Virus record (IMG/VR): IMGVR_UViG_3300011678_000001 | Coordinates: 32,001 to 96,000 of that record | Direction: 5' to 3' (one strand) | Length of the DNA: 64,000 nt | Origin: a virus | Taxonomy: Duplodnaviria; Caudoviricetes | Shown here: in pieces, positions 1 through 64,000 of the stretch | How the letters are laid out: every line of letters begins with the position of its first letter | How positions within the stretch are numbered: the first letter of the stretch is position 1 | Program-made: the position numbers and the translations under genes | Notes under the pieces: model-generated | The model's input: only the letters and a program-made list of their open reading frames with translations | What the model was told of the DNA's origin: nothing | Databases searched by the model: none

Positions 1-20
1 TTCTTACCGAGACCCTCCTC

Positions 21-185
21 ATGAACGTACAAGAATTCCCCCTGACGCCGGAAGGCTACCAACAAGCCATGCAGTGGCTGCGTGATGAAGGCCTCGATCC
101 AATCGAGTACGCCAACCGCGAACTGTCCACCGATGGCTACACCATCGTCAACATGGTCAACCACCTGCGTCAGCGTAATGCATAA
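21..185 (+). CDS. small hypothetical protein (54 aa, MNVQEFPLTPEGYQQAMQWL...)
   Basis: Read by hand: ATG 21 to TAA 185, below the ORF-track cutoff, directly upstream of the radical SAM operon. Confidence 0.65.
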   Translation: MNVQEFPLTPEGYQQAMQWLRDEGLDPIEYANRELSTDGYTIVNMVNHLRQRNA

Positions 186-209
186 CAGGTAGCCTAAGGA
201 GTATTCATC

Positions 210-1298
210 ATCGACGTTATCCTGAAACCGACTGCGAGATGCAACTTCAAGTGTACGTTCTGCTCTAGCACGTACCTGAGCGATGATAATAAAGAAATCG
301 TCGAACTCACGCAGGTCGAACGGTTTATCCAGCGATTCCCTGAGACCCGGACGGTCATCGTAAACGGCGGCGATCCGTTGATGATGCCGCCTCAGTATTA
401 CTGGGATCTGATCGCCATCCTGGATCGATTAGAGTCAAAGGCCAGTATTTCGTTTACCACCAACCTCTGGCCCTTCTACAAGAAGCCTGAGCTGTGGGAA
501 GAGTTGTTCCGGCATCCTCGTGTCGGCGTGACCACCTCGTTCCAATACGGGGATGGGCGCTTGAAAGGCGATGGTACGCCATTGACCGAAGCTGAGTTCA
601 TCGCCATGAGCGATCTGTTCTTGGAACGCATCGGTTATCGGCCTGACTTCATTGCGGTGATTGACAAGGACAATGAACACACTGTGCTTGACACCGTACG
701 CCTTGCCCAGCGACTCGGGGTAGAGGCTAAAGTCAATTATGCTGTCGCCTCGGGCCCTGTGGTGGTCAACAAAGGCATCGCCATGGGGCATGCGGAAAGC
801 ATGTACACCCAAGCGGACATGTACAAAGCCTACATCGAGATTTACGATGCAGGGCTCATGCAGTGGGAGTTCAACACCAAGCAGATGGTCAAGCGCATCA
901 AGACGCAGAACACCATCTGCCCCTTGTCCCGTGAGTGTGACAGCGGGATTCGCAGCATCCAACCGGGTGGTGGGTATTTCTCCTGTGGCGCGTTCGGTGA
1001 TGACCTCAAATACCCCATCGACTTTGAAAAAGAGATGAATGGGGAGTTCTTCCAGCCGTTGAGCAATCAGGAAGAGTTGTGGTCGATGAAGGAGGCGTGC
1101 AATGAATGCCCGATGTTCCTCATCTGCAACGGGTGCCGCAAGACCATCACCGACACCAAACGGTTAGGCTTGGCTGAGCATCACTGCCAGACCATGAAGA
1201 GCATTGCCCCACGGCTCATCGAACTGAACGGGATGCAGGATTACCTGACCCCCACCCCTTACGTGGACGAATCGGTCCAGATCATCGCCCGAGGTTAA
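210..1298 (+). CDS. radical SAM protein with SPASM-like C-terminus (probable ATC start)
   Basis: The frame of the 378 ORF is open back to TAA 195-197 and encodes xDVILKPTARCNFKCTFC (CxxxCxxC) and NGGDP. C-terminal CNECPMFLICNGC. SD AAGGAG at 196-201. Confidence 0.85.
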   Translation: MDVILKPTARCNFKCTFCSSTYLSDDNKEIVELTQVERFIQRFPETRTVIVNGGDPLMMPPQYYWDLIAILDRLESKASISFTTNLWPFYKKPELWEELFRHPRVGVTTSFQYGDGRLKGDGTPLTEAEFIAMSDLFLERIGYRPDFIAVIDKDNEHTVLDTVRLAQRLGVEAKVNYAVASGPVVVNKGIAMGHAESMYTQADMYKAYIEIYDAGLMQWEFNTKQMVKRIKTQNTICPLSRECDSGIRSIQPGGGYFSCGAFGDDLKYPIDFEKEMNGEFFQPLSNQEELWSMKEACNECPMFLICNGCRKTITDTKRLGLAEHHCQTMKSIAPRLIELNGMQDYLTPTPYVDESVQIIARG

Positions 1299-1299
1299 C

Positions 1300-1494
1300 A
1301 TGGCTATTCTCACCCACGAAACCCTGCTGATCAATCTCAAACAAGCACTGGAGCGCGAGGCTGACACCATTGTCCGTCAACTGATGGCCCGTGGCCAAAG
1401 TATGACAACCATTGGGTTTGCAGACTTCGAGCTGGCCATGCGCGATGCGCTTATGGACCTTGCCAAGCAACACGCCAAGACCCATCGAGATTAA
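1300..1494 (+). CDS. small hypothetical protein
   Basis: 64 aa ORF tightly packed after the rSAM gene, GAGG upstream. Confidence 0.65.
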   Translation: MAILTHETLLINLKQALEREADTIVRQLMARGQSMTTIGFADFELAMRDALMDLAKQHAKTHRD

Positions 1495-1498
1495 CAAC

Positions 1499-1729
1499 AT
1501 GGCTTACATCGATCCTTTCGCTGAACCTGCCGACCCCGTCGTCGCCGAGTCAGCCCGTATCAACCGTGAACTCAAAGCCCTCTTTAACCGTGAGGCTGAG
1601 TACTTCGAACGACAACTGGCCAAGCGAAGCCTGATGCTCAATGATCGCGGCCTGGCTCAAACTGAGACCAATTTGCGGGAGTTCATCGATAAAGCCATCG
1701 CTGACATCGATCGCAGTCTTAAGGGGTAG
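1499..1729 (+). CDS. small hypothetical protein (MAYIDPFAEP...)
   Basis: Internal ATG of ORF 1412..1729 lies 4 nt after the previous stop; helical composition. Confidence 0.65.
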   Translation: MAYIDPFAEPADPVVAESARINRELKALFNREAEYFERQLAKRSLMLNDRGLAQTETNLREFIDKAIADIDRSLKG

Positions 1730-1733
1730 TGCT

Positions 1734-1808
1734 ATGTTGATGAACAACCTGGTGCTGGCGATCCGTGTGGCCATTCTTGAGGGGGCGTCATGTCGCGACC
1801 GCAAATAA
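1734..1808 (+). CDS. possible 24-aa peptide MLMNNLVLAIRVAILEGASCRDRK
   Basis: Fills the gap between genes, AAGGGG upstream, overlaps the next start. Confidence 0.3.
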   Translation: MLMNNLVLAIRVAILEGASCRDRK

Positions 1809-2794
1809 ACCTCAGCATCAATCCATCGTACTACTGCAACTTGCGGTGCGAGTTCTGTTATTTGACTCCTGAGCAATTGGGGGACCGGACGCGTCTGGAG
1901 TTGGACAAGTTCGAAGAGGTGTTGCTCGACGTCATGCAGCATTATGACATCGGTCATGTCGACATCTATGGGGGCGAAGTCCTGTTGTTGCCGCCCGAGT
2001 ACTTGCAAGGGATGAAAGACATCCTGCTCACGTACGGCATTGATGACATTGTTCTGGTGACCAACCTCACCCTGACCAATGAGATCACCGACGATCTGGA
2101 TTTCGAACTCTCGGTCTCCTACGACTTCGGAGCACGGGAGATGCATGAGCGGGTGTTCAACAACCTGCTGATGCTCCCGCGCCCGTACACCATCCTGACC
2201 TTGGCCAGTCGGAAGTTCTTGGACACCGTGAGTGTGGATGAATTCGTCCAGACCATGAACATGCTGAGCAATGCCAAGGACGTCGAGATCAAGCCGTACA
2301 GCTCCAATCAAGCCAATGCCCACCCAGTGTACTACGATGAGTTCGAACGCTTCGTATGGGCGGTTATAGAGCACCCTGAGCGCACGTTCTACTTCGAGAA
2401 TGAGCGGCAGGTAAAGGAAGCGGCTGAAGGGCTTCGAAATGCCTTCAGTGACGACCACCTGTACATCACCCCGACCGGTCAATTGGCCGTGTTGGAGTTC
2501 GATGCCAATGACAATGAGTTCTTCCTGCCCGTTGATGGGGTAGAAGGTTACCTTGCGTGGTGTGCAAAAGAAAAGCAGGCCGTGACCACCAATGGTCATT
2601 GCGGGACCTGCACCTACATGGGACATTGCCTTTCCGAGCACTTGCGGGAGGTCACCGACTTGTCCCGTTCCTGTAACGGTTTTAAGGGGTTACTCGACCT
2701 ATGGACAACCCACACCTCGTCCAACACCGACAGCGCTTGGAGATCACGCTTGATCTATTCCGAGGCTGCCAGCACCACTGCTCCGGATGCATGA
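1790..2794 (+). CDS. radical SAM protein
   Basis: YYCNLRCEFCY motif, YGGEV, TNLT, C-terminal CGTCTYMGHC...SCNG cluster. Confidence 0.9.
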   Translation: MSRPQINLSINPSYYCNLRCEFCYLTPEQLGDRTRLELDKFEEVLLDVMQHYDIGHVDIYGGEVLLLPPEYLQGMKDILLTYGIDDIVLVTNLTLTNEITDDLDFELSVSYDFGAREMHERVFNNLLMLPRPYTILTLASRKFLDTVSVDEFVQTMNMLSNAKDVEIKPYSSNQANAHPVYYDEFERFVWAVIEHPERTFYFENERQVKEAAEGLRNAFSDDHLYITPTGQLAVLEFDANDNEFFLPVDGVEGYLAWCAKEKQAVTTNGHCGTCTYMGHCLSEHLREVTDLSRSCNGFKGLLDLWTTHTSSNTDSAWRSRLIYSEAASTTAPDA

Positions 2795-3729
2795 TCGACC
2801 GCACCATGGGTGGGGACGTTAATGACCTGCCTGAGCTGCAAGCCCTCATTGAAGAAATGGTGGGCGTCGGGTACGTGGCGTTTGATTTGGGCATTGGCCC
2901 AACGGACTACATGAGTGCCGACAACAAAGATGAAGTCATGGAGCACCCGATCTTCCAGTCCATGGCGCAACTGTTTCATCAGGTGACCTTCAACGCGGCC
3001 TTCCTGGAGAAGGACCTGAAGAAGTACACCGCCATGTGTCAGGAGATTGATGTCTGTGTGCCGGGTAAACCGATTCGCTTCTTGATTCCGGCGGCCCCAC
3101 ACTTCTTCAAGACCAATAAGTTCAGTGATATGATCAACATGAAGCTGAACCACATCAAAGACAACCTGCACAACGCCTTCTTGAATGAAGCAGGCTTTGT
3201 GGTCAACTGCACCAAGGACACCGTCGATGACGAGTTCGAGGAGATGCTGATCAAAGGCTTTGATGTGGAGTTCCCGGTCGACAAGGATGACATCTTAAAC
3301 ATCCCGTACGGGCGCGCTCCAATCAAGGACTTGCAAGTGGCGCAACAGATCCAGCGCATGAGCTATCGGATCAGTTCGTACTACAAGCAGTTGAATGGGA
3401 CTGATGAACGGCGCAAGAACCCGGACCTGTGCCTGAACACCGGGACCATGATGAACCTGCTGTACACCGACGGCAAGCTGTACTGGGTGCCCTTCTTGAA
3501 AGACGACTGTCCGTTCCTAGAAGACGCCTTTACCGTGCCCAAGCCCTGGACTATGGATAACTTGCTAGCAACTCGTCAGCAGGCCTTGGACGCGTCTTTA
3601 GAGTACCTGAAAGACACGCCGTGCATGGAGTGCCCGTACGTCTCCAGTTGTTCGGAGAAGGGCATCACCAGCATCATGAAATTCATGGGCATCAAAGACT
3701 GCTTGGTAGGGCTTGAGTATGCACAGTGA
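2701..3729 (+). CDS. divergent radical-SAM-like Fe-S protein
   Basis: GCQHHCSGC (CxxxCxxC), GPTD where GGEP is expected, C-terminal CMECPYVSSC...DC. Confidence 0.75.
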   Translation: MDNPHLVQHRQRLEITLDLFRGCQHHCSGCMIDRTMGGDVNDLPELQALIEEMVGVGYVAFDLGIGPTDYMSADNKDEVMEHPIFQSMAQLFHQVTFNAAFLEKDLKKYTAMCQEIDVCVPGKPIRFLIPAAPHFFKTNKFSDMINMKLNHIKDNLHNAFLNEAGFVVNCTKDTVDDEFEEMLIKGFDVEFPVDKDDILNIPYGRAPIKDLQVAQQIQRMSYRISSYYKQLNGTDERRKNPDLCLNTGTMMNLLYTDGKLYWVPFLKDDCPFLEDAFTVPKPWTMDNLLATRQQALDASLEYLKDTPCMECPYVSSCSEKGITSIMKFMGIKDCLVGLEYAQ

Positions 3730-4759
3730 ACGTGTCTCACAAACCTTCAACTTAGGGTTGGAGGTGTTGAAAGGGTGTGGCTACAGTTGTTCAGGCTGCA
3801 CCGTGGATAAGAACTTTGCGGATTTTGAAGTCCCTGAAGAAGATGCCCGCGCCCTGCTAGCGCTACTCGAGGACCTCAAGCAGCAAGACTGGCGGATGTT
3901 GGAGCTGAAGATTGGCCCCACTGACATCACCAGTTCGGACAATGGCTTTGCGGTGTTGCAACACCCGGTGATCAAACAGATTGCCTCGTACTACAAAGTC
4001 TTGACCTTGAACGCTGCGATGCTGCATGACCGTAACCTGCCTGAACTCGCGGCGCTGTGCGATGAGCTGATGCCGGGCAAGTACGTCAACATCGGCACCC
4101 CTTTTACGTTGAAGAACGTGGCCAACGAAAAGTACATGGCGATGATGAAGGAGCGGCTGGCGTATTTCCAAAGCCTGCTGAAGAAAGCCTCCTTCACCCG
4201 TCTGTACGCCACAATCAACATCGAGGAGGAAAACCTCAAGCAGTTCAATGCCGAATCCTTCAGCCTGATCCGTAACTACGATTTCGGCTCCGGGATTGAC
4301 AAGGTCATTGAGTTCCCGTTTGTCAATGCCCGTCAAGGGTTTGATAACCTGCTCAACGCCGAGCGGTTTAAACGGGACATCAAGCAGTTTGCCGACTTCT
4401 CCAAGACGCGGGTCAACACGCATGAATTCATCCCGTTGATCCCAGGCGTCAAGGAAGGGTACGAGTACACCTACCGCACGGGTAAGCTCTATTCCACCAT
4501 CGTGTTGGTGGAGAACCTCACCCTGTACAAAGACAAGTACGAACTGGCCCGCCCTTGGACGGGTGCACGGTTGCTCGAGCACCGTGAAAATGCGTACATC
4601 AACAACCTGATCAAGTACAGCGAACACCCAGAATGTGGGGACTGCTGTTTCTTGGACCACTGTGCCCGGTGTGATGTGCAGCATCTGATGGAGGAGACCG
4701 GGTCTGACCGGTGCCTGATCGAGATGAAGAACCGCTGGGACCTCATGGGAGAACACTGA
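3719..4759 (+). CDS. divergent radical-SAM-like Fe-S protein (paralog of the previous gene)
   Basis: GCGYSCSGC, GPTD, C-terminal CGDCCFLDHCARC...RC. Confidence 0.75.
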   Translation: MHSERVSQTFNLGLEVLKGCGYSCSGCTVDKNFADFEVPEEDARALLALLEDLKQQDWRMLELKIGPTDITSSDNGFAVLQHPVIKQIASYYKVLTLNAAMLHDRNLPELAALCDELMPGKYVNIGTPFTLKNVANEKYMAMMKERLAYFQSLLKKASFTRLYATINIEEENLKQFNAESFSLIRNYDFGSGIDKVIEFPFVNARQGFDNLLNAERFKRDIKQFADFSKTRVNTHEFIPLIPGVKEGYEYTYRTGKLYSTIVLVENLTLYKDKYELARPWTGARLLEHRENAYINNLIKYSEHPECGDCCFLDHCARCDVQHLMEETGSDRCLIEMKNRWDLMGEH

Positions 4760-5190
4760 TGGATCACCTGCCGTATAAACCCTTCCAACGCCTTTATGAC
4801 GAATTGGTGCAAGAGCACAGCGATGCTTTTGAACTGATGGAGTTCGTGGAGGACGAGGAGTTGGTGGATAACGCCTTGAAGTATTTCGAGTCGGCTACCT
4901 TCCCGTTGATCTACCCGGCCAAGAGTTACGCCGTGGCGATCATCTACGCCTTCAAGCTCAAGGAACTCTACGGTCTGGACATCTACACAGTGCTGGACGA
5001 TGCCGACCTGTTCTTGGGTCAGGATGAGTACTTCGTTCCGTACAGTCAAGACCCGGCCACCTATGACGCCATCATCGAGAAACTCGAGAAGGTGGATAAC
5101 TGGTTGGAGAAGGGCTGGGCACCGAAGTCTGTGCAGTACTGCCTGCTCGAGTGCACGGAAGCCGGTATCACGTCATTGACGGAGGTGTGA
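4759..5190 (+). CDS. acidic hypothetical protein of the rSAM operon
   Basis: TGATG stop/start overlap at 4757-4761; LIYPAKSYAVAIIYA segment. Confidence 0.75.
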   Translation: MDHLPYKPFQRLYDELVQEHSDAFELMEFVEDEELVDNALKYFESATFPLIYPAKSYAVAIIYAFKLKELYGLDIYTVLDDADLFLGQDEYFVPYSQDPATYDAIIEKLEKVDNWLEKGWAPKSVQYCLLECTEAGITSLTEV

Positions 5191-5191
5191 G

Positions 5192-5749
5192 ATGGAAACC
5201 ATCAGTCTATGGGCTACCCCATTGGCAAAGATCAACGTGGCCGATCAGTTCGATATGGCTGCCTACGCCGATGAAGTCTTCACCCTGTTCAGCATGACCA
5301 ACGGAGAAGACGACCGTCAGCGTTGCATCGATGAAGAATTGTTTCCAATCATCCTCACCATGCGTGATGAGGTGATCACCCCAGCGGTGCAAGCGTACTG
5401 CCAAGAACACTTTGGCGAAGCCATGTTTCCCTTCTACGTGGAAACCAATGGTAAATGGATCGAAAATGGGGAAGGTCTGTACCCACATCTGCATCCAGGC
5501 AGTATCGTTTCAGCGATCTGCTATCCGGGCGATTCCACCAACGCCTTGACCATGTTTGATCCCAGGATGAATGCGATGCGTGGCTACCCCAAGCGCATGC
5601 GTAACCATCACTTCCCCAACTTCAAGATCAGTCCGAAGCAAGGGGATGTGTGGATCTTCCCCAGCTATGTGCAACACAGCGTCAGCCATGTGACTGAAGA
5701 CATGCGCCTGTCCTTGCTGCACGAATACTACCAAACCAAGGACCTGTAA
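5192..5749 (+). CDS. putative 2OG-Fe(II) oxygenase (TIGR02466/PF13759-like)
   Basis: PHLHPGS..SAICY, FDPR, PKQGDVWIFPSYVQHSV, R-x-S motif (RLS). Confidence 0.8.
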   Translation: METISLWATPLAKINVADQFDMAAYADEVFTLFSMTNGEDDRQRCIDEELFPIILTMRDEVITPAVQAYCQEHFGEAMFPFYVETNGKWIENGEGLYPHLHPGSIVSAICYPGDSTNALTMFDPRMNAMRGYPKRMRNHHFPNFKISPKQGDVWIFPSYVQHSVSHVTEDMRLSLLHEYYQTKDL

Positions 5750-5750
5750 C

Positions 5751-6308
5751 ATGGAACTGATTCGCCCCTGGGTGACCACGATTGGAAAGTTCAATGTCAG
5801 CGATCAATGCGACCTTGATGAGATCTGTGGGGCCTTGTTAGCCAGCAGCTGCAAGGTCAATGGAAGCTTCCCACCAATGGATGACAGTGATCCGGCTGTC
5901 CAACCGTTGGTGCGACTGCGTGACGATGTGATTACTCCTGTGGTTATTGAGTACATCGCCACTCAATTTGGGATGCGCCTTGAACGCACGGAGTTGGACA
6001 TTCTGACACAATGCGTGGTGATCCCGCCTGGAGGCGATCTAGAGACGCACATCCATGCAATGAGCAGTGTGACCGTGGTCATGTACCCCGTGGAGTCAGC
6101 TGCTCGAATGATCGTCCTTGATCCTCGCACCACGGCGTGTCGAGGGTATCCACGTGACATCGTGACCTCGCACTTTGGTAACCTGCGTATTGAACCGGCA
6201 CCGGGCGATGTGTACATCCTGCCCAGCTATTTACAGCATTCGGTCAATACCGTTGGGGATGAACTGCGATTATCCTTTGTCAACGACTACTTCATTGCCT
6301 CTGAATAA
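5751..6308 (+). CDS. putative 2OG-Fe(II) oxygenase, paralog
   Basis: THIH, LDPR, PAPGDVYILPSYLQHSV, RLS. Confidence 0.8.
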   Translation: MELIRPWVTTIGKFNVSDQCDLDEICGALLASSCKVNGSFPPMDDSDPAVQPLVRLRDDVITPVVIEYIATQFGMRLERTELDILTQCVVIPPGGDLETHIHAMSSVTVVMYPVESAARMIVLDPRTTACRGYPRDIVTSHFGNLRIEPAPGDVYILPSYLQHSVNTVGDELRLSFVNDYFIASE

Positions 6309-6320
6309 CGGAACCTTTCC

Positions 6321-6977
6321 ATGTCTGAAGAATTCGAACTCTATACCGGCGCTGACCGCGGCCAATTCCGGGTGATGCGCCTGCTGGACAATGCTGGTGT
6401 TCAATTACGTGCCACTGCCCGTATCAAAGATGCGGTGGTGTTCAATTTCCTCTCTGCATTGCAGTACGCCATCATCGGCTACGGCCTGGAATGGTGGAAA
6501 GACGGCGACCCTGCGCCTCAGGACGGGGGTGAGCCTCATCCGTACATCCCTAAGGGTCGTCCTAACGTCAACAAGCTGTACTTCCGAGGCAAGACCAGTC
6601 TGACGCCCAAGATGCTGCACTTGGAAGACGCCATCATCAACGACTTCCTGAACAACAAAGCGTTGGCAGATCCTATGACCCTGTTGTCGTACACACAGGA
6701 GTCTGCGGAGCAAGTGGCCAGTGCGGCTGAGTGGCGCCCTCTCATGAACAGTGCGTACTCCATCGCCAATGCCGTTCACATCACCCGACTGTCGACCACC
6801 CCGTCAACGCCGTTGACCATTGACAGCGAAGGGCTGCGCTTTGAGTACCGTCGTAACACGGACGAGAACCAGGTCTTCACGGGGATGCTAAAGGACTACA
6901 AATTCGAGAAACTCCGAGACTGCTATCCGGCAATGCTCGATCTGATTGAGAGTGAACAAAATGGCAGCAACAGTTAA
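6321..6977 (+). CDS. hypothetical protein
   Basis: 218 aa ORF co-oriented in the operon with phage-like codon usage. Confidence 0.7.
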   Translation: MSEEFELYTGADRGQFRVMRLLDNAGVQLRATARIKDAVVFNFLSALQYAIIGYGLEWWKDGDPAPQDGGEPHPYIPKGRPNVNKLYFRGKTSLTPKMLHLEDAIINDFLNNKALADPMTLLSYTQESAEQVASAAEWRPLMNSAYSIANAVHITRLSTTPSTPLTIDSEGLRFEYRRNTDENQVFTGMLKDYKFEKLRDCYPAMLDLIESEQNGSNS

Positions 6978-7680
6978 TCAGTTAAAAGCCCTGCAGCGTG
7001 GCATGAAAGCCATGGGGCTGTACACCGGTGCCATCGATGGTGCTTGGGGTCCTCTGAGTCACGGGTCGTTCATGAACGCCCGCCGTATGACCGAAGCTGT
7101 GCGTAAGAAAGCGGTGGCCGAACATGGCCTTGATCCGATCTTCTTAGCCTACTGCAACGCCACAGCATGGTCGGAAAAGGTCAGTGATGAGTTCGTCAAG
7201 ATCGTCAAGCACATTGCTGAAAGCTTGGCCATGCCCAATAACGGCCCGGACGACCTGATGGCCTGCATGGCGTTTGAGACAGGTGAAACCTTCTCTCCGA
7301 CCATCCGCAATGGCGCCGGTGCTCCGTACTTTGGTCTGATCCAGTTCGGTGCAGCCGCTGCCAAAGACATCGGTACCACCACCGGTGCGCTGATCAAGCT
7401 GACTGCTGAAGAGCAGCTCTTCTACGTGCAGAAGTTCTTCGCGCCGTACAAAGGCAAGTTGAAGAACCTGGGTGACGTCTATCTCAGAATACTCTGGCCC
7501 GCCGGTGTGGGTAAACCAGACGACTACGTTCTGTGGGACGAGAAGACCCGACCAACGACCTACGTGCAGAACAAGGGTCTGGACATCAACAAGGATGGGA
7601 AGATCACCAAAGCTGAGTGCTGCGCCAAGATCACCCAGAAGTTGGTTGCAGGTCTTCATCCGAAGAACCTCAAGGTCTGA
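6961..7680 (+). CDS. modular endolysin: peptidoglycan-binding domain plus lytic transglycosylase/lysozyme-like domain
   Basis: N-terminal LQ..MK.MGLYTGAIDGAWGP (PG_binding_1-like); LMACMAFETG...GLIQF catalytic motif. Confidence 0.85.
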   Translation: MAATVNQLKALQRGMKAMGLYTGAIDGAWGPLSHGSFMNARRMTEAVRKKAVAEHGLDPIFLAYCNATAWSEKVSDEFVKIVKHIAESLAMPNNGPDDLMACMAFETGETFSPTIRNGAGAPYFGLIQFGAAAAKDIGTTTGALIKLTAEEQLFYVQKFFAPYKGKLKNLGDVYLRILWPAGVGKPDDYVLWDEKTRPTTYVQNKGLDINKDGKITKAECCAKITQKLVAGLHPKNLKV

Positions 7681-7738
7681 ACAAAGAAAAAAGAAAGCAG
7701 CAGACAGGAGGAGGGCTATAGCCCTCCTCCCTATGCCG
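7681..7738. terminator. bidirectional terminator
   Basis: GGAGGAGGGC-TATA-GCCCTCCTCC (7707-7730), followed by TATGCCG on + and TTTCTTTTTTCTTT on -. Confidence 0.75.
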
Positions 7739-7876
7739 TTAGTCTTTTTGCTTGCGCACGAAGGTCCGACCGAAGACCGTGAAACGATCCGGCAGGCCCT
7801 TAACTAGCTTGTAGCCAATAACCGAACCTGCAACAGCAGCGCCCACAGCGATAGCAGCGAATGTAGTATTGGTCAT
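7739..7876 (-). CDS. 45-aa single-TM peptide MTNTTFAAIAVGAAVAGSVIGYKLVKG...
   Basis: Read by hand; hydrophobic N-terminus, basic tail. Confidence 0.6.
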   Translation of the reverse strand: MTNTTFAAIAVGAAVAGSVIGYKLVKGLPDRFTVFGRTFVRKQKD

Positions 7877-7902
7877 GAGGGTAGTCCTATTGTAGGGTGG
7901 TC

Positions 7903-8067
7903 TTAGTTTGCCAGTGCGGCTTCAAGGGTGGCGATCTTAGCTTCGTAGGCCAGGGCCTGAGTGCTGAGGACACCATAAACACGCATGGCATGGGCGAACA
8001 TATGGGTGGCATGAGCCAATTCCGCCTGAAGGGCGCGAGTGTCAGTGCCGAACAATTTGCTGAACAT
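7903..8067 (-). CDS. 54-aa hypothetical protein MFSKLFGTDTRALQAELAH...
   Basis: Read by hand; SD GGAGG upstream. Confidence 0.6.
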   Translation of the reverse strand: MFSKLFGTDTRALQAELAHATHMFAHAMRVYGVLSTQALAYEAKIATLEAALAN

Positions 8068-8096
8068 GATGCGCCCTCCATTGGGCTAGGGTTGAG

Positions 8097-8609
8097 TTAA
8101 CTGCGTTTCTTGCCAGCACCTAATGCCAGCAGACCCAGGCCCAGAATCAGGGCGCCGAGTCCGGTGTCGCTTTCTTGTTTGACTTCTTTACGGTGACCAC
8201 TGATGCCATGGGCTTGAGCACCCTTCCAACGGGACTCGTGACGCACAGGTTCTTCGATCTCCAGTTCCAAGGTACGAGTCGGTTCACTGCGAACCGGTTC
8301 ACGTTCCATGACCACCAGCTCCTTGTTGACGAAGAAGCATTTCAACCGCAGGTGCAGCGCCGCCGCCAGTGCCAGACGACGATGGTCCTTAGGCAGCTCT
8401 TTCCACTCGGTGCTCATCCAGACGCGCTCACGGTCGCCATCGCAACGAACCACTTCCAGCTCGAAGCGTTCGCCATGGATCTTGAACTCCACTTCATTGT
8501 GGTAGTCCTGCCAACGGACGATGACGCCACGGGTGGTCTTGGTGTGGATTTTAGCGGCGCTTGCCAGGGCGTCGTGAATGGATTTAACTTGGACTTCGAT
8601 AACTTTCAT
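8097..8609 (-). CDS. hypothetical early protein with C-terminal membrane anchor
   Basis: SD AGGAGG; C-terminal GLGALILGLGLLALGAGKKRS. Confidence 0.75.
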   Translation of the reverse strand: MKVIEVQVKSIHDALASAAKIHTKTTRGVIVRWQDYHNEVEFKIHGERFELEVVRCDGDRERVWMSTEWKELPKDHRRLALAAALHLRLKCFFVNKELVVMEREPVRSEPTRTLELEIEEPVRHESRWKGAQAHGISGHRKEVKQESDTGLGALILGLGLLALGAGKKRS

Positions 8610-8652
8610 GGTGACCTCCTAAGGTCTGGGTAAGGGGTGTTGCAAAGGGTTG

Positions 8653-8949
8653 TTAAGCCGCGTTGCCCAGATGGGTCAGCAGGGCGTTTTCAATCAGGAT
8701 GTGCATCTGCGAATCCGGCTCGACCACCTTGACAGGGATGTAGTCGTGCTTGCCGTCTACACGGCGGTAGCGGTAGTAACCTTCGCGGCGAATCAGGCCG
8801 ATGGCTTCTTGATCAGGCACCCCAGAACTGAACCGCGCCAGTTCCCAGTGGATACCGTATCGGGTTTGACGCCGGAAGAAGAAGGCACCATCCGCATCGT
8901 GCAGATCGTCAGCGGTTTGTTCAGCGGTGTAACGATGGGCGATTTTCAT
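8653..8949 (-). CDS. hypothetical protein (MKIAHRY...)
   Basis: SD AGGAG before the internal ATG at 8949. Confidence 0.65.
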   Translation of the reverse strand: MKIAHRYTAEQTADDLHDADGAFFFRRQTRYGIHWELARFSSGVPDQEAIGLIRREGYYRYRRVDGKHDYIPVKVVEPDSQMHILIENALLTHLGNAA

Positions 8950-8974
8950 GGGACACTCCTGGTAGGTGTCTGGG

Positions 8975-9226
8975 TTAACCGAGGTGGGCGAACATGTCGG
9001 CATGGAACTGTTCGTTCAATTCCGGGTGACGCTGGGTGACTGCCTTGCATTTAATAAACGTACCTTGCGGGGTACGGTAGTAGAAATCTTGCAAGAAGGT
9101 GATCACAGGGATCTTCTTCAGGTTGAGGATCTCAGCCGAGGCGTAGATCTTCTCACCGTCAATGGTGATCTGGGTGTAGAAGGGAAACGACGTTGCGCCA
9201 ACGGCGCTGGCAAGTGCAGGGGTCAT
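8975..9226 (-). CDS. hypothetical protein (MTPALAS...)
   Basis: SD AAGGAG before ATG 9226. Confidence 0.65.
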   Translation of the reverse strand: MTPALASAVGATSFPFYTQITIDGEKIYASAEILNLKKIPVITFLQDFYYRTPQGTFIKCKAVTQRHPELNEQFHADMFAHLG

Positions 9227-9242
9227 GTCAGTGCTCCTTGGC

Positions 9243-9282
9243 ACAAAGAGAAAGAAACACAGGGACCCAATGCGGGTCCCTG
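9243..9282 (-). terminator. hairpin with T-rich tail
   Basis: AGGGACCC/GGGTCCCT stem, then TTTCTTTCTCTTTG on -. Confidence 0.55.
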
Positions 9283-9292
9283 CACGGTACAC

Positions 9293-9394
9293 TTACAGGT
9301 TGTGGATCTTACGACGCAGATCCGAGTGCTGGTACTTGTCCAGGATGATCGAGGACACTACGACAACCGCAACAGCAATGGCGAAACCTTTCAT
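9293..9394 (-). CDS. 33-aa membrane peptide MKGFAIAVAVVVSSIILDKYQHSDLRRKIHNL
   Basis: Read by hand; SD AGGAG. Confidence 0.6.
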   Translation of the reverse strand: MKGFAIAVAVVVVSSIILDKYQHSDLRRKIHNL

Positions 9395-9435
9395 GACAGT
9401 CTCCTAAGACGTATAAGGGTAGGGTGTTGCAGAGG

Positions 9436-9636
9436 TTACTGGGCGTCTGCCGTTTTGGCGTTGGCCATGACCTCTTCCATGAACTTACGGCCCGCTTCGG
9501 TCTTACCGAACTCGGTGACCATTTCTTTGACCGACTTGTTCAACTTACGGTCACGATAGCGCTTGGCAATGAAGCCACCACCAACAACAGCAACCAGACC
9601 GACAGCCGATGCAACCAGAGTAGTAGTAGAAGCCAT
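9436..9636 (-). CDS. 66-aa single-TM early protein
   Basis: SD AAGGAG; LVASAVGLVAVVGGGFIA followed by KRYRDRK. Confidence 0.75.
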   Translation of the reverse strand: MASTTTLVASAVGLVAVVGGGFIAKRYRDRKLNKSVKEMVTEFGKTEAGRKFMEEVMANAKTADAQ

Positions 9637-9684
9637 GGTGTTTCTCCTTAAGAACAGGGTACGAGTAGAAGACTATTCTCCTTA

Positions 9685-9726
9685 CTCAACTGTACTATGT
9701 ATGGTTGAAAAAAGTTCGAATCAAAT
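9685..9726 (-). promoter_or_regulatory. putative phage early promoter
   Basis: 18-nt identity TACTATGTATGGTTGAAA with 36387-36404; both head minus-strand small-gene clusters. Confidence 0.65.
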
Positions 9727-9735
9727 CGAGCCGGC

Positions 9736-9789
9736 AAAAAAGCCCTCCTCCAAGAGAGCCCGTTCTGAGGAGGCTCTCTTGGAGGGGCT
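9736..9789 (-). terminator. intrinsic terminator
   Basis: Long stem CTCCAAGAGAGCC/GGCTCTCTTGGAG followed by T6 on -. Confidence 0.7.
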
Positions 9790-9852
9790 GACAAGGTCAG
9801 CAACGGCTAAGGGGAGGGAGATTCCCGGTGCTACACTAAATCATCAACATCA

Positions 9853-10035
9853 TCAACGCTTGACAGGATCGTTCAATACCCAGTGGGCATCGAGCGTGGG
9901 ATAAGGGGGCGGGGCCGCGGCGTCGGTCAGACACCGCTGGAGTATGGGCGGGAGGCTGCGAAAATGCCTCGCCGCTTCGACCTCCGTTTCAGACTGATCA
10001 GGATCGACCGGTAACGGTGCGTCAGTGTCAATCAT
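9853..10035 (-). CDS. Pro-rich small hypothetical protein
   Basis: SD GGAAGGA before ATG 10035. Confidence 0.5.
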   Translation of the reverse strand: MIDTDAPLPVDPDQSETEVEAARHFRSLPPILQRCLTDAAAPPPYPTLDAHWVLNDPVKR

Positions 10036-10051
10036 GGCGATTCCTTCCAAG

Positions 10052-10132
10052 CGGAATAGTGGTCAGCCAGGGGCGATGGCCATTGCCTATCGCGCTCCTG
10101 AAGCTGTCCCAGGAGATTTGGTACCTTCTCCT
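10052..10132 (-). ncRNA. candidate structured small RNA/leader, copy A
   Basis: AGGAGA[AGGUACCAAA]UCUCCU hairpin, then CAGC..CAGG..GCGAU-A-GGC[AAUG]GCC-AUCGC..CCUG-GCUG; covaries with copies B and C. Confidence 0.6.
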
Positions 10133-10158
10133 ATAATAGTATCCAAGTTTGTTATTTT

Positions 10159-10575
10159 TTACGATTTACGAGGGGGTTGTAATACGTACTTGCCAAACCA
10201 CCATGATAAAGTTGGAGGAAAAACCCGTGCGCTGACGTGGCGTTCAGGATCATAGGGCATCAACGAACCCACCTCTGACTCGTCCACCTCTAGCTGATGC
10301 AGGAGGCTTTGCCACGTCAAGGGCATGGTCAAGGGGGTGACAATAGGGGAGCGGTTCTCAGTCCGACGTCCCGCGCCTTGTTCATTGATGTACGCCATGT
10401 AGATGTCGGTATCTGGCTCTACTTCGGTTAAGGGGGTCAGCATCACGAGCACCATGTGGGTGGCTTCGTTAAAGGTGCTATTGGTGTACTGATCCGTGAT
10501 CACCCCAACCAGGGTATGATTCGGGTTGCGCAAGTCCTTGCCTGTGTAGATCCGGTGTTCGGCTCCGATGGTCAT
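10159..10575 (-). CDS. hypothetical protein (MTIGAEHR...)
   Basis: ORF 10159..10608; the upstream ATG lies inside the TATGCCG motif, so the internal ATG is preferred. Confidence 0.6.
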   Translation of the reverse strand: MTIGAEHRIYTGKDLRNPNHTLVGVITDQYTNSTFNEATHMVLVMLTPLTEVEPDTDIYMAYINEQGAGRRTENRSPIVTPLTMPLTWQSLLHQLEVDESEVGSLMPYDPERHVSARVFPPTLSWWFGKYVLQPPRKS

Positions 10576-10602
10576 AAGGCGGCCTTCGCTAAAACGGTAA
10601 GA

Positions 10603-10686
10603 CGGCATAGATGGCAGCTGGAGGCGATGACGAATGTGTCTATCGCTACTCCAGGGCTGCCCAGGGAAGAGTGGTACCTGTTCCCT
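10603..10686 (-). ncRNA. candidate structured small RNA/leader, copy B
   Basis: AGGGAA[CAGGUACCACUC]UUCCCU, then GGCAGC..UGGA..GCGAU-A-GAC[ACAUUC]GUC-AUCGC..UCCA-GCUGCC, then UAUGCCG. Confidence 0.6.
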
Positions 10687-10712
10687 ACATCATAGTCTAG
10701 CTTAGTTATTTT

Positions 10713-11423
10713 TTACCCTTTTACCACTTTCCCCTTCATCGCATAGGTCGGGAAGGTGTAGGTAGTACCTGCGTGTCCGATCTCTAACCGACTGTCCGTA
10801 AAGAGGTTGAGGTTCATAAACAGGTACCGGGACTGGTCTTCCATCAAGACCCGACGGTCCATCATGGGCCGAAGGACCCTGATCATCCGTTCCTCGTCAC
10901 TTAAGCTCCAGGGCTGCCCAGGCACTAACGGATGCACCTGCATCACCCGCACACTGCCTTTGTCTGATTGGAATGCCAACCGACCTAATCCATAGCGCAC
11001 CATCAAGTCAGCAAAATTCTCAATCGTCTCGCACAACTCGGGACGTGGGGTCTGATAGCGAATGGTATCGTTGAGTTTACTGGGGTAACGGTAGTAGGTC
11101 TCAATTTGTTCCGTTGACAGGTCCAACAAGCTCCTCAGTGCTCCGATCGAGACGAGCCCTACCTGTGTGACCACTTCAAATTTAGCGACCATGGCAGGGT
11201 CGGCATGCGGGCTGACGACCATCCTGACCAAATGCACATTGAGGGTATCCCAGAACTCCTGATCGGGCTCGATAAACTTGTGTGGCTCCAAGTACCCTAT
11301 CAAACAGATGTACCCTGCCCCGGTCGAATACACCGCTACGCAGGAGAAGTGACTCTGAATCTTCTCATCACGTAAGACGTGGGCAAAGTGCAAGCTGTTA
11401 GTGGTCAGGTTAGGGTGCGTCAT
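10713..11423 (-). CDS. hypothetical protein, paralog of 11472..12188
   Basis: Shares FA..I.SHF....G.I..[IV]GYLEP with its neighbour. Confidence 0.7.
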   Translation of the reverse strand: MTHPNLTTNSLHFAHVLRDEKIQSHFSCVAVYSTGAGYICLIGYLEPHKFIEPDQEFWDTLNVHLVRMVVSPHADPAMVAKFEVVTQVGLVSIGALRSLLDLSTEQIETYYRYPSKLNDTIRYQTPRPELCETIENFADLMVRYGLGRLAFQSDKGSVRVMQVHPLVPGQPWSLSDEERMIRVLRPMMDRRVLMEDQSRYLFMNLNLFTDSRLEIGHAGTTYTFPTYAMKGKVVKG

Positions 11424-11471
11424 GCAGAATCGATCCTCATGCAGGCAAAGAAAAAAGAAACAGCGGCTCTG

Positions 11472-12188
11472 TTATCCTCGCGGAGCCAGCGCGTACAACG
11501 GGATAATGTATTCGCGGTCAATCTCAGGGCTCAAACCTGTGCCAAAGGCGACATGGGCTTTACCGTATAACGAGAGCTTGATCGTGACGTGTTGATCGCC
11601 TTCAACGACTAACTCAGGGCGTTGAAGTAAGGGGGTCAGGAACTTGACCATACGCCGTAGATCACGCGGCTGGGGTTCGGTTAACCGAGGACGGGCATAG
11701 CGCAAGTCCATCAGGTGTACCTGTTCACCGATGTGTTGCAAGGTGACATCGGTGATGTCCCAGACTGCCAGCATGTTGGCCACATCGACCACGGTCCCGG
11801 TCAGGAATTCATCCGCCGGTAAGGCTTGTGCTTCTGCTTGCGCCACCGTAACCAAGGCTTCGTCGGCCATGGTCATGATCATGATGTCATCGTCGCGTCG
11901 CAGGGCCATGAGGTCCCGCACCGCCTTGACCTTGACTGTGCCTTGCTTACGCAGCTCCCTGAAGGCCGCTTCTTTCTCCGGCTCCACCTGATCGGATACA
12001 CTGACCCGTGTAATAAACAAGGTCGCTTCATTCAGGTGACTGATGTCTTCAGGACGGATTTCCCATCCCGGCTCCAAGTACCCTACAAAGACAATTTGAC
12101 CGTACTCTGTCTCGTCGGTCCCGATGGCCACAAAGTGACTGTCTATCCCGACATCCGGGTTAATCTTGGCAAACATAAGTTGCGCCAT
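11472..12188 (-). CDS. hypothetical protein, paralog of 10713..11423
   Basis: 238 aa; SHFVAIG...VGYLEP; AAGGA upstream. Confidence 0.75.
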   Translation of the reverse strand: MAQLMFAKINPDVGIDSHFVAIGTDETEYGQIVFVGYLEPGWEIRPEDISHLNEATLFITRVSVSDQVEPEKEAAFRELRKQGTVKVKAVRDLMALRRDDDIMIMTMADEALVTVAQAEAQALPADEFLTGTVVDVANMLAVWDITDVTLQHIGEQVHLMDLRYARPRLTEPQPRDLRRMVKFLTPLLQRPELVVEGDQHVTIKLSLYGKAHVAFGTGLSPEIDREYIIPLYALAPRG

Positions 12189-12230
12189 GGCAGCGTCATC
12201 CTTTGGCTACAGGTGAGTGAAACTATCCAG

Positions 12231-12312
12231 CAAACATAGGTCCATAGCCGAGGGCGATGGCTATTGCCTATCGCTCACTCGGGCTATGCAAGGGCTGCGG
12301 TACCTGTCCCTT
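12231..12312 (-). ncRNA. candidate structured small RNA/leader, copy C
   Basis: AAGGG[ACAGGUACCGCAG]CCCUU, then CAUAGC..CGAG..GCGAU-A-GGC[AAUA]GCC-AUCGC..CUCG-GCUAUG. Confidence 0.6.
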
Positions 12313-12407
12313 ATACCATTGATCGTTCCAGTATTCTTTTACGATTTGCATCCGTGCCGGCTAGCAAGTAGCGACAATCAAGGGTTAGAAGAGACCCCTT
12401 CACTTAA

Positions 12408-12441
12408 GTGATGTATTGCCAAAGTTGATTCGAATCGAATT
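12408..12441 (-). promoter_or_regulatory. variant of the putative early promoter
   Basis: ATGTAT-N12-TTCGAATC on +, same spacing as at 9697-9722. Confidence 0.45.
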
Positions 12442-12455
12442 TCTATCCCTGTCCC

Positions 12456-12881
12456 TCAGAGGGTCAGTTCAAAGGCCTTGGACGCCTTTAAGGTCGTCTT
12501 CAGGTACTCCCGAGCCTCCTGCTCACCGCTGGCCGAGGTATAGACCTCGATCAGGTCCAAGCCACCCTCTGGGGCGACACTCAATTCGTGGATGGTCCAT
12601 GCTCCGTTGAGCACCATGTACAGATGCTCATGGTCATCCGAGACCACTACTTCATAGACCCATCCGGTGTCCTGATTACCTTCCTTGGCCAGGATGTTGA
12701 GCGTGAGGAGATCACGCTCACAGTTTTGTACAAAGCGTAGGATCGAGTCCACAGCAGTGGGGTGTGCTATACCGGCCCACTGGTTGGCATCGTACGAGAG
12801 TTTTACGGTGTCCACTCCTTGTCCCTCATCGTCATCGGTACTGCGCTTGGGTACCAGAGCACTTACCCTGGTCACATCCAT
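12456..12881 (-). CDS. hypothetical protein
   Basis: 141 aa ORF, only substantial frame here. Confidence 0.6.
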   Translation of the reverse strand: MDVTRVSALVPKRSTDDDEGQGVDTVKLSYDANQWAGIAHPTAVDSILRFVQNCERDLLTLNILAKEGNQDTGWVYEVVVSDDHEHLYMVLNGAWTIHELSVAPEGGLDLIEVYTSASGEQEAREYLKTTLKASKAFELTL

Positions 12882-12964
12882 ATACGGGTTTAGTATTTAT
12901 TGACGGTTTCGCTTGACGAATCCTATGTAGGGTTCTTTCTATTCATTAACATCGGTGATGCCTA

Positions 12965-13606
12965 ATGCTACACAGTATGATCATGGCCGCTGCACAGCGC
13001 CGTAAGTTACATCGGAAACTGCCTACTGGACAGGCGTTCTTTCAATCAAATGGCAGTTACAAATGGAAGTGTCCAGAAGGCGTAACCAAGGTTTCTGTTG
13101 CGTTGGTTGGTTCAGGGGGTGCGGGGTATTGGGAAAACCGTCAAGTCGGCGCAGGGGCTAACGTACGTTGGATCAACGATGTCGACGTCGTACCGGGCAC
13201 GGAATACACGGTCTTTATCCCGACCCAACGCCAAGCCCGTAACCTACAGGCCGATAATGGCACCTCTGCATTTGGGTACACGGCCGCCTCAGCCCTGTCC
13301 GATAAAGTCAAGGGGGCCAATGGCAGTCCCTCGATCCAGACCCTCAACAACCAATACCGCGCCGGTGGGTCAGTCGGCTATGTCAACACCGGGACTACCG
13401 GTCAAGGCATTGACCTTAAGACCTTCACCGCTGTAGCGCCAGGTGACTCATCCCGGTTTCATGGCGGTTGGGCGGGTGGTGGTGGTGGTTACGGTGCCTC
13501 GGCCTCAGGGTTAGGTGGCGTGGGGGCTGTCCGCATCATCTGGGGTAAAGACCGGGCGTTCCCTAATCAGAACATCGGTGACATGGCGGACCTGAGTACT
13601 CCTTGA
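12965..13606 (+). CDS. glycine-rich domain protein (tail/fibre-associated type)
   Basis: G.Y.WKCPEGVT.VSV..VG.GG.G start and GG.GAVRIIWG..RAFP end; TATG at 12924. Confidence 0.7.
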   Translation: MLHSMIMAAAQRRKLHRKLPTGQAFFQSNGSYKWKCPEGVTKVSVALVGSGGAGYWENRQVGAGANVRWINDVDVVPGTEYTVFIPTQRQARNLQADNGTSAFGYTAASALSDKVKGANGSPSIQTLNNQYRAGGSVGYVNTGTTGQGIDLKTFTAVAPGDSSRFHGGWAGGGGGYGASASGLGGVGAVRIIWGKDRAFPNQNIGDMADLSTP

Positions 13607-13675
13607 TCTACCTCACCGGGGAGTCTAACCTCCCGCTCACCGGGTCGGTGGAACTGTACATCGCCTAGTGACACC

Positions 13676-13716
13676 CAGCATAACAGGAGGAGCCACTGGC
13701 TCCTCCCTTATGTCGT
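13676..13716. terminator. bidirectional hairpin flanked by TATG motifs
   Basis: CAGCATAA..GGAGGAGCCA-C-TGGCTCCTCC..TTATGTCG between convergent genes. Confidence 0.65.
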
Positions 13717-13717
13717 C

Positions 13718-14191
13718 TCACCGCATGTGCACAATGACCACGTCATCCCGAATGACCCCAGCGTGCCGGATCACGGTGAACTCACTGGCGCGGTTCGCAC
13801 TGACGTCATCCAACAGGATCACCTTGGCCTGACTCAACTGCTCAATCAGGATCTCGGTGTCCACCGTCTCCATGACCGGTTCCCAGATACGCCCTACCGC
13901 CTCCGGATTGCCCCGCTGTAAGCTCAACGCGGCTGTCTCCTTAGCCATCCCTGCTGGGACCAACAACACCGCGGTAGGCTCCTTGTGCAGCTGTTCTACC
14001 AACCAGGTGGTCTTGCCACTCTGCCGGCCCCCACCCATGTACACAGTGCGGTAGTTGTACAGGTAGGTGTACGCCAAGGCTTTCAGCGTGGGTTTCAAGG
14101 GTTCACGCAGATGAGCCGGTGGTAGAAGACTCACCGCTTTCTCAAAGATCTCATCACGGGTCTGCAAGCGATCATCCATGGACAGGGTCAT
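13718..14191 (-). CDS. small P-loop NTPase-like protein
   Basis: GGGRQSGKTT Walker A and VILLDD Walker B. Confidence 0.65.
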   Translation of the reverse strand: MTLSMDDRLQTRDEIFEKAVSLLPPAHLREPLKPTLKALAYTYLYNYRTVYMGGGRQSGKTTWLVEQLHKEPTAVLLVPAGMAKETAALSLQRGNPEAVGRIWEPVMETVDTEILIEQLSQAKVILLDDVSANRASEFTVIRHAGVIRDDVVIVHMR

Positions 14192-14412
14192 GATCCATAT
14201 TCCTCAATCCTACGTAGTTTGGCATTGATCCCAGCTTTACGGATACTCAAGGTCCTTAAAGCGGCTTTAAGGTCATGGCTTAAATAATCCGGATGATCCA
14301 GGTTCAGTTCATGTTGACGTTCTAGTACTGCTTGTTCTATTGATGAGGTGACCTGGTCTATGAATTTCAGGTCAGCTAGGAGTTTGGTTTTCTCAGGGAG
14401 TAGAGTAGTCAC
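14188..14412 (-). CDS. hypothetical protein
   Basis: 74 aa, GTG start, ATGA overlap with the next gene. Confidence 0.55.
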   Translation of the reverse strand: MTTLLPEKTKLLADLKFIDQVTSSIEQAVLERQHELNLDHPDYLSHDLKAALRTLSIRKAGINAKLRRIEEYGS

Positions 14413-14567
14413 GTATTCGCGGTGCTCACAGAAAAGAAAAGAAGAAGTCGGAGCTTCGCTCCTCCGCTAGCGCATTGTCTCCAGTCCCTTCCGACAATGC
14501 TTTTTATAGCATTTCGAATTTATTCAGAGAATTGGTTAGAGAAGGATTAATTTACGAACCACATCAA

Positions 14568-14600
14568 GACAGCATAAAGGAGAGCCCGAAGGCTCTCCCC
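14568..14600 (-). terminator. hairpin plus TATGCTG after the portal gene
   Basis: GGAGAGCC-UUCG-GGCUCUCC on - followed by TTTATGCTGTC. Confidence 0.7.
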
Positions 14601-14605
14601 TACAC

Positions 14606-17600
14606 TTAGAGCTTCGGCAGATCGATGTCTGGGAGTTCCAGGTCATCATGTGCGTCTTCAATTTCCTTCTTCTGCTTAGCCGCCTCTTTCTCAGCAGCGG
14701 TTACTTCCTTGTCCCCTTCTTCAGGGGCTTTCTCTTCTTCCTCTTCAACCGGAGCATCAGTCTCAGGTTCTTCTTCGGTAGCTGGAGTTTCCTCCTCTTC
14801 TACTTCAGCTTCTTCCTCGACCACTTCCTCTTCAGCGTTCACGTCAGGCTCTTCAACCTCAGAGACGGGCTCTTCGACTTCAGGTTCCTCAGTGACTGCC
14901 TCTTCAGGTGCATCCAGCTCTACTTCAGCAACCTCTTCCTCTGCTGCCTCGGCCTCAACTTCAGGTTCTTCAACTTCAACCTCAGCGTCAGGGACTTCTT
15001 CCTCTTCCACATCGATCTCAGCCTCAGCCGGAATCTCTACGTCAGCGGGTTCAGGCTCTGCAGTCGCCGGTTCGGCGTCTACCTGAGGTTCATCATCGTC
15101 CAGCGGGATGTCCGCCAAGTCGATGCTAGGTTCTGTCGGAGGAGGACCTTCAGCGTCCGGTTCTTCAGCAGTGTCATCCTTAGGTGCTTCAGCGTCTGGC
15201 TCAGCCTCTACATCCGGTTCAGCAGCCGCGTCATCATCAACCGAGGCGATGTCAAAGGTGTCTTCGGCATCTGTGGTCACGTCAGCTGTTTCTCCAGCAT
15301 CGGTACCTTCAGCGGCTTCCACGTCGCCCTCTACTGCCTCTGCGTCATCAGCCGGTGCATCAGCGCCTTCTACCTCACCACCGAAGTCATCGAGTCCATC
15401 GCCTTCAGCGTCACCGGGTTCGGCATCTGGGTTGTCCAGATCATCCCCTGCAGCTTCTGCAAACGGATCAGCTTCAGTGTCTGTGGTATCCAACTCGCCA
15501 CCGTCGTCCGGTAGGCTGCTGTCATCGGCTACGCCACCTGCTGCGTTCTTCGCCTCTTCAAGCTCCTGCTTACCTTGAGCGACCTTCTCTAAGACCTTGG
15601 CCCGCTTCTTGGCTGCTCTGACCACCTTCTTGATGTAATCGGACAGGGCGTTGTTAAGGCCGTCCAAATGATCGCCAGCAGTCTCCAGCAGGTCAAAGGC
15701 AGGGCTGCCATCTTCCTCGTTAACCGTGGTGAACACATCCAGCTCAGGCAGGACATTGTTGTTACGCAGCCAGCGACGCTGGAACTCGGCCTTGACCACT
15801 GCCTTGATATTCGGGATGATCTCCTCCATACCCAGGGCGGTGTCGGTTGCAAACATCTCCTCGTTCATGTAGGCGTCGATTACCTTGTCCAGCGCATCGC
15901 TGTAGGCTTCGAAATCTTCCATGGACTTCTTGATGTCGCCGATCTCCGGTGACGGCAGACCTGCGTGCAGGGCTTCGATGAACTGGAACAAGAAGGTGTC
16001 GATCTTCTCGGCTTCACTGAAGTCGGCAGCCGTGCGAATGTCTTCAGGGAGGAACTTGCTGTTCTCCTGAACCAACGCGCGCATCTCGGTCAGGAAGATC
16101 CCTGAGTTCAAGATGTACCGACGAATGATGTCCGTCAGGAAGGGTTCGAACTTCTCCTGGTTCTGGATCACGCGCTTGAGCAGCATCAGGTTGTTCTGCA
16201 CGACCGTGGTCGCAAAGTCAGTCTGATTGATACCCTCCATCATTTCCGGGCTCAGGCCGAACATCTGGATGTGACGCTTGCGCATCATCTCTTCGAGGTC
16301 GGTGTCCACCGGCTTGCTGGTGCCATCGCGTTGGCCCACGTTGAACTTGGTCTCAGGATAACGGCTGTTACCGGACACCACGACGTTGACGCCATGGTTC
16401 TGGATCTGGTCAGCCAAGCCCAATGGATGGGTCGACCCCACGATACGGCTGAAGCCCTGAGAGTTGACCTTGGCGTGTTCCGAGAGCATGAACTCTACAG
16501 TCTCCACCGGGTTCTCATCGTCCGGGTCCAGTTCGATCTCGATGGTCTTACCGCCGACGGCATTGTTGATCGTAGCCAGGGTGTTCGCCAACATCAACGA
16601 CGCCCGGATCGAGCCCAGGATCTTACCGTCTTCCAGCACCGACTTGCCCACACCGTATTCGTTGTAGTCAAAGGCGATGTAAGTCATCAGCTCTGGCGGC
16701 ACGAACAACATCATGGTCTTCTGACCCTTCAGGTGACGGGCCAGCATGATGCGGTTGATGTTCTCGGTCTTACCCAGCTCGTAATGCCCAGACAAAGCCC
16801 CGGAGCGCAAACGCGCCAACAGGTCCGCTTCCACGGCATCGGAGTGGATCTTACCCATCTCATCGATGATCTCGTTGTTCAGGCCACCCATGCCTTCAAA
16901 GCCACGACGGGCCTGAGAGATGATCTGGCTGGCATAGCCGTCAACGTTGTTCATCTGCGATTTGATGTCATCGTAATACGACGACTGACTGGCCACGTTG
17001 ATGGGGTTACCATCGATGTCCAGCATGACGTAGTAGCCGACGTGCTCAGAGGGATTGCCCGGCACGTGAATCGGGATCACCGACTCCGATGGCAGATGGA
17101 TCACCAACGGATGCCCGTAGGTTTCAGTGCCCGTCTGGGCATGGGTCATGACCGGCTGAACCGGGACGTGCGCATAGCGACGTTTACTGTAGAGGCTCTT
17201 CTCCACGGCATTGAGGTTACGCTTGGCATCCAGATCGCCAGACTGTGCCCGTGACTCCAACGAGGCCCGTTGATGCAACCGACCGCCGTAGATACGGCGC
17301 ACCGCGATCTTACGACGCGTCTCGACCACCATGGGGCGCTTCAGAATGTTGAGGTTGTCAATGACCTCAATGGTCTTGCCTTTCTCAATGATCTTGGACT
17401 GAATGGCCTTGGACATCTCAGCCAGCTTGGTGTGAGCGACCTTGTTTTCCTCAGTGTTGGGAACCATCGATTCCAGACTGATTTTAAAGTTGCTGACATC
17501 CACGCCACGGTTGTAGACGTTGCCCCGGTCAAAGTGCATGCTTTCGAACGACACGCCTGTGTAGGAGTCGGTCTTCTTCGGATCAGTCACCGGATTGCCC

Positions 17601-18190
17601 AAGATCCCCCACGGCAGGTAATTGCCCTGACCATCGGTTTCCTCACGCAGGTGATTGTCCAGCACGCCAATTGCCGATTCCATCGACACGCCTGCATAGT
17701 TCTCGCCATTGATGATTCGGTCAATGGAAGACTCAGGCATAATGAGCACCGGGTAGGACCCGGTCTCGAACATAACGTCGTTCAGGATAGGATGCAGCAG
17801 CGTCCTAATCCTATAGGAATTATCGAAGAACTCCTGGACCTTCCTAAGCAAGGGCCCGGTGAGGTTGCTATCCAGTGAGTCGTCCTTGATCGAGTACAGC
17901 ACTTTGCTGTCGGTCAGGTCACCTGGGGAAATGGTCGCCGAGATGATGATCTGCCGAGCATAGTCCATGTCTGGCAAGACTTGGAACAGGTTACGGGCAT
18001 CTTGAATATTGCCGATGGTGGTGTTGGCTACTTGAGCCAGGACGCGACCATCGGGCAACCTCATGTTTGTGCGTTGGTGGCCTGACCCGTGCGGATCAGC
18101 GCCCAGTTTCGCGATCGCTGCCTTGACGTCGTTCGGAATAGAACGTTGCGACAAGAAGCGCGGAAACCGCCTAGTCGTTTGCTCACTCAT
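14606..18190 (-). CDS. portal protein (phiKZ gp129-like) with long acidic C-terminal extension
   Basis: Size; divergent position next to a gp128-like gene; motifs PSESVIPIHVPG.P..HVGY and YIAFDYNEYGVGKS.LE; several S-x-E sites. Assignment from recalled phiKZ synteny. Confidence 0.75.
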   Translation of the reverse strand: MSEQTTRRFPRFLSQRSIPNDVKAAIAKLGADPHGSGHQRTNMRLPDGRVLAQVANTTIGNIQDARNLFQVLPDMDYARQIIISATISPGDLTDSKVLYSIKDDSLDSNLTGPLLRKVQEFFDNSYRIRTLLHPILNDVMFETGSYPVLIMPESSIDRIINGENYAGVSMESAIGVLDNHLREETDGQGNYLPWGILGNPVTDPKKTDSYTGVSFESMHFDRGNVYNRGVDVSNFKISLESMVPNTEENKVAHTKLAEMSKAIQSKIIEKGKTIEVIDNLNILKRPMVVETRRKIAVRRIYGGRLHQRASLESRAQSGDLDAKRNLNAVEKSLYSKRRYAHVPVQPVMTHAQTGTETYGHPLVIHLPSESVIPIHVPGNPSEHVGYYVMLDIDGNPINVASQSSYYDDIKSQMNNVDGYASQIISQARRGFEGMGGLNNEIIDEMGKIHSDAVEADLLARLRSGALSGHYELGKTENINRIMLARHLKGQKTMMLFVPPELMTYIAFDYNEYGVGKSVLEDGKILGSIRASLMLANTLATINNAVGGKTIEIELDPDDENPVETVEFMLSEHAKVNSQGFSRIVGSTHPLGLADQIQNHGVNVVVSGNSRYPETKFNVGQRDGTSKPVDTDLEEMMRKRHIQMFGLSPEMMEGINQTDFATTVVQNNLMLLKRVIQNQEKFEPFLTDIIRRYILNSGIFLTEMRALVQENSKFLPEDIRTAADFSEAEKIDTFLFQFIEALHAGLPSPEIGDIKKSMEDFEAYSDALDKVIDAYMNEEMFATDTALGMEEIIPNIKAVVKAEFQRRWLRNNNVLPELDVFTTVNEEDGSPAFDLLETAGDHLDGLNNALSDYIKKVVRAAKKRAKVLEKVAQGKQELEEAKNAAGGVADDSSLPDDGGELDTTDTEADPFAEAAGDDLDNPDAEPGDAEGDGLDDFGGEVEGADAPADDAEAVEGDVEAAEGTDAGETADVTTDAEDTFDIASVDDDAAAEPDVEAEPDAEAPKDDTAEEPDAEGPPPTEPSIDLADIPLDDDEPQVDAEPATAEPEPADVEIPAEAEIDVEEEEVPDAEVEVEEPEVEAEAAEEEVAEVELDAPEEAVTEEPEVEEPVSEVEEPDVNAEEEVVEEEAEVEEEETPATEEEPETDAPVEEEEEKAPEEGDKEVTAAEKEAAKQKKEIEDAHDDLELPDIDLPKL

Positions 18191-18224
18191 GCGTTACCTC
18201 ATTATCCGTTTGGAACTTTAAAAG

Positions 18225-20414
18225 ATGATTACTCTTTATCAAATCTATCACGAGTCGGTGGTGAAGTTAGCCGCTACGCTGGTGGTAAAAGATGAGGCGA
18301 CTTGCGAGGTCATCAACAGCTGGCTATCGCAGCTGGGCTATGAAGTCCTCGCTGACCGCCCAGAGACCTGGAAGTACTACCTCAACTTGTCAGGTCGTTA
18401 CCACCCCACAGACACCCGGATGAAAGTCACCTCCATGGACACCCATGAGGAAATCGACTTCACCCGTGAGAACATGGACATCCACCGAGCCACATGGCGT
18501 GAGTACCGGTACGGTTCTCGCTACTATAAAGAACTCATTGCGCGTTACCCCAACCAGGACATGTTGATCCATGGGATCTTGAACCCGGTTGAGTTGGCAA
18601 CGGCCATCGCCGCGCCTGATCATAGTATTCTGTATTATGATGCATCTCTGGTCGAAAGCCGGGAAAGCAACCTGATACCGGAGTTGCAGCACTGGATCAC
18701 GGCCCAGTTTGTCCGCTGGGCGAATGATGATTACCACATCAACAACAGCCTGTTTATTGCGGCACGTTTGGTTTTGCTCTTTATGTCTCTGCCGGCTGCG
18801 ATCAAAAGCATCCGTCTGGGTAACTGCCGAACCAACCGGGCACACAGCTACCACATCCGTCGGTACCTGGCCTCCTTTGGCCCGCTGGACCGGTACTACA
18901 ATGAGATGAACGAAGCGCAGCGGTTGTACTTCTACCGCAACATTCGCTACCTCATGCGCAACAACGGTAAGACTGAAATCTTCAAGGAGCTGGTGGAACA
19001 TGTAATGACGCAGCGGAACTTCCCGCTGGCGCAATACACCATGCAGCAGAACGACCTGAACCTCACAGACACGTTCGACCCTGAGATCCAATACCTGCGC
19101 GAAAGCATCAACGGGATTGCCTCGGCTCTGGGCGATGACATCAAGAACACCGAACAGTTGCTGGAGTTGCAGCGTCCATTGGCACGGTCTAACGACAGTG
19201 AGAACAACGACGCGATCCAGTACATCCCGGCCCTGATGGATCGAAGCCTCAATGCCTTGGTCGACACCAAGACGCTGGAATCGAACGTCCTGGACCTTAA
19301 AGAGTCAGAACCCTACACCCTGTCTGAAGTCCTGTTGAACCAATGGATGTATCTGGCAGACACAGGCTACTACCGCTCGGTCCTGACCCTGCAGATGCCC
19401 AACGGGGGTGATGCCTTTAAGCTGTCGATGCGTGAAGCCTACATCGTCTACCAATACCTCTTTATGCTGAGGCTGGGTGTGGACATGGTGGAGATTCCAC
19501 GCCTGATGGCCAAACGGGTCCGTCGCATGCCGTTGCCAACCTTCAATGAGTTGCGCAGTATCACGACGCCTAAGGTCACCTCCGATGCCTTCATCAGAGA
19601 AGCGTTGCGGGATAACATCACCATCACCAACTACGTGTCGGTCGATGCCTTCCTTAAAGCGTGTCAGCAGATCCAGACGCGCATGTTGTTGCACCGCGAC
19701 CTGTATGTGTACCGTGAGGACCTGTTTCAGTTTGCCGAAATCAAATTGATGACCGATCGCCTCTATGCTGACATCCCATTGGACTTGGACCACGGCCAGC
19801 AGTACGCCGGATGGTTACGGGACCGAGGGTTGACCTTTGAAGGCTACACCCCTGCTCAGCTCGATGAGATCATGTTGTCGATCCTGAATCAGGCCACGGG
19901 CTTGGAGCTTCGGACTTCGCAGAGCCTTAAAGACGTTCAACGAGCCATGTTGGACATCATGGGTCAGCTGTCCAGTTACAGCGTGCACTTCATTCAACAG
20001 ATCAACGAAGATGCGGTCGTCATGTTCGACTGGCCTCACCTGCGATGGCATTATCCAGGCGGTAAAGCGGCGCATCAGATGCGCTTGCCTGCCGTCCAAG
20101 GGTTGCCCATCGATCTGTATGGTAGAGCCAAGCTCAAGCCTAAGCTCGACCTGCCTGCGGTGACGATAGCGGCGTTCGATTACACCGCCGAACATGCCAT
20201 GGGTATGGACATGGCACTCGAGATGGAACTCTCCGGACTGAACCAGTACCTGGAGCGGGGCTTGGTCCTTGGGGCCATGATGGGGACACTGATCCAGCCT
20301 GCGGTCGACTTGGCGCAACTGAACGGTACCCGTCTGACCATCCCAAGCCTTGAATCCAAATCGATTGCTGACCTATTTGACAGGACAGAGAGTAATGACT
20401 TCACAAACCCTTAA
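18225..20414 (+). CDS. virion structural protein (phiKZ gp128-like, baseplate candidate)
   Basis: TWKYYLNLSGRYH..D, TNRAHSYHI, LYFYRNIRY..RNNGK motifs typical of this phiKZ-like family. Confidence 0.75.
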   Translation: MITLYQIYHESVVKLAATLVVKDEATCEVINSWLSQLGYEVLADRPETWKYYLNLSGRYHPTDTRMKVTSMDTHEEIDFTRENMDIHRATWREYRYGSRYYKELIARYPNQDMLIHGILNPVELATAIAAPDHSILYYDASLVESRESNLIPELQHWITAQFVRWANDDYHINNSLFIAARLVLLFMSLPAAIKSIRLGNCRTNRAHSYHIRRYLASFGPLDRYYNEMNEAQRLYFYRNIRYLMRNNGKTEIFKELVEHVMTQRNFPLAQYTMQQNDLNLTDTFDPEIQYLRESINGIASALGDDIKNTEQLLELQRPLARSNDSENNDAIQYIPALMDRSLNALVDTKTLESNVLDLKESEPYTLSEVLLNQWMYLADTGYYRSVLTLQMPNGGDAFKLSMREAYIVYQYLFMLRLGVDMVEIPRLMAKRVRRMPLPTFNELRSITTPKVTSDAFIREALRDNITITNYVSVDAFLKACQQIQTRMLLHRDLYVYREDLFQFAEIKLMTDRLYADIPLDLDHGQQYAGWLRDRGLTFEGYTPAQLDEIMLSILNQATGLELRTSQSLKDVQRAMLDIMGQLSSYSVHFIQQINEDAVVMFDWPHLRWHYPGGKAAHQMRLPAVQGLPIDLYGRAKLKPKLDLPAVTIAAFDYTAEHAMGMDMALEMELSGLNQYLERGLVLGAMMGTLIQPAVDLAQLNGTRLTIPSLESKSIADLFDRTESNDFTNP

Positions 20415-21381
20415 CGGCCCTGCGTTAACCGCAGCTGCACTTAAGGAATCTGACCAGGAGGCGTTTCATCGCCTCTTGGCCGGCATGCTCCAAGGCGGGG
20501 TCAACCCTAGCAGCTTTGAGCATGGGCCGGTTACGGTCACTCCCGACAGTGCAGACCATGCGACCATTGAGGTCGCTGTGGCCCGCAGCAAAGCCCACAT
20601 CAGCTTGTGGGGGTATCAGGACAGCATCACCCTGCGTTACCGACGCGTCAGCCTTGAAGCCCTCAAAAGCCGATACGGTAGCGTCATCCGTGCAGACGTC
20701 CCGATCTCCAAGAAAGACCTGATGGCCATCTACTTCCATGAGAACCAGCTTCATGATCGGTCAGAACAGATCGTTGATGAGCCAGTGGAAAGCTTAGGGT
20801 CAGTGACGCTTGCCATGCAGCCGGATCAGTTCTTGTTGCACGGTCAAACCAGTTTCACGGTCAAGCCGTTCCAACGTCAGTTGTCTGCCGTGATTGCTAA
20901 TCCGGTGGTGCCGGGCTTCCGCACCCTGAGCGACTTTGATGCCGAACCAATTGAGCTGTTGGTTAATCAATTGGGGACCGTCAATGCCGACACCCTCCCT
21001 TACCCCTTGCAACCTGACCTGCTGGTCTTCAGTGCCCCTACCTTAAAGGGAGGCTACGCCCTGGATAACACCAGCATCACGGTCACAGGCTTTGGGGACG
21101 GCTACTACCTCGGCAGTCGGGAACTGACGTACACCCGGCATGATTTTGGTTGGTCCACTGGTGGCAACCAGCATTATGTAGAGGGGCCGTCACAACCGCT
21201 GACCTCGTACATGGTTGAGCGTGTCAATGCTTTGACAGGTTTCCCCATTACGCTCGATGACGTGGTGATTGAGTCGTACGACGTCGTACCAACGGGTGAG
21301 CTGATGACCTTGACCATCTTCTTCAAACCTGACTGCCTGCGCTATGCAGGTGAGTTGACCATTGACTACAGAGCGATCTAA
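20395..21381 (+). CDS. virion structural protein (phiKZ-like tail/baseplate family)
   Basis: Two repeats of the G...(L/F).YxR..L module. Confidence 0.65.
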   Translation: MTSQTLNGPALTAAALKESDQEAFHRLLAGMLQGGVNPSSFEHGPVTVTPDSADHATIEVAVARSKAHISLWGYQDSITLRYRRVSLEALKSRYGSVIRADVPISKKDLMAIYFHENQLHDRSEQIVDEPVESLGSVTLAMQPDQFLLHGQTSFTVKPFQRQLSAVIANPVVPGFRTLSDFDAEPIELLVNQLGTVNADTLPYPLQPDLLVFSAPTLKGGYALDNTSITVTGFGDGYYLGSRELTYTRHDFGWSTGGNQHYVEGPSQPLTSYMVERVNALTGFPITLDDVVIESYDVVPTGELMTLTIFFKPDCLRYAGELTIDYRAI

Positions 21382-21383
21382 TC

Positions 21384-21827
21384 ATGGCAAACTTCAGTCT
21401 GGAACAGTTGTTGCAATACCCGCCGTTAGAGGCTTTGATGATCTCGTATAACGAGGTGTTCGGCACACAGCTGAATCCACGCTACGTTGAATTGGTGCAT
21501 GTGATCCCCGGTGAAGCCGGACAGTGCACGGTGAAACTCAAAGCGCGGGACGTCCTGCCCAATAAGGACGAACAACGGTTCTTCAACACCGGCGAATTCG
21601 CCCTTCAGCGGTTGAACCTGGGCGAGGTGTTTGCCGAAGAGTTTTCCATTGAACACGTTGGCGAAATTGTCAGCCATGACGTGGGCCGCATCATCACCCA
21701 GAAGACGGGTGTGGTGTTTGATGCCTCAGACTTTGTCTCGGAAGTATTGACTCCTGAGAACAACGTCCTGAAAGCCGCCCCCGAGTCGTTGCGCTGGTAC
21801 GGTTCGCTGACCATTACCCGGTCTTAG
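21384..21827 (+). CDS. virion structural protein
   Basis: G.F..QRLNL and A.PESLRWYGSL motifs shared with neighbours. Confidence 0.65.
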   Translation: MANFSLEQLLQYPPLEALMISYNEVFGTQLNPRYVELVHVIPGEAGQCTVKLKARDVLPNKDEQRFFNTGEFALQRLNLGEVFAEEFSIEHVGEIVSHDVGRIITQKTGVVFDASDFVSEVLTPENNVLKAAPESLRWYGSLTITRS

Positions 21828-21835
21828 AGGTCGCC

Positions 21836-22846
21836 ATGTACGTACGCCCCCTGCGATATAACAAGCCTACAAACCAGCAACTGCTGGACATCTTCAACTT
21901 CACCAACAAGTCTGCCGTCGAACCTTGGCAGGTGACGTTTGGTGCGCCGTATCCCGTTGCGGATAATGGCATGCAGATCACCGCTGCCCATGTCAACGAC
22001 TACAACCAACAGCGTCCCACTCAGGGTACGTTGACCCGGATCGAAGTCATCCCGACGCCTGAGTCAGGGTGGACCAAGACCTTGCAACTGACGTATCGCC
22101 GTCAGGTGATCCAGGATCACTTCGTCAGTGTGCCTTTTGTAATCTACGCGACCGAGAACACGCCGGAGGTTATTTTAAAAGGACTTCACGAACAATATGG
22201 TCTTTATCTCGACCAAGAACTTGTGGACATCACGTTCCAACAAGTCGACTTGGCCGACGTGCTGTTCCATACCCACATGGGCAGTATCCTGGAAACAGAT
22301 TTCTGCAGCGATTACGTTCCTCCGGCTTCGTACAACGCCCTCGTCAAAATCAAGCCCAACCATCCGATCTGGACAGGTGAGCTGAATGTCTACATCCGTG
22401 AAGCGGTCAAGTTCTTGGACCGCAGTGTGAAGACGACGTTGGAAGTACACCGTTACTTGGGTCCTGGCGATCACAACAAGATGCCAGCCGAAATGATTCT
22501 GCCCAACAACCGGTTCGTGGATTACGACTATTACATGAAAGGCTTGAAGGTCGGTGACCTGCTCGAGTCCTGGATTGTTGATACCGCCCGCGAAGTCACT
22601 GGGGACAACTGGGTCTTCACCCAGAATGCCAATCCGTTCAACCTGTACGCATCGCGTGTCGTCTATAATGGTTTGAACACCGGCGAAGTCTACATCAACG
22701 ACCCGAAGGTTAGTAATGTTTTGATCATTCAGTTCTCTGATGAGCATTGCACCAACATTCGGGGTCAGTGGGTGATCGGCTATTACAACCGGGACACATG
22801 GCAGCGCCGCGAACGGATTGACTACTTGCCCATTCAGGACCAGTAA
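21836..22846 (+). CDS. virion structural protein
   Basis: LTYRR, HPIWTGEL, FNLY.SRVVYNGLN motifs; SD GAGG. Confidence 0.7.
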   Translation: MYVRPLRYNKPTNQQLLDIFNFTNKSAVEPWQVTFGAPYPVADNGMQITAAHVNDYNQQRPTQGTLTRIEVIPTPESGWTKTLQLTYRRQVIQDHFVSVPFVIYATENTPEVILKGLHEQYGLYLDQELVDITFQQVDLADVLFHTHMGSILETDFCSDYVPPASYNALVKIKPNHPIWTGELNVYIREAVKFLDRSVKTTLEVHRYLGPGDHNKMPAEMILPNNRFVDYDYYMKGLKVGDLLESWIVDTAREVTGDNWVFTQNANPFNLYASRVVYNGLNTGEVYINDPKVSNVLIIQFSDEHCTNIRGQWVIGYYNRDTWQRRERIDYLPIQDQ

Positions 22847-22892
22847 CCAATCGTATGTACTGTTTTCTTTCTGACCGATAAAGGCCAACCAA

Positions 22893-23765
22893 ATGCAAAA
22901 GATTGTTCCGACGCAGCTGTCGAACTTCCTCCAGGTCGCTAACTTCCTGGGCACCGGATTTGAACAGCACCCCAACACCACACTGAACCAGAAGTTTGAC
23001 ATTCAGGCCAGTGCGGTGGTCCAGCCAAACATGAAGCCTGCGCTGAAGTTCTACACCATCGGTTACGGTGGTCATGGATACACCATGGGCGCGAACAACA
23101 TCCCACTGTCCTCGGTGATCGATCACAGTTCAGGGGATGCGGGTCTGTACGAGCACCTGCCCTTTGTCATTCGTCCGATCAATGACGACCTGACAGCCGG
23201 TGAGCGGTCCAAGTACTGCCTGCGTAAGACCATCTCCGTCGATGGCGTGAACTACTACGCCTACTACGGTAAGCGTCTGGACATGACCGGTGTTAAGCCA
23301 CGCATGACCAAGCGCAGCATCGTTGACGGCCAGACCGTGATCGAGGAATACGTCTACACTGAGAAGAACCTCAGCCCGACGCCTCCAGAAGTGCCGAACA
23401 CAGGCGCTGTCACCACCAGTAACGCCTACCTCGCCACGAGCGCCATCGTCCCGATGCCGTTCACCGAGAAAGACGTCGCTGAGCTGTACAACGTCGCCGA
23501 GATCCTCTTCGGTGATCGCCGCATGGCCATCATCAGTGAGTTCGGTTTCTGCACCGCTGTCGATGCTGACGTGTCGATCAACACCACGTCTGGCGCAGTG
23601 AACTTCAAAGAAGTCATCGGCGCTCAGATTGCTGCCATCATCAGCGGTCACTACGAGCTGATCTTCAACAGCAAAGGCTTTGACTTCAGCCTTGAAGTCG
23701 GCGCTTCCCAGCCGCTGCTGGGTACCAATCAAATCCCGACCGTAACGGTGGCGATGACTAAGTGA
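22893..23765 (+). CDS. conserved phiKZ-like virion structural protein
   Basis: NTTLNQKF, IGYGGH, HLPFVIRP..DDL...ER..Y.LR, YYAYYGKR motifs; TATG at 22854. Confidence 0.75.
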   Translation: MQKIVPTQLSNFLQVANFLGTGFEQHPNTTLNQKFDIQASAVVQPNMKPALKFYTIGYGGHGYTMGANNIPLSSVIDHSSGDAGLYEHLPFVIRPINDDLTAGERSKYCLRKTISVDGVNYYAYYGKRLDMTGVKPRMTKRSIVDGQTVIEEYVYTEKNLSPTPPEVPNTGAVTTSNAYLATSAIVPMPFTEKDVAELYNVAEILFGDRRMAIISEFGFCTAVDADVSINTTSGAVNFKEVIGAQIAAIISGHYELIFNSKGFDFSLEVGASQPLLGTNQIPTVTVAMTK

Positions 23766-23789
23766 AACTTATCCGCCTAAGGTGACTTT

Positions 23790-24380
23790 ATGAACTTCTC
23801 AGATGAATCATTCATCTACCGCATCATGGCGATTGACAATGGGTCCTCGTCATTGGGGATGGTGATCGCCGACTTGGACCTTAGGCAGGATACCTACCAC
23901 ATTCAGTACGCCAACACATTCCTTGCTGAAAAGCTCATCGATGATCGGGCCGGTCAATTGATCAGTCATGGTCCGCGTTGGGCAAGGCAGAATACCCTGC
24001 GTGATCACATCGCGCAGGAGTTGCGGTTTCACAACCCGCATGCCGTTGCTGTCGAGACCCCGTTTTTCATGCCGAGGAGGGTGCAAAGCTTCGAGACCCT
24101 GACAGAGATGATGATCTTCATCCGCCAAGCGGTGGAAGAATACAATCCCATCGCTGACATCTACCGGGTGACCCCTGGCGAAGCTAAGCGCGCAGTGCAA
24201 CCCTCGAAAGACTTCAGCATGAAAAAGGCCGTAATCAAAGATTGCGTCCTGAAATTGGAAAATATAACGTATAAAGATGGAATCCGTAAAGACGCCCTGT
24301 CGGAGCATGAGTACGATGCGATCGCTGTAGCCAGGGCTCATGGCCAAGCGATTCGTAAGGCAACCGGCTTCGCGAGGTGA
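23790..24380 (+). CDS. ruvC: RuvC-like Holliday junction resolvase
   Basis: IMAIDNGSSSLG, VAVETPF, P.EAK.AV, HEYDAIAVA acidic active-site motifs. Confidence 0.8.
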   Translation: MNFSDESFIYRIMAIDNGSSSLGMVIADLDLRQDTYHIQYANTFLAEKLIDDRAGQLISHGPRWARQNTLRDHIAQELRFHNPHAVAVETPFFMPRRVQSFETLTEMMIFIRQAVEEYNPIADIYRVTPGEAKRAVQPSKDFSMKKAVIKDCVLKLENITYKDGIRKDALSEHEYDAIAVARAHGQAIRKATGFAR

Positions 24381-24402
24381 CAGCCTGCGAGGAAAAAGCG
24401 TC

Positions 24403-24867
24403 ATGCTAATGTCTGACGTGATAAAGGTGCTGGGGACTGAACCCTTGAATGAGTTCCCGTGGGGAGTGTGGGTAAAAGACACAGTGAACCTGTTTGTCGA
24501 TGAGAACGCAAGACTTATGGACGAGTCTACTGGGGAAGACGTTCTCGCCTCCCTGAACACGCTGCCTGAAGAACAGCGTGAGCTTATCCTGCGTGCGCAG
24601 CTCGATCCTGCCCATCATTGTGTCGTCTCGCCGGTCGGCGGTGGCATGGTGCTTGAGATCGATGAGCAGCCACTGGAACCAGCCGCTGAAGTTAAGGCTC
24701 TGGTCACCGCCATGCAGACACCACAGTTCTTGGTGTCATCGACCATGGTCGGACTGGTGGTCTTGGCATCGCTCTGGATGGTATCGACTTTGTCGGTGCA
24801 TGATGACGTCCATATCCTGGAAGCTATCGTGGCATTCGTTAAGGTCTTCGGCTTGGCTATTCCGTAG
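24403..24867 (+). CDS. membrane protein
   Basis: C-terminal hydrophobic segments; AGGA upstream. Confidence 0.65.
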   Translation: MLMSDVIKVLGTEPLNEFPWGVWVKDTVNLFVDENARLMDESTGEDVLASLNTLPEEQRELILRAQLDPAHHCVVSPVGGGMVLEIDEQPLEPAAEVKALVTAMQTPQFLVSSTMVGLVVLASLWMVSTLSVHDDVHILEAIVAFVKVFGLAIP

Positions 24868-24876
24868 AGGTGCGCA

Positions 24877-25080
24877 ATGGAACAGGAAATGCTTGACACA
24901 ACGCCAAAGAAAAAGTGGGGCATCAAAGCGTATCTGATGTTGATGACTCTGGCAGTCATGTCCACAACGTTTGTGGTGGAGATGGTAGCGGCTGTGAAAG
25001 AGGGCAGAGGCATGAATATGGAGCTCGTCAACAAGCTCCTAGACACGCTTCTGACGCTACTTACTGCGACACCGGTGTAA
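24877..25080 (+). CDS. small membrane protein
   Basis: SD GAGGT; KKKW followed by a TM helix. Confidence 0.65.
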   Translation: MEQEMLDTTPKKKWGIKAYLMLMTLAVMSTTFVVEMVAAVKEGRGMNMELVNKLLDTLLTLLTATPV

Positions 25081-25086
25081 TGCCAT

Positions 25087-25137
25087 ACATAGACCCCCTA
25101 CAACGCCGTCACAAGCGTTGTAGGGGGTCTATGCTGG
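25087..25137. terminator. bidirectional hairpin flanked by CATA/TATG
   Basis: CATAGACCCCCTACAACGC / GCGTTGTAGGGGGTCTATG perfect inverted repeat between convergent genes. Confidence 0.75.
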
Positions 25138-25140
25138 ATG

Positions 25141-25764
25141 TTAGTCTTTCTTGCTGTACTCGGGGTTCGGTTGTTCGTATTTAGTACTGAACAGGGTCCG
25201 AACAAACTCCAAGTCTTCCGGGGATTTCTTGCCCGGCTTGATCACTCGTACGTTGTCCAACTTGAAGGGAATGACCACCTGACTGATGTCCACGCCTTCG
25301 GGCACTTCCAGGTCGATCTTCACGTCATGGATGACCTGATGGTCGAGGGTTTGGAACACGTCAACTTCCAAGGTCAACTTGCTGTTAGGCACCGGGAAGA
25401 AGTAGCGGTTCTTGATCAGACCGAACTGGACCAGGCGCTTGAAGATCTTGAAGGTGTCTTCCGAGACTTTCATCTCGTTCTCTTCATTGCCGTCAGCCGC
25501 TTTGATCTTGATGGTCTGGGTGAAGGTGTCAGGGCCTTCATCGTCAGGCTTGGTGTGCCGAACCCGAATGCTACCGGTGTTGGTTGGCAAGCCCCATTGG
25601 GATTGGAACTCACGACGCTCAGCCCCGTCCAGAACAGAAAGGTCCGAGATGGTGCCGTAGATTTCATACTCACGTTCAAGCTCAGTGCTGCCATCGGCTA
25701 CAAGGCTTTCCAGCGAAACAAGGGCGTCTGTTTGAAAGGCGCTCAACAGAATGTGTTTGGTCAT
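25141..25764 (-). CDS. CYTH-like (triphosphate tunnel) domain protein
   Basis: ELEREY (ExExK-like), IRVR, TIK, EENE, IKNRYFF, EVDVF. Confidence 0.7.
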   Translation of the reverse strand: MTKHILLSAFQTDALVSLESLVADGSTELEREYEIYGTISDLSVLDGAERREFQSQWGLPTNTGSIRVRHTKPDDEGPDTFTQTIKIKAADGNEENEMKVSEDTFKIFKRLVQFGLIKNRYFFPVPNSKLTLEVDVFQTLDHQVIHDVKIDLEVPEGVDISQVVIPFKLDNVRVIKPGKKSPEDLEFVRTLFSTKYEQPNPEYSKKD

Positions 25765-25849
25765 GGTGCATAGCCCAAAGAAAAGAAAAAAGGAACTGTG
25801 TCATAATAGATGGGAGCCCGAAGGCCCCCACCCACTATGACCGGAGTCC

Positions 25850-27778
25850 TTACGCCATCCGAATGCCTACGATGTTGCGAGCACCGCTGATCGGTACCAG
25901 CTCAAAGCAGACATTGTCAGCCGTAACCATGTAGACGTGGCCAGCACCTGCAGTCTTGCGACCAATGGCGTACAAGCCAGTCAGGACGTCAGCCATTTCT
26001 GGATCGGCCCCTTCGCCTTGACGCTGAGGAGTGCGCACATCGCTGGTGACCAGACCGAACTTGTCAGAGTCGATCTTGACGTGCAGCGTTGCCATCGGAC
26101 GGAACAGGACGACAACGTTTTCACGGAACTGCTTGTACGCTTCGGGATCTTCCTCGGCGATCGGCAGGATGTCACTGCATTCCAGGAACTCAGCCCGCTC
26201 TTCGCTGTCGGTGATGTAATGCAAGCCCAGCAGCAGCACCTTGGTCCGGCTGAGGAACTGGGTCACATACGCCTGACCGAACGTCTTGAATGACTTGCAG
26301 TTGAGCAGGTCGGCAAAGTCTTCGATGAAGCTGTCGATGGACAGGCCGGTTTGACCGAACTGATCACGCAGTACCGAGTTGACTTCCTTGGTGTAATGCT
26401 TGTCCAGGAAGGTCAGGACGTTTTCAGCCATGGTGCCACGCAGCGACTGGAGACGCTTCTGAAGCATCTGCAGGTCCGCATCACCTGCACCAAGCGACTT
26501 GATAGATTCCAAGCCTTTGATGGTTTCAGGATCAGCTGCCAGTTGTACCGAATCGATGGCATTGATGGAGGTAACATCACTTTCAGTCTTGGTCGCAGTA
26601 CCGGCAACGCGCAGCGCCGCTTCTTCCAGACCCGAGATCGCCAGTGCAGACTGATGAATCGTTGGGTTGGACAGGTCAAGCTCAGACAGCAACTCCTTAC
26701 GAGCAGAGACGATGGTGTTGTTCAGGGCGTCCAGATCCACGGCGTCGATGTCGTCGCCTTCAAAGATCGGGTCGTTGTCCTGACGTTCCAGGGTAGTACG
26801 GGGACGGTTAGGGCGAACCTGCTTGCGGATCTCGTGCGCAGTTTCGACCAGGTCATCTGTCATAGCAATGAACTCCTCTCTGATGGTGCCGTCTTTGCCC
26901 TTGACCAGGAAGCACACCTCTTGGTCGATGTCATAGGCACGGCGGGTTTGTTGTTTGGGGCTCCATTTCCACTGCCAGTTGGACTTGTGAGCCAGCTGCC
27001 AGTGTTCACCTTCGACCCAGAAGTCATCGTAAGGGCGTTCCTTGCTCATGTCCGGACCATCCTGTGGTGGCAATGCTTCTTCGACTGGAGCTTCAGGAGC
27101 GGGACGCGAGAGCGGCGACTCTTGCATCGGAGCGGCGTAGCTGCCACGTGCCGTCTGACCGAACCCAGAGCTGCGCGGTGCAGCCGCAGTCGGACGGTCA
27201 AAGAACGACGATGAAGCAGCAGCGGCTGGGGCACCCGGACGCCCACCGAATGGACTGTTGGTTGCCCGCGTCTGCTGAGGCTCTTCCCGGTCAAACACAT
27301 TCCGACGCCCACCGAACACACCGGTGTCACGGCTGCCGAATACGTTACGACCACCACCTGCACCACCGCCAAAGCCTACACGCCCACCGCTCAGACCCGC
27401 TGGGCGACGTGCGCCACCCCGGACGCGGTTAAGCATCTCTTCCCACTTGGCCGCTGCACGGCCCAGGGCCGAATACATGTCGTCTGGCACTGCATCCGCG
27501 ATGCGACGGTCAGACATGGCAAAGGCGCCGACGTTGGCATCCACCGCCGCAATGATGATGTCACGGATCACCGCTTCCGCTTCACTGTCACTGCGGGTGT
27601 TGGGCAGTTCATTCTCAACGAACGCCATGATCACATCCACCAGCGAGGCCATGTCGTTGTTGTTGTACTGCCCCTGAGACATGTAGCGGTCGTACTCGTC
27701 GCGGACAGGGTTGTCTTTGACGCGGTTCTGCATGTAGTCGATGGTACGGTCGTATACGTAAGTGCCGATTTCGCTCAT
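25850..27778 (-). CDS. conserved phiKZ-like hypothetical protein with FG/RG-rich low-complexity linker
   Basis: 642 aa, directly downstream of the RNAP subunit; SD GGAG. Confidence 0.8.
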   Translation of the reverse strand: MSEIGTYVYDRTIDYMQNRVKDNPVRDEYDRYMSQGQYNNNDMASLVDVIMAFVENELPNTRSDSEAEAVIRDIIIAAVDANVGAFAMSDRRIADAVPDDMYSALGRAAAKWEEMLNRVRGGARRPAGLSGGRVGFGGGAGGGRNVFGSRDTGVFGGRRNVFDREEPQQTRATNSPFGGRPGAPAAAASSSFFDRPTAAAPRSSGFGQTARGSYAAPMQESPLSRPAPEAPVEEALPPQDGPDMSKERPYDDFWVEGEHWQLAHKSNWQWKWSPKQQTRRAYDIDQEVCFLVKGKDGTIREEFIAMTDDLVETAHEIRKQVRPNRPRTTLERQDNDPIFEGDDIDAVDLDALNNTIVSARKELLSELDLSNPTIHQSALAISGLEEAALRVAGTATKTESDVTSINAIDSVQLAADPETIKGLESIKSLGAGDADLQMLQKRLQSLRGTMAENVLTFLDKHYTKEVNSVLRDQFGQTGLSIDSFIEDFADLLNCKSFKTFGQAYVTQFLSRTKVLLLGLHYITDSEERAEFLECSDILPIAEEDPEAYKQFRENVVVLFRPMATLHVKIDSDKFGLVTSDVRTPQRQGEGADPEMADVLTGLYAIGRKTAGAGHVYMVTADNVCFELVPISGARNIVGIRMA

Positions 27779-27798
27779 GATAACTCCAGCTGGATAAA

Positions 27799-29451
27799 TT
27801 AGGTGCGTTGGATCAGACGTTGTACACCGTCAAGGAGATCCTTGTGCTCAAGGGGTTCGAGCGTGGTATGCTTGTCCCCTAAGCGAATGCACGGATTGAA
27901 TCGATTGTTACCAATCGGTGTCGACTTGGGCAAGACCCCGAAACCGGCAATCGCCGCAAACGAGGAGTCCAAGTACATGGTGGGGCCGATCGGCTTGGCA
28001 TCCTGAGATTTCCCGCGACCATGGGTGTCGTTCTGTTGAACGATCACGCTCGTGATCTTGAAGAACATGTTGTCGCTCGGGTTGGAGACCGAGGAGACTT
28101 CGGGATGCTCAGCTGCAGAGCTGATGCCATGAATCAACCAAGGGGTGAAATACTTCCGAAGGATTTCCTCGTACTCCTTGCTGGTGAGGACTTTCTTCGT
28201 GTTGCCTGTGATCTTGAAGAGAAACTCGAACATGTTGTTGTTGATGTTTCGAAGCAGATACCGCAACACCTCGAGACGCTTGTTGTACAGACAGGCTTCT
28301 TTGCCTCGGTTACTGTCCAACATGTTTTGCATCTCGCGCATGATGTGCGCCATCAGATCGAACAGATCAGCACAATACACCTGCACCTCTTGCAAAGTCT
28401 TGACCGTTTCCTGGTCAACATAACTGTCAAGCGATTTCAGGTGGATTTCGACGTCATCGACAAGACGACCGTGGTTGTTGCCTTCGCCCCACAGCACAAA
28501 GGCCATGAAGACGCACCACTTCCAGGTGTCCTCGAGATCTTTGGGATCTTCGACGTACTCTGGGAAGTGATCAATGACGTAGAAGAAGCCGGTCGCGAAA
28601 CTCCTCGTCAAATCGGTCCAATTGCCCCGGTCAACCAGCATGACCAAATCCGTTGCCAGGTTCACTTCGTAACCATTGGCACGGCGGGGGTTCAGACCTG
28701 TAGGCGCTTTCCCAAGAGAAGTCACCTTGACCCAATGATCCGGCGGAAACTGAACAGGGTCGTAATCCTGCTCACGCATGATGATCGGGCGGGTACCGCA
28801 GTATTTCTCAAACGCGCCGTACAGTCCATGTCGGCAGAACAGGTAGTGAGGCAGTGAGCTGTGCACCCAACCCAGACGGATCAGGTCACTGCGGTTACGG
28901 CTCTTCTTCCCACCCTTGTTGTGCAAAGGCGAGTAGATCACATGTTCCTTGACCCGCACGCCGTCAATGACCACCGTGTAGTTCTCACGGTTGAAACTGA
29001 TCGGGGCACGAGGAATCCGGATGAACACGCTGTTCTCTTCAATCTCGAACGCAATGTCGCCCATCACAGGCGCCACGGCAAACTGCTTGCCCGAGATATA
29101 AAGCATACCAGCCTGCCGAACAAACGGCAGGTACATGAACATTGGGGACAGTTCCTTGCCCTCAAACCGGAACCGGTATTTCACCAGGTACACATCGCTG
29201 CGTGCAATGTCGTAGACTCGGTTGTTACCCGAGCGTGCACGCGTAATGACGTTGTACTCCTCCAGCGGACTGCAGCGCTCACTACCGATGTATTCGAATC
29301 CCTCGGGGTACTGCGATTCACCGCACCGGATGATGTTGTCTACATACGCCTTGGCAAATGGAACGTCTTTGCAGGCAATGCCTTTGACAACATCGGTGTT
29401 GATCACCGGCGAACGCTTACGGTGTGAATAGTCGAATAGACTGACATCCAT
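27799..29451 (-). CDS. non-virion multisubunit RNA polymerase beta subunit, N-terminal part (phiKZ gp123-like)
   Basis: 550 aa; ARSDVYLVKY.F.F.G......YLPFV..AG...I.G motif; position two genes downstream of the capsid gene. Confidence 0.8.
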   Translation of the reverse strand: MDVSLFDYSHRKRSPVINTDVVKGIACKDVPFAKAYVDNIIRCGESQYPEGFEYIGSERCSPLEEYNVITRARSGNNRVYDIARSDVYLVKYRFRFEGKELSPMFMYLPFVRQAGMLYISGKQFAVAPVMGDIAFEIEENSVFIRIPRAPISFNRENYTVVIDGVRVKEHVIYSPLHNKGGKKSRNRSDLIRLGWVHSSLPHYLFCRHGLYGAFEKYCGTRPIIMREQDYDPVQFPPDHWVKVTSLGKAPTGLNPRRANGYEVNLATDLVMLVDRGNWTDLTRSFATGFFYVIDHFPEYVEDPKDLEDTWKWCVFMAFVLWGEGNNHGRLVDDVEIHLKSLDSYVDQETVKTLQEVQVYCADLFDLMAHIMREMQNMLDSNRGKEACLYNKRLEVLRYLLRNINNNMFEFLFKITGNTKKVLTSKEYEEILRKYFTPWLIHGISSAAEHPEVSSVSNPSDNMFFKITSVIVQQNDTHGRGKSQDAKPIGPTMYLDSSFAAIAGFGVLPKSTPIGNNRFNPCIRLGDKHTTLEPLEHKDLLDGVQRLIQRT

Positions 29452-29463
29452 CGGTTAAGGCCT

Positions 29464-30615
29464 TTAGCTTGATTTCAACTTCGACAGTATCCCATAAACA
29501 GTTACCATCGCCCCTAATACAGCAACACCAGTCTTAGCCCACTCAGCATAATTCCGCCTGAGGGCGGCTTCTTTTTCTTGTTGGGCTTTAAGCGACGCTG
29601 CCTCATTTCGCAGGCGTTGAAGTTCTTCCTCCTCCTTCAATTGCCCACTGCGCATCTTGGCTTCGCCGAACCGTCGTTCCGTGGTCTCGCGCTCAATGAG
29701 CAGTTTTGCCATGGCATCCAGCGGGCCACCATTGATGGCGTCTTCGATGCTCTTGTGCAGACCAAACTTTTCATCGGCCTCCTCAAAGGTATAGCTTCGG
29801 TGAATGACGTCTGAGACGGCTTCACCATTTTGAAGAGGCGTACGACTCACCACATGTATACCCGTAGAATATTTTAAATCACGTTCTACAGGCACCATGA
29901 ACACATCCCCACCTAAGTTGATGTATCGCGTGGCGCGTTGTACTTGATGCGCATTGTCCACTGCCTTGATCATGAACATACAGGTCGCTTCCCCGATGCC
30001 AGGCACCAGGTCTTTGACCATCGCTTCATCGCGCTTGATCTTGTCAAACGGATGAACCGATCCGTGGTCTGCCAGCCACTCGACCAACAGGTCGACATCC
30101 GGCATATAGCAACGCCCACCGGCGTCACAGATGTCACGGTATTGGATCACGTACTCGACACTGGCTGCCAACGAGTTGTGCGTGTTGTTATACAGCGCAT
30201 CGTCGTAAGCCTTGATCCAGTAATAAGTCTCACGTTCTTCAACGTTAGCCCGGTTCCGGAGTGCGTCAAGTGCACGTTCCATTGAGGAACGACTCATGGA
30301 GTGGGTCACACAGACAATCAGATCATCCGCCGCATAGTTGCCTAGCGGCTCCACCACCACAGCGCTTCCATCGCGCGTAGTGATGAGAATGTCCCGGTCC
30401 ATGTAATTGTAGTACGAGACAGTAACAACTGGTGCACCTTTGACGCCGTTCTCATGTTGGCGACTAGCTCCCCGAATCCGGGTAGCCGAACGTTGCTGAA
30501 ACGGGAGGGAGGTTCTTGCATAGTGTTGCGAGGTGTTTATGCGGTGTGGCTGATTTGAACTATCGATACGTGAGAACTCGTCCATAGGGGTTGGCTCATA
30601 TTTTAAATTTAACAC
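29464..30615 (-). CDS. conserved hypothetical protein with C-terminal coiled coil and membrane anchor
   Basis: 383 aa (start uncertain: GTG 30615 or ATG 30585); ends GVAVLGAMVTVYGILSKLKSS. Confidence 0.75.
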   Translation of the reverse strand: MLNLKYEPTPMDEFSRIDSSNQPHRINTSQHYARTSLPFQQRSATRIRGASRQHENGVKGAPVVTVSYYNYMDRDILITTRDGSAVVVEPLGNYAADDLIVCVTHSMSRSSMERALDALRNRANVEERETYYWIKAYDDALYNNTHNSLAASVEYVIQYRDICDAGGRCYMPDVDLLVEWLADHGSVHPFDKIKRDEAMVKDLVPGIGEATCMFMIKAVDNAHQVQRATRYINLGGDVFMVPVERDLKYSTGIHVVSRTPLQNGEAVSDVIHRSYTFEEADEKFGLHKSIEDAINGGPLDAMAKLLIERETTERRFGEAKMRSGQLKEEEELQRLRNEAASLKAQQEKEAALRRNYAEWAKTGVAVLGAMVTVYGILSKLKSS

Positions 30616-30701
30616 GAATAGTTATTCTACTTGCCGTGTTCTGTACAAATTAATAATGTACTGCTGTAAAACATTAGAGTCAACTTCCAGAAAACGGGCA
30701 G

Positions 30702-30736
30702 ACGGAATAGATGGGGGCCGAAGCCCCCATCTATCA
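30702..30736 (-). terminator. terminator after the capsid gene
   Basis: ATAGATGGGGGC-CGAA-GCCCCCATCTAT (UUCG loop on -), then TATTCCG on -. Confidence 0.7.
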
Positions 30737-30760
30737 ATGCCGCTCGCTAACCCTTACGGA

Positions 30761-32986
30761 TTAACCTGCAGTTCCAGTGCCGGTATCAGATCCGGTAGCA
30801 GGAGCTGTAGTGCCACCTTCGGCTGGGGCTTCGGCGGTGCTACCGGGAAATGTAGACACCGGAATGCTCCAACCCTCCGACAGCACTTCGTCCAGACCAA
30901 TCACGTTGATCTTGCCCATGATCGGCAGGTGGTTGATGTGGCGGTTACGCGGCTGCACCATGGCTTCGCGAATCTGGGTCTCGTCACGGGAAACGTTCAC
31001 GTGGGAGATCAGTTCCGGAATCCAGAAGTGAGTACCGCAGTTCAGCGGATCGAGGCCTTCGGTCTTGCGCTTGAAGGTCCAGAAGATCTGCTTGCGTACG
31101 CGCTGATCGACAGTGGTAACTTTCTCGAAGTCGATGTCGTCGCCCAGGGTGCGGCTGTCGCCGTCCTTCAGGATGAACGATGCGGTCTTCGGATCGGAAC
31201 CGATCAGGACGCAGACTTTCTCACCGACGTAGCCAGTGTAGGCATCCAGCGCAGTGCGGTAGTTCGACTCGAGGATCGCGTCCTGGATGTCGTTACGCAG
31301 TACGTTGCCGATGGCAGCTTGGATGTCCTGTACGCGCTCGTAGGAACGCAGGCTGCGAACCAGAGTACGCAGGTCGAGGTTGCGCTCGCGGAACCATGGG
31401 CGAACCAGGAAGCGGGCGATACCTTCGACTTCCGGCAGGAGGTCGTCGGAAGCAACGCTGTCACTCAGGAACTTCCAACGGCTCAGGCCGTCAGTGAAGC
31501 GCAGCAGAGTGGTGATGGCGTTGTTGTCGTTACGCAGACGAGCAGCAGTAACCAGCAGATCGATGTCTGCCATGCCACGGCTTTCAGCCAGCGGGCTCGG
31601 GATGGACAGCGGGCTGCCCAGCATTACTGGGTAACGCTCGGTGTACTCGGAGCTGTTCAGCTGCAGACCGCGCAGACGACGGTTGGCGTTGGACAGGCGA
31701 GCGTTCGGCTCCCAGCCGATGATCGACAGAGCTTCCAGACCACGGGCGATGTCGCGACCCGGACCAGCAGCAGTCAGGGACAGGCTTTCACCGGCAGCGT
31801 TGATCACTTTCTCGACTACGACAGGCGCAGCGTTGACAGTGGCGTTGGCTTTCTCGGTGTCGACGTTACCGGTGACGATCAGGCTCAGAGTAACGGTGTA
31901 ACCACCGTCAACGATCTGCTTCAGAACCGGGTTGACCAGAGCGTTGCCAGCGTAGTCGGTCGACTTGCCGTTGATCTGGATGGAGCTGGTACGGAAGTTC
32001 AGTTCCAGTTCACGAGCCAGACCCTGCGGGCCCTTGATGAAGGCAGCGCGCGGCAGAGTTTCGACGTCGAAGCGAAGAACGTCGGCGTCGCCCTGACGGA
32101 CGTACAGGCTCTTCAGGCCAACAGCGCGATCGAGTGCGTCAGTCTGGTTGGCTTGACCGGCGATCTTGACCAGAGTGTTCTGAGCCAGACCAACGAGGTT
32201 GACACGCTTGCCAACTTGCAGCGGAGCAGTGGTAACCTGGCGGTTGCCGAGGTCAACAGTGCGCGGAGCAACGACAGCTTCAGCAACGAAGAGGTCCTTG
32301 TTGCCACTGTGAACTTCAGGAACCAGAGCGGTCGACTGGTCAGCCAGGATCTGGTAGTTGATCGCAGCTTCGAGCAGACGGCGCTGTTTGAAGTCAGCGT
32401 GGTCGCCACGGGTGTTGTGCAGGAAGTGGTTCAGAACCAGGTGGCTACGGATGGTGACGTCGGCACCGCCCTGCTCCGGGGTCAGAATCACAGTGCGGTA
32501 GAACGCTTCAGCGAACTCGCCCTGCTTGGCAGCTTTCTGGTTGTACACCATCGACAGGCCGATGAAGTCAGTCAGGTTGCTGTTGTCGAAAGCTTCCATC
32601 GAAGGAGCAGCTTTCTCTTGGAAGTCGAAGTCGCTCAGCGATTCAACGGATACAACGGTACCAACAGCCGGGTTGGACATGTTGGACTGGCCCAGAGCGC
32701 GGCGAGCGTAAGCAGCCGGATCAGCGGAAGCCATTGCAACAACGCCCATGGCGTCTTTCTGAGCCGAGCTCAGGTTGCCCATGCCTTCGATGTTGTTCTC
32801 GATACCGATGACGGCCGATTCCATCGAAGCGACCATGTTTTCGCGTTCCAGAGAGGACAGCGATTCCATGGATGCCACGCCAGCTACGCCAACGATGGCG
32901 CCTTGGCTGAAACGATCTTGAAGCATGCTTGCTTGTTCAGCCAGAATCTGCTGGCTGGTAGGAGCCTTTTTACCGATGATACTCAT
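30761..32986 (-). CDS. major capsid protein (phiKZ gp120-like)
   Basis: 741 aa, strongly biased codons, propeptide with S-M-E sites (PSME|AFD), Q.EFAEAFY.T, C-terminal VQPRNRHINHLP. Confidence 0.9.
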   Translation of the reverse strand: MSIIGKKAPTSQQILAEQASMLQDRFSQGAIVGVAGVASMESLSSLERENMVASMESAVIGIENNIEGMGNLSSAQKDAMGVVAMASADPAAYARRALGQSNMSNPAVGTVVSVESLSDFDFQEKAAPSMEAFDNSNLTDFIGLSMVYNQKAAKQGEFAEAFYRTVILTPEQGGADVTIRSHLVLNHFLHNTRGDHADFKQRRLLEAAINYQILADQSTALVPEVHSGNKDLFVAEAVVAPRTVDLGNRQVTTAPLQVGKRVNLVGLAQNTLVKIAGQANQTDALDRAVGLKSLYVRQGDADVLRFDVETLPRAAFIKGPQGLARELELNFRTSSIQINGKSTDYAGNALVNPVLKQIVDGGYTVTLSLIVTGNVDTEKANATVNAAPVVVEKVINAAGESLSLTAAGPGRDIARGLEALSIIGWEPNARLSNANRRLRGLQLNSSEYTERYPVMLGSPLSIPSPLAESRGMADIDLLVTAARLRNDNNAITTLLRFTDGLSRWKFLSDSVASDDLLPEVEGIARFLVRPWFRERNLDLRTLVRSLRSYERVQDIQAAIGNVLRNDIQDAILESNYRTALDAYTGYVGEKVCVLIGSDPKTASFILKDGDSRTLGDDIDFEKVTTVDQRVRKQIFWTFKRKTEGLDPLNCGTHFWIPELISHVNVSRDETQIREAMVQPRNRHINHLPIMGKINVIGLDEVLSEGWSIPVSTFPGSTAEAPAEGGTTAPATGSDTGTGTAG

Positions 32987-33077
32987 TTACTGTTTCTCCG
33001 CGGGGATTTGCTGCGCGCGCAGCGGTTTAACTGCGTAGTGCTGAGATCTCATTACCGTCCTTCAGCACTTTCGCAAG

Positions 33078-33092
33078 TCTTTCATACCATTG
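33078..33092 (-). promoter_or_regulatory. possible late promoter core (TATG) for the capsid gene
   Basis: TATG at 33086-33083; phiKZ late promoters use TATG at the start site. Similar intergenic TATG at 12924, 22854, 37297, 47292, 53550 (+) and 56397, 58851 (-). A 4-mer is weak evidence. Confidence 0.35.
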
Positions 33093-33136
33093 CAGAAAAC
33101 AACTGCAATGTCACTCAATAAAATACTGGGTAAAAC

Positions 33137-33682
33137 TCAGTAGAAATTCGTGTTTATTTGAATTTCGTTTACATACCGTTTGAAGGCATTGAGTTTTGCC
33201 ACTTGTTCCAAGGGCACTCGACCGTGCATGACACGGACAATTTTCTGAGCGAGTGTTGCAGTATCGCTCTTCAAACTATCTGCAGCTTGTGGGGTTGGAA
33301 TCAGCCGAATGGCCAGGACTTCAGTGTCCGTCAACTCGACCGCTACCGACAACCCTTGGTTGATCATCCGTTCGGATGCTGCTCCATAGATAAGGGTGTC
33401 AACAGACGGGTTACCAGCCAATGCACGCTCTTCCAGAGTGGGTACTGGAACCGCCTGCCAGAAGTTCGAAACGATCTCACGGGCCTCATTGGCGTTCTCG
33501 CCGAGGACCTTACCCACGATCTCATCCGTCCGGAAATTGGCGATCTTGTAAATCAAAAGATCTCTGGGCGATAGTATGCCAGATAACTTTTCATAGTTAG
33601 CAAGATCATCGTTCGTGATACCCAGCTCCTTCACAATGAGGTTGAGCCATGCGGGTACAATGATCAGTTTGATGTTGCTCAT
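33137..33682 (-). CDS. conserved hypothetical protein between capsid and helicase
   Basis: Start MSNIKLII with GAGGGT SD. Confidence 0.7.
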   Translation of the reverse strand: MSNIKLIIVPAWLNLIVKELGITNDDLANYEKLSGILSPRDLLIYKIANFRTDEIVGKVLGENANEAREIVSNFWQAVPVPTLEERALAGNPSVDTLIYGAASERMINQGLSVAVELTDTEVLAIRLIPTPQAADSLKSDTATLAQKIVRVMHGRVPLEQVAKLNAFKRYVNEIQINTNFY

Positions 33683-33723
33683 CGGATTAACACCCTCTTT
33701 TAGAGCAGGTTTGGGACACAAGA

Positions 33724-35286
33724 ATGGACATCAAGTTATTTCTCGTAAAGTCCGTCTCGCTTTTGTATCTCGAAAGCCAGATCGAAGGCTACAAGTCAGG
33801 TAATGCCTCCCTGATTCGTGAGCTTCTAGCCGATATCAAGATGCCGGAAAATATCGGCGAGCTTGGCGACGGGCGTAACACCCTGTCGAACTTACGCACC
33901 ACTGTGCTGTGGATGCTGAATGACGGTGATTCACAAAGATATGAACCCGATTCGCTTCTGCAACGCTTAAGGCTCAACACACAGAACGACGACAACACCT
34001 ATAAAGCCTTTGAGAAAACCATCCGTCGCTACCCCGATGAATCGGTGATTCGTAAGAACATCAATGACATATCGCGGGAGATGCGGCGGTACAAGAACCA
34101 CGAGAAGCTGCAGGACATCATCAAGAAGGCCTCCTACGCCATCAACTTCAAAGAAGCTGAGATCGAGGACTGGGATACCTTTATTCTGCAGACCGCTCAG
34201 GATCTTCTGTCAGTGGACATGGAGACGGAAGAGCGTACAGACCCGGCCTTTATCACCAGTGTGAACTTCAACGACCCTGAGTCTGTCAAGGCCGCGTTTG
34301 AGGACATGCACAAGTCGCTCAGTACCGACGGGATCATCAAGTTCCCCTTCAAGGGCCTGAATCGCATGATGGGCGTCCAAGGCGGTGGGCGTCGGGGTGA
34401 GTTCGGTTTGGTGAATGCCTTGCCGCACAACAACAAGTCAGGCACACTGCTGGATCTGTTCATTGGCACTTGCATCTTTAACGACCCGTTCCTGTTCAAC
34501 AAGGACAAGAAACCGTTGGCGCTGTTCTACAGTACCGAAGATGACGTGCCTGTAATCATCCAGAAGATCTATGTGGTCCTGAAGCAGTTGGAACTGGGTA
34601 TTGCGGTGTCGGTTAAAGGCATTGACATTGTCGAAGCCTCGACGTACGTGATGGAGAAGTTGCAAGCTCGCGGCTGGTATGTGGAACTGCACCGGATCAA
34701 AGGCTCGGCGTTTACCTACGCTAAGTACATCAAACACCTGGAGCAATACAAAGCCAAGGGGTTCGAAGTCTGCGCCTCCTACATCGACTACCTGGCGATG
34801 TACAGCAAAGACGGTTGTATCCAAGGTTCTACCGGGGATGATTTGCAAGACCTGTACAAACGGGTCCGTGAATACACCTCGGCGGAGAAGATCCTGCAAG
34901 TGACAGCACATCAACTCTCGACCCAAGCCAAGGAAGAGAAGCGGATGAACCCGACCAAGTTCATCAGGGACATGCCAGGCGGCGGCTACTACCAAGGTTG
35001 CAAGAAGTTGGACACCGAAGTGGACTGGGAGTTCTACGTCAACAAGCAGACGATCAACGATGGCGCGTATCTGGAGTACCTGTGGGGTAAACACCGCGGC
35101 GTAGTGGAACCGACTCCAGAAGCCCACAAGTACTTTGTGATGAAGTTTCTTGAACACCCTCAATACGGTTTGCCGTATGACTTCCATCTGGATGAGGATT
35201 TGAGCTACAAGATCATCGGTGGCCGGCCTAGCTCGCAAGGCGGAGGAGCGGCCTGGAATGACATCGATGAGATGAACGCGGCGTAA
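33724..35286 (+). CDS. dnaB: DnaB-like replicative helicase (phiKZ gp118-like)
   Basis: GGRRGE...ALPHNNKS (degenerate Walker A), YSTED, YIDYL, TAHQLS, GKHRG. Confidence 0.85.
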   Translation: MDIKLFLVKSVSLLYLESQIEGYKSGNASLIRELLADIKMPENIGELGDGRNTLSNLRTTVLWMLNDGDSQRYEPDSLLQRLRLNTQNDDNTYKAFEKTIRRYPDESVIRKNINDISREMRRYKNHEKLQDIIKKASYAINFKEAEIEDWDTFILQTAQDLLSVDMETEERTDPAFITSVNFNDPESVKAAFEDMHKSLSTDGIIKFPFKGLNRMMGVQGGGRRGEFGLVNALPHNNKSGTLLDLFIGTCIFNDPFLFNKDKKPLALFYSTEDDVPVIIQKIYVVLKQLELGIAVSVKGIDIVEASTYVMEKLQARGWYVELHRIKGSAFTYAKYIKHLEQYKAKGFEVCASYIDYLAMYSKDGCIQGSTGDDLQDLYKRVREYTSAEKILQVTAHQLSTQAKEEKRMNPTKFIRDMPGGGYYQGCKKLDTEVDWEFYVNKQTINDGAYLEYLWGKHRGVVEPTPEAHKYFVMKFLEHPQYGLPYDFHLDEDLSYKIIGGRPSSQGGGAAWNDIDEMNAA

Positions 35287-35287
35287 C

Positions 35288-35326
35288 GACATAGAGAGCA
35301 GCCTGATGGCTGCTCTCTATGCTGTC
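35288..35326. terminator. bidirectional hairpin flanked by CATA/TATG
   Basis: GACATAGAGAGCAGCC-TGAT-GGCTGCTCTCTATGCTGTC. Confidence 0.75.
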
Positions 35327-35954
35327 AGCTCGGGGTGGCTGTCTGGTTTTCTACTAGGGCTTCGATGATAGCCTCCTGCTCGCCATTAATCAGCCTCAGG
35401 CGTGCGATCTCTTCACTCAGGCGGATGATGGTAGCCGTATCAGTTTCGTTCGTTGTTACACTCGCCTGACGGCTTGCAGTGAGCTGAACGTGTTGCGCTT
35501 CAGAGACATGTGTGCTGGTGGCAGCCCGTGTCAGGAAGATGGTGGGTTCGACACCGATCTTAGCCTTGACCGATTCCTTGATTGCCTGTTCGACATCATC
35601 AAGGTCACGGTAATCTGGCCACAGTCCAAGCGACACACCCGCGATCAAACGGCTGTAGGGCACGCTACCCATGTTAGGGTATTGGTCGATGAATGTGTCA
35701 GGGACATAGAGTAGATTGCCCAAGTTGTCTCGCAAACAGATGACCAGTGCTTTCTCCAGCTGGTCTTCGGCGTAGACGGTGGTACCTAAGCCCACAGGCT
35801 CATAAACCAGTTTCAGCGGGTCTTGCCCACGGGCGATCATTTCGCCAAAGGTACGCTGTGCAACAACGGTGTAGCTTTTAGTAGGGTCTGCAACAAAGGG
35901 TGCGCGAAGCAGGAAAGCGCCCGAGATACCCATCGGAGGTGTTTGGCGAGCCAT
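35325..35954 (-). CDS. conserved phiKZ-like protein, probably virion-associated
   Basis: PP.G..G.F.L..PF, YVPDTFI..YP motifs; C-terminal coiled coil. Confidence 0.7.
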   Translation of the reverse strand: MARQTPPMGISGAFLLRAPFVADPTKSYTVVAQRTFGEMIARGQDPLKLVYEPVGLGTTVYAEDQLEKALVICLRDNLGNLLYVPDTFIDQYPNMGSVPYSRLIAGVSLGLWPDYRDLDDVEQAIKESVKAKIGVEPTIFLTRAATSTHVSEAQHVQLTASRQASVTTNETDTATIIRLSEEIARLRLINGEQEAIIEALVENQTATPS

Positions 35955-36006
35955 AGTGTCCTCGAACCAAAAAAGAAAGAAGAGATTTCGTCACAGGATA
36001 CCTTGA

Positions 36007-36052
36007 AACAAAAAAAGAAATAAGGTCAATCGAGTGGGACCCGAAGGTCCCA
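36007..36052 (-). terminator. terminator of the small early cluster
   Basis: CGAGTGGGACC-CGAA-GGTCCCACTCG, then TTTCTTTTTTTG on -. Confidence 0.7.
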
Positions 36053-36064
36053 CTCGTCGATGAC

Positions 36065-36181
36065 TTAGACGCGGTTGCGGCGCAGGAAGCTGATATGGGC
36101 ATCCATATCTGCCATGGATTTGCGATGACCAAGGTAAGCCAGTGCACCACCGATTGCTGCGTAGACGAGAAACTTGTTCAT
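36065..36181 (-). CDS. 38-aa membrane peptide MNKFLVYAAIGGALAYLGHRKSMADMDAHISFLRRNRV
   Basis: Read by hand; SD AAGGA. Confidence 0.65.
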   Translation of the reverse strand: MNKFLVYAAIGGALAYLGHRKSMADMDAHISFLRRNRV

Positions 36182-36224
36182 GTGAATTCCTTTATTTCAA
36201 ATAGGGGAGGGGGCTGCTTCAGGA

Positions 36225-36332
36225 TTAGAAGAACCCTGATTCGCGCATCAGTTCGTTGACCTTTGCCGTGCGGGCGCTGGTGGTCAGGATGCTGACAACG
36301 AGAACGCCAGTGATAAATCCGAGTGTACGCAT
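36225..36332 (-). CDS. 35-aa membrane peptide MRTLGFITGVLVVSILTTSARTAKVNELMRESGFF
   Basis: Read by hand; SD AAGGAG. Confidence 0.65.
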   Translation of the reverse strand: MRTLGFITGVLVVSILTTSARTAKVNELMRESGFF

Positions 36333-36377
36333 GATAGTCTCCTTAAGACTGGGATAGTCAGGAAGATCGTTCTTCCT

Positions 36378-36420
36378 ATTCACTGTTACTATGTATGGTT
36401 GAAATAATCTTCAATCGAAA
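36378..36420 (-). promoter_or_regulatory. putative phage early promoter
   Basis: Near-identical to 9685-9726 (TTTCAACCATACATAGTA on -). Confidence 0.65.
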
Positions 36421-36456
36421 AATAAAGGAGGGCCGAAGCCCTCCGTTTATGCTGTC
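36421..36456. terminator. hairpin terminator
   Basis: GGAGGGC-CGAA-GCCCTCC; T-rich on -, TTATGCTG on +. Confidence 0.65.
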
Positions 36457-37234
36457 ACAGTGACATCCCCACGACCTTACCTTCAGGCCCGTAGCAGATG
36501 GAGTTTTCACACTTACCGCCAATCTGCACCACAATAGACGGTTCCACAATTGGCAGGTAGTGGTTCAGGTCCTTACGTTCGACGGGAGTACGGTTGACGG
36601 TGCATTCCCCATCGGGTGTACACATCGCTTGCGTCACCACCACTTTGGGCCCGGTTGCAAACCCCATATCCAGTTTGAACTGGTGAGCACCTCCTTCATA
36701 CACCTTATCGAAGAGGGCGTCGTGTTTGTCCTGATCGATCCCATACTGCTTGTAGAAGGCCCAGACCAGCAATCCGGCTTCCGTGTAGCTGACACCTTCT
36801 GCTCCATTGAGTGGACCTACATCCATGCGGTAAGCCACCGGACGATTGTCGGTACTTCTTCCTAAGTAATAACCCAACGACACCACGAACTTACCAGACG
36901 TTGTCCAGCTGCCGTAATAGTGACCGTTAAGGTTACAGCTGCCCATGACGCAGGTGCCTTCAAAGTGGTTGGAGAAGTCGACCTGTTTCTGCTTGATCTT
37001 GTCATAACGCGACATGTGTCGCGCCTGCGGATGCCATACACACCGAACCGTAGCAATGCCGCCCTTAGCCTCTGTGCAAGGGATGGCATAGGGCATGACA
37101 TCGAAGTTGCTTTCGTCCGGGAAATCAGCTCCTGAAGCCTTGTAGGGGTCTTCGCCCACTAAGGCTGCGTGACTGTCTGTCAGCAGGGTGATACCTAGCA
37201 GGAAGATCAGTAGAAAAGTCATGTTGCGGATCAT
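36455..37234 (-). CDS. exported Cys-containing protein with signal peptide
   Basis: MIRNMTFLLIFLLGITLLTDSHA signal peptide; SD AAGGAG. Confidence 0.7.
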   Translation of the reverse strand: MIRNMTFLLIFLLGITLLTDSHAALVGEDPYKASGADFPDESNFDVMPYAIPCTEAKGGIATVRCVWHPQARHMSRYDKIKQKQVDFSNHFEGTCVMGSCNLNGHYYGSWTTSGKFVVSLGYYLGRSTDNRPVAYRMDVGPLNGAEGVSYTEAGLLVWAFYKQYGIDQDKHDALFDKVYEGGAHQFKLDMGFATGPKVVVTQAMCTPDGECTVNRTPVERKDLNHYLPIVEPSIVVQIGGKCENSICYGPEGKVVGMSL

Positions 37235-37328
37235 CACGATAACTCCTTGTTTATCGGGGGAGGGGAATGGTAGTCGTAAGCTACGCCAACGAATACTATG
37301 AGATACTTGTCCAAATCCGAGGGACACC

Positions 37329-38078
37329 ATGATTCAACTTATAACGTTAATGAACGGCATCAACCGGTATTTGGGTGAGGTGAAAGCTCGACTCAACACG
37401 ATCATGGACCGTTCCACGCACACCGGCGTACAACCCATCAGCAGCATCACCGATCTTGAGAACCGCTTGACGGGGCTCAAGGATCGTGCAGTCCATACAG
37501 GTGTTCAGCCGATCAGCAGCATCACGGGCTTGGAAGCAAAGCTCAATGCGGTCAACGACCTCAGTACACACACGGGTGATCTGCCCATGTCGCGGATTAC
37601 GGGCCTGGTTGAAGAACTTAAAGTTCACGGTCACGTCTTCTCACTGTCGGCTAACCAAATCATTCCGCAAGGGGTACTCAGTAAAGTCAACTTTAACACG
37701 GACTATGCCAATCCCAGTCACTGGCTTAACATCACAAACAGTCGAATCACAGTTGATCGGGCAGGGCTGTACGAAGTAGCAGTGACCATCAACTACGCTT
37801 TGAACTTCGTTTCCGGCGGTGCCAAGGCGAACATCCATGCATATGCCGCTCACATTCGGCGCAATGGGACTGAAATCCTGAAGAAGGGATTTGCCAGTGG
37901 CTATTTCGACACCCACAACACAGTGATCATCAGCTACGTGGCGTTGCTTAACGGCACCACAGACTTTCTGGAGCTGTTTACCCAGGTGGATGCACCCGAT
38001 GCCAACACAGTTACTTTGTTGTCCAGTCGGTATGAGACCACCTTCTCCATTCGCCGTCTCGGGGATTACACACCATGA
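37329..38078 (+). CDS. short tail-fibre-like protein
   Basis: Three HTG.(Q/L)P.S.IT.L repeats followed by a beta-rich C1q/TNF-like head. Confidence 0.65.
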   Translation: MIQLITLMNGINRYLGEVKARLNTIMDRSTHTGVQPISSITDLENRLTGLKDRAVHTGVQPISSITGLEAKLNAVNDLSTHTGDLPMSRITGLVEELKVHGHVFSLSANQIIPQGVLSKVNFNTDYANPSHWLNITNSRITVDRAGLYEVAVTINYALNFVSGGAKANIHAYAAHIRRNGTEILKKGFASGYFDTHNTVIISYVALLNGTTDFLELFTQVDAPDANTVTLLSSRYETTFSIRRLGDYTP

Positions 38079-38590
38079 CCGCCAGTGTAAAAGTGTCACC
38101 GTACTATAACCTGCTGGTGATTGCACAATCGGCTGGGGTCACAGACTTCAGCACCCTGCTGTATGACAATGGAACGCTGTATATCGAAGGCATCGAACAA
38201 AGTGCGTTAGATGCAGCCATGGTCAGTTACTCGCAAGAGAGCTACGTCAAAGAACTTCAGATGGCTGACATCGCCGCTACTCGTTTCGAACATGAGACGG
38301 GAGGCATTGTCGTCAATGGACTACGAATCAACACCAGTCGCGACAGCCAAGGCTTGATTTTGGGCGCTACGGTGCAGGTGATCATCGACCCAACGTACAC
38401 GTTGCGCTGGAAGACACCGCTGGGCTGGGTGCAGTTTGAAGGCGACCAAGTTACCATGATCGCCTCTATTGTTCGGCAACATGTGCAAGATTGCTTTGAT
38501 CGCGAAGAAACATTAGTTGATGCGGTAAATGATGGAACATTCGAAGAAAGTATGCTCGAACAGGGCTGGCCTGATCCGGTTAAGTCCTAG
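38075..38590 (+). CDS. DUF4376-like tail fibre assembly protein
   Basis: IAA.RF..ETGGI.VNG..I.T.RDSQ, WKT..GWV, HVQ.CF.RE. Confidence 0.75.
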   Translation: MTASVKVSPYYNLLVIAQSAGVTDFSTLLYDNGTLYIEGIEQSALDAAMVSYSQESYVKELQMADIAATRFEHETGGIVVNGLRINTSRDSQGLILGATVQVIIDPTYTLRWKTPLGWVQFEGDQVTMIASIVRQHVQDCFDREETLVDAVNDGTFEESMLEQGWPDPVKS

Positions 38591-38605
38591 TAAAGAAAGA
38601 ATATC

Positions 38606-38644
38606 AACATAGTGGGAGGGCTCCGGCCCTCCCACGTATGCCGC
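38606..38644. terminator. bidirectional hairpin flanked by CATA/TATG
   Basis: AACATA-GTGGGAGGGC-TCCG-GCCCTCCCAC-GTATGCCG. Confidence 0.7.
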
Positions 38645-39058
38645 TTAGCTGGAAGTGCTGACACCCAGCTTACTGAAGACCTCGAAACACGCTGCGGTCA
38701 TCTCTTCGGTCAAGCTGACCCGAGTCGCAAACTCAGGTAACTCGCCGCTGTGAGCCTTCCAGAACCCAGGCCCCGGTAGGCCACGGTCTTTACCGGATTT
38801 ACGCACCACCAGTACGGTGAGGTGAGGCAATCCGTTTGCTTTGCAGAAGTCGAAGACGTCGTACAGAACCGGCGACAGTGCACTGCCTAAAGCACTACCT
38901 CGTGACGGGAGACCCAGCATGATTGCCAGGGTTTCGTAATTGACCGTCTGTCGTTGTATTGCCATCAGTTGCAGGGTATTGAGACAGTAGAGGGCTCTGA
39001 TCTGACGATCGCTCATACCGTTAGTGACGACTGCTTCTTTACAGATGTTAGCTTCCAT
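38645..39058 (-). CDS. putative winged-helix-like DNA-binding protein
   Basis: QTVNY..LA..LG, C..NGLP.LT.LVV.K..G.PG.GF; SD AGGAG. Confidence 0.6.
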   Translation of the reverse strand: MEANICKEAVVTNGMSDRQIRALYCLNTLQLMAIQRQTVNYETLAIMLGLPSRGSALGSALSPVLYDVFDFCKANGLPHLTVLVVRKSGKDRGLPGPGFWKAHSGELPEFATRVSLTEEMTAACFEVFSKLGVSTSS

Positions 39059-39117
39059 GGGAAGTCTCCTGGCTACGTTGGTAGCCTCAGTAGGGTGGGT
39101 TACAGCAGGTGTTACAG

Positions 39118-39702
39118 TTAAACTGCCTTGTCGTGGGACACGGCAGGAGGACAAGCTTTGGCCAGTAACTGGTTAAGCTTGATATTGAGGAACGGGTAGA
39201 ACACCGATTGCGATTCAACCGTATTCAGCCGCACCGCAATAGCGAGTGCGAGGTAATCGTCATCACCCGGACAGTGTTGACGAAACAACCGCACATAGAG
39301 GTTCAGCACGATTGTGCAAAGGTTAATGGCGTGAGTGTGTAGGTCGCGCTGCGTCAGGCAGCCAGCCCGTTCTCCAAGCTGGTAGAGGGCGTTGCTCTCG
39401 ATGACCAGCAAGTGTAGGTCCATCTCATCGGCGGTTCCATGTGCCATAAATACTGCTTCAGCGGTTTGCCTGCACAGGCTGAGGATTGCCAACATGTCAA
39501 TGATACCGTCCAACAGCAACGGGGTCATGGATTCATGTCCGTCTCGCTCAGCACGCATCACGGCAAGTGCGCTGTATTTTTGTTTTAGCAAGAGCTCCTG
39601 TATCCGCTCTTCGCTAGATTTATGGGCATAATCGTCGCTTCGATAGAACCTGTCGTGCAGTTCCACCCGATATTGCAGTCGGGCGATTGACAGGGTGTCC
39701 AT
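39118..39702 (-). CDS. hypothetical protein
   Basis: 194 aa; SD AGGAGG. Confidence 0.7.
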   Translation of the reverse strand: MDTLSIARLQYRVELHDRFYRSDDYAHKSSEERIQELLLKQKYSALAVMRAERDGHESMTPLLLDGIIDMLAILSLCRQTAEAVFMAHGTADEMDLHLLVIESNALYQLGERAGCLTQRDLHTHAINLCTIVLNLYVRLFRQHCPGDDDYLALAIAVRLNTVESQSVFYPFLNIKLNQLLAKACPPAVSHDKAV

Positions 39703-39710
39703 GATACCTC

Positions 39711-40004
39711 CTAATGTGAATGGATGAAGCGGTGAATCTGCTCCGTGTTATGCAGTGTCCCGATGAACACCACGGTGTAAAGAATCAGCAGCACGAGCAC
39801 ATGGATGACATGGCTCATGTACGGCGCAAAGAGATAGACTATCCCAACCGCCCCTAGGAAGAAGAGCGTTATGCATAGTCCTGCCGATGTCCCCGGTCGC
39901 TCATCCCTCGCCCACGGAAGGAGCAGGCAGAGGTTCAACAGGTAGAGGCTTACGCTGATTAGAATCAGCAAGGCGACCACCAGTCCCATGACCCAAACTT
40001 CCAT
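39711..40004 (-). CDS. three-TM membrane protein
   Basis: Three hydrophobic segments; SD AGGAG. Confidence 0.7.
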   Translation of the reverse strand: MEVWVMGLVVALLILISVSLYLLNLCLLLPWARDERPGTSAGLCITLFFLGAVGIVYLFAPYMSHVIHVLVLLILYTVVFIGTLHNTEQIHRFIHSH

Positions 40005-40247
40005 TTACACCACTCCTATCCAAGTTAAGAACCGCGATACTACCAGGTACAGCAACCAGACCATGCACGCTGAGAACAGGGTCTGGAAGAGGATGTGCCA
40101 GACGTTCTGACGCAGGTGACGGCTCAGCGTAGTTGCCAGACATTGATCCACAAGAAACCGATAGGTCTCCCAGTGACGATACACCACTACAGCGAACGTG
40201 CTCATCAGGATAACGATCAGCGCAGTGAGTTCAGTGTCTATTCGCAT
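40005..40247 (-). CDS. two-TM membrane protein
   Basis: Two hydrophobic segments; abuts neighbours. Confidence 0.65.
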   Translation of the reverse strand: MRIDTELTALIVILMSTFAVVVYRHWETYRFLVDQCLATTLSRHLRQNVWHILFQTLFSACMVWLLYLVVSRFLTWIGVV

Positions 40248-40618
40248 TTCTTGGCTGCCCTCTCCCGGAAGAAGTCTTCCAGCTTGGTGGGGTGATGCAC
40301 TTCTGGCAGGCGCGCCTCATTGATCTGCTGCTGCCACTGATTCAAGAAGTCCCGGATGGGCGATTCGCCAGATTCCATGAACTCGACCGTGAACCCGGTG
40401 CCGGTTTGCACGTTACCCAGGTTGTCAGGTTGAGGCTGACCCAGTGCATGCAGCATCCGCTTTGCACGCATCCCAAGGCCATTGCTGAACGTCGGAGCGC
40501 ACATGCCACCGCCCTGAGGGGCGAGGATAGTGAGGTGGTTAAGCAGCTCGATCAACTCAGGTGCATGCTCGACCAGTTTAGTTTTGAGTTCTTCGGTGAC
40601 TTCAACTTGGTTGTCCAT
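40238..40618 (-). CDS. hypothetical protein
   Basis: 126 aa; SD AAGGAG. Confidence 0.7.
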   Translation of the reverse strand: MDNQVEVTEELKTKLVEHAPELIELLNHLTILAPQGGGMCAPTFSNGLGMRAKRMLHALGQPQPDNLGNVQTGTGFTVEFMESGESPIRDFLNQWQQQINEARLPEVHHPTKLEDFFRERAAKKCE

Positions 40619-40627
40619 GACAACTCC

Positions 40628-41008
40628 TTAGAAATGAGTCAGATCAAAGGTGACGATCTGAGGTTCTTGACCAATACCGCTCAGGGCCCGTACACCGAAC
40701 TGAAGACGCTCAGTGTCGCCCCTGTTCATCAACTGCTTGAGGATCTTGGACTTCGGTCCTAACGGCATGACAGTACCGTAGACATTGCCATCCGCTCCAC
40801 GAAACACCTCAGTGATCTTGGCGCAGACATTGGTTTTGTCGATGTGGCTGTAACGCGCCATGCGGCTCTGTGGGCCGGCAGTGTCTGGAACCTTAGGGTA
40901 GCCAAACTCCACCAGCATATCGCCGTTGTCAGCCTTGTCCTGGAGCTTCTTGAGGGCATCTTCTCCGATGCGGACGTCACCGGTACCCAAACGAAAGATC
41001 TTTTCCAT
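40628..41008 (-). CDS. prohead-protease-fold (T4 gp21/S77-like) protein, apparently degenerate
   Basis: EFGYP, ID..NVCA.I..V, VYG.V.P.GP, FGVRA, IVTFD pattern. Confidence 0.55.
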   Translation of the reverse strand: MEKIFRLGTGDVRIGEDALKKLQDKADNGDMLVEFGYPKVPDTAGPQSRMARYSHIDKTNVCAKITEVFRGADGNVYGTVMPLGPKSKILKQLMNRGDTERLQFGVRALSGIGQEPQIVTFDLTHF

Positions 41009-41010
41009 GG

Positions 41011-41214
41011 TTAGTTCTGCCCTGGCCAGTACAGTGCATCCGCCCGACCTTTGAAGACATCAAAGGCCATCTTGACGCGTTTCGAAAACCGAGTGAACGT
41101 CAGCGGACGGGCTCTCACCCAAGCGGTTCGACCATTGTGCGGAATGGCCACGGTGGTGTCAGCTACCGTTTCGTCGAGGTCATACGCGATGACCGCAGCA
41201 GGATGACGTTTCAT
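41011..41214 (-). CDS. small phage protein
   Basis: WV.ARP...R.K.A..VF.GRADAL.W; SD AGGAG. Confidence 0.7.
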   Translation of the reverse strand: MKRHPAAVIAYDLDETVADTTVAIPHNGRTAWVRARPLTFTRFSKRVKMAFDVFKGRADALYWPGQN

Positions 41215-41222
41215 GATGACTC

Positions 41223-41447
41223 CTAGCGATAGTGAAATTGATACGCGACCAACAAGACGCACGATAAGAACGACCCGACGATAAAGACATCCGTCGAGAA
41301 CACGATGAACCGACGAGGGATGTACCAGACCTGTCGTGTCCCTGGAACGATACTGCTGGTTTGGATATAACCCATCACTCGCATCAGCAACACCACCGCC
41401 ACCGCGATGCTGTAGCTGAACAGTGCGATAAACTCCTTATCGTTCAT
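41223..41447 (-). CDS. two-TM membrane protein
   Basis: SD AAGGAG; hydrophobic. Confidence 0.65.
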   Translation of the reverse strand: MNDKEFIALFSYSIAVAVVLLMRVMGYIQTSSIVPGTRQVWYIPRRFIVFSTDVFIVGSFLSCVLLVAYQFHYR

Positions 41448-41469
41448 TGTTGCTCCTTACAGTAGACTG

Positions 41470-41838
41470 TCAGTGAAGGACCTTGTCGTTGGCGATGTTA
41501 GCTGAGGCATCGAAGACCGACCCTTGCACAAAGTCGATCTCCAGCACGCCACGGATCTTACCAAGTGTCGCCATGTCTTCATTTACCTCGATCAGGTAAT
41601 AGACCCCGACATCGTACGGTCCCTTGCCAGGCTCGGGCGCCAGCCCCATCTTGGAAAGATCGGTGCCGAATATGGTCACCACACGCTCATGGCCGAGTTC
41701 CTCGAACAATTTAGGAATCATGTTCGTCAAGGCCACCGCTACTGCAACTTCTAGGTCAGGGTCACGGGCGCGTATGTAGTCCATGGTGGCTGTGGGATCT
41801 TGATTAATGAATACCGCCAGTTCAAGTTGCTTTTTCAT
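41470..41838 (-). CDS. hypothetical protein
   Basis: 122 aa ORF in the operon. Confidence 0.65.
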   Translation of the reverse strand: MKKQLELAVFINQDPTATMDYIRARDPDLEVAVAVALTNMIPKLFEELGHERVVTIFGTDLSKMGLAPEPGKGPYDVGVYYLIEVNEDMATLGKIRGVLEIDFVQGSVFDASANIANDKVLH

Positions 41839-41850
41839 ATCGATTCCCTG

Positions 41851-42675
41851 TTAGACTTTAGCGAGGGTGAGGCCGCGTTGGCCCATGTACTTGCCCATCT
41901 TGTCCTTGTACGACCGCAGACATTCGTCATCGCCTTGGAAGAAGACAAATTGTGCAATGCCTTCTTCGAGGTAGCAGCGTACTGGGCTGTTCGTGACGTT
42001 GGCCACTTCGATGACTACTTCGCCTTCGAACTCAGGCTCGATGGGGGTGACGTTACAGATCAGCGCCGAGCGTGCATAGGTCGACTTGCCCAGCACAATC
42101 ACCAGCACGTCACGGGGAATGCGGAAGAACTCCATCGTCGGGGCTTGGATGTAGCTGTGAGCAGGAATCAGGACATAGCGCGCACCGTCACTATCCACGC
42201 GGATCTGCGGGGCTGCAAAGTTCTCAGCCAGCATGCGCTTCGGATCGATCTCCGGCACGAACACGTTGGTGAAGACCTTGATCTGCTCTGGGTCGCCTTT
42301 AAGGCGTACGTCGTAGCCATAGGACGACGTTCCGTACGAGATCACCTTACGGGCAGTCTCAGGCGGTTCCTCGCCGTACGCGACGTCTACGGGCGCTCCA
42401 GAGACACGGTCGACATAACGCACAGGGCGATCGACAGCCCCTTCGATCATGGGTGTCCAGGTGGCCAGTTCTTCAGGAGAGATTGGTCGGCAGTACTCTT
42501 TGCGCATGAGCTTCTCACGACCGTTCTCCAAGCACCAGTTGTTGATCACCTGTTGCTGGTACGGCGTGTACGGCGGGCCAATCAGACGCACGTGGTCCGG
42601 GTTGGCATGTTCGATAAAGCGGTGCGTTGGTTGGGTGCACTGCTCGATGATCCACTTGTCACTTTTCAAACCCAT
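41851..42675 (-). CDS. dcd: dCTP deaminase
   Basis: LKSDKWI, ISYGTSSYGYDVRL, LGKSTYAR, VTPIEPEFEG, EGIAQ, Y....GKYMGQRG.TL. Confidence 0.95.
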   Translation of the reverse strand: MGLKSDKWIIEQCTQPTHRFIEHANPDHVRLIGPPYTPYQQQVINNWCLENGREKLMRKEYCRPISPEELATWTPMIEGAVDRPVRYVDRVSGAPVDVAYGEEPPETARKVISYGTSSYGYDVRLKGDPEQIKVFTNVFVPEIDPKRMLAENFAAPQIRVDSDGARYVLIPAHSYIQAPTMEFFRIPRDVLVIVLGKSTYARSALICNVTPIEPEFEGEVVIEVANVTNSPVRCYLEEGIAQFVFFQGDDECLRSYKDKMGKYMGQRGLTLAKV

Positions 42676-42685
42676 GTCAGTTTAC

Positions 42686-42985
42686 TCACTTGGAGGTTAT
42701 GATGTAGTTGCGAACTTCGGTACTTCGACCCATTAACACCTTGGCTTGCTTACGCACGACATCGCCGTACCAGATCCATTCGAACCAGTTCATCCTGTCG
42801 ACATGATCACGGTAATATTCGCCTTCAGTCAGGAAGTCCCGATAATAGCGCAGGGTCGTGTCGGAATCGAACAGCACCATGCCTGTCCGCTTAGCGTGCA
42901 AGACTTCATCCGAAGCCTTAAGGCACTTCTGGTACAGTTCGTTGCGCTGCTTGTGACGCTCTTTCACGTAGGCGAAGTAACTCAT
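42686..42985 (-). CDS. hypothetical protein
   Basis: 99 aa; AAGGGA upstream. Confidence 0.65.
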   Translation of the reverse strand: MSYFAYVKERHKQRNELYQKCLKASDEVLHAKRTGMVLFDSDTTLRYYRDFLTEGEYYRDHVDRMNWFEWIWYGDVVRKQAKVLMGRSTEVRNYIITSK

Positions 42986-42997
42986 GGGTAGTCCCTT

Positions 42998-43345
42998 TTA
43001 GTGTACGATGGTGCGTACGGTCGGCTCAGGGCGCTCACACGGCTTAAAGCGTGCTGCTTTCTCTCGGAGGGCGACTGTAAGGTTAAAGCGGGTCGTAGCC
43101 ACGCCTAGTTTGTGTTTGACGGCATAATTCAGTGCCAGCTTCAAGACCGCCTTGCGGATCGGCTCGAAGTTCTGAGTGTCCTCAGGTTCACGGAACAACT
43201 CCCCTACGTAGTAGATGTCGACCATGCCTGACTTGTTGCCTTTCTCGTCTCTGACGACACAGGTACCCATCTTACGGAACCCCGGTAGGGCTGTAAGACT
43301 GACGGTTACCTTATCGTTCAGGTTATGTACTGAAACTGAACTCAT
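42998..43345 (-). CDS. hypothetical protein
   Basis: Internal ATG 43345 preferred; the upstream extension is AT-rich intergenic-like sequence. Confidence 0.6.
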   Translation of the reverse strand: MSSVSVHNLNDKVTVSLTALPGFRKMGTCVVRDEKGNKSGMVDIYYVGELFREPEDTQNFEPIRKAVLKLALNYAVKHKLGVATTRFNLTVALREKAARFKPCERPEPTVRTIVH

Positions 43346-43545
43346 TGCCCCTACCCCATGTTGACAGCATAGAAAAGTGCGACAGTTTTTTATTTTACCC
43401 CTGTTATTGATCAGGGTATCACGTGGATAATGTATCGCTATATAACCGTTCATTTTACAAAAAACTTCTCCCCCGGTACATTATGCAGAGAGGACCAACC
43501 CATCATCATTTGGTCTCAGAAATCATTAGCTAGGGCTATTACCCC

Positions 43546-46023
43546 ATGATCAAAGAATTCATCAAACGTGACGGACACATCGAACCCTTCAAAGCCGACA
43601 AGGCCCTGGGTTGGGCGAAATGGAGTGCGCGTGGGTTCTCGAAATACATCGATTGGAACAAGATCGTTGTTCAGACCGTCTCGCAAATGCCCGAGCGTTG
43701 CACCGCCCAACAGTTCAACGACGGCTTGATCCGTAATGCGTTGAATGAAGACACCTGGGCAGGCCAGCTAATGGCCGGTCGTATCTACGCCGCGGACATC
43801 CACAAGGAAGTCTTCGGTGGTAAGAAGAAGATGACCATCCGTGAAGTTCACACCGTCATGCAAGCCGCTGGCGTCATGGTCACGCTGAACTACTCCAATG
43901 AGGAATACGCCCAGATCGAGTCGATGATCGACCATGAGCGTGACTTCCATTGCGCGCACTACCAGCTCAAGCAAGGTCGTGACAAGTACTCGCTGCGCAA
44001 CCGCATCACCGGGCGTATCTACGAGTCCCGTCAGCATGCCTTGATGCGTGTGGCAATGGCCATCTGTGAGCCAGAAGACCCGATCCTGCGGATGGCCCGT
44101 CTGGAATCGCTCTTCTCGGACCTGTCCTTCGAGCGCCTGTCGGCTCCGACCCCGAACCACAACAACATGGCCACCGGTCACAACGGCTTCTTCAGTTGCT
44201 GCCTGTTCACCTGTGACGACTCCAAAGAGTCCATCGCAGCGTCCAGTCACATTGCAGAAGTGATGACCTACATGTCCGCCGGTCTCGGCGAGAACATGCA
44301 AGTGCGTTCCTTGGGCGATGGTATCCGTAACGGCTCGATTGTCCACAGTGGCAAGATCCCGTACTACGGCAAGCAGACGGGCATCGTCAAGTCCAACAAG
44401 CAAGGCTCGCGTGGCGGTAGCCTGAACGAGTACTTCAGTGCTTTTGATCCTGAAGTCAAAGAACTGATGGTGCTGAAGAACCCACGCACACCAATCAACA
44501 AGCGTAACCGCAGCATCGACTACACGATGATGCTCAACCGCTTCTTGCTGCACAAGTCGTCGATCGAAGAGAACGTCTTCCTGTTTAACTGCTACAACGC
44601 CCCGGATCTGTACGCGGCGATGTATGGCAAGGACCAGGACCTGTTCTTCTCGCTGTACGAGAAGTACGAGAAAGACCCGACGTTCAAGAAGACCTACGTC
44701 TCGGCGCGTGAGCTGGTGGTCAACGCCCGTTCCGAAGGCTTTGAGACCGGACGCTTCTACCTGGCACTGATCGATGAGATCAACTACCACACCCCGCACC
44801 GCGATCCGATCTACTCGTCCAACTTGTGCGTGGAAATCACGCAACCGACCTACTGGTACAAGCACCTGACCGAGTTGTACTCGACCAAGTTCTTGGGCTT
44901 CATTCGGTTTGAGACCACCAAAGGCCAGGACAAGCTGCTTGACAGCAACATCCCGGTCGAGATCAAAGGCTATCCGGGCAAGGTCGCGGCACTGGAACTC
45001 AAACCCGGTGTCCTGTACCGTAAAGCCGGTGATCCGGAATGGACCACGGTCAGCAAGGTGATTGAGAAGCGTCAAGAGCCTGAGGTTTCCCTCTGTGCCC
45101 TGGCTGCCATCATCATCAGCAACATCCACAGTGAAGAGCAGTACGCGGAAACCGCGTACAACGCGCTGTACATGATCGACTACTGCATCGACTATAACGA
45201 CTACGCCCTGCCGCACATGAAGCTCACCGCTCAGGCTCGTCGTAACGCCGGTGTCGGGATCATGGACCTGGCCCATTACATGGCCCGCAAGAAGCTGCCG
45301 TACCACACCGAGGAAGGGTACAAGGAATTGCACCGTGTGGCTGAGCGTCATGCTTACCACCTGATCAATGCCTCCATCCGCCTGGGTCAAGAACGCGGTA
45401 ACGCTGAGTGGATTCACAAGACCGATTGGCCGCGTGGTTGGACGCCGATGGCGACCTACAACCGCAACGTCGACAAGCTGGCTGACTTCGAATACCAGTA
45501 CAACTGGGATGCGGTGTCGCTGAACCTCATCGCCTCTGGCGGTGGTCGCTTCAGCTCCCTGATTGCGCACATGCCGGGCGAGTCGTCGTCTAAGTACAGT
45601 GCGGCAACCAACAGCCTGATGGAACTGCGTGAACTGTCGATCATCAAGACCGACGGCGACAACAGCATGTACTGGGTAGCCCCTGAAGCGGATACGCTCA
45701 AGGAGTACTACGGCATTGTCTGGAACTCGACACGCTACCAGCAGACCAACCTGTACGCCATCTTCCAGAAGTGGGCCGACCAGTCAATCAGTGCTGACCT
45801 TTACGCCACCTTCAAAGGTGACGAGAAGATCAACAGCTCGGATCTGATCAAGGAAACCAACTACATCGCTGAGATGGGTCAAAAGACCGTGTACTACACC
45901 AACTCTGACACCTCGGACAAGGAGGCGCTCAAGTCGGTATTCGAACGCGTCCGTCGCGAAGTGCTAGATGATGGTCTGGACATGTCTGGACCTGTGTGCA
46001 CCAGCGGTGGTTGCTCGGTATAA
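43546..46023 (+). CDS. nrdA: class Ia ribonucleotide reductase alpha subunit
   Basis: ATP-cone start IKRDG, APTP, SCCL, QGSRGGS, SNLCVEI, SLC, R..GVG, MPGESSS, C-terminal CTSGGC. Confidence 0.95.
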   Translation: MIKEFIKRDGHIEPFKADKALGWAKWSARGFSKYIDWNKIVVQTVSQMPERCTAQQFNDGLIRNALNEDTWAGQLMAGRIYAADIHKEVFGGKKKMTIREVHTVMQAAGVMVTLNYSNEEYAQIESMIDHERDFHCAHYQLKQGRDKYSLRNRITGRIYESRQHALMRVAMAICEPEDPILRMARLESLFSDLSFERLSAPTPNHNNMATGHNGFFSCCLFTCDDSKESIAASSHIAEVMTYMSAGLGENMQVRSLGDGIRNGSIVHSGKIPYYGKQTGIVKSNKQGSRGGSLNEYFSAFDPEVKELMVLKNPRTPINKRNRSIDYTMMLNRFLLHKSSIEENVFLFNCYNAPDLYAAMYGKDQDLFFSLYEKYEKDPTFKKTYVSARELVVNARSEGFETGRFYLALIDEINYHTPHRDPIYSSNLCVEITQPTYWYKHLTELYSTKFLGFIRFETTKGQDKLLDSNIPVEIKGYPGKVAALELKPGVLYRKAGDPEWTTVSKVIEKRQEPEVSLCALAAIIISNIHSEEQYAETAYNALYMIDYCIDYNDYALPHMKLTAQARRNAGVGIMDLAHYMARKKLPYHTEEGYKELHRVAERHAYHLINASIRLGQERGNAEWIHKTDWPRGWTPMATYNRNVDKLADFEYQYNWDAVSLNLIASGGGRFSSLIAHMPGESSSKYSAATNSLMELRELSIIKTDGDNSMYWVAPEADTLKEYYGIVWNSTRYQQTNLYAIFQKWADQSISADLYATFKGDEKINSSDLIKETNYIAEMGQKTVYYTNSDTSDKEALKSVFERVRREVLDDGLDMSGPVCTSGGCSV

Positions 46024-46087
46024 CAGATCGTGAACGGCCGGGGTCACAACCGGCCTTCCCCTCTCCCTTCTTTCGGACAGACTCTTC

Positions 46088-47239
46088 ATGTTTGACAACA
46101 AAATCTTCAACGCTGACAAGAGCGATTATCACAGTTCTTCATTGTTCCTGGGGGAACCAAATGGACTTATCGACACGGTTAACAGCCATCATACTCGCCT
46201 GTGGGATCTTTACCGCTCCTTGCGCGGCCTGGACTGGGACACTCACGAGTTCGACTTCACTCCCTGCTTACTTGAGTTCAAGACTAAGCCCAAGGGAATA
46301 TCCCAAGCCATGATCCAGAACCTGGGTTGGCAGTGGGAAGCCGACTCAGTAGCCGCCAACTCCATCATGGCGGTGATGAACCACTTCGTGACCGACTCCG
46401 GTCTTAAGACGGTGTGGGATCAGATCGTGGCGAACGAGAACCTGCATGGTACGACCTACTCGGAAATCGTGCGTTACAGCTTCGATGCGCCGAACAAGGT
46501 ACTCGAAGAAGTACTGGGCGTCAAAGATGCCCTGCAGCGGCTGGCGATCGTGGGCAAGGTCATGGGTAACGCGTTCCGCGTCGGCCTGGATGTGTCCCGT
46601 GGGGTGATCAACCGTAACAGCGACGAAGCCTACAGTGCAGCGTTCCTGTTCACTTGCGCCCTGTTTGGCCTGGAACGTGTGAACTTCATGGGCTCTTTCG
46701 CCGTGACCGGTGCTATTGCTCAGACGGGCGACTTCATGCCGATCTGTAAGGCCGTTCAGCGTATCGCACAGGACGAAGCGGAGATTCACGTCAACGTCGG
46801 TAAGTACGTCCTGCAGACTGAACTGGCTACCGCTCGTGGCCGTGCATGCTGGAAAGCCAACCGCGACCTGATCAATGACATGTTCATGGAGATCATGGCC
46901 AGTGAGATGCGCTGGATCAACTTCCAGGTACAATCTGGTTCTGAACTGCCGCAGGACATCACCAGCTGGGATCAGGTTAAGCAGTACGTCCGCTTCAACG
47001 TAGCAGACGCGCTCGATACCCTGGAACTGCCGGTGGACTTCAAAGCCCCGCTCGAGATTCCGCTGCCTTACATGGTCAAGTGGCTCGATGTGGCTGCTAC
47101 TCAAGCCTCTCCGCAAGAGCAGGACAATGGTCAGTATCGTGTTAACGTCGTTCGTCATGACGACCACGGTATCGTCTTCCCGTTCGAACTCAAGCGCGAG
47201 CGCAAACTCTGGCTGCCGAGTGCCGCTGTAGCTGCGTAA
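46088..47239 (+). CDS. nrdB: ribonucleotide reductase beta subunit
   Basis: WQWEADS, ENLH..TYS.I, LERVNFMGSF, IAQDE.EIH, SPQE....QY. Confidence 0.95.
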   Translation: MFDNKIFNADKSDYHSSSLFLGEPNGLIDTVNSHHTRLWDLYRSLRGLDWDTHEFDFTPCLLEFKTKPKGISQAMIQNLGWQWEADSVAANSIMAVMNHFVTDSGLKTVWDQIVANENLHGTTYSEIVRYSFDAPNKVLEEVLGVKDALQRLAIVGKVMGNAFRVGLDVSRGVINRNSDEAYSAAFLFTCALFGLERVNFMGSFAVTGAIAQTGDFMPICKAVQRIAQDEAEIHVNVGKYVLQTELATARGRACWKANRDLINDMFMEIMASEMRWINFQVQSGSELPQDITSWDQVKQYVRFNVADALDTLELPVDFKAPLEIPLPYMVKWLDVAATQASPQEQDNGQYRVNVVRHDDHGIVFPFELKRERKLWLPSAAVAA

Positions 47240-47241
47240 AT

Positions 47242-47285
47242 GACATGGCCCCACGGTGCTACGGTGCCGTGGGGCTTATGCCGGC
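47242..47285 (+). terminator. hairpin plus TATGCCG after nrdB
   Basis: GCCCCACGG..CCGTGGGGC-TTATGCCG. Confidence 0.65.
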
Positions 47286-47346
47286 TCATCCTATGTACAG
47301 GTGTTCTTTTAAACTGTACTTCCATCGTTTAACTGAGGGAAACCGC

Positions 47347-47874
47347 ATGAATAGCAACAAATCAGGCCAGGCCCTGCTGCTTGCCGCACTCAACCGTGCT
47401 GCTGCTCCACAAGGCTACAGCTTCAGCGCATCGGACCTGACTTTCAGTGCCGTTGCTGCTTCTGAAAACCCCAACCGCGAAGTGCAGGTGTCGTGCACCG
47501 CTGTTGCAGAAAGCCAGTTCGAAGGCAGCAAGGTTGTCTTCTTCAACCGCATCGACCTTGGCCCGCTGTTCTCTGCAGCTGGTTACGAAGCGATCGAGAT
47601 GATCAAAGGCGCCACCACTGTTGGTGAAGTCGTTGATGCCATCAACAGCCGTTTCGACATGGGCTTCACTGCCGAAGACTTCGACCTGTCCATCGCTGTT
47701 AGCTCCGAAGACGACACCGTTGTCCTCGAGGCTCTGCCGGGTTCTTACGCATTCAAAGGCCAGCTGTTGATCAGCATGGTCGTTGAAAAGACCCAGATGG
47801 ATGACGCCGTTGTGAACCCGGAACTGGCCGGCATGGAATCTGACGCCCAGCCGCAAGAAGTAGCGCCTGAGTAA
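47347..47874 (+). CDS. virion structural protein (phiKZ-like family)
   Basis: F.G...VFFNRIDL, IN..F...F...D, A.PGSY.F.G motifs; TATG at 47292. Confidence 0.7.
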   Translation: MNSNKSGQALLLAALNRAAAPQGYSFSASDLTFSAVAASENPNREVQVSCTAVAESQFEGSKVVFFNRIDLGPLFSAAGYEAIEMIKGATTVGEVVDAINSRFDMGFTAEDFDLSIAVSSEDDTVVLEALPGSYAFKGQLLISMVVEKTQMDDAVVNPELAGMESDAQPQEVAPE

Positions 47875-47904
47875 TTGGGTAAACGGATAGAGTGAGGATA
47901 CCCC

Positions 47905-48384
47905 ATGGGTGATCAAAGCTTAACCGTCTCGATTGCCCAGCTTCCTCCACTTGAACCGCAGCTGCTCTCGGGAGAGGACAGCGTTGAGATCACCATCAGC
48001 ACTCGTGTTGATGGTGGTCACGGCTTTGCCAAGAAGACCTACCGGACTTCCCTCAACGCCATCCTGAAAATGTACGCCGGAAGGCGCGACAACCCCAACC
48101 AGGTGACTGCCGAACAAGTTGGCGCCTACACGGTCGATCAAGTCCGTGCGCTGCTTGCGGAGAAGCTTGGCGTTAATGATGTAGCCGTTAACGCTCTGAA
48201 GCTGGACGGTAAGACTCGGCAAGAGATTGTCGAAGAAGCGCGCGCAGGAACTGTAAATGACGCGCTCAACCTAGGAGGTCGTCCCGCTGAGGACTATCTG
48301 CTGGTTGACAGTTTCCAATCGGTCATGACCAATGTGACCCAAAGCATCGATGAGCTCGCTGACTCTCTCAGCAATACCAACTGA
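47905..48384 (+). CDS. fibre-family protein 1
   Basis: RRDNPNQVTAEQVG, ALKLDG, ALNLGG modules. Confidence 0.75.
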   Translation: MGDQSLTVSIAQLPPLEPQLLSGEDSVEITISTRVDGGHGFAKKTYRTSLNAILKMYAGRRDNPNQVTAEQVGAYTVDQVRALLAEKLGVNDVAVNALKLDGKTRQEIVEEARAGTVNDALNLGGRPAEDYLLVDSFQSVMTNVTQSIDELADSLSNTN

Positions 48385-48396
48385 AGGTGAATATTC

Positions 48397-49362
48397 ATGT
48401 CCCTTGATGTACAGAAGTTGACGGCCCTGCTGACTTCGATCAGCCAGTTCAACGTCACCCTGCGTAACCGTCTGGAAACCAAACTCGACGCGAACGGCAC
48501 TGCTGCTGATGCAGCCAAGTTGGGCGGTCAGACCCTCGATCAGATCCTTGCTGATCTGGATGCGGCTAGCCAAACTCAACTGCAAGCCCTGAGCGACGAA
48601 CTGACTGCCTTTATGGCCCGTCAGGACAACCCGCACAACGTTACCCAAGCCCAAGTTGGCCTGAGTGATGTACCGAACTTCGGTGCAGCCTCTGACGCTG
48701 AAGCGGTTGCGGGGGCTGTTGCCAACAAGCTCTTGACTCCGGCTAACCTTGCTGCCTTCTGGGCAGACAAAGTGGGTTCGGCTCCTGAGACCATGGACAC
48801 CATCGCGGAACTGTCTGCTGCCCTGCAGAACAACCCCGATGCCATCAGCGCGCTCCAGTCGCTGGTTCAGGAAAACGCTGACGACCTGGCTGCCATGCAG
48901 CTGCTGGTTGATAGCAAACTCGGCCTCACTGGTCTGGACCTCGTTACCGAAGGCGCTGACAAGACCCGTTTCGTAGTCGGTACTCCGGCCGCTATCGGCA
49001 ATGTCACCCTGATCACCGGTGTGGCTGCTGCTGCCGACCTCGGTATCGTCGAAGCTGGTTTCGAAGCCGCTGTAGGCGTTCTGACCATCACTTCCGGCGT
49101 TGTTGCTGGTGTGACCACTGTTAGCCGTAAGTTCGTTGCCACTGTTGGCGGTGCTTCGGTTTCCTTCGACCAGGTGGGTAACTCCACTGACGGTTGGGCA
49201 TCCTGGTCGCGCGTCATGCGCACCACTGATCAGTCCAGCGACGCTGCTACCCTCGGTGGCCACAGCGCTGAGTACTTCGCCTCCCTGACCCAACTGGAAG
49301 CCGTGTACACGGATCTCTCGGCGGCGATTCAGGAAGTTGCTGATCAGCACGCTGCTCAGTAA
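48397..49362 (+). CDS. fibre-family protein 2
   Basis: ARQDNPHNVTQAQVGL, APETMDTIAELSAALQNNP. Confidence 0.8.
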   Translation: MSLDVQKLTALLTSISQFNVTLRNRLETKLDANGTAADAAKLGGQTLDQILADLDAASQTQLQALSDELTAFMARQDNPHNVTQAQVGLSDVPNFGAASDAEAVAGAVANKLLTPANLAAFWADKVGSAPETMDTIAELSAALQNNPDAISALQSLVQENADDLAAMQLLVDSKLGLTGLDLVTEGADKTRFVVGTPAAIGNVTLITGVAAAADLGIVEAGFEAAVGVLTITSGVVAGVTTVSRKFVATVGGASVSFDQVGNSTDGWASWSRVMRTTDQSSDAATLGGHSAEYFASLTQLEAVYTDLSAAIQEVADQHAAQ

Positions 49363-49392
49363 TCCTGACTAACGTCTTCCTAGGAGATCCTC

Positions 49393-50109
49393 ATGGACCA
49401 CGCAGTATTGGTACAGAACCTTAAGGGTTCATTGCAGAACCTGGCCACTAACCTGGCCAACAAAGACGCCCTCAACTCCCTGAAGTTGGAAGGCAAAACG
49501 CTGGCGGAAGTCACCGCGCTGATCCTTCAAGGTACCGCGGCGAACGCTTCGAAACTTGAAGGTAAGACGTACCAGGAAATCGTCGACGCCCTGACCGGCG
49601 AAGGCTCCCTGGTTTCCGACGTACAGGCTCAGCTCGATGCGTTCATCGCCCGTCGCGATAACCCGCATGCCGTCACCAAGGACCAGGTTGGTCTGGGTGA
49701 CGTTCAGAACTTTGCCGTGGCAACGTCTGAAGAAGCCGCTGCTGGTGCCGTCGACAAGTACGTGACACCTGCCCTGGCCAAGGAATTGGTTCAGGCTGGT
49801 ATTGATGCACTGGTCGGTGCTGCCCCCGATGCCCTGAATACCCTTCAGGAACTCGCTGCCGCGCTGAACAATGACCCCGACATCATCAACAGCCTGCAGA
49901 CACAGATCGACGGTAAGGAAACGCCAGCAGGCGCACAGGCCAAGGCCGATGCAGCCCTGACGTCCGCCAACACCTACACCGACACCAAGGCAACCGATAC
50001 ACTGGCTGCTGCAGAAGCCTACAACGATGACGCCATCCAGGCCATCATCGATGAGTGCAATCTGCTGTCGGCTGATATCGAAGCCCTGTCGGCTCCGACT
50101 GGCGTTTAA
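49393..50109 (+). CDS. fibre-family protein 3
   Basis: LQNLATNL..LKLEG, ARRDNPHAVT..QVGLG, APDALNTLQELAAALNNDP. Confidence 0.8.
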   Translation: MDHAVLVQNLKGSLQNLATNLANKDALNSLKLEGKTLAEVTALILQGTAANASKLEGKTYQEIVDALTGEGSLVSDVQAQLDAFIARRDNPHAVTKDQVGLGDVQNFAVATSEEAAAGAVDKYVTPALAKELVQAGIDALVGAAPDALNTLQELAAALNNDPDIINSLQTQIDGKETPAGAQAKADAALTSANTYTDTKATDTLAAAEAYNDDAIQAIIDECNLLSADIEALSAPTGV

Positions 50110-50121
50110 TCAGCGCCCATT

Positions 50122-50150
50122 GAGTGCAGGGGTGACCCTGCACTCTTTGT
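50122..50150 (+). terminator. hairpin terminator
   Basis: GAGTGCAGGG-GTGA-CCCTGCACTC-TTTG. Confidence 0.6.
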
Positions 50151-50177
50151 CTGACAGCCTTTATTTTGGAGAACTCC

Positions 50178-52007
50178 ATGGCTGATTTGGAACAAACGGT
50201 AGCCGGTCTTAAAACCGCTATCCAGAACTTGGCGACTAACCTCAGTCAGTTGACCAAGCAGAATGGTCTGAAGCTTGAAGGTTTGGACCTCAATGCCCTG
50301 TCGACTCAGATCCTGCTAGGCACAGTAGCTGATGCCAACCTGCTGGACAGCAAGACGTACGCTGACCTGCAAACGGCCGTAGTCACCGAAGGCAATTCCA
50401 CTCAAGCACAGTTGACTGCGTTTATTGCACGCCGGGACAATCCGCATGCAGTGACCGCTGAACAAGTCGACCTCGGTAACCTCATCGACCAAGGCTTTGC
50501 CACGGCTGAAGAAGGTCAACTGGGCGTCAGCAACAAGTACGTCGATCCGGCAGTGGTTAAAGCTGTTGTCGATCAGGCCGTAGCTGACTTCACCACCGGT
50601 TCGCCGGAGGACATGAATACGCTCGACGAGATCGCGGCGATTCTCAAGGACGACCCCCAGACCATCAACAACCTGATCTCTCAGGTCGGTGGACTGATCA
50701 GCATTGCTGATGCCCAAGCCAAGATGGACGCCATCATGGTGCCCGCCACTGCAAAAGCGGACACAGACTTCGCTAACGTACTGGCCAGTGCTAAAGTCCA
50801 CTCAGACAGCAACGTAGGCACCTTGGCGGACTTCCTGGCAAACTTGGCTGATACATTGAAGACCGGCTTTGAAATCCTAGTGCCGTTTGAAGCGCTGATG
50901 GTTACTGGTAGTGGTACATTGTCCACCGGTGCGTTGGCATACGGCTGGCGCGCGTCCACGGTGGAGACGCCGTTTGGTCGAATCAGTGACACGGTGTTTG
51001 GTAAGAATCAGACGGTCAACATGATCTACTGGCTTGCCGCAACCAAGCAGTTCATTGTTCGTGTCCAGGGTCTGGTAGCCCCGTCCATGCAAATGGCTGG
51101 ATTGGTTGTTAACGGCGTGGTCATGCCGTATTCACAGACCATAGCGACTGATACCCAGACGTCGTTCTACTTCGATGGCGCAGGTCTCACTGTACCGACT
51201 GCGGTTGGCTTCCCGCTGGCTGTGAAGATGATCGCTGTGGTGCCTAAGGTGATTGCACTGCCGGTCTATGAAGCAGACCTGACCATCGGCGTGACTTCGG
51301 CAATTGTTGCCGGACAGCCGACCTACGGTTACCGTCCAGCTTCCGGGACTTTCCCAATCGGTGCGGTCAGCAATCCCAACTGGGCTAACGGTGCGGTCAT
51401 CCGGGCATTCAACTGGTTCTCGCATGTTCGTGAACTGCGTGTCAGTATCGACGGTGATCTGACAAATGACGGTACCCCGACAGCCATGATTGGGGATGTG
51501 GTCCTCACGTGCACATGGCGCTATTACAGCGCGGTGACCGGCCAGACGACATTCGTCTTTGCCTGGAAGGAAACCCTGCCAACTTCGGGCACAGTGCCGA
51601 TCCGCATGTTCATGAAGCAGGGGGCTGTAGTGCCGCTGTTCCGTCATGAGACCGCCATTGTGGTCGGTAACAAGTCGCTGAACAACATGAACTTCCTGGG
51701 TTACCGTGACCCGGTCAGTGAAGGCATGGGCAGCATCGGGGCACCTAACTACAAAGGCCTCACTGCCCACAAGATCCTGTTTGCACAGTGGAACACCACT
51801 TCTCGTCAGGTGAGTGTGTACGTCATGGGTGACGTCAGGGCAGACAACATCAGCGAGATTGAGTTCGACGGCATCCGCTTGAATAACCGTATCTTGTTTG
51901 ATCTCCAGACCACCACAGGCATCGGTACTTACACCCGTCACATGTTTGATTCCACCGGGCTGACGCAACCACTGGTCAACGGGGAATCTGTTTACCTGCG
52001 GTTCTAA
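50178..52007 (+). CDS. fibre-family protein 4 with three C-terminal beta-rich repeats
   Basis: Shared N-terminal ~230 aa; repeats starting ..G.......(Y/L)G(Y/W)R. Confidence 0.8.
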   Translation: MADLEQTVAGLKTAIQNLATNLSQLTKQNGLKLEGLDLNALSTQILLGTVADANLLDSKTYADLQTAVVTEGNSTQAQLTAFIARRDNPHAVTAEQVDLGNLIDQGFATAEEGQLGVSNKYVDPAVVKAVVDQAVADFTTGSPEDMNTLDEIAAILKDDPQTINNLISQVGGLISIADAQAKMDAIMVPATAKADTDFANVLASAKVHSDSNVGTLADFLANLADTLKTGFEILVPFEALMVTGSGTLSTGALAYGWRASTVETPFGRISDTVFGKNQTVNMIYWLAATKQFIVRVQGLVAPSMQMAGLVVNGVVMPYSQTIATDTQTSFYFDGAGLTVPTAVGFPLAVKMIAVVPKVIALPVYEADLTIGVTSAIVAGQPTYGYRPASGTFPIGAVSNPNWANGAVIRAFNWFSHVRELRVSIDGDLTNDGTPTAMIGDVVLTCTWRYYSAVTGQTTFVFAWKETLPTSGTVPIRMFMKQGAVVPLFRHETAIVVGNKSLNNMNFLGYRDPVSEGMGSIGAPNYKGLTAHKILFAQWNTTSRQVSVYVMGDVRADNISEIEFDGIRLNNRILFDLQTTTGIGTYTRHMFDSTGLTQPLVNGESVYLRF

Positions 52008-52054
52008 TGACATAGAGGGCGGGATGCCCCGCCCTTCCCAAGAGGTGAGCTTCA

Positions 52055-53521
52055 ATGGAACAACTTGCATTACAGGTGAAGTCTGCCTTCCAGTCATTGG
52101 CCACGAACCTGGCTAACCTGACCAAGCAGAACGGCTTGAAGTTGGAAGGTCAAGACCTCAATGCCCTGACCCTTCAGATTCTAGCACAGACTCTGGCCAA
52201 CACCGACAAGCTTGAAGGCTACAGCTATGCTGACCTGCAAGCCATGGTGGGCGGCGCTGAATCCAGTGTGGCTGACATCCAAGCACAGCTTGATGCGCAC
52301 ATCGCACGTACTGACAACCCCCACCAGGTCACGGCTGAACAGGCCGGTCTGGGCAATGTGACCAATCAGGGCTTTGCGACGGCTGAAGAAGCAGATCTCG
52401 CGGTGACAAACAAGTACATTGACCCGGCGCTGGTAAAGGTTGCGGTTGATCGTGCGATTGCCGCACTGAGTGAAGGCGCTCCTGAGACCATAGATACCCT
52501 GCAAGAAATTGCAGCCATCTTCAACAACGACCCGCAGGTTGTCAACAACTTGATCACGGCCGTTGCCGGTCTGATCTCGGTTGCTGATTCGCAGGCGTTG
52601 ATGGATTCGACCCTGGTCACAGTCAACACCCGGACAGACTCTGCGTTCAGTACGGTCTTCACCCAAGCTAAACTGCATTCGGACAGCAACATCGGTTCGT
52701 TGGCAGATTGGCTCAGTGAACTGGCAGCATCGTTCAGTCCGCTTAAAGTGTTGTATGAACTGGTCATGTCTATTGGCGGTCCTAACAACATGGGTAACCG
52801 TGGTTACTCCACATCGAAAGGTGCCAGCCTAGGTACCGGTGGAGCGATCGGTAGTATCAGCCGCACCGTCCTCACCGGAAGCGCTAACATTGCGGCAATC
52901 GTTAACCGATATGAAGACAACCAAATTCGGATGGAGTTCTATCCGATGAGTGCAGGTGCCGGCATCGGCGTGGTTGATTCGGTTGAAATCGGTGGGGTGT
53001 CGTATAAGTTCGCCAGTCGTGGTGGCAACCCTTACAGCGACAGCTACAGTATGCACTTCACAGGCGAAGCAGGCAAGTTCCCGCCAAACGGCGATAACGT
53101 TCCTGTGAAATTCATGATGAAGGCCCCTGTCCTGAAACTGATCCATGACACCAATATCACCGTGGGCCGTGCAGCCGGTATTCAGCCAAGTGGTTGGAGT
53201 TACGGTTATCGGGTCTACGGTAACTACCAGTACGGTTCGATCGTCGACAACACCATCGAAGATGCACTGAACATTCAGATCGTCTCATGGCATGATTACA
53301 ACCGGTTGTTCCAGTTCGTCCTTCTGGGTGATCGTCGGACCAGCTTCCGTTTGGATAAGGTCATGTTGGGTACGACCGAACTAGATATGTCGGCCGCTGT
53401 ACCGACGTACAACAGCAGCCAGAACTTGACCGGCTGGGCGGTTGCCTTGCCTGCTGAGTTTGTCATTGGTGCGTTGCTTGGTCAGTCAGTGCCACTTAAG
53501 GTCTACGGCGAGCGTCTGTAA
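52055..53521 (+). CDS. fibre-family protein 5 with two C-terminal beta-rich repeats
   Basis: N-terminus highly similar to protein 4 (TKQNGLKLEG.DLNAL..QIL, AK.HSDSN.G.LAD); divergent C-terminus. Confidence 0.8.
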   Translation: MEQLALQVKSAFQSLATNLANLTKQNGLKLEGQDLNALTLQILAQTLANTDKLEGYSYADLQAMVGGAESSVADIQAQLDAHIARTDNPHQVTAEQAGLGNVTNQGFATAEEADLAVTNKYIDPALVKVAVDRAIAALSEGAPETIDTLQEIAAIFNNDPQVVNNLITAVAGLISVADSQALMDSTLVTVNTRTDSAFSTVFTQAKLHSDSNIGSLADWLSELAASFSPLKVLYELVMSIGGPNNMGNRGYSTSKGASLGTGGAIGSISRTVLTGSANIAAIVNRYEDNQIRMEFYPMSAGAGIGVVDSVEIGGVSYKFASRGGNPYSDSYSMHFTGEAGKFPPNGDNVPVKFMMKAPVLKLIHDTNITVGRAAGIQPSGWSYGYRVYGNYQYGSIVDNTIEDALNIQIVSWHDYNRLFQFVLLGDRRTSFRLDKVMLGTTELDMSAAVPTYNSSQNLTGWAVALPAEFVIGALLGQSVPLKVYGERL

Positions 53522-53663
53522 TAAATCTCCCGCATTTATCGTGAGATACTATGAGAGAGCGCTTTCTACGCTGTAGTCAGTGCTTTATCCGAGAATCGCT
53601 CAGGCTCGCTAATTACACGGTCTGGGTGGTTCTTGTTTTCCATTTTGTCGAGGACAATTGAAC

Positions 53664-55757
53664 ATGGCAATGACAAACGTGGCTCTTGAAACTGCTTTGA
53701 AAGCAGCTCTTCAACGCCTGGTCACCGCGCTGGCTAACAAGACCGCGCCTGACTCCCTTAAACTCGAAGGCCTGACCCTTGTTCAGGTGACTGAGCAGAT
53801 TCTGGCTGGTAAAGCCGCGACTGCCGGCACTGCCGACAACTCGCTGGCCCTCGGCGGTAAAGACCTCGCCACCATCGAAGCTGAACGCGCTGCTGCGCTG
53901 ACCGCTGCGATCGACGCCCTGCGTACCGAACTGGAAGGTTCTGTTGCTGGTGTGACCAAAGAAAGCATTGGTCTGGGTGATGTCGTTAACTACGGTGTTG
54001 CCACCGAAGAACAAGCCCTGGCTGGCGCTGCTGACAAATACGTCACTGCCTTCCTGGCCGACAAAATCGCTCAGGCCAAGATCGACGAACTGGTCGGTGC
54101 TTCCCCGGAAACACTCAACACCATTCAAGAGATCGCAGCGGCGCTGAACAACGACCCAGACGTCATCAACACGATGATGACTGCGATCGGCACCAAGGAG
54201 ACTCCGGAAGGTGCTCAGGCGAAGGCCGACGCGGCTGAAGCTGCTGCTATCACTGCAGCGGCCACTGACGCTCAGACCAAAGCTGACGCCGCTCAGGCGG
54301 CTGCCATTGCAGCTGCTGCAACTGATGCCACCACCAAAGCGGATGCTGCCCAGCAAGCTGCTATCGAAGCCGCTGCCCTGGACGCCACGTCCAAAGTAGA
54401 CGCTGCTGCCGCAGACCTGCAAGTTGCCATCGACGGCAAACTGGGTAAAGGCGAGCAGGCTGCTGACTCGGCGTTGCTCGGTGGTCAGACTGCTGCACAG
54501 ATCATCTCCGCTGCGCAAGCTGGCGTGGACATGTCCAACGTCGTTGTCAAAGGCAGCAACGTTGACACCAACACCATCACTCAAGGCGAAGGCGAGACTG
54601 CCACTCAGGTTGCCCTCAGCACCCTGATCGCTCAGCTGCAGGCGGGTATTGCTGCTGCTGGTGATAGTGCTGACCTGGAAGCCCTCCAGACCAGCTTCAA
54701 CGCCTTCGTAGCCGCTAAGGCCACCAGCGAAGACGTGATCGCCGGTACTGACGACGTCAAGTACGTCACCTCCCTGTCGGCCAAAGCTGCGATTGACGCC
54801 GCTGTAGCTGAACTGGTTGGTACCGCGCCTGAAGCGCTCGACACCATCAACGAGTTGGCTGCTGCGCTCAACAACGATCCGGACATCATCAACACCCTGA
54901 TGACCCAGATCGGCGAGAAGCAGACCGCTGCTCAGGTTCAGTCGGCCATCGACGCTTCCTTGGTTGCCGTTAACACTGCCATCAATGCTGCTCAGGAAAC
55001 AGCTGACAGCAAACTCGGTGCCACTGCCCAGGCGGCTGACTCCGCGCTGTTGGAAGGTAGCACCAAAGCCCAAGTCGTCGCTGAAGCGGCTGCTGCTGCC
55101 AAGACCGCTGCAGATGCTGCCTACGTTGCCCAAGGCGGTAACATCGGCACCAACACCCTGACCGTCGGTGCTGACGAAGTCGCTCTGGCTACCATCATCA
55201 CTGACCTCCAGGCTGCCATCGCTGATGCTGGTGATGCGACTGCCCTGCAGGCTGTCAGCGACAAGCTGGATGCGTTCATCGCCGCTAAGGCCACCTCGGC
55301 TGAAGTGATCGAAGGCCTGGATGACAGCAAGTACGTTACCGCTGTTGGCGTAAAAGCCAGCGTCGATGGCGCCATTGCTGCTCTGGTTGACGGTGCTCCG
55401 ACTGCACTCGACACCTTGAAGGAACTGGCTGATGCGCTGGCTAACAGCGAAGACGCCGTTGCTGCACTGACCGTCGCCATCGACGGTAAGCTGGGCAAAA
55501 CCGAACAAGCTGCAGACTCCCTGAAGCTTAACGGTAAAACCCAAGCTGAACTGACCTCGGCTGCTGCTGACCTCGACGACGCCACTGGCGCCGCTGGTGC
55601 TGGCAAGTTCGCTGATGCCGGTCAGGTGGCTGTCAAGCTGGCTGCAGTCAACACTGCAACCGCTACCGTTGCAAGCGATCTGGAAGCGCTGGTCATTGAA
55701 CTGACCAATGCCTTCGATACCGCTGCTGCGGACCTGGAAGGTACTCCGGCCGTCTAA
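53664..55757 (+). CDS. fibre-family protein 6, Ala-rich shaft protein
   Basis: Three (A/S)P..L(D/N)T..E.A.AL modules, AQ.KADAA repeats, capsid-like codon bias. Confidence 0.85.
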   Translation: MAMTNVALETALKAALQRLVTALANKTAPDSLKLEGLTLVQVTEQILAGKAATAGTADNSLALGGKDLATIEAERAAALTAAIDALRTELEGSVAGVTKESIGLGDVVNYGVATEEQALAGAADKYVTAFLADKIAQAKIDELVGASPETLNTIQEIAAALNNDPDVINTMMTAIGTKETPEGAQAKADAAEAAAITAAATDAQTKADAAQAAAIAAAATDATTKADAAQQAAIEAAALDATSKVDAAAADLQVAIDGKLGKGEQAADSALLGGQTAAQIISAAQAGVDMSNVVVKGSNVDTNTITQGEGETATQVALSTLIAQLQAGIAAAGDSADLEALQTSFNAFVAAKATSEDVIAGTDDVKYVTSLSAKAAIDAAVAELVGTAPEALDTINELAAALNNDPDIINTLMTQIGEKQTAAQVQSAIDASLVAVNTAINAAQETADSKLGATAQAADSALLEGSTKAQVVAEAAAAAKTAADAAYVAQGGNIGTNTLTVGADEVALATIITDLQAAIADAGDATALQAVSDKLDAFIAAKATSAEVIEGLDDSKYVTAVGVKASVDGAIAALVDGAPTALDTLKELADALANSEDAVAALTVAIDGKLGKTEQAADSLKLNGKTQAELTSAAADLDDATGAAGAGKFADAGQVAVKLAAVNTATATVASDLEALVIELTNAFDTAAADLEGTPAV

Positions 55758-55765
55758 CGGCGATT

Positions 55766-55805
55766 CGGCATAGAGGGAGGGCTTCGGCCCTCCCTCTATG
55801 TTGTC
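55766..55805. terminator. bidirectional hairpin flanked by CATA/TATG
   Basis: CGGCATAGAGGGAGGGC-TTCG-GCCCTCCCTCTATGTTG. Confidence 0.8.
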
Positions 55806-56364
55806 AGTCCAATGTCTCGTCATCAATCGTTCGTACGATGCCTTCATCCGTGACCCGTATGCGTCCTTCATCATCCACCCGGCGCAACCCTGCTGACCAG
55901 AAGATGTGAATCGTTTTACGGCCCACGTAGATGTAGGATTCTTCTTTAGCGAAGATGTCAATGCTGGTGAACTGTGCCAGTGAATCGAACGTCCCGTCCA
56001 CATCAACGTCAAACTCACCATCGACCAAGTTGAACTTCCCGTCAAGGTACGCAATCAAGGCGTCCTTGTCGTTGATGCCGTATGTCTCTTTGGCATCAAT
56101 GGTAAAGGTCGGGTAGTGGCTGTCAATGTTGGCACGGGCGTAGTACATGTCCTGCTGGCCCTTGAACGGCCCACCGGCTTTTGCCTTGACCAAAATGATG
56201 GTGTTGTCACCGTGTTCATCCGTGGCATCCATTGGACGCGGGGTTTCCACCTCCACCGCATTAGGATCAAGCTTCGCCCGGTTGGTTCGATACACCAAGG
56301 CAAAGAGGTTCTCTAGTGCGGTCTTGTCTGGGTCAAACTTGAAGTTATCTGTCTTACATGCCAT
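55804..56364 (-). CDS. virion structural protein (same family as 47347..47874)
   Basis: NT.I.VKA....F.G....YY.R, A..ESY.YVG. Confidence 0.7.
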   Translation of the reverse strand: MACKTDNFKFDPDKTALENLFALVYRTNRAKLDPNAVEVETPRPMDATDEHGDNTIILVKAKAGGPFKGQQDMYYARANIDSHYPTFTIDAKETYGINDKDALIAYLDGKFNLVDGEFDVDVDGTFDSLAQFTSIDIFAKEESYIYVGRKTIHIFWSAGLRRVDDEGRIRVTDEGIVRTIDDETLD

Positions 56365-56392
56365 AGCGGTCTCGGTTGAAATAGAGCAAGGG

Positions 56393-56758
56393 TCATACTA
56401 TTTCCCCGAGGTAGTAGATGGTGTAGCCGTTATCGTCAGCCACCTCCCGGATAAAGTCTACAAACAGATGCCGGTGACAGAACTTACCCGCTTTACAGTA
56501 ACAGGCCACCGCCAATGGACCAGGTCTTTCTAGGAAGCCCTGAAAGTCCTCAGGAACGGCCCTGAGACGCTCTGTAAGCTTCGTTAAGTAGATCTCCGTA
56601 TATTGGTCGTCTGTGACTTCGCCGCGCTTGTAGGCGTACAGTACGTCTTTATACGGGGCAAAGGGTTCGAAGCCTGATTTGACGGTGATGTCAAACAACT
56701 CAATCCCTTCGGCCTTTGCTTTACGCCATTGAGGAATGGCGATGGTATATAGGTTCAT
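56393..56758 (-). CDS. DUF488-like protein
   Basis: DITVKSG...FAP....L..YK.G.....Y...Y, ACYC....FCHRHL; SD AAGGAGG. Confidence 0.65.
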   Translation of the reverse strand: MNLYTIAIPQWRKAKAEGIELFDITVKSGFEPFAPYKDVLYAYKRGEVTDDQYTEIYLTKLTERLRAVPEDFQGFLERPGPLAVACYCKAGKFCHRHLFVDFIREVADDNGYTIYYLGEIV

Positions 56759-56812
56759 CCCCACCTCCTTAGGCAGTCTATACACTAGGTCGACTTATTT
56801 CCAAATCACGGC

Positions 56813-57253
56813 AAAACAAAAAAGAAAATAATGTACATCCCCCAGTGATCAAACCCATGATAGAGTTGAATCACTGGAGGCTGCACATTGCGACGGGTTC
56901 AGCGAGGAGTGGCACCTAGACCGTCGAACGTCTTCTCGGGATAGCCGGCCCTTGACGACGTTGTTTCCGTGCTGCGATGCGGAGCAAGAGCATCGACACA
57001 TCATCGTTTACTGGCACGCACTGCTAGGTAGCGGTGGAAGCAGGGCGCCAGAACAAGCAACAACCTTGATTATCACGACGAGTTCATCAAGGGCAACGAA
57101 GAAGACCCAGGAGGCCGAAGCCTCCGTGGGTAGTGGGCGGTAACTACGTCATTGGGGGTGACTACCGCGCCGGCTGCGGAGGACAATCCGCGCTATCTAC
57201 GCAGTTAAGCGCATTCGGTTTCAGGCACCATGTTGTGAAAGAACAGGTCCTAC
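56813..57253 (-). ncRNA. candidate ~440-nt structured non-coding RNA
   Basis: No credible ORF; TATG at 57256-57253; nested stems whose plus-strand A-C mismatches become G-U on -; cUUCGg loop; terminal hairpin plus T-tract. Confidence 0.55.
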
Positions 57254-57292
57254 ATACTATACTGGTTTTTACTGCTAAAAATTGCAGGAGCA

Positions 57293-57313
57293 GGTGGGGA
57301 CCGAAATCCCCAC
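57293..57313 (-). terminator. hairpin after the head protein gene
   Basis: GTGGGGA-CCGAAA-TCCCCAC. Confidence 0.5.
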
Positions 57314-57319
57314 GTCTCG

Positions 57320-58828
57320 TCAGATGTCTAGCAGCGCACCCATTGCACGCAGGTTGGCATCGCCATCACGTACCGAGGCAGTCACCCAGGTCTGGTAATG
57401 ACGGGCCAGTACTTCACTAGCCTGTGGAGATACCATGGAGCTGTCGAAGGCGAAGTCATCGCTCAGACCAGCAGACAGCGCACTCTGACCGATGTCAGTC
57501 AACATGTCATGCTCACCGAGGAAGGTCATCAGGCTGTTGAGAATGTCTTTGACTTTCTCTTGGTCTTCACTGCGAACGGCCAGCGACTCGAACACAACAG
57601 GTTGATCCATCGATTCGGTCGAAGCTTTCTTGTCTTCGTCCTCTTCTTCGTCATCACTGCTGTCGGTATCGTTGTCAGTGGTTTCACTCGCATCGGCTGC
57701 ATCGACTTCAGCGGCGTCTACTTCGGCATCGCCGGAGTCATGCGCTGCATCAACCGCGGCAGCATCCGGTACGTCGTTAGCCGCGTCATCGACAGTGCCT
57801 TCGTCAGCTGTTTCACCAGCCTCGTCAGTCACCGCATCCAGATCATCAGCCGCTTCTACAACGTCCGCTTCTGCATCAACCAGAGCAGGTTCGCCACCTT
57901 CGGCTTCAACACCGGCATCATCCGCTACGGCATCAACCGTTGCATCGGTAGCTGCGTCGAGGTCGGTCTCATCCAGGTCGTCAGTGACGCCTTCATCGGT
58001 ACCGGACACTTCGACATCGGCATTGTCATCGGAGGTGATCGCATCAGCCACTTCATGTTGGATACTGGTCACGGTGGTTTCCGCATCCAATACAGCACCC
58101 GAAGCGTTTTCGCTGCGATGACGTTCGATAGCATCGCCCATCGGATCACTGCCGTCAGAACCCACGCTCTCGGCTTCGCTGCGTGCCGCTTCGGCTTGCT
58201 CGATTGCCGATTCGTGAGCCTTGTTCACCAGGGCTTCGATTCGCTCAACGGCGTCGGACATCTCGCCCAGCACTTGGGTTTCTTCCAAGGCTTCCATGGA
58301 GATACCAAGCGCTTCGAGGTTGCCTTCGACCCGCTTAGCCACCTGGATGACCATCGGACGGACCTGATCGACAGACAAGGCTTCCATAGAGAGGATTTGG
58401 CGAACCAGTTCGACGTTTTCACGATACAGGCCAACCACTTCGGCGGTGTACAGGGATTCTTGAGAAGCGGTTTCCGAATCACGGGTGGTGAACGGGACCG
58501 GCTCTTCCGATTCGGCCTTCTCCATCAATGATTGTTCGATGGCTTCGACTTCCGTCAGACGAGGCGTCAGAACGTCCTGCATGATCAGTTCGATCCGTGC
58601 CTGAGGCTCTTCAACGCCTTCGACCACTTGCAAATCGCCTTGGTGATCGGCTTCTTCCAACACGTTCTCAGTGAGCAGTTGGAAAGCAGTGGCCGTGTTG
58701 TCTTCGAGCGACGGATTAGCCAGCATAGCCTGACCGACAGCCATCAGCGATTCCAGACCGGTGCGGTAGTTCTGTGCTTCATGCAACAGGTCTGCAGCGC
58801 TGAGTTGCCCGGTAGATTTATGCGTCAT
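57320..58828 (-). CDS. acidic head/inner-body-type virion protein
   Basis: Many S/G-x-E motifs (GLES, PSLE, ASQE, LSME, ISME, ASTE); D/E/A-rich linker. Confidence 0.7.
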   Translation of the reverse strand: MTHKSTGQLSAADLLHEAQNYRTGLESLMAVGQAMLANPSLEDNTATAFQLLTENVLEEADHQGDLQVVEGVEEPQARIELIMQDVLTPRLTEVEAIEQSLMEKAESEEPVPFTTRDSETASQESLYTAEVVGLYRENVELVRQILSMEALSVDQVRPMVIQVAKRVEGNLEALGISMEALEETQVLGEMSDAVERIEALVNKAHESAIEQAEAARSEAESVGSDGSDPMGDAIERHRSENASGAVLDAETTVTSIQHEVADAITSDDNADVEVSGTDEGVTDDLDETDLDAATDATVDAVADDAGVEAEGGEPALVDAEADVVEAADDLDAVTDEAGETADEGTVDDAANDVPDAAAVDAAHDSGDAEVDAAEVDAADASETTDNDTDSSDDEEEDEDKKASTESMDQPVVFESLAVRSEDQEKVKDILNSLMTFLGEHDMLTDIGQSALSAGLSDDFAFDSSMVSPQASEVLARHYQTWVTASVRDGDANLRAMGALLDI

Positions 58829-58877
58829 CTTATGACCCTCTTAGTTTCATACTCCCGTTTTACAAGGAATATAGGAA

Positions 58878-60935
58878 ATGTACGCCAGTTTCTCGCGCAT
58901 TCTGGGATTGGTCTCTGCCAAAGAGACTGGTTCTCACATTATACTGAACGGAATTCCCGGTCTGCGTTTCTCCAGAGACATCTATAACTTCTGGAAAACA
59001 AGCAAGATCAGCAATAACCTGTTCACAGCAGTTTCGAAAAGCTCGGTGAAATTCCCCAAGTTTTACGCCATCGAGGTGCTCTACATTATCGAGCAACTCA
59101 TCGAATCGCGCAGGACGTACGTCGGTCGACGCATCCTGATCAAAGCTGCTGAGGAATTGAGACGTTCCACTTGGCTGCGTAATATAGGCGTGACCGGCTT
59201 CACTCCTCGCCTCAATTACAAAGCATTGAACGATCTCAATGTCACACCATTTCCCCATCAACTTAAATTTTTACAGGTATATGATCGGACAACGTTCGAG
59301 TATTCCCTGCAAGGCATGCTGATGGACGTCGCGGCCGGTGGTGGTAAGACCATCACCAACTATGCCCTCGGTCATTGTCTGGGTGCCGATACCAACGTCA
59401 TGGTCGTGCCGAAGAACGCGGTGCTTGATGTCTGGGTCAAGACGGTCAACATGCTGTTCAAGCAGACGCCAACCTACTGGCACAGCTTAAGTGGCACCGA
59501 TCCCGTATTAGGCCAGAAATACTACATCGTGCACTTTGACTACCTGGAGAAATTCCTGACTTTTGTCAAGGCGAACCAGGGCAGCTTCGGTCAAGTCTTC
59601 ATGGCCATTGACGAATCGCACAACTTCAACGAACAGTCAGCTCGGACGAACTACCTGATCGACCTGGCCAGCAGCCTGAATGCCCGTGACGTGGTCCATG
59701 CTTCCGGTACCCCGTTCAAGGCGATGGGATCTGAGGCGATCACTCTGCTGAAGACCATCTGCCGGGACTTCACACCGGATGCTGAAGTGGCGTTCCGTAA
59801 GATCTTCGGTAAAGAAGCCAAGCGCGCCTTGGAGATTCTGGCCAACCGGATCGGGATCGTCTCCTTTAAGGTCCTCAAACAAGACATCGAAACCCCCGGC
59901 GTGGATTACCACGAAGAAAAGGTTACGATGAAGAACGGCAACGAGTACACCCTGCCTAACGTCCGTGAGAAGATGACCAAGTTCATCGAAGAGCGCCTGG
60001 AGTTCTACCGCAAAGGCATGAAGGAGTACGAAGCCCTCTATGCCCAGTGCATGGAGTTGCACGGTGCAGCAATCGGCAGTAACAATGCGGCCAAGGCTGA
60101 GTTTGCCGAGTACAAGAAGTACATCGCCATCATCCGCAAGGGGTACGATCCGGTCACCATGAAGGACCTGGTGATGTTCTGCAACCGGTACGAACTGAAG
60201 AAGATCGTTCCAAGTTTGCCAGACCGCCTGCGTAAGCCGTTCCTGAACGTACGAGCCATCATCAAGTACGTAGACCTTAAGGTCATGGGTGAAGCCCTGT
60301 CCCAGGTGCTGGGTAGGATGCGCATCCAGTGCCATTTGGACATGCTGCCGCACATGCCGCTTGACACCATCATTGACAACGCCACCAGCAAGACGGTGAT
60401 CTTTACCAGCTACGTGGAAGTGGTCAAGGAATTGGACAAACTACTGACCGATGCCGGTTACAAGCCGCTACTGGTCTACGGGGAAACCAACAAGGACCTG
60501 ACCAACATCGTTAAGAAGTTCGATCAGGACCCGGATGCCAACCCCTTGGTGGCCACCTTCAAGAGCTTGTCGACAGCGGTGCCCTTGACCATGGCTAACA
60601 CCGAAATCTTCACCAATGCCCCGTTCCGTGACTACGAGCGGACGCAGACCATTGCCCGTGTGGACCGCATTGGTCAGAAGCACCGTTGCCATGTCTGGGA
60701 AATCTTCTTGGACACCGGGATGGAAGGCAATATCTCCACCCGCTCTAAGGACATCATGGCGTGGAGCAAGGCTCAGGTCGAGGCGATATTAGGGGTGCAA
60801 GCCCCAGACGATCTGGAAGCCTCGCTGGAGAGCATGATCGAAAACCCCAACGCGACCTTGGCCGATGCCGAACAGTACATGAGCAGTCTCAAGCAGATGC
60901 TGCCGATCGACGTCGTCGAAGAGGCGGTTGTTTAA
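58878..60935 (+). CDS. superfamily 2 (SNF2/DExH-like) helicase
   Basis: PFPHQ, AAGGGKT, IDESHN, ASGTP, SLSTAVPL, QTIARVDRIGQ. Confidence 0.9.
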   Translation: MYASFSRILGLVSAKETGSHIILNGIPGLRFSRDIYNFWKTSKISNNLFTAVSKSSVKFPKFYAIEVLYIIEQLIESRRTYVGRRILIKAAEELRRSTWLRNIGVTGFTPRLNYKALNDLNVTPFPHQLKFLQVYDRTTFEYSLQGMLMDVAAGGGKTITNYALGHCLGADTNVMVVPKNAVLDVWVKTVNMLFKQTPTYWHSLSGTDPVLGQKYYIVHFDYLEKFLTFVKANQGSFGQVFMAIDESHNFNEQSARTNYLIDLASSLNARDVVHASGTPFKAMGSEAITLLKTICRDFTPDAEVAFRKIFGKEAKRALEILANRIGIVSFKVLKQDIETPGVDYHEEKVTMKNGNEYTLPNVREKMTKFIEERLEFYRKGMKEYEALYAQCMELHGAAIGSNNAAKAEFAEYKKYIAIIRKGYDPVTMKDLVMFCNRYELKKIVPSLPDRLRKPFLNVRAIIKYVDLKVMGEALSQVLGRMRIQCHLDMLPHMPLDTIIDNATSKTVIFTSYVEVVKELDKLLTDAGYKPLLVYGETNKDLTNIVKKFDQDPDANPLVATFKSLSTAVPLTMANTEIFTNAPFRDYERTQTIARVDRIGQKHRCHVWEIFLDTGMEGNISTRSKDIMAWSKAQVEAILGVQAPDDLEASLESMIENPNATLADAEQYMSSLKQMLPIDVVEEAVV

Positions 60936-60937
60936 CC

Positions 60938-60966
60938 AGAGGGGGTACGCCCCCCTCGTTCTTTTA
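60938..60966 (+). terminator. intrinsic terminator
   Basis: GAGGGGG-TACG-CCCCCTC-GTTCTTTT. Confidence 0.55.
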
Positions 60967-60977
60967 GGAATGATGAA

Positions 60978-62102
60978 ATGCGAAACGCGGTGTTTACACG
61001 GGCCATGGACTTTACGGTCCATCCCGCTATTGCAAGTATGGAGTGCTTTAAACTTGTCACTTCGATGGAAGACCTCATGGAACAGGAGCGGCAAGCAGAA
61101 GCCACCGCTAACCTACTTGAAGGCATTTCGAAGCTGTCTGACAGCGAACAGGCCTCGGAACTCCTGGGGCATGTCGCTGCTCTGCAAGGGGTTGAGCCTG
61201 AGGCTATCTCCCTAGAATCCCTCGGAGCCATCATCCCGGTAGTGCGTTCGCTGTTTGGCTGGGGCAAGAAGCGTGAAGCCGATGTCGACAAAGAGCCTAA
61301 GAAGCTTAAAGAGTTGATGGAGTTTCTGAACAAGTATTACCTGAACCAGACGTGGCTATCCAAGCAGACGTTTGTGACCGGCAATGTGTCCGGAACTGAA
61401 TTGGCTGAAGCGTTGACCCGTAATAACAAGTTCTCACCCCAAACGTTTGTGGCGGACTTGACCAAGTACGCGAGCGAACTGAACGCGTTTGCCACCAAGC
61501 ACATGGCGGCGGTCAATAAGCATTCTGATGAGATCGAAGCCATTGACGATAAGTTAGTGGCGGATGTCAAGGCACTAGACAAGGAACAGCCTGATTACGA
61601 AGACCGCGTTATGGAGTTGTTCCGTGCTGCGGTCAAGAAGATGAAGGCGGTATCTGACCCGGTGAAGCTAGCCGGCGTGCATTTCAAGCTAATGGCCAAC
61701 GCTCAAACTGGGATTAAGCAGTGGCGCTACCCGAACAACCCTGGTGCTAATTGCGATGGGGTGATCAGCACACTCATTAAACCTGTCGATCCAGTGGCTG
61801 AGGTCCCGGCTATTGCCCTCGATCAAGTCAAACCGTTGGTCACTGCGATCATCTCGCTCTATGAAACCACGCACATGATCAATAAGGCCATGCCAATGTG
61901 GTGTGACCATTCTGATGGCGAGCATGGCTTCATGAGAATCCCGGAGGGGAAGGATGGTAAACTCTGGGAGGAGTACGGTGGTCTAATGTACTGGCAGGCT
62001 CAATCCAATCGTCTCGTCTGGGACATGGGGCTGGAGAAGAACACCTCCAAGGCTGTCATCGCAGTGCTGAAGTGGATCGACCGGTCCATCAAGACCCAAT
62101 AA
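60978..62102 (+). CDS. probable internal head protein
   Basis: N-terminal ASME, TSME, ISLE sites preceding a mature domain, as in phiKZ-like head proteins. Confidence 0.65.
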   Translation: MRNAVFTRAMDFTVHPAIASMECFKLVTSMEDLMEQERQAEATANLLEGISKLSDSEQASELLGHVAALQGVEPEAISLESLGAIIPVVRSLFGWGKKREADVDKEPKKLKELMEFLNKYYLNQTWLSKQTFVTGNVSGTELAEALTRNNKFSPQTFVADLTKYASELNAFATKHMAAVNKHSDEIEAIDDKLVADVKALDKEQPDYEDRVMELFRAAVKKMKAVSDPVKLAGVHFKLMANAQTGIKQWRYPNNPGANCDGVISTLIKPVDPVAEVPAIALDQVKPLVTAIISLYETTHMINKAMPMWCDHSDGEHGFMRIPEGKDGKLWEEYGGLMYWQAQSNRLVWDMGLEKNTSKAVIAVLKWIDRSIKTQ

Positions 62103-62153
62103 AGAAAAAAAGAAACAGCACGAGAGGGAGCCTAGGCTCCCTCTCTATGCCGT
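62101..62153. terminator. bidirectional terminator
   Basis: GAGAGGGAGC-CTAG-GCTCCCTCTC, with TATGCCG on + and TTTCTTTTTTCTTT on -. Confidence 0.75.
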
Positions 62154-62443
62154 CAGTGAATGGGTTGCAACCCTTGTTCTTCCAGTAGACGACGCATGCG
62201 ACTCACCCAGGTTTCGTTAGGCGGACGCTTAGACAACCGGGAGGCCACCTTACGACGCACCGTACGCTCTTCAAAGAGCAAGGTCACCGGATAGTAGCCA
62301 CATTTTTTATCCGGCGTACCATGGCGCACCAGTAGGCCTGAAGCGTCATCGATAGTTTCCGGTTCGACGCTCAGGTACGAGATCCCACTGTCAGCTTGGA
62401 TCTTTTGAAACACCAAGCCTTGCTTTTCGTGATAAATGTTCAT
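62153..62443 (-). CDS. hypothetical protein
   Basis: 96 aa; SD AAGGAG. Confidence 0.7.
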   Translation of the reverse strand: MNIYHEKQGLVFQKIQADSGISYLSVEPETIDDASGLLVRHGTPDKKCGYYPVTLLFEERTVRRKVASRLSKRPPNETWVSRMRRLLEEQGLQPIH

Positions 62444-62454
62444 GAGGCGACTCC

Positions 62455-63114
62455 TTAGAAACTATTCAGGCCATCGAGATAGTCATTGATCTCTGCTGTT
62501 TTCTCCGCCCACTGAGCGACTTTGATTGCAGGGCAGAGGGCTTTAGAGACCAGTGGATCATGGAAGCAGTAACCGACCGGGGTGTAGACGAATTTGTCAC
62601 CCACCTCGAAGCGAACCAGATGAGCAGGGCTGATAAACGGCCCCAAGTTCAAACGACGCAGTTCTTGCATCTTCAACAGTGCATTAGGATCGTCGATCTG
62701 ACGGTAGACGTTCCCGCAGCGCTCGTAGAACAACCCGCCCAGTTCATGCCGGATCACTTGCCCGTCTTCAGAACGTTCGTTAGCGTACATGCCAGCAGGC
62801 TGGTTGACATAGACTTCTACGTCATAGATCCGGTCACAGATCTGCAGCTTGTCGATACGGTGGATTTCCAACACTGCTCCAAAGATTGGTGGCAGGAAGG
62901 AACCCATCTCCTTGAGGCGCTTTTCCGAGTCCAGCACGATGCGGTCATCTTCGTTCTGCTCGTACTTCATGATGATGACATCGCCTTTGATCTCATAACC
63001 CACTTCCGCCTCCATAGAAGGTTGGCGAGCAATAAAGAGGTTGGCAAAGACCTCTTTAGTGTGGGCTTTGATTTCTTCGATGTCAGCGTGGTCAACTACA
63101 AATGAGTAAATCAA
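62455..63114 (-). CDS. hypothetical protein
   Basis: 219 aa; TTG start with GGAG SD. Confidence 0.7.
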   Translation of the reverse strand: MIYSFVVDHADIEEIKAHTKEVFANLFIARQPSMEAEVGYEIKGDVIIMKYEQNEDDRIVLDSEKRLKEMGSFLPPIFGAVLEIHRIDKLQICDRIYDVEVYVNQPAGMYANERSEDGQVIRHELGGLFYERCGNVYRQIDDPNALLKMQELRRLNLGPFISPAHLVRFEVGDKFVYTPVGYCFHDPLVSKALCPAIKVAQWAEKTAEINDYLDGLNSF

Positions 63115-63144
63115 GGTGTCTGCTCCAAAGCAGTAGGGTAGGTG

Positions 63145-63717
63145 TTATCTGACTTTCTTGCGGACCGACCACTCGTCGCGGTAGCCGCTTACAGTCACAT
63201 GGTGTTTATTCAAGCTGTGCGTCATGACCGGGATGTCAACGAACTGCTCGACCAACAGCTGCTCGAACTCATCGTTCCCGGTGCAGCCATAATGCTCACC
63301 TTGGTAGATCAGGTATTGACCGACCTGCATGTTCTTGATGATGTCGGTGGCAAACGGCTTGCTGACAGGGGGCCAGGTCATGACCACCGCATCGTACGGC
63401 CGAAGGTCAAGTTGACGGGCATCGTGATAGATGACACCGTAGTTGATATCGCTGCTGGCATAGTGACTGGAGCGGTCGTCGTATGCATCGTATTGCGTCA
63501 CGCCCAACTGTCGCAAATGCGCCGCCAGAAACCCTGTACCAGCTCCCACCTCAATGGTCTTTCGACTCTTGAGGAAACCGGCCAACCGTTCAGTCGTTTC
63601 TTTGGACAGCAGAAAGTAACACTGGGTACGAGTCAGCGCATACAGCTCATCAACCGAAGGGTCGCGGAACACCAATTCACGTAGTTGTACTTCTGTCATC
63701 AGGTCTGGCAATTGCAT
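63145..63717 (-). CDS. class I SAM-dependent methyltransferase-like protein
   Basis: TIEVGAGTGFLA motif I, AYDD, MTWPP, YQGE..GCTG; start uncertain (63717 or 63750). Confidence 0.75.
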   Translation of the reverse strand: MQLPDLMTEVQLRELVFRDPSVDELYALTRTQCYFLLSKETTERLAGFLKSRKTIEVGAGTGFLAAHLRQLGVTQYDAYDDRSSHYASSDINYGVIYHDARQLDLRPYDAVVMTWPPVSKPFATDIIKNMQVGQYLIYQGEHYGCTGNDEFEQLLVEQFVDIPVMTHSLNKHHVTVSGYRDEWSVRKKVR

Positions 63718-63724
63718 GATTGTC

Positions 63725-64000
63725 TCAGTGCATGTTCGGTTGGGTTGCATTTTCAATTACCCCGATGCTCAGGCGGATACGATCGGCCAGCTGTTCGACT
63801 TCGGCTTTAAATCGCGGCGACTTCTCAATGTCACTGACCCACATCGGCAACCCGTCAATGACACTGACGTAGGTCTGAATGCGGGCGTATGAAAAGTCAA
63901 CCAAGCGGCTGTACAGCACGATATCGTCCTTGTCGAGGATATTGATCTCCACGCCATAGGGGCGATCAATGATCTCGACGGCACAGGCTGGCTGTCCAGC
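63725..64000 (-). CDS. hypothetical protein, 5' end outside the window
   Basis: Frame open to the window edge. Confidence 0.55.
   Translation of the reverse strand, partial: AGQPACAVEIIDRPYGVEINILDKDDIVLYSRLVDFSYARIQTYVSVIDGLPMWVSDIEKSPRFKAEVEQLADRIRLSIGVIENATQPNMH

Follow-up and report, generated by a model that had tools for sequence, protein, structure and literature searches.

A conserved jumbo-phage cassette of radical-SAM enzymes and oxygenases with a candidate virion protein substrate

Results

The 64,000-nucleotide stretch of viral DNA analyzed here (the window; positions 32,001 to 96,000 of IMG/VR record IMGVR_UViG_3300011678_000001) contains a tightly coupled + strand operon at positions 210 to 6977. 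The operon encodes four CX3CX2C proteins with C-terminal CX2CX5C clusters, a 143-aa acidic protein, two paralogous PF13759 oxygenases, and one unknown protein, as the initial annotation had described. Gaps between neighboring genes run from −94 to +60 nt. The operon is only the 3′ two-thirds of a larger cassette that starts about 5 kb upstream of the window, where eight more + strand genes of the same cassette lie at 26.8 to 31.9 kb of the genome (G000). The operon does not begin in the window. Gene order is two tail-fiber-like proteins (u1 and u2), a JmjC-type cupin, rSAM-A, a 183-aa protein referred to here as the tail protein, the unknown proteins u6 and u7, and rSAM-B, followed in the window by rSAM-C, rSAM-D, rSAM-E, rSAM-F, the acidic protein, and the two 2OG oxygenases. 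In total, the block holds six radical-SAM enzymes and three oxygenases.

rSAM-C (w1, 210 to 1298, +) is the best-conserved gene of the cassette. It has no ATG, GTG, or TTG start and begins at ATC, 8 nt after AAGGAG, and the coordinate 210 is right. At the same codon, relatives use ATG, GTG, TTG, ATC (in L013; L numbers denote related loci), or ATA (L033). The protein passes the Pfam Radical_SAM cutoff (PF04055, 45.4 bits against 29.5), carries CNFKCTFC at residues 12 to 19, and has a full SPASM-like C-terminal cysteine set (C238/C244/C260/C298/C301/C307/C310/C327, including C298xxC301x5C307), with residues 251 to 332 aligning to the SPASM domain of anSME. It is 53 to 72% identical in DT01, RSF1, and Atu_ph07, and 253 IMG/VR contigs encode relatives. 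rSAM-D (w2, 1790 to 2794, +) also passes the PF04055 cutoff (33.7 bits against 29.5) and contains CNLRCEFC but has a reduced, twitch-like C-terminal cluster motif (C258/C271/C274/C280/C295, including C271xxC274x5C280). Its last 94 nt overlap rSAM-E.

rSAM-E (w3, 2701 to 3729, +) and rSAM-F (w4, 3713 to 4759, +) are divergent rSAM/SPASM-like paralogs, 24% identical over the full length (E 2e−32). rSAM-E has no Pfam or NCBIfam hit but contains CQHHCSGC and C308xxC311x5C317...C334. rSAM-F contains CGYSCSGC and C308xxC311x5C317, and its cluster cysteines are invariant in 25 homologs (C22, C26, C29, C308, C311, C317, and C334), as is P69-T70-D71, which replaces the usual GGE SAM-binding motif. rSAM-E shares the invariant cysteines of this alignment (A2). 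The AF2 model of rSAM-F (pLDDT 88.7) is an rSAM/SPASM fold, with Foldseek probability 1.0 to SkfB, CteB, ChlB, EpeE, SuiB, and anSME. In structural alignments (VIA), it matched anSME 4k38 with Z 15.0 and 300 residues aligned, and it aligned over its whole length to anSME, ChlB, SuiB, CteB, SkfB, and PqqE. Because rSAM-E and rSAM-F lack the GGE motif and the aromatic residue of CX3CX-phi-C, they may not cleave SAM.

The acidic protein (w5, phrog_20737, E 2e−41; 4759 to 5190, +) has a pI of 4.12, with 29 D+E against 10 K+R, and 13 residues that are invariant in 35 sequences. No Pfam, NCBIfam, or PDB relative was found, and a search of the atlas gave nothing usable; its fold is unknown. It could be a partner for the basic tail described below, but this is inference only. 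The oxygenases w6 (5192 to 5749, +) and w7 (5751 to 6308, +) match PF13759 with 48.6 and 32.9 bits against a cutoff of 27 and are 36% identical to each other. w6 also matches TIGR02466, but with 33.6 bits, below the cutoff of 62.5.

Small ORF w0 (21 to 185, +), which lies between rSAM-B and rSAM-C, encodes 54 aa, is acidic, and has no family hit; it was found by tblastn only in L013, L014, L017, L024, L026, and L033 and is not a core part. It is uncertain whether two small ORFs spanning 1300 to 1729 (+) code (w1b, 1300 to 1494, 64 aa; w1c, 1499 to 1729, 76 aa). They gave tblastn hits only in L014 to L016 and no family hit. The unknown 218-aa protein w8 (6321 to 6977, +) had no hit in Pfam, NCBIfam, or PHROGs, has an ortholog in DT01 only, and is present in 14 of 66 loci; it is clade specific and probably not part of the conserved cassette. 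The 3′ boundary is marked by w9 (6946 to 7680, +), which is not part of the cassette and is adjacent in only 21 of 66 loci. Its annotation as an endolysin is not certain. It matches phrog_4928 and the C-terminal lysin domain of baseplate-hub proteins (phrog_196), while the DT01 ortholog is annotated as a putative transglycosylase.

The initial annotation had predicted that a Cys/His/Ser-rich substrate might lie upstream of position 1, and a candidate is found there. The tail protein is encoded at G000 28449 to 29000 (window −3551 to −3000), directly after rSAM-A. AF2 gives a confident fold for residues 1 to 168, which resembles no solved fold, followed by a disordered, basic C-terminal tail, (Cys-His-x-Ser/Asn)x3-Arg-Gly-Arg-Arg. 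This tail is strongly constrained. Nine of its residues are invariant in 34 sequences at 32 to 73% identity, and 202 of 218 family members end in CHxxCHxxCHxx-RxRR. The family has 690 cluster representatives, and the motif occurs once in the 270-kb genome.

The cassette travels as a block. The same 15 of 50,697 phage records hold rSAM-A and rSAM-C. Of 66 IMG/VR loci with a rSAM-C relative and at least 7 kb of upstream sequence, 63 hold the tail ORF and 65 hold each of rSAM-A and rSAM-B. Among the 66 loci with at least 6 kb downstream, rSAM-D is in 65, the acidic protein is in 62, and a 2OG oxygenase (w6 or w7) is in 58. rSAM-E or rSAM-F is present in 35 of 66 loci, and rSAM-E is an accessory part found in about half of the cassettes. 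The median distance from the end of rSAM-A to the start of the tail motif is 564 nt, and the same order is seen in DT01, RSF1, Atu_ph07, and two metagenome contigs at about 33% identity. The phages that carry the cassette, phiKZ-related phages (DT01, RSF1/RSL2) and Rak2-like phages (Atu_ph07), are very different, which indicates that it moves as a module.

Published proteomic data place the tail protein in the virion of one relative. Atu_ph07 gp170, the ortholog of the tail protein (31.9 kDa), was found in purified virions with 8 peptides and 35% coverage, while none of the enzymes is in the virion list (PMC6102473, Table S5). gp170 was most abundant in gel band 1, whereas other proteins of about 30 kDa peak in bands 7 and 8. 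This anomalous position on SDS-PAGE may reflect an SDS-stable oligomer rather than covalent links.

No enzyme of the cassette reaches the cutoff of any curated family (anSME, HxsB/C, cyclophane formers, QueE, NrdG, MoaA, and viperin), and no reaction type can be assigned. The best NCBIfam matches of rSAM-A are anSME and the cyclophane formers YhhB, FxsB, and AmcB, and rSAM-A passes the SPASM domain model TIGR04085.

Discussion

These results support the proposal in the initial annotation of a dedicated posttranslational modification system. Of the two options it gave, RiPP-like or acting on a virion protein, the latter fits better, since the target is a folded 165-aa domain with a tail, no protease is present, and none of the six enzymes has an N-terminal leader-recognition domain. 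We consider it more likely than not, with moderate confidence, that the cassette matures the tail protein. No such pathway has been described for any virus. The modification itself is inferred and has not been observed in any member of the family, and that the tail is the substrate, which enzyme does what, and the function in the particle are likewise inferred.

In the mechanism that we propose, the rSAM/SPASM enzymes, which are built like anSME, take up the free tail directly in the infected cell and abstract hydrogen atoms from it. This would install one or more of three kinds of change: thioether links from the three Cys, His-to-C-beta three-residue cyclophanes on the H-x-S/N units, or Cys/Ser oxidation to formylglycine. 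The JmjC and PF13759 oxygenases would add hydroxyl groups to His, Arg, or other residues. The finished protein would then be built into the virion near the tail fibers or baseplate, where the rigid, cross-linked, and possibly metal-binding or covalently attached tail would serve adsorption or particle stability. There are precedents for parts of this scheme. rSAM enzymes make His-C2 to C-beta links on H-x-x motifs (HtkB and HaaB; PMC11499958), HxsB/HxsC mature a roughly 200-aa protein with HxS repeats (PMC13128918), and JmjC_2-family ribosomal oxygenases probably hydroxylate protein His or Arg. However, the number of rSAM genes varies from four to six between lineages while the tail stays the same, so a one-enzyme-per-residue scheme is not supported, and combining oxygen-sensitive rSAM enzymes with oxygen-requiring oxygenases in one pathway needs separation in time or tolerance of oxygen. 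A (C-H-x-x)3 stripe could also simply bind metal, as the His sites of T4 fiber tips do, without any chemistry.

It is possible, though unlikely, that the enzymes modify other virion proteins, such as the two tail-fiber-like proteins encoded just upstream or several structural proteins. The tail protein would then be a metal- or Fe-S-binding helper (scaffold, electron carrier, or metallochaperone) or simply a metal-stabilized fiber part. The cassette does lie inside a tail/baseplate module: u1 and u2 match virion and tail-fiber PHROGs at E 1e−127 and below, and a large fiber-like protein with the same Trp-rich C terminus precedes the cassette in L010. Three Cys-His pairs are good metal ligands. 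Four to six enzymes also seem excessive for a 16-residue tail. On the other hand, the feature that travels with the enzymes is the tail and not any fiber sequence, the tail is terminal and disordered, as enzyme-accessible substrates are, and the presence in virions of the tail protein, but not the enzymes, does not fit a catalytic helper.

We regard a nucleic acid or small-molecule pathway (DNA or tRNA base modification, a cofactor, or an antiviral-nucleotide-like product), placed next to structural genes incidentally, as improbable. rSAM and 2OG enzymes do modify bases in other phages, and RSF1-type phages have dihydrofolate reductase genes inserted in the cassette, but these genes are absent from the other lineages. 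Similarity to MoaA (36.9 bits against a cutoff of 284), QueE (18.5 against 260), NrdG (20.7 against 131), and viperin (20 to 29 against 180) covers only the cluster-binding N terminus, whereas full-length similarity is to peptide- and protein-modifying SPASM enzymes, and no partner genes of queuosine, deazaguanine, or thymidine-hypermodification pathways are in the cassette. A phage-side counterpart of the bacterial HXS defense system is more doubtful still. In this reading, the matured H-x-S tail would act in the periplasm during DNA entry, protecting the incoming DNA or neutralizing an HxsA-like barrier, and would not serve a structural role. The three H-x-S/N units, the basic RGRR end, and delivery of the protein with the particle are in keeping with it, and HxsA acts on DNA entry. 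However, the HxsB and HxsC models score 27 bits against cutoffs of 370 and 268, there is no HxsA or HxsD match, and nothing from PADLOC matches except weak viperin N termini. The Cys before each His and the oxygenases have no HXS counterpart.

As a known system, HXS (HxsA to HxsD, TIGR03976-03979; PMC13128918) nevertheless shares with the cassette several rSAM enzymes encoded beside a protein of about 200 aa, rather than a short peptide, that carries repeated His-x-Ser units, together with a small accessory protein. In HXS, maturation is essential for function, and a site-specific mass change was mapped to an HxS unit. Here, the repeats are C-H-x-S/N, lie at the extreme C terminus, and end in RGRR; up to six rSAM enzymes are joined by a JmjC cupin and PF13759 oxygenases, and the phage-encoded product is a virion protein in Atu_ph07 rather than a periplasmic defense effector. 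The cyclophane-forming rSAM/SPASM enzymes of triceptide RiPPs (YhhB, FxsB, AmcB, GrrM/OscB, and the His-specific HaaB and HtkB; PMC11499958) cross-link aromatic-x-x units of the kind found three times in the tail, and rSAM-A matches the YhhB, FxsB, and AmcB models at E 5e−12 to 8e−12. All scores are about 45 bits against cutoffs of 370 to 445, however, the substrate here would be a folded virion protein with no leader and no protease, a conserved Cys precedes every His, and cross-links are not shown. QhpD (TIGR03906), which appears to install several Cys thioether cross-links in a small subunit that stays part of a larger assembly (quinohemoprotein amine dehydrogenase gamma subunit), is weakly matched by rSAM-A (E 2e−6; 26.7 bits against a cutoff of 453); the acceptor residues (Asp/Glu) and the quinone cofactor are absent here, and the setting is a virion. 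anSME (TIGR03942; PDB 4k36-4k39) is the best structural match of rSAM-F and has the same build, with about 350 aa, CX3CX2C near the N terminus, no leader-recognition domain, and a SPASM domain, and it acts on a Cys/Ser in a protein. The anSME model scores 47 bits against a cutoff of 349 with rSAM-A, and the cassette differs in its multiple paralogous enzymes and added oxygenases and in a substrate without a sulfatase fold or Pro/Ala at +2. Still, the last tail unit, C-H-x-S-R, has Ser at +3 and Arg at +4, as the sulfatase C-x-P-S-R motif appears to have.

The radical-SAM genes of the operon

The window lies in a 269,790-bp virus record, and the only cultured relative at the DNA level is Pseudomonas phage pPa_SNUABM_DT01 (DT01), a 265.5-kb phiKZ-related jumbo phage that is 72% identical over part of the region and has the same gene order. 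The genes listed in the initial annotation are all present. Four consecutive + strand proteins, rSAM-C (210-1298), rSAM-D (1790-2794), rSAM-E (2701-3729), and rSAM-F (3713-4759), carry CX3CX2C at residues 12-30 and CX2CX5C near the C terminus. They are followed by a 143-aa protein of pI 4.1 (4759-5190), two PF13759 oxygenases that are 36% identical to each other, w6 (5192-5749) and w7 (5751-6308), an unknown 218-aa protein, and a lysin-domain protein. The PF13759 scores are 48.6 bits for w6 and 32.9 bits for w7 against a gathering cutoff of 27 bits, while TIGR02466 falls below its cutoff, at 33.6 and 21.7 against 62.5. Gaps between neighboring genes are -94 to +60 nt. The rSAM-D and rSAM-E genes overlap by 94 nt (2701-2794), but the last 28 residues or so of rSAM-D lie beyond the end of its alignment with orthologues, so the true stop or the rSAM-E start may differ. 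A promoter and terminator scan of the cassette found fewer sites than in shuffled sequence and was uninformative.

The rSAM-C gene has no ATG, GTG, or TTG start and begins at ATC (210), 8 nt after AAGGAG, so the coordinate in the initial annotation is exact. At the same codon, eleven other relatives use ATG, GTG, or TTG, while two (L013:10001 and L033:10001) use ATC and ATA behind a strong Shine-Dalgarno site with the same 8-nt spacer ending in TATAAA. This looks like genuine AUH initiation, perhaps to keep the enzyme level low. Matches of 1.3-1.6 kb to rSAM-C in close relatives arose from the joining of a weak second hit in the neighboring rSAM-D, and there is no insertion.

The CX3CX2C motif is found in all four window proteins and in two upstream ones, rSAM-A and rSAM-B, at residues 12-36. 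The scores of rSAM-C (45.4 bits) and rSAM-D (33.7 bits) exceed the PF04055 gathering cutoff of 29.5 bits, rSAM-A (29.1) and rSAM-B (29.2) fall just below it, and rSAM-E and rSAM-F match nothing by sequence. We therefore built an alignment of 25 homologues and predicted the structure of rSAM-F (AF2, pLDDT 88.7). The model is a (beta/alpha)6 core followed by a hairpin and a cysteine-bearing helical end, and it aligns over its whole length to anSME (Z 15.0, 300 residues), including the anSME SPASM domain. It then aligns to ChlB, SuiB, TigE, CteB, SkfB, and PqqE, all of which are peptide- or protein-modifying rSAM/SPASM or twitch enzymes, and to viperin and MoaA, with Z values of 10-14 for these matches. 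The seven cluster cysteines are invariant in the alignment. However, the GGE-type SAM-binding motif, which reads GGEP, GGEL, GGDP, and GGEV in rSAM-A, B, C, and D, is replaced by an invariant G-P-T-D in rSAM-E and F, and the residue before the third cysteine is Gly rather than aromatic, so it is uncertain whether these two proteins cleave SAM.

The SPASM/twitch signature for auxiliary clusters is CX9-15GX4C ... CX2CX5CX3C ... C. Seven or more C-terminal cysteines are found in rSAM-A, B, and C (in rSAM-C the spacing is CX2CX5CX2C), five in rSAM-D, and six in rSAM-E and F. By cysteine count, rSAM-C has a full SPASM-like set, while D, E, and F have reduced sets. The domain model TIGR04085 exceeds its cutoff only for rSAM-A (28.6 against 27) and scores 17.7 for rSAM-B. 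The window proteins have no PF13186 hit, although the rSAM-C C terminus aligns to the anSME SPASM domain at E 9e-4.

The operon continues upstream

The genome upstream of the window carries eight more + strand genes with the same tight spacing: two tail-fibre-like proteins, a JmjC_2/cupin oxygenase, rSAM-A, a 183-aa protein, two unknown proteins (u6 and u7), and rSAM-B. The cassette therefore has six rSAM proteins and three oxygenases, as was noted but not explained for DT01. The two tail-fibre-like proteins (22820-26860 of the virus genome) have NPHxVTKAQVGLG repeats, match PHROG virion and tail families with E values down to 1e-130, and carry a Trp-rich C-terminal motif, G-A/S-W-x-Q-V/I-W-P-x-x-W. 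The large protein that precedes the cassette in a distant contig (L010:5306-8329) ends in the same motif. The cupin scores 39.5 bits with PF08007 against a cutoff of 22, and H-T-D and a distal H-P-H are visible in its sequence.

A 183-aa protein with an invariant Cys-His tail

The 183-aa protein ends in ...V-I-C-H-T-S-C-H-S-N-C-H-C-A-R-G-R-R. The orthologues in DT01, RSF1, and Atu_ph07 end in the same pattern, although the proteins are only 33-45% identical. In 34 homologues at 32-73% identity, the three Cys, three His, and three Arg are invariant. A profile search of 1.84 billion proteins found 690 cluster representatives, and of 218 members examined, 202 end in CHxxCHxxCHxx-RxRR, where the fourth position of each unit is Ser, Asn, or, in the last unit, Ala. 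A few members have two units, with tails that end in RSRR (P0158 and P0194), while others have four units followed by a G-D-G-P-G Gly-rich extension instead of RGRR (P0176, P0177, P0227, and P0228). The tail motif occurs once in the whole 270-kb genome. The initial annotation had suggested that a Cys/His/Ser-rich substrate may lie upstream of position 1, and this protein is the candidate for it.

The AF2 model of the 183-aa protein is confident for residues 1-168 and disordered for the tail. The folded part has no match in the PDB by Foldseek at E <= 0.001, and an exhaustive VIA-align search of 48,161 chains gave a best Z of 4.8. BFVD returned only uncharacterised orthologues and three longer proteins of one uncultured myovirus. 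Nor could a function be assigned to the acidic protein or u6, which have no Pfam, NCBIfam, or PADLOC hit. Profile searches of the PDB gave only a spurious 20-residue match to designed PPR repeats for the acidic protein and nothing for u6, and the protein atlas gave no usable lead.

Co-occurrence of the cassette genes

In 50,697 phage records, rSAM-A and rSAM-C are found in exactly the same 15 records, which are DT01, the RSF1/RSL2/FLC group of Ralstonia and Burkholderia phages, and the Rak2-like Atu_ph07 and Phosso. IMG/VR holds 253 contigs with a rSAM-C relative, and 80 loci were tallied. Of the 66 loci with at least 7 kb upstream, 63 have the tail ORF, 65 have rSAM-A, 65 have rSAM-B, 61 have the cupin, and 61 have u6. 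Of the 66 loci with at least 6 kb downstream, 65 have rSAM-D, 62 have the acidic protein, 58 have a PF13759 oxygenase, 35 have rSAM-E or F, and 14 have the 218-aa protein. The core is therefore the cupin, rSAM-A, the tail protein, u6, rSAM-B, C, and D, the acidic protein, and an oxygenase, while rSAM-E and F, u7, and the 218-aa protein are accessory or clade specific. No link between the presence of rSAM-E/F and the tail sequence was visible by eye in the tabulated loci. Some cassettes (L074, L078, L080, L086, L104, and L107) carry two tandem genes ending in the Cys-His tail.

Two metagenome contigs whose tail proteins are only about 33% identical keep the same gene order. One of them (L009:13338-16227) replaces rSAM-E and F with a 603-aa rSAM protein (CPYQCSFC at residue 207) and two PF13640 (prolyl-hydroxylase-type) oxygenases. 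In RSF1-type phages, an HNH endonuclease gene and two dihydrofolate reductase genes sit inside the cassette, between rSAM-B and rSAM-C (L007:15500-16789 in RSF1). Overall, a block of 9 to 13 genes, about 4% of a 270-kb genome, is kept together with a 16-residue tail across phiKZ-like and Rak2-like jumbo phages. The papers on DT01, FLC6, RP12/RP31, and Atu_ph07 list these genes only as "radical SAM" or "Fe-S oxidoreductase," with no role given.

The tail protein of Atu_ph07 is found in virions

Published proteomics of purified Atu_ph07 virions lists gp170, the tail-protein orthologue (296 aa, 31.9 kDa), with 8 unique peptides and 35% coverage. It was found in gel bands 1-9 and was most abundant in band 1, which otherwise holds proteins of 87-137 kDa, while other 30-kDa proteins peak in bands 7-8. 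The samples were heated in SDS at 95 C. The cupin, the rSAM proteins, and the u6 orthologue (gp164-169, 171, and 172) are not in the virion list. These data indicate that the tail protein is structural, that the enzymes are not, and that the protein also exists in an SDS-stable form of high mass. A covalent link would explain this form, but so would a very stable oligomer.

Comparison with known radical-SAM systems

The nearest concept is the HXS antiphage system, in which HxsB and HxsC mature the roughly 200-aa HxsA, which carries five HxS repeats, and a mass change maps to one repeat. Membership in this system is excluded: HxsB scores 27.1 against 370 (rSAM-A), HxsC scores 27.2 against 267.9 (rSAM-C) and 19.3 (rSAM-B), and no HxsA or HxsD hit was found at E values up to 1. 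The anaerobic sulfatase maturase model (TIGR03942) scores 47 bits for rSAM-A and 34 bits for rSAM-C against a cutoff of 349, no sulfatase gene is in the cassette, and the tail lacks the Pro/Ala at +2 of the C/S-x-P/A-x-R substrate. The triceptide cyclophane synthase models NF041707, TIGR04269, NF041718, and TIGR04261 score 45.6, 45.1, 44.8, and 24.5 bits against cutoffs of 445, 370, 425, and 310, and no darobactin, dynobactin, or sactipeptide family comes near its cutoff.

Known cofactor or nucleotide pathways fare no better. QueE (queuosine/7-deazaguanine) scores 18.5 against 260, NrdG 20.7 against 131, MoaA 36.9 against 284, and viperin 20-29 against 180. For these models, as for NirJ and AhbD, matches cover only the N-terminal cluster region and lie far below the cutoffs. 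The cassette also does not resemble a RiPP pathway, as the candidate substrate is a folded 183-aa protein whose Atu_ph07 orthologue is found in virions rather than a short precursor with leader and core. All six rSAM proteins start with the cluster motif, leaving no room for an N-terminal leader-recognition domain, and no peptidase family was found in the cassette. The system therefore looks like protein maturation (anSME, QhpD, HXS) rather than production of a RiPP. The proposal in the initial annotation of a dedicated posttranslational modification system, RiPP-like or acting on a virion protein, is supported, although the modification itself is inferred.

Proposed maturation of the tail

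The cassette is real, widespread, and undescribed, and its target is probably the Cys-His tail of a virion protein. The best-supported reading is that the enzymes act on the free, disordered tail before assembly, although no step has been demonstrated. Three chemistries fit the sequence: thioether links from the three Cys, His-to-C-beta three-residue cyclophanes on the H-x-S/N units, and anSME-like oxidation of Cys or Ser. For the cyclophanes, rSAM-A is nearest to the YhhB, FxsB, and AmcB models, and HtkB and HaaB show that such enzymes accept His. For anSME-like oxidation, the last unit, C-H-x-S-R, has Ser +3 and Arg +4, as the sulfatase motif probably does. The JmjC_2 family probably includes protein His and Arg hydroxylases, which would suit the invariant His and Arg. 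The acidic protein could hold the basic tail, but this is speculative. The variable number of rSAM genes with a constant tail argues against a simple one-enzyme-per-residue scheme.

Radical-SAM/SPASM maturation is known for secreted peptides, for a few enzymes (sulfatases, amine dehydrogenase), and, since 2026, for one antiphage effector, but we found no report of it for a virus particle protein. If the tail is modified, this would imply a new class of protein cross-link or oxidation on Cys-His units, a new principle of virion assembly or host recognition, and a direct parallel to the bacterial HXS defense system. More tentatively, four to six rSAM/SPASM enzymes and two to three Fe/2OG oxygenases might turn the (Cys-His-x-Ser/Asn)3-RGRR tail of a tail-fibre- or baseplate-associated protein into a polycyclic structure that may bind metal or be covalently anchored. 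This would be the first radical-SAM-matured structural protein of a virus, needed for adsorption or particle stability in hundreds of jumbo-phage lineages and using chemistry on Cys-His units that matches no described cross-link class. The cassette also offers a ready set of six leaderless rSAM enzymes with a defined short candidate substrate for enzymology.

Related loci in MAGs and Ralstonia phages

The species-representative genome collection (GTDB) gave 23 close rSAM-C relatives (L093-L115), most of them in MAGs labelled Bdellovibrionota or Bacteriovoracaceae, on contigs of 110-300 kb and 30-47% GC. Other labels include Pseudobdellovibrio, Rickettsiales, Marinovum, and even Methanobacteriota. 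Most of those with enough flank carry the same cassette and tail motif. A search for a Gp23-type capsid in five MAGs that carry the cassette gave no match, but the control also found nothing, so this result is uninformative. The one locus inspected, L097, has phage-type neighbors, a PHROG methyltransferase at E 2e-188 and a tail-fibre C-terminal domain. These contigs are probably jumbo phages binned into MAGs.

A variant block is found in the phiKZ-related Ralstonia phages RP12/RP31 (PMC5468394 supplement), for which the supplementary text of the RP31 virion proteomics shows only the gene order. It comprises two YomR-like fibre proteins, ORFs of 125 and 295 aa, a 537-aa rSAM, an "arylsulfatase regulator" rSAM, a MoaA-like rSAM, and an MgoB-like protein.

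Follow-up and report, generated by a model that had tools for sequence, protein, structure and literature searches.

A covarying two-hairpin element with a palindromic GGUACC loop in a clade of nucleus-forming jumbo phages

Introduction

Transcript mapping has produced catalogues of the small RNAs of nucleus-forming jumbo phages, and hardly any of these RNAs has a known function, evolutionary support or a defined structure. Premature termination gives 17 candidate small RNAs derived from 5′ UTRs in phiKZ, compared to eight such candidates and three intergenic sRNAs in 201phi2-1, and northern blots confirmed small species in the 5′ UTRs of PHIKZ221 and PHIKZ302 (Putzeys et al. 2024, PMC10914365; PMC11512511). 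In these RNAs, which are conserved among relatives, the start is closely followed by a terminator, either before a gene or alone. A promoter-proximal small RNA of the phiKZ type is defined by a discrete RNA and by termination within less than 250 nt of the transcription start. The intrinsic terminator of phiKZ, established by ONT-cappable-seq, consists of a hairpin followed by ...GGBYTTATKYYGT (PMC10914365).

The present analysis concerns a repeated element found in a stretch of 64,000 nt (hereafter the window) of a phage genome of 269,790 bp. The element is real, its pairing is under selection and it was previously undescribed. Like the small RNAs of phiKZ and 201phi2-1, it occurs in phiKZ-related jumbo phages that have their own RNA polymerases, it is conserved among relatives and, judging by sequence proxies, it would have a start closely followed by a terminator, before a gene or alone. 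Unlike them, it has a fold of two covarying hairpins with a palindromic loop that is nearly invariant, it shows an amplification to three copies, and it is known from sequence alone. The reading that we favour, with a probability of about 0.6, is that it constitutes a conserved structured non-coding RNA unit that would produce a short early RNA by promoter-proximal termination.

Results and Discussion

Three copies in the window

The element is about 80 nt long, contains two hairpins and lies between genes. Its three copies are all on the minus strand: copy A at 10162-10052, copy B at 10716-10603 and copy C at 12342-12231. As the preliminary description had claimed, each of them includes four parts: an upstream box, hairpin 1, hairpin 2 and an end motif. 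The upstream box is indeed present but its sequence had to be corrected to GTAAAAAATAAC in copies A (10151-10162, containing the stop codon of P0003) and B (10705-10716, containing the stop codon of P0002) and to GTAAAAGAATAC in copy C (12331-12342). Exactly 12 nt past this A-rich box, the three copies carry a second box, T(A/G)(T/A/G)T(A/G)TA(A)GG, which is TATTATAGG in copy A (10130-10138, the proposed start-site region), TGATGTAGG in copy B (10684-10692) and TGGTATAAGG in copy C (12309-12318). Hairpin 1 has the stem AGGAGA/UCUCCU and the loop AGGUACCAAA in copy A (10111-10132), the stem AGGGAA/UUCCCU and the loop CAGGUACCACUC in copy B (10663-10686) and the stem AAGGG/CCCUU with AGGUACC within the loop in copy C (12290-12312). 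Hairpin 2 is made of three stacked helices with bulges on the 5′ side, as seen in copy A (10061-10110), where its apical part reads GCGAU-A-GGC-AAUG-GCC-AUCGC; the corresponding parts are GCGAU-A-GAC-ACAUUC-GUC-AUCGC in copy B (10613-10661) and GCGAU-A-GGC-AAUA-GCC-AUCGC in copy C (12243-12288).

The patterns AGGTACC-N(15-45)-GCGATAG and GCGATAG-N(5-15)-CATCGCC each have exactly three matches in the window, and neither had any match in 100 shuffles. Scans of the whole genome with regular expressions and a covariance model found copies A, B and C only. These paralogous copies are mutually only 57-62% identical.

Distribution in relatives and database searches

The covariance model identified 24 copies across the clade. 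The closest relatives covering the locus carry three copies each (L110, L018 and L107), and L013 carries two. A single copy is present in the cultured Pseudomonas phage pPa_SNUABM_DT01 (MW735835.1:41359-41481) and in each of eight related IMG/VR genomes; all seven near-complete (at least 90%) related IMG/VR genomes that were searched, whose major capsid proteins are about 80% identical, have this single copy. The element belongs to a clade of nucleus-forming jumbo phages that resemble pPa_SNUABM_DT01 and are related to phiKZ. Searches of GenBank phages by blastn with the elements found nothing beyond DT01, and the model had no match in phiKZ, Noxifer, 201phi2-1 or LucasX. A first pattern scan of IMG/VR was too loose (more than 119 matches, mostly by chance); a stricter pattern gave eight loci, six of which were true. 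The 77 loci retrieved by a metagenome scan included none confirmed by the covariance model.

The element had been described as belonging to no known Rfam family, and this holds: the 64-kb window has no match in Rfam 15 at the gathering threshold and, with E values up to 10 on positions 9900-12500, only chance-level snoRNA matches overlap the copies. A Polynucleobacter-1 match of 23 bits (threshold 37) at 12311-12498, mostly upstream of copy C and overlapping its A-rich and TAGG boxes, was treated as due to chance because it is absent from five homologous loci and lies partly over coding sequence. ARAGORN found no tRNA or tmRNA gene in the window.

Fold and covariation

The minimum-free-energy structure of copies A, B and C consists of two adjacent hairpins (z-scores of -2.5 to -4.6), and this two-hairpin structure is shared by all 24 copies. 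Compensatory double changes affect 19 of the 24 base pairs compared to 8.7 +/- 1.7 in shuffles, and 92% of the cells are paired compared to 31-42% when the partner is slid; none of 500 shuffles reached the observed values. Compensated pairs also distinguish orthologous copies, as with UGGAG/CUCCA and CGGAG/CUCCG in copy B. Selection therefore acts on base pairing, and the initial proposal, drawn from three copies, of true compensatory changes in a structured family is borne out on 24. By contrast, the GCGAU-A...AUCGC core that had been presented as invariant is so only within the subclade of the window: in distant copies, it changes with compensation (GCGGU/ACCGC, GCUGA/UCAGC and GCA/UGC).

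Since few G.U pairs are present and the antisense strand folds as well as the sense strand (-33.2 versus -33.9 kcal/mol), the pairing does not reveal on which strand the structure is selected. The element could accordingly be a hairpin or cruciform of single-stranded or extruded DNA, serving for example as a site of priming or recombination or as a structured promoter. As expected of such a DNA structure, nearly all pairs of the stems are Watson-Crick (eight G.U among 623 predicted pairs, 1.3%, compared to 37 among 719, 5.1%, in the ordinary terminators of this genome) and the palindromic loop hexamer would be displayed by both strands. However, the 24 copies are all oriented like their flanking genes, the terminator tail is always on the sense strand, promoter-like motifs lie upstream, U-tract terminators lie downstream in several cases, and the bulges and loop flanks are asymmetric. 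This DNA-level explanation is thus very improbable.

A terminator-type tail

Hairpin 2 is followed by TATTCCG in copy A (10052-10058), which fits the tail TATKYYG of phiKZ-type terminators (PMC10914365), by TATGCCG in copy B (10603-10609) and by TATGTTTG in copy C (12231-12238). The hairpin followed by TTATKYYGT that characterizes phiKZ terminators is found with the tails CTATGCCGT in copy B and CTATTCCGC in copy A, and with a partial match, CTATGTTTG, in copy C. In all nine single-copy relatives, the tail is TATGCCG. This heptamer occurs 47 times in the genome, mostly directly after a GC-rich hairpin, and the succession of a hairpin and (C/T)TAT(G/T)(C/T)(C/T)G seen in hairpin 2 is shared by about 60 ordinary hairpins. 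The end motif is therefore, as had been suggested, the terminator-type motif of this phage, a genome-wide hairpin tail that matches the phiKZ motif (PMC10914365). The combination of a hairpin and TATKYYG known from phiKZ thus reaches a distant clade, with a major capsid protein less than 60% identical (tblastn).

Hairpin 2 nevertheless differs from the ordinary terminators of this genome, which are simple hairpins of about 12 predicted pairs on average, often capped by a tetraloop: its three helices total about 18 bp, its bulges occupy conserved positions and its apical hairpin is conserved across the clade. Furthermore, several copies not followed by an ORF have a second terminator with a U-tract just downstream, which suggests that hairpin 2 may not terminate efficiently. 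We also considered TATGCCG as a general late promoter. This is unlikely, given that 44 of 70 intergenic hairpin sites point into the 3′ end of a gene of the opposite strand located 7-16 nt away, and is also disfavoured by the TATT of the A-type copies.

Signals upstream of the element

The A-rich box and a TnTAGG box (TATAAGG in C-type copies) precede 22-23 of the 24 copies, which are all those that include the region (L072 is truncated by the end of its contig). Their spacing is fixed within 1 nt and the sequence of the spacer is variable. This pair of boxes looks like a promoter. In L110, L018 and L107, copy A starts about 12 nt after a terminator made of a hairpin and a U-tract, and would therefore need its own initiation signal. 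The pair is almost exclusive to the element, with one or two additional sites per genome; the only one in this genome adjoins a gene start. Given this rarity, it does not represent a widespread class of promoters and may belong to the RNA itself instead. With a transcription start at the conserved TAGG, an RNA of about 80 nt would be plausible. Two other interpretations of the region were discarded. A leader peptide beginning in the A-rich box (ATG-GTA-AAA...) conflicts with the replacement of ATG by ATC, GGG, ATA or CTG in many copies and with the lack of a Shine-Dalgarno sequence. Judged by the established features of such promoters, a host sigma-70 promoter does not fit either, as the last base of the -10-like hexamer is G, many copies having TGTAGG, and no -35 element accompanies it.

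An early-promoter-like motif of the clade, TTCGATTCGAA...CAATACAT, is located at 12411-12439 on the minus strand, about 70 nt upstream of the A-rich box of copy C. About 13 sites of this kind are present in the genome, each of them ahead of a gene and on the minus strand. Both copy C and the single-copy loci lie about 70-90 nt downstream of the motif. This position, shortly after an early-promoter-like motif and ahead of terminators, and the spacing of 0-3 nt between hairpins 1 and 2 recall the put RNA of HK022. The element would then make the phage RNA polymerase resist downstream terminators, and antitermination has been proposed for 201phi2-1 (PMC11512511). However, hairpin 2 is itself terminator-like and bears the tail motif of the clade, the genes that follow the ORF-less loci have their own early-promoter-like motif and hence do not need read-through, and the element has neither a sequence relation to put nor an Rfam match. 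A put-like function appears scarcely credible.

Neighbouring genes

On the minus strand, copy C is followed by P0001 (11472-12188), an ORFan of 238 amino acids, and by P0002 (10713-11423), a paralogue of 236 amino acids with 25% identity to P0001. P0003 (10159-10575; 138 amino acids, counted from its ATG at 10575) separates copy B from copy A, and P0004 (9853-10035; 60 amino acids) lies downstream of copy A. Searches of P0001-P0005 against Pfam and PHROG revealed no family of known function, P0005 having two weak matches to PHROGs of unknown function. P0004 appears related to the small gene of the DT01 gp042 family that, in DT01 and four relatives, comes after the single copy. Searches of GenBank phages by tblastn found no homologue of P0001 or P0003, and IMG/VR yielded none of P0001; in these searches, the P0001 family is confined to the subclade with three copies. 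Flanking genes differ between genomes, and the genes downstream of different copies are unrelated. The neighbouring proteins had been proposed as partners of the RNA, which nothing supports since they match no family of known function and vary between genomes.

A Shine-Dalgarno sequence and an ORF occur within about 20-50 nt after copies A and C and at five of the nine single-copy loci. Together with the terminator-type tail of hairpin 2 (PMC10914365) and with the suspicion of the authors of the 201phi2-1 study that promoter-proximal terminators are regulatory (PMC11512511), this is consistent with a cis-acting leader in which a phage or host protein bound to the conserved hairpins would tune termination at hairpin 2, or the translation or stability of the downstream message. 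Such a leader would set the expression of the gp042-like gene and, in the subclade of the window, of the inserted ORFans. However, six loci (copy B of L110, L018 and L107 and the single copy of L223, L225 and L228) have no ORF before a terminator with a hairpin and a U-tract, which implies that attenuation cannot be the only role; moreover, the genes downstream of different copies are unrelated, as mentioned above. No conserved antiterminator pairing was found: within the segment between loop 1 and the hairpin 2 apex, alternative pairings attain only -5 to -13 kcal/mol in differing forms compared to -26 to -38 kcal/mol for the two-hairpin fold. The earlier idea of attenuator leaders controlling adjacent genes is thereby weakened, and we regard a cis-acting leader as possible but unlikely.

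The gene content between copies is variable: P0002 and P0003 are absent from L110, L018 and L107 (P0003 at that position), and a homologue of P0001 is absent from L013. This variability and the apparent restriction of the P0001 family to the triplicated subclade would fit a modular expression cassette (promoter, 5′ stem-loop and terminator) whose repetition allows genes to be gained or lost through recombination between copies and whose RNA has no further role. In T4, PeSL (promoter-early stem-loop) cassettes likewise consist of a repeated promoter and stem-loop flanking ORFans of variable presence. Unlike them, the element is ancestrally single-copy, its structure is strongly selected and its order is promoter then hairpins. 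A single copy is conserved in eight distant relatives and in DT01, where it has no recombination partner. Furthermore, paralogues with 57-62% identity are too diverged for efficient PeSL-like recombination, yet they keep the fold, the GGUACC and the bulged architecture. That the element is only a cassette of this kind is therefore improbable.

The GGUACC loop and the bulged hairpin

The GGUACC of loop 1 is kept in 23 of the 24 copies, the exception being L225 with GGUGCC. It is a self-complementary hexamer, as in kissing-loop elements. The retroviral DIS is such an element, driving dimerisation by a self-complementary hexamer displayed in a hairpin loop. The likeness is one of sequence, and the loop of the present element differs in its length of 10-15 nt and in having the palindrome at its 5′ side.

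The apical part of hairpin 2 resembles the MS2 and PP7 operators in shape only, with a stem of 5 bp, a 5′-side bulge, a stem of 3 bp and a loop of 4-7 nt. The bulged A previously reported as invariant is so in the subclade of the window; the family as a whole has A, C, UA, CA or CU at this bulge, which weakens the analogy with MS2. The apical loop is likewise diverse (AAUG, AAUA, AAUCG, ACAUUC, AACG, GUCG or CAACAGU), so that the invariant bulged purine and the specific loop bases of an MS2/PP7-like operator are both lacking, and no gene resembling a coat protein gene was identified. A CRISPR-repeat mimic was also considered, because the type I-F repeat of Pseudomonas shares seven nucleotides (AUAGGCA) with the element, and discarded, as the structural positions are not equivalent.

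We tentatively envisage that the element gives a trans-acting early small RNA, whose GGUACC would pair with itself or with that of paralogues and whose bulged hairpin would capture a host or phage protein; this specific combination is doubtful.

Conclusions

Under the favoured reading of a structured RNA unit, transcription would enter at the pair of A-rich and TAGG boxes located directly upstream and, at the ancestral position, also at an early-type promoter located about 80 nt farther upstream. Hairpin 1, displaying the near-invariant palindromic GGUACC, would fold first in the transcript, then the long, bulged hairpin 2 bearing the terminator tail TATKYYG of the clade. A stable RNA of about 75-85 nt would be freed when transcription terminates at hairpin 2; it would be a stand-alone RNA at loci lacking a downstream ORF and derived from a 5′ UTR at those with a gene. 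This RNA would probably act in trans, the most plausible ways being protein binding by the apical hairpin, self-pairing of GGUACC, or both. In the subclade of the window, the unit was presumably triplicated and ORFan genes inserted between the copies, the ancestral downstream gene being retained at copy A and the ancestral upstream early promoter at copy C.

If a trans-acting role is true, the RNA may for example serve as an anti-defence decoy or modulate ribosomes or the RNA polymerase of the phage, and the triplication would raise its dosage or diversify its partners. Since a single copy is carried by pPa_SNUABM_DT01, a cultured phage of P. aeruginosa, the role of the element is directly testable. 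Overall, the element constitutes a clade-wide family with strong covariation and a simple anatomy, a palindromic loop and a bulged hairpin, that can easily be mutated, and the subclade of the window shows new ORFan genes inserted between duplicated units.

Structure and conservation of the element

The source contig, an IMG/VR virus record of 269,790 bp (54% G+C) of which the window covers bases 32001-96000, encodes a major head protein matching a phiKZ-type family (phrog_3231). This protein is 81% identical to that of Pseudomonas phage pPa_SNUABM_DT01 (DT01) and <60% identical to all other GenBank phage matches (tblastn). As in phiKZ, both virion and non-virion multisubunit RNA polymerases are encoded by DT01 (PMC8541153).

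Three intergenic sites of the minus strand, copies A (10162-10052), B (10716-10603) and C (12342-12231), share all four parts attributed to the element in the preliminary description (upstream motif, hairpin 1 with its GGUACC loop, long bulged hairpin 2 and end motif). Two composite patterns each gave three matches and no more (0/100 shuffles matched), and regular-expression and covariance-model scans of the whole 269,790-bp genome recovered only these copies. Folding predicted two adjacent hairpins in each of them (z-scores -2.5 to -4.6).

Covariation was quantified on a 24-sequence alignment fitted to the model and hence biased towards the structure: 92% of the cells are paired, compared to 31-42% when the 3' partners are slid, and 19 of the 24 pairs changed on both sides, compared to 8.7 ± 1.7 in shuffles. 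None of 500 shuffles matched the observed paired cells, double-change pairs and cells, or covariation score, which upholds the earlier proposal of compensatory changes and selection on structure. Hairpin 2 was recovered independently by RNAalifold on a plain MAFFT alignment, and each copy folded alone gives the same architecture. Lower stems compensate among paralogues (CAGC/GCUG, GCAGC/GCUGC, CAUAGC/GCUAUG, AGAUCGU/ACGAUCU) and among orthologues of copy B (UGGAG/CUCCA versus CGGAG/CUCCG). Overall, a real, selected structure is strongly supported. The GCGAU/AUCGC core initially considered invariant is not so, being GCGGU/ACCGC, GCGGA/UCCGC or GCUGA/UCAGC in distant copies, where the apical GGC/GCC becomes GAC/GUC or GCA/UGC. 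Likewise, the bulge on the 5' side is kept in distant copies but its base is not always the A first described. Conservation is highest for GGUACC on the 5' side of loop 1 (23/24 copies), for the 5' arm of hairpin 1, which consists of purines only, and for the bulge positions and the TAT of the tail.

Only 8 of the 623 pairs predicted across the 24 copies are G.U (1.3%), compared to 37 of 719 (5.1%) in the ordinary terminator hairpins of this genome, and the antisense strand folds with equal stability. The strand therefore cannot be deduced from pairing, and such stems might reflect a requirement for DNA pairing or for very regular helices. Judging from its constant orientation with the genes, the terminator tail on its sense strand, and the promoter-like and terminator motifs on either side, the element is probably a sense-strand RNA.

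Distribution and origin of the copies

A pattern scan of IMG/VR detected three copies in each of three related loci (L110, L018, L107), two in L013 and one, at a contig end, in both L072 and L088. DT01 carries one copy in the gp041-gp042 gap, and the blastn match of this region is the element itself. A covariance model (R1) was built from 15 copies and used to search the entire records of further relatives gathered through their major head protein. Exactly one copy was found in all seven genomes at least 90% complete (head protein ~80% identical) and in a 44%-complete fragment. The model matched neither four other fragments nor phiKZ, Noxifer, 201phi2-1 and LucasX, and confirmed none of 77 metagenome loci chosen by pattern. 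Therefore, as far as sampled, the DT01-like clade carries the element universally; its ancestral state is a single copy, and it was triplicated in the subclade of the window.

Copies A, B and C are 57-62% identical to one another. Copy A shows 64-72% identity to six of the seven single-copy orthologues compared and 51% to the outlier L230, and surpasses B and C for all of them except L230. The simplest history is a duplication of the ancestral early unit and insertion of the ORFans P0001, P0002 and P0003 between the copies. P0001 and P0002 are tandem paralogues (10713-12188, minus strand; 25% identity, E 4e-15) that matched nothing in Pfam or PHROG and for which no relative was found outside the triplicated subclade; none of the three ORFans could be assigned to a functionally characterised Pfam or PHROG family, and tblastn of P0001 and P0003 gave no match in GenBank phages. 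L110, L018 and L107 carry only one gene of the P0001/P0002 pair. Besides, an unrelated 9.6-kb viral contig (IMGVR_UViG_3300000571_000157, positions 1-400) carries a different element in two directly repeated copies, each with AGGTACC and a 10-bp hairpin (GCGATAAGGA/TCCTTATCGC) whose loop contains GUACC; R1 gave no match to it.

Putative signals at both ends

Among the 23 copies whose 5' flank extends far enough (22 complete; L072 is cut within the A-box), all carry an A-box, GGTAAA(A/T)AAA(A/T)AC, with the form G(G/C)GTAAAA(A/G)A..AC in the subclade of the window. It is followed by a spacer of variable sequence of 12 nt (13 in L223 and L225) and by T.(.)T.TAGG, replaced by TATAAGG in C-type copies. 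Two conserved boxes flanking an unconstrained spacer of near-fixed length have the layout of a promoter, and we consider them a putative one; a sigma-70 promoter was rejected. In L110, L018 and L107, copy A begins ~12 nt past a hairpin and U-tract terminator and so must rely on a start signal of its own. The pair scarcely occurs outside the element: its sole other full match in the genome (222,897-222,929, minus strand) directly precedes a gene start (TAGGGGGAGCC then ATG), and a near-match lies at ~214,270. A similar site occurs at 188,092 in a relative (G002). Outside the window, at 214,130-214,285 of the genome (minus strand), a further A-box paired with TGGTATAGG precedes ~70 nt of a different structure, closed by a U-rich tract. 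The region, which continues with another A-box-like motif and one resembling the early promoter, might form an additional small transcription unit.

The candidate early-promoter motif (TTCGATTCGAA, a T-rich stretch and CAATACAT) occurs at ~13 sites of the genome, all of them minus-strand sites with a gene 8-223 nt downstream, including 12411-12439, 9697-9720 and 36391 in the window and 8182, 96307, 100336, 189630, 214102, 231451, 252160 and 253280 elsewhere in the genome. It shares properties described for the virion-polymerase (early) promoters of such phages (PMC7598289). This motif, also conserved in DT01 and IMG/VR relatives, lies ~70 nt upstream of copy C and ~75-90 nt upstream of the single copies of L223, L225, L226, L227, L228 and L229. 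For Polynucleobacter-1 RNA, Rfam gave a match below threshold (12311-12498, minus strand; 23 bits versus a threshold of 37, E 0.004-0.03) that covers the end of P0005, this motif and the A-box of copy C; five homologous loci did not reproduce it.

At the 3' end, TATGCCG occurs 47 times genome-wide, mostly directly 3' of a GC-rich hairpin. With a simple gene call (326 genes), 24 of the 70 intergenic hairpin-TATKYYG sites are on the sense strand between co-directional genes, and at 44 the motif lies 7-16 nt away from the stop codon of an opposite-strand gene, an A-tract being frequent on the far side. Their behaviour is therefore that of terminators, frequently bidirectional ones, rather than that of promoters. 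Mapped phiKZ intrinsic terminators have the same motif, a hairpin and TTATKYYGT (PMC10914365), which is conserved in 201phi2-1 (PMC11512511). The tail motif also contains TATG, the core of phiKZ late promoters (PMC7598289, PMC12809450); however, A-type copies carry TATT, compatible with the terminator motif only. Examples of the hairpin sites in the window are found at 7732 (+), 38637 (+), 47277 (+), 55772 (-) and 62146 (+), with TATKYYG on one or both sides of the hairpin, in either gene orientation, and often an A-tract or U-tract on the opposite side. Given the match to the published motif, the phiKZ terminator grammar reaches a clade whose major capsid proteins are <60% identical (tblastn). 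A second terminator class, a variable hairpin followed by conserved TTCTTTTTTTGGTTG or TTTCTTTTTTCTTTG, is found between units and after P0001 (L110:4385-4426, L018:3440-3481, L107:4203-4244; window 11446-11460, minus strand).

A probable small RNA or leader

In five single-copy loci (DT01, L224, L226, L227, L229), the element is followed by a small gene belonging to the DT01 gp042 family, whose LVRRLL.D.V motif, read directly, recurs in the genes that follow copy A in this genome and in L110, L018 and L107. A leader solely regulating the downstream gene cannot account for six loci that have no ORF (single copy of L223, L225 and L228; copy B of L110, L018 and L107): the element is immediately followed by a hairpin and U-tract terminator, then by the next promoter-like motif. 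As for the attenuator leader proposed initially, classical attenuation is disfavoured, since no conserved antiterminator alternative was found.

The reading with the best support is a short early non-coding RNA; its transcription would begin at the TAGG box, at the upstream early promoter or at both, and would end at the RNA's own hairpin 2, a phiKZ-type terminator by its motif. Products of this kind are documented in phiKZ (17 candidates; northern blots confirmed small species in two 5' UTRs) and in 201phi2-1 (11 small RNAs, eight of them arising by premature termination) (PMC10914365, PMC11512511). Clade-wide retention, copies without ORF, the conserved loop and bulged apical hairpin, and the maintenance of all three diverged paralogues suggest a role for the RNA itself, most plausibly through protein binding and/or pairing via the palindromic loop. 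This role is directly testable in DT01, which carries a single copy. Overall, the element represents a new family within a known kind, that of the small RNAs or leaders found in phiKZ-related jumbo phages.

What the first reader, a model, noticed from the sequence alone, without database searches (positions are those of the whole stretch)
56813..57256. Candidate ~440-nt multi-branched non-coding RNA
This is the largest gene-free gap in the window, bounded on - by an upstream terminator (57293-57313), a TATG start motif (57256-57253) and a long terminal hairpin (56830-56889) plus TTTTCTTTTTTG. Inside are long-range helices 57169-57175/56943-56949 and 57084-57094/56948-56958, which partly overlap and so may be alternatives or a junction. 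Local stems lie at 56891-56926, 56975-56995, 57011-57051, 57105-57131 (cUUCGg loop), 57137-57168 and 57176-57191. Several A-C mismatches on + become G-U pairs on -, fixing the strand. No tRNA, tmRNA or RNase P hallmark was recognised. Inference: an uncharacterised large structured phage RNA, upstream of a DUF488-like gene.
Basis: partly seen in the sequence, partly recalled or inferred. Interest (0 to 1): 0.75.

Follow-up and report, generated by a model that had tools for sequence, protein, structure and literature searches.

The report
New structured RNA of jumbo phages
A stretch of about 435 bases in a giant bacterial virus encodes a folded RNA rather than a protein; about 17 related giant phages keep it with matching base-pair changes, it fits no known RNA family, and its function is still unknown.

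Summary
The finding holds up. Window 57253-56813 (minus strand) is a free-standing gene for a structured non-coding RNA of about 435 nt. It starts at a conserved GTATAGTATG motif, which contains the phiKZ-type late start signal TATG. It ends in a 60-nt hairpin followed by a U-tract.

I found 17 distinct homologs, one copy per genome. All are in 250-277 kb jumbo phages related to Pseudomonas phage pPa_SNUABM_DT01, where the region is unannotated. Each folds into the same string of about ten hairpins plus one three-way junction.

- Covariation is strong: 113 modelled base pairs are 93-98% paired, and 79 show compensatory double changes. Register-shifted controls give far fewer.
- Folding z-scores are -6.5 to -8.3.
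- There is no conserved ORF, no Rfam match, and no tRNA or tmRNA.

Its two long-range helices are specific to this window and are not conserved. It missed three hairpins.

Function is inferred only. The most likely role is a trans-acting protein-binding scaffold or sponge made late in infection. Expression could not be tested.

Other first readers flagged look-alike stretches in two other genomes; those notes are unchecked. A second, purine-rich RNA with the identical start motif lies elsewhere in this genome.

The parts
57294..57313 (-). Hairpin (GUGGGGAUUUCGGUCCCCAC) after the stop codon of the upstream acidic gene. It probably marks the 3' end of that transcript.
   Evidence: Sequence. Present in the window, L005, L006, L018, L029 and L033. 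Absent in DT01 and the L007 group, where the start motif follows the stop codon directly.
57253..57262 (-). Start motif GTATAGTATG. TATG lies at 57256-57253 and the predicted +1 is G 57253.
   Evidence: TATAGTATG is identical in 16 of 17 homologs; L029 has TATAGTGTG. The 10-mer GTATAGTATG occurs only twice in the 269,790-bp genome. phiKZ late promoters are TATG with G as +1 (PMC4666361). The start site itself was not measured.
57222..57252 (-). H0: 5' hairpin of variable shape. The first ~18 nt (GUAGGACCUGUUCUUU) are nearly invariant.
   Evidence: Each of the 17 homologs folds into a 5' hairpin of a different shape. There is weak covariation in a mini-stem (GGA/UUC versus GAGC/GCUC). The structure is not settled.
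57198..57213 (-). H1: invariant 5-bp hairpin UGCGC/GCGUA with a 6-nt loop (UURAYU).
   Evidence: Paired in 17 of 17 sequences but never varies, so covariation cannot test it.
57173..57193 (-). H2 hairpin.
   Evidence: Forms in all 17 homologs folded separately. Six of 7 pairs show double changes (helix 2).
57135..57171 (-). H3: two-part hairpin with a C-rich apical loop (CACCCCCAA here; ACUCCCCCAU in most relatives).
   Evidence: helix 3: 8 of 9 pairs with double changes. The C-rich loop is missing in L029 and L033.
57105..57131 (-). H4: 11-bp hairpin with a cUUCGg tetraloop.
   Evidence: helix 4: 10 of 11 pairs with double changes. The loop varies among relatives (UUCG, AUUGC, GUAAC, ACAAU).
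57004..57099 (-). Core three-way junction. The invariant helix UCGUU (57099-57095) / AACGA (57008-57004) encloses H5 and H6.
   Evidence: Predicted by RNAalifold and in 10 of 17 single-sequence folds. It never varies (helix 1), so it is unproven. An alternative pairing of the H5 loop UCGUCGU with ACGAUGR is equally compatible.
57064..57092 (-). H5: 7-bp stem carrying an invariant 15-nt loop, RAACUYRUCGUGAUA.
   Evidence: Sequence-only MAFFT alignment: 6 of 7 pairs show double changes and 99% of cells are paired (helix 2).
57011..57051 (-). H6: two-part hairpin with the conserved loop motif CGCUACC.
   Evidence: helices 4 and 5: 9 of 10 pairs show double changes. The loop motif is deleted in L003 and L004.
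56976..57002 (-). H7: hairpin with inner GAGC/GCUC tip and the conserved UGCUCC.
   Evidence: helices 6 and 7: 5 of 9 pairs with double changes.
56927..56962 (-). H8: long hairpin whose loop carries CCGGCU. CCGG is present in 16 of 17 sequences.
   Evidence: helix 1: 11 of 11 pairs with double changes.
56891..56926 (-). H9: hairpin directly abutting H8. Its apical part is the near-invariant GGUGCCACUCCUC.
   Evidence: helices 2-4: 9 of 11 pairs with double changes.
56830..56889 (-). H10: 25-bp terminal hairpin. The lower stem is sequence-invariant (GCAGCCUCCAGUG / CACUGGGGGAUGY) and includes a conserved G-A mismatch and a U-G pair.
   Evidence: helices 5 and 6: 15 of 26 pairs with double changes, 8 never vary.
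56813..56829 (-). U-rich tract (AUUUUCUUUUUUGUUUU). This is the probable 3' end of the RNA (intrinsic-terminator type).
   Evidence: Sequence. Most homologs have U-runs after H10, but L029 has a weak one. The 3' end was not measured.
56807..56815 (-). UUUGCCGUG, a T(A/T)TGCCGT motif. It is the probable start signal of the next transcript (DUF488) and is not part of the RNA.
   Evidence: Conserved in 16 of 17 homologs. It reads as a proper TATGCCG in L008, L029 and L035. Assigning it as a promoter is inference.
56393..56758 (-). Downstream gene: DUF488-N3a protein (121 aa), a homolog of PHIKZ151. It is a neighbour only.
   Evidence: Pfam PF22751, E 3.3e-6. tblastn matches 289 phage records, mostly phiKZ-like jumbo phages. 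PA1C is annotated 'similar to PHIKZ151'.

Best explanation
Window 57253-56813 (minus strand) is an independent gene for a structured non-coding RNA of about 435 nt. It belongs to a previously undescribed family restricted, as far as sampled, to pPa_SNUABM_DT01-like jumbo phages.

Shown here: it is conserved as an RNA secondary structure. The structure is a string of about ten hairpins (H0-H10) with one three-way junction. These display invariant loop and bulge sequences:
- RAACUYRUCGUGAUA
- CGCUACC
- GUAAACGAUG
- UGCUCC
- CCGGCU
- GGUGCCACUCCUC
- the GCAGCCUCCAG/CUGGGGGAUG stem

Inferred: transcription starts at the G of the invariant TATG. By analogy with phiKZ, this would be done by the phage's non-virion RNA polymerase at late times. 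Transcription stops at the H10 hairpin and U-tract.

Inferred with least certainty: the RNA acts in trans as a stable scaffold or sponge whose invariant loops are docking sites for one or more proteins of the phage or host. It would not act as a messenger or as the leader of the next gene.

My odds:
- real structured ncRNA gene of a new family: about 0.93
- independent transcription unit: about 0.75
- protein-binding scaffold or sponge as the mode of action: about 0.4
For: Conservation and distribution:
- There are 17 distinct homologs, in the same synteny and one per genome. All are in 250-277 kb phage contigs plus DT01.

Structure:
- Every homolog, folded on its own, gives the same series of hairpins despite different stem sequences.
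- Core domain (sequence-only alignment): 97.8% of cells are paired. 20 of 33 pairs show double changes, against 3-7 when partners are slid by 1-3 columns. No shuffle out of 500 reaches the observed values.
- 5' domain: 92.9% paired, 24 of 32 pairs with double changes, against 8-13 in slid controls.
- 3' domain: 93.4% paired, 35 of 48 pairs with double changes, against 9-20 in slid controls.
- Folding z-scores are -6.5, -8.3, -8.0 and -6.6 in four homologs. The antisense strand gives -3.4.

Not coding:
- No ORF is conserved in position or frame.
- Substitutions show no 3-base periodicity.

Independent unit:
- The TATG-containing start motif is invariant. It matches the phiKZ late promoter rule, TATG with +1 at G (PMC4666361).
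- DT01 encodes phiKZ-like virion and non-virion RNA polymerases (PMC8541153).
- A hairpin plus U-tract lies at the 3' end, followed by a separate T(A/T)TGCCG motif ahead of the next gene.
- In L033 the next gene is a Kelch-repeat gene, not DUF488.

Scaffold reading:
- Many unpaired nucleotides are invariant.
- The lower H10 stem is sequence-invariant, with a fixed G-A mismatch. A plain terminator would not need this.
- No extended complement to any conserved loop exists elsewhere in the phage genome.
Against: - No transcript has been observed, so start, end, abundance and timing are all inferred. No RNA run was usable.
- The 5' and 3' domain alignments were fitted to covariance models built from four close relatives, which inflates the percentage paired. 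The slid controls and the sequence-only core alignment offset this only in part.
- The 17 sequences represent roughly 8-9 independent lineages.
- H1 and the junction-closing helix never vary, so they are untested.
- No partner protein is identified. Neighbouring genes give no hint: one is an acidic protein with no known family, the other is DUF488.
- Several U-tracts do not abut the hairpin, or are weak (DT01, L029). Read-through into the downstream genes, and hence a cis role, remains possible.
- Nothing excludes catalysis, self-assembly or base-pairing as the real mode of action.
Confidence: 0.55

Rival explanations
1. It is a cis-acting leader or attenuator. The RNA would be the long structured 5' part of an operon transcript (RNA, DUF488, DUF7941 virion protein). 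H10 plus the U-tract would be a regulated terminator. Its G-run (UGGGGGA) could instead pair with one of the other C-rich elements (H3 loop CUCCCCC, H7 GCUCC, H9 loop CUCCU), allowing read-through.
For: - The RNA is on the same strand as the next genes and directly upstream of them.
- Four conserved C-rich segments could compete for the single G-run of H10.
- In L033 there is no clear separate start motif between the RNA and the next gene. In DT01 and L029 the U-tract is displaced or weak.
Against: - 435 nt and ten covarying hairpins are far more than any known attenuator needs.
- The downstream gene differs in L033.
- A conserved T(A/T)TGCCG start-like motif follows the U-tract in 16 of 17 homologs.
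- DUF488 homologs in phiKZ-type phages have no such leader.
- The H3 C-rich loop is absent in L029 and L033 although H10 is unchanged.
- None of the alternative pairings shows covariation.
Confidence: 0.15
2. It is a trans-acting base-pairing RNA. Its invariant CUCC-containing elements resemble the anti-Shine-Dalgarno sequence: H3 loop, H7, H9 loop CACUCCUC and H10 GCCUCCAG. They would bind purine-rich GGAG sites, either ribosome-binding sites of mRNAs or the co-occurring purine-rich RNA that has the identical start motif. This would modulate translation.
For: - There are three to four conserved CUCC elements, two of them in apical loops.
- A purine-rich, GGAG-rich RNA of about 220 nt with the same GTATAGTATG motif is conserved in the same phages.
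Against: - Whole-molecule duplex energies between the two RNAs are no better than with shuffled partners.
- One specific 7-bp loop-loop pairing (H5 loop UCGUCGU with AUGACGA) is broken in DT01 with no compensating change.
- No extended target for any conserved loop exists in the phage genome.
- By my own rough estimate from base composition, CUCC occurs about twice as often as expected in this C-rich RNA. This was not formally tested.
- Base-pairing regulators are usually much smaller.
Confidence: 0.12
3. It is a large RNA machine: a ribozyme, or an RNA that assembles with copies of itself as ROOL, GOLLD and OLE do. The invariant unpaired nucleotides would form a tertiary core or inter-molecular contacts, for example through the self-complementary CCGG in the H8 loop.
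For: - Its size, many invariant unpaired positions and multi-helix architecture fit such RNAs.
- A GC-only palindrome (CCGG, GCCGGC or CGGCCG) sits in the H8 loop of 16 of 17 homologs.
- Phage-associated ornate RNAs are known to form homo-oligomers (PMC12286853, seen).
Against: - The fold is mostly beads on a string, with only one supported junction and no proven pseudoknot.
- A 4-nt palindrome is weak evidence, and L005 lacks it.
- It matches no known ribozyme model.
- No substrate or cleavage site is evident.
Confidence: 0.1
4. It is a DNA-level element, such as a replication origin, packaging site or recombination site, rather than an RNA. Alternatively, it is a short protein-coding gene.
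For: - The region is non-coding and lies next to a SNF2-type helicase gene cluster.
- Hairpins could also form in single-stranded DNA.
Against: - Pairing is strand-specific, with conserved G-U pairs that would be A-C on the other strand. The folding z-score is much stronger on one strand.
- A transcription start motif and a terminator frame the element.
- There is no turn in GC skew here and no repeats typical of origins.
- There is no conserved ORF and no codon periodicity.
Confidence: 0.04

Closest known systems
GOLLD and ROOL (large 'ornate' non-coding RNAs often carried by phages and prophages)
   Same: - It is a large non-coding RNA, over 400 nt.
- It is phage-borne and has many covarying helices and many invariant unpaired nucleotides.
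- It is an independent gene of unknown function.
   Different: - It has no sequence or structure match to their Rfam models.
- It is smaller and more linear (hairpin string).
- It is not next to tRNA genes; there are none in the window.
- It is found in phiKZ-related jumbo phages of Gram-negative hosts.
- Oligomerisation was not tested.
Protein-sponge RNAs of Pseudomonas (CrcZ, about 400 nt; RsmY/RsmZ) and 6S RNA
   Same: - It is a stand-alone, terminator-ended RNA.
- Repeated short motifs are displayed on a series of hairpins.
- Its size is similar to CrcZ (from my own knowledge).
   Different: - It has none of their defining motifs: A-rich CA motifs for Hfq/Crc, GGA loops for RsmA, or the 6S open-promoter-like bubble.
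- It has no Rfam match.
- The repeated element here is CUCC, and its binder, if any, is unknown.
- It is encoded by the phage, not the host.
phi29 packaging RNA (pRNA)
   Same: - It is a phage-encoded structured RNA that acts in trans.
- It lies in a region with virion and structural genes.
- It has loops that could pair between molecules.
   Different: - pRNA is about 170 nt and is defined by two mutually complementary loops and a three-way junction that binds the connector.
- There is no model match here.
- Jumbo phages use terminase-driven packaging with no known RNA requirement (from my own knowledge).
- Virion association was not tested.
phiKZ late transcription units (TATG promoters read by the non-virion RNA polymerase) and the non-coding RNAs reported for phiKZ
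   Same: - It has the same kind of start signal, with TATG immediately at the start (PMC4666361).
- The phage lineage encodes both phiKZ-type RNA polymerases (PMC8541153).
- phiKZ is reported to express non-coding RNAs (PMC13282480).
   Different: - This RNA is absent from the one phiKZ-type genome I scanned, PA1C. The syntenic site upstream of the PHIKZ151 homolog holds no gap in PA1C or PA7.
- No described phiKZ RNA of this size or structure was found in the literature searches.

Membership tests
Any Rfam 15 family (including RNase P RNA, tmRNA, 6S, SRP RNA, group I/II introns, GOLLD, ROOL, OLE, HEARO, raiA, pRNA, riboswitches) | Match to the family covariance model at or near its gathering score | tested here: not met
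   The whole window at gathering threshold gives 0 matches. The region at E up to 10 gives only chance-level hits of 16 bits or less, far below threshold. Seven homolog loci at E up to 1 give one irrelevant miRNA hit on the antisense of H10.
tRNA / tmRNA | Cloverleaf or tRNA-like domain with tag reading frame | tested here: not met
   ARAGORN finds none in the whole window.
RNase P RNA | Conserved P4 pseudoknot with the CR-I (GGAAAGUCC-type) and CR-V (ACAGAA..CCGGCUUA-type) sequences | tested here: not met
   No Rfam RNase P model matches. Only a CCGGCU hexamer in the H8 hairpin loop is reminiscent of CR-V. No CR-I-like sequence is present in the alignment. The consensus sequences are from my own knowledge.
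Independent ncRNA gene of a phiKZ-like phage (late transcription unit) | TATG start motif immediately at the 5' end | tested here: met
   TATG lies at 57256-57253 within GTATAGTATG, and TATAGTATG is identical in 16 of 17 homologs. The rule comes from PMC4666361. Use of the site in vivo is not testable here.
Independent ncRNA gene of a phiKZ-like phage (late transcription unit) | Own 3' end signal separating it from the next gene | tested here: inconclusive
   All homologs have the long H10 hairpin, and most have a U-run. In DT01 the U-run lies 6-7 nt from the stem, and in L029 it is weak. The real 3' end was not measured.
Independent ncRNA gene of a phiKZ-like phage (late transcription unit) | A discrete transcript of the predicted size | not testable with these tools
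   No RNA holder was listed. The two runs labelled RNA-Seq were judged probably DNA and gave only short contigs.
Cis-regulatory leader / riboswitch | Constant association with the regulated downstream gene | tested here: not met
   In L033 a Kelch-repeat gene follows the RNA instead of DUF488. DUF488 homologs in PA1C, PA7 and more distant phages lack the RNA.
Cis-regulatory leader / riboswitch | Mutually exclusive terminator and anti-terminator pairings supported by covariation | tested here: inconclusive
   C-rich segments could pair with the H10 G-run, but all partners are invariant, so nothing can be tested.
Conserved structured RNA (general criterion) | Compensatory base changes significantly above controls | tested here: met
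   79 of 113 pairs show double changes. Slid controls give 3-7 of 33, 8-13 of 32 and 9-20 of 48. For the percentage of cells paired and the number of pairs with double changes, no shuffle out of 500 reaches the observed value.
ROOL/GOLLD-like self-assembling RNA | Homo-oligomer formation through inter-molecular contacts | not testable with these tools
   The only hint is a CCGG-type palindrome in the H8 loop of 16 of 17 homologs.

The most novel reading that the evidence does not exclude
The RNA is not a passive regulator but a large RNA machine. It would be made in the phage nucleus by the phage's own polymerase. It would be either a ribozyme or an RNA that assembles with copies of itself (through the CCGG loop of H8) or with the co-occurring purine-rich RNA into a higher-order particle. 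If so, it would be the first RNA-based structural or catalytic component of a nucleus-forming-type jumbo phage.
Probability: 0.12. Interest if true: 0.9.

Novelty: new variant of a known kind. Interest (0 to 1): 0.68.

Why it matters
New classes of large bacterial or phage non-coding RNAs with strong covariation support are rare. Those solved so far have turned out to be ribozymes, ribonucleoprotein cores or self-assembling RNA cages.

This one sits in a lineage related to phiKZ, which transcribes its genome with its own polymerases (PMC8541153) and, in phiKZ itself, inside a protein-walled compartment (PMC12809450). How RNA behaves and is sorted in such infections is an open question.

The family has a cultured member: Pseudomonas phage pPa_SNUABM_DT01 on P. 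aeruginosa. The RNA can therefore be tested directly for expression, location, partners and deletion phenotype.

The same phages carry at least one more conserved RNA with the identical start motif, and possibly a third large one. This lineage may therefore rely on a set of structured RNAs that genome annotation has missed entirely; the DT01 record shows no feature here.

Tried and rejected
- **RNA expression data.** No RNA holder was listed. Two wastewater runs labelled RNA-Seq hold small shares, the tool judged them probably DNA, and they gave only short contigs. One is a 396-nt contig of an L029-type homolog. Nothing can be said about expression.
- **Sigma-70 promoter and simple terminator scan.** It found nothing relevant, because the H10 loop is too long for the pattern.
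- **Aligning single hairpins with MAFFT to get sequence-only structural alignments for H2, H3, H4, H8 and H9.** MAFFT aligned on loop motifs and the stems were misaligned, so these calls were not used. I replaced them with covariance-model-guided alignments.
- **Pairing of the 5' end with the H9 apical loop.** A first 9-sequence alifold suggested it. The divergent homologs L003, L029 and L033 do not uphold it, and 17-sequence folds do not reproduce it.
They are window-specific.
- **Pseudoknot between the H5 loop UCGUCGU and ACGAUGR.** It is 98% pairable but shows only wobble-compatible single changes. Shuffles and a +3 slide do as well, so it is unresolved.
- **Interaction with the purine-rich RNA.** Duplex energy is no better than with shuffles. 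The best loop-loop candidate is broken in DT01.
- **Targets of the conserved loops in the phage genome.** None were found beyond the locus itself.
- **Replication origin.** There is no GC-skew turn here.
- **Small ORF.** No position or frame is conserved and there is no periodicity.
- **Homologs in bacterial genomes.** The motif scan gave four hits in metagenome-assembled genomes. All are chance matches with no similarity beyond the pattern. L032 and L034 from metagenomes are likewise chance matches.
- **More distant phages.** Core model R1 finds nothing in ten other phage records, including PA1C and complete jumbo phage contigs of 214-278 kb.
- **GenBank phages.** Only DT01 was found by BLAST.
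- **Neighbouring proteins.** The acidic 502-aa protein has no Pfam or PHROG family and is unrelated to the UvsX-like protein at the syntenic site of PA1C. DUF488 has no informative solved relative or literature.
Full report
**Locus.** The window is bases 32,001-96,000 of a 269,790-bp IMG/VR phage record. Two minus-strand genes flank a 561-nt stretch with no credible ORF. One is a 502-aa acidic protein with no known family (57320-58828). The other is a 121-aa DUF488-N3a protein (56393-56758). Read on the minus strand, the stretch contains, in order:
- a hairpin just after the upstream stop codon (57313-57294)
- the sequence GTATAGTATG (57262-57253)
- about 420 nt of G+C-rich sequence
- a 60-nt hairpin (56889-56830)
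- a U-rich run
- UUUGCCGUG
- the ribosome-binding site of the DUF488 gene

**Is it more than chance?** As RNA, the minus strand folds to -171 kcal/mol, 6.5 standard deviations below dinucleotide shuffles. The plus strand gives only -3.4. Three homologs give -8.3, -8.0 and -6.6. Rfam 15 has no match for the window, for the region at permissive thresholds, or for seven homolog loci. ARAGORN finds no tRNA or tmRNA.

**Relatives.** BLAST against 50,697 GenBank phage records finds only Pseudomonas phage pPa_SNUABM_DT01. Its syntenic gap (MW735835 262,299-262,813) carries no annotation. I searched IMG/VR with the DUF488 protein and scanned viral, metagenome and genome collections with a conserved motif. 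This gave 17 distinct full-length homologs plus several partial or duplicate copies. All are on phage contigs; the complete ones are 250-277 kb. Matches in bacterial MAGs and two metagenome contigs are chance hits. Each phage has one copy. A covariance model of the core finds nothing in ten more distant jumbo phage records, including PA1C. The downstream DUF488 gene is the homolog of PHIKZ151 and is widespread in phiKZ-like phages. In PA1C and PA7 it is preceded by a gene, not a gap. The RNA is therefore an innovation of the DT01-like lineage, not a companion of DUF488. In L033 a Kelch-repeat gene has been inserted between the RNA and DUF488, while the RNA stays next to the acidic gene.

**Structure.** I cut each homolog at invariant sequence anchors and folded each piece on its own. 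All 17 gave the same architecture although the stems differ in sequence:
- a variable 5' hairpin (H0)
- an invariant small hairpin (H1)
- three consecutive hairpins (H2; H3 with a C-rich loop; H4, often with a UUCG loop)
- a junction in which UCGUU and AACGA enclose H5 and H6. H5 is a 7-bp stem with an invariant 15-nt loop, and H6 has the loop motif CGCUACC.
- H7, then H8 (loop CCGGCU) abutting H9 (apical GGUGCCACUCCUC)
- the long H10

Window coordinates of each helix are given under parts.

**Covariation.** I counted pairs in three blocks.

| Block | Alignment | Cells paired | Pairs with double changes | Slid controls (1-3 columns) |
|---|---|---|---|---|
| Core | plain MAFFT, not fitted to any structure | 97.8% | 20 of 33 | 3-7 |
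| 5' domain | guided by a covariance model built from four close relatives | 92.9% | 24 of 32 | 8-13 |
| 3' domain | guided by a covariance model built from four close relatives | 93.4% | 35 of 48 | 9-20 |

For the percentage of cells paired and the number of pairs with double changes, no shuffle out of 500 reached the observed value in any block. The fitted alignments lean towards the model, and the sequences are related (roughly 8-9 lineages), so these numbers are not probabilities. Even so, the signal is large, is present in every variable helix, and is confirmed in the unfitted block. H1 and the junction-closing helix never vary and remain unproven. A possible pseudoknot between the H5 loop and ACGAUGR is compatible with all sequences but equally untestable. 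Conserved G-U pairs fix the strand.

**Not a protein.** ORFs in the region differ in position, frame and strand among homologs. Substitutions show no three-base periodicity. Indels fall in stems and loops without regard to frame.

Its seven local stems, the TATG, the terminal hairpin, the strand and the 'no known family' statement are all confirmed. Its two long-range helices are not.
- The pairing 57084-57094/56948-56958 exists only in this window. It competes with H5, which is the helix supported by six compensatory pairs.
- The pairing of AGCCGGC with the H8 loop is 7 bp here but degenerates to 3-5 bp in shifting register elsewhere. It was not recovered in a scan of all column pairs.
- It missed H1, H5 and H8.

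**Transcription unit (inferred).** DT01 encodes phiKZ-type virion and non-virion RNA polymerases (PMC8541153). phiKZ late promoters consist of TATG with the G as the first transcribed base, plus ill-defined downstream sequence (PMC4666361). TATAGTATG and the next 18 nt are almost invariant, which fits such a promoter. The full 10-mer GTATAGTATG occurs only twice in this genome. After the H10 hairpin and U-run, 16 of 17 homologs carry T(A/T)TGCCGT, which is a proper TATGCCG in three of them. I read this as the start signal of the next transcript, in line with a 'hairpin plus TATGYYG' pattern that other first readers noted across this genome. The picture is terminator, TATG, RNA, terminator, TATG, DUF488. 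No RNA data were available to test it.

**How it may work.** The features that need explaining are threefold:
- the many invariant unpaired nucleotides
- a terminal stem whose sequence, G-A mismatch and U-G pair never change
- three to four CUCC-containing elements (H3 loop, H7, H9 loop, H10)

I found no extended complement to any conserved loop in the phage genome, no origin-like skew, and no link to a particular downstream gene. The best-supported reading is therefore a stable trans-acting RNA whose hairpins present fixed docking sites, most simply for proteins. That would make it a scaffold or sponge. I give that mode about 0.4.

The rivals are:
- a cis-acting attenuator using competition of the C-rich segments for the H10 G-run (0.15)
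- a base-pairing regulator with anti-Shine-Dalgarno-like loops (0.12)
- a ribozyme or self-assembling RNA (0.10)
- a DNA-level element or a short coding gene (0.04)

**Comparison with known systems.** In kind it is closest to the large phage-associated RNAs GOLLD and ROOL, which form homo-oligomers (PMC12286853). In layout it is closest to hairpin-array sponge RNAs such as CrcZ. It is a member of none of these: all model-based membership tests failed and the defining motifs are absent. Literature searches found no description of such an RNA in jumbo phages. A 2026 review mentions only that phiKZ expresses non-coding RNAs.

**Seen in passing.**
- The only other GTATAGTATG in the genome (233,735, minus strand, outside the window) heads a transcript-like unit of about 220 nt that is 67% purine, with a covarying hairpin and a terminal hairpin. 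It is conserved in DT01 and at least five other relatives and matches no Rfam family.
- A 955-nt gene-poor gap at 101,353-102,307, flagged by another reader as an 870-nt RNA, is also conserved in relatives.
- Other first readers flagged look-alikes of the present RNA in two other genomes. Those notes are unchecked, and I did not use them as evidence.

**Verdict.** This is a real, well-supported new family of large structured phage RNA. Its function is open, and it can be tested directly in a cultured phage.

Noticed in passing
Outside the window: genome 233,735 to about 233,515, minus strand (L045:2491-2736, minus strand): A second candidate non-coding RNA of about 220 nt starts at the only other GTATAGTATG in the genome. 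It is 67% purine and rich in GGA/GGAG. It has one covarying hairpin (AGAUUAAU/AUUAAUCU, with U to C matched by A to G) and a terminal GUGAGGCGAAGCCUCAC hairpin. It is conserved in DT01 (MW735835 119,627-119,828) and at least five other relatives and has no Rfam match.
   Followed up: partly
It is 78-79% identical over 650-900 nt in two relatives, and short islands are conserved in DT01 and another phage. Structure was not analysed.
   Followed up: partly
L033:827-3226 (RCUJ01000006.1): In this relative two Kelch-repeat genes flank the DUF488 gene. One is inserted between the RNA and DUF488, with no obvious start motif of its own.
   Followed up: partly
window 56807-56815 (minus strand) and the same place in homologs: T(A/T)TGCCGT directly follows the RNA's U-tract in 16 of 17 homologs (TATGCCG in L008, L029 and L035). 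It looks like the start signal of the DUF488 transcript and fits a genome-wide hairpin-plus-TATGYYG pattern reported by other readers.
   Followed up: partly
window 56779-56783 and 58870-58874; genome-wide list: TATAG lies 5-25 nt upstream of several start codons (DUF488, the SNF2-type helicase and others). 51 of the 118 genomic TATAG sites fall in the roughly 16% of the genome left non-coding by a crude gene map. It may be a further promoter element or only AT-rich spacer composition.
   Followed up: partly
window 57320-58828 (minus strand): The upstream 502-aa protein has a long Asp/Glu/Ala-rich low-complexity middle part and no Pfam or PHROG family. It is always the gene immediately upstream of the RNA, and it is not related to the UvsX-like protein at the corresponding site of PA1C.
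   Followed up: partly
window 57051-57100 (run X6, contig of 396 nt): A wastewater run labelled METAGENOMIC RNA-Seq holds a 396-nt contig of an L029-type homolog of the RNA at depth 15. The tool rates the run as probably DNA, so this says nothing about expression.
   Followed up: no
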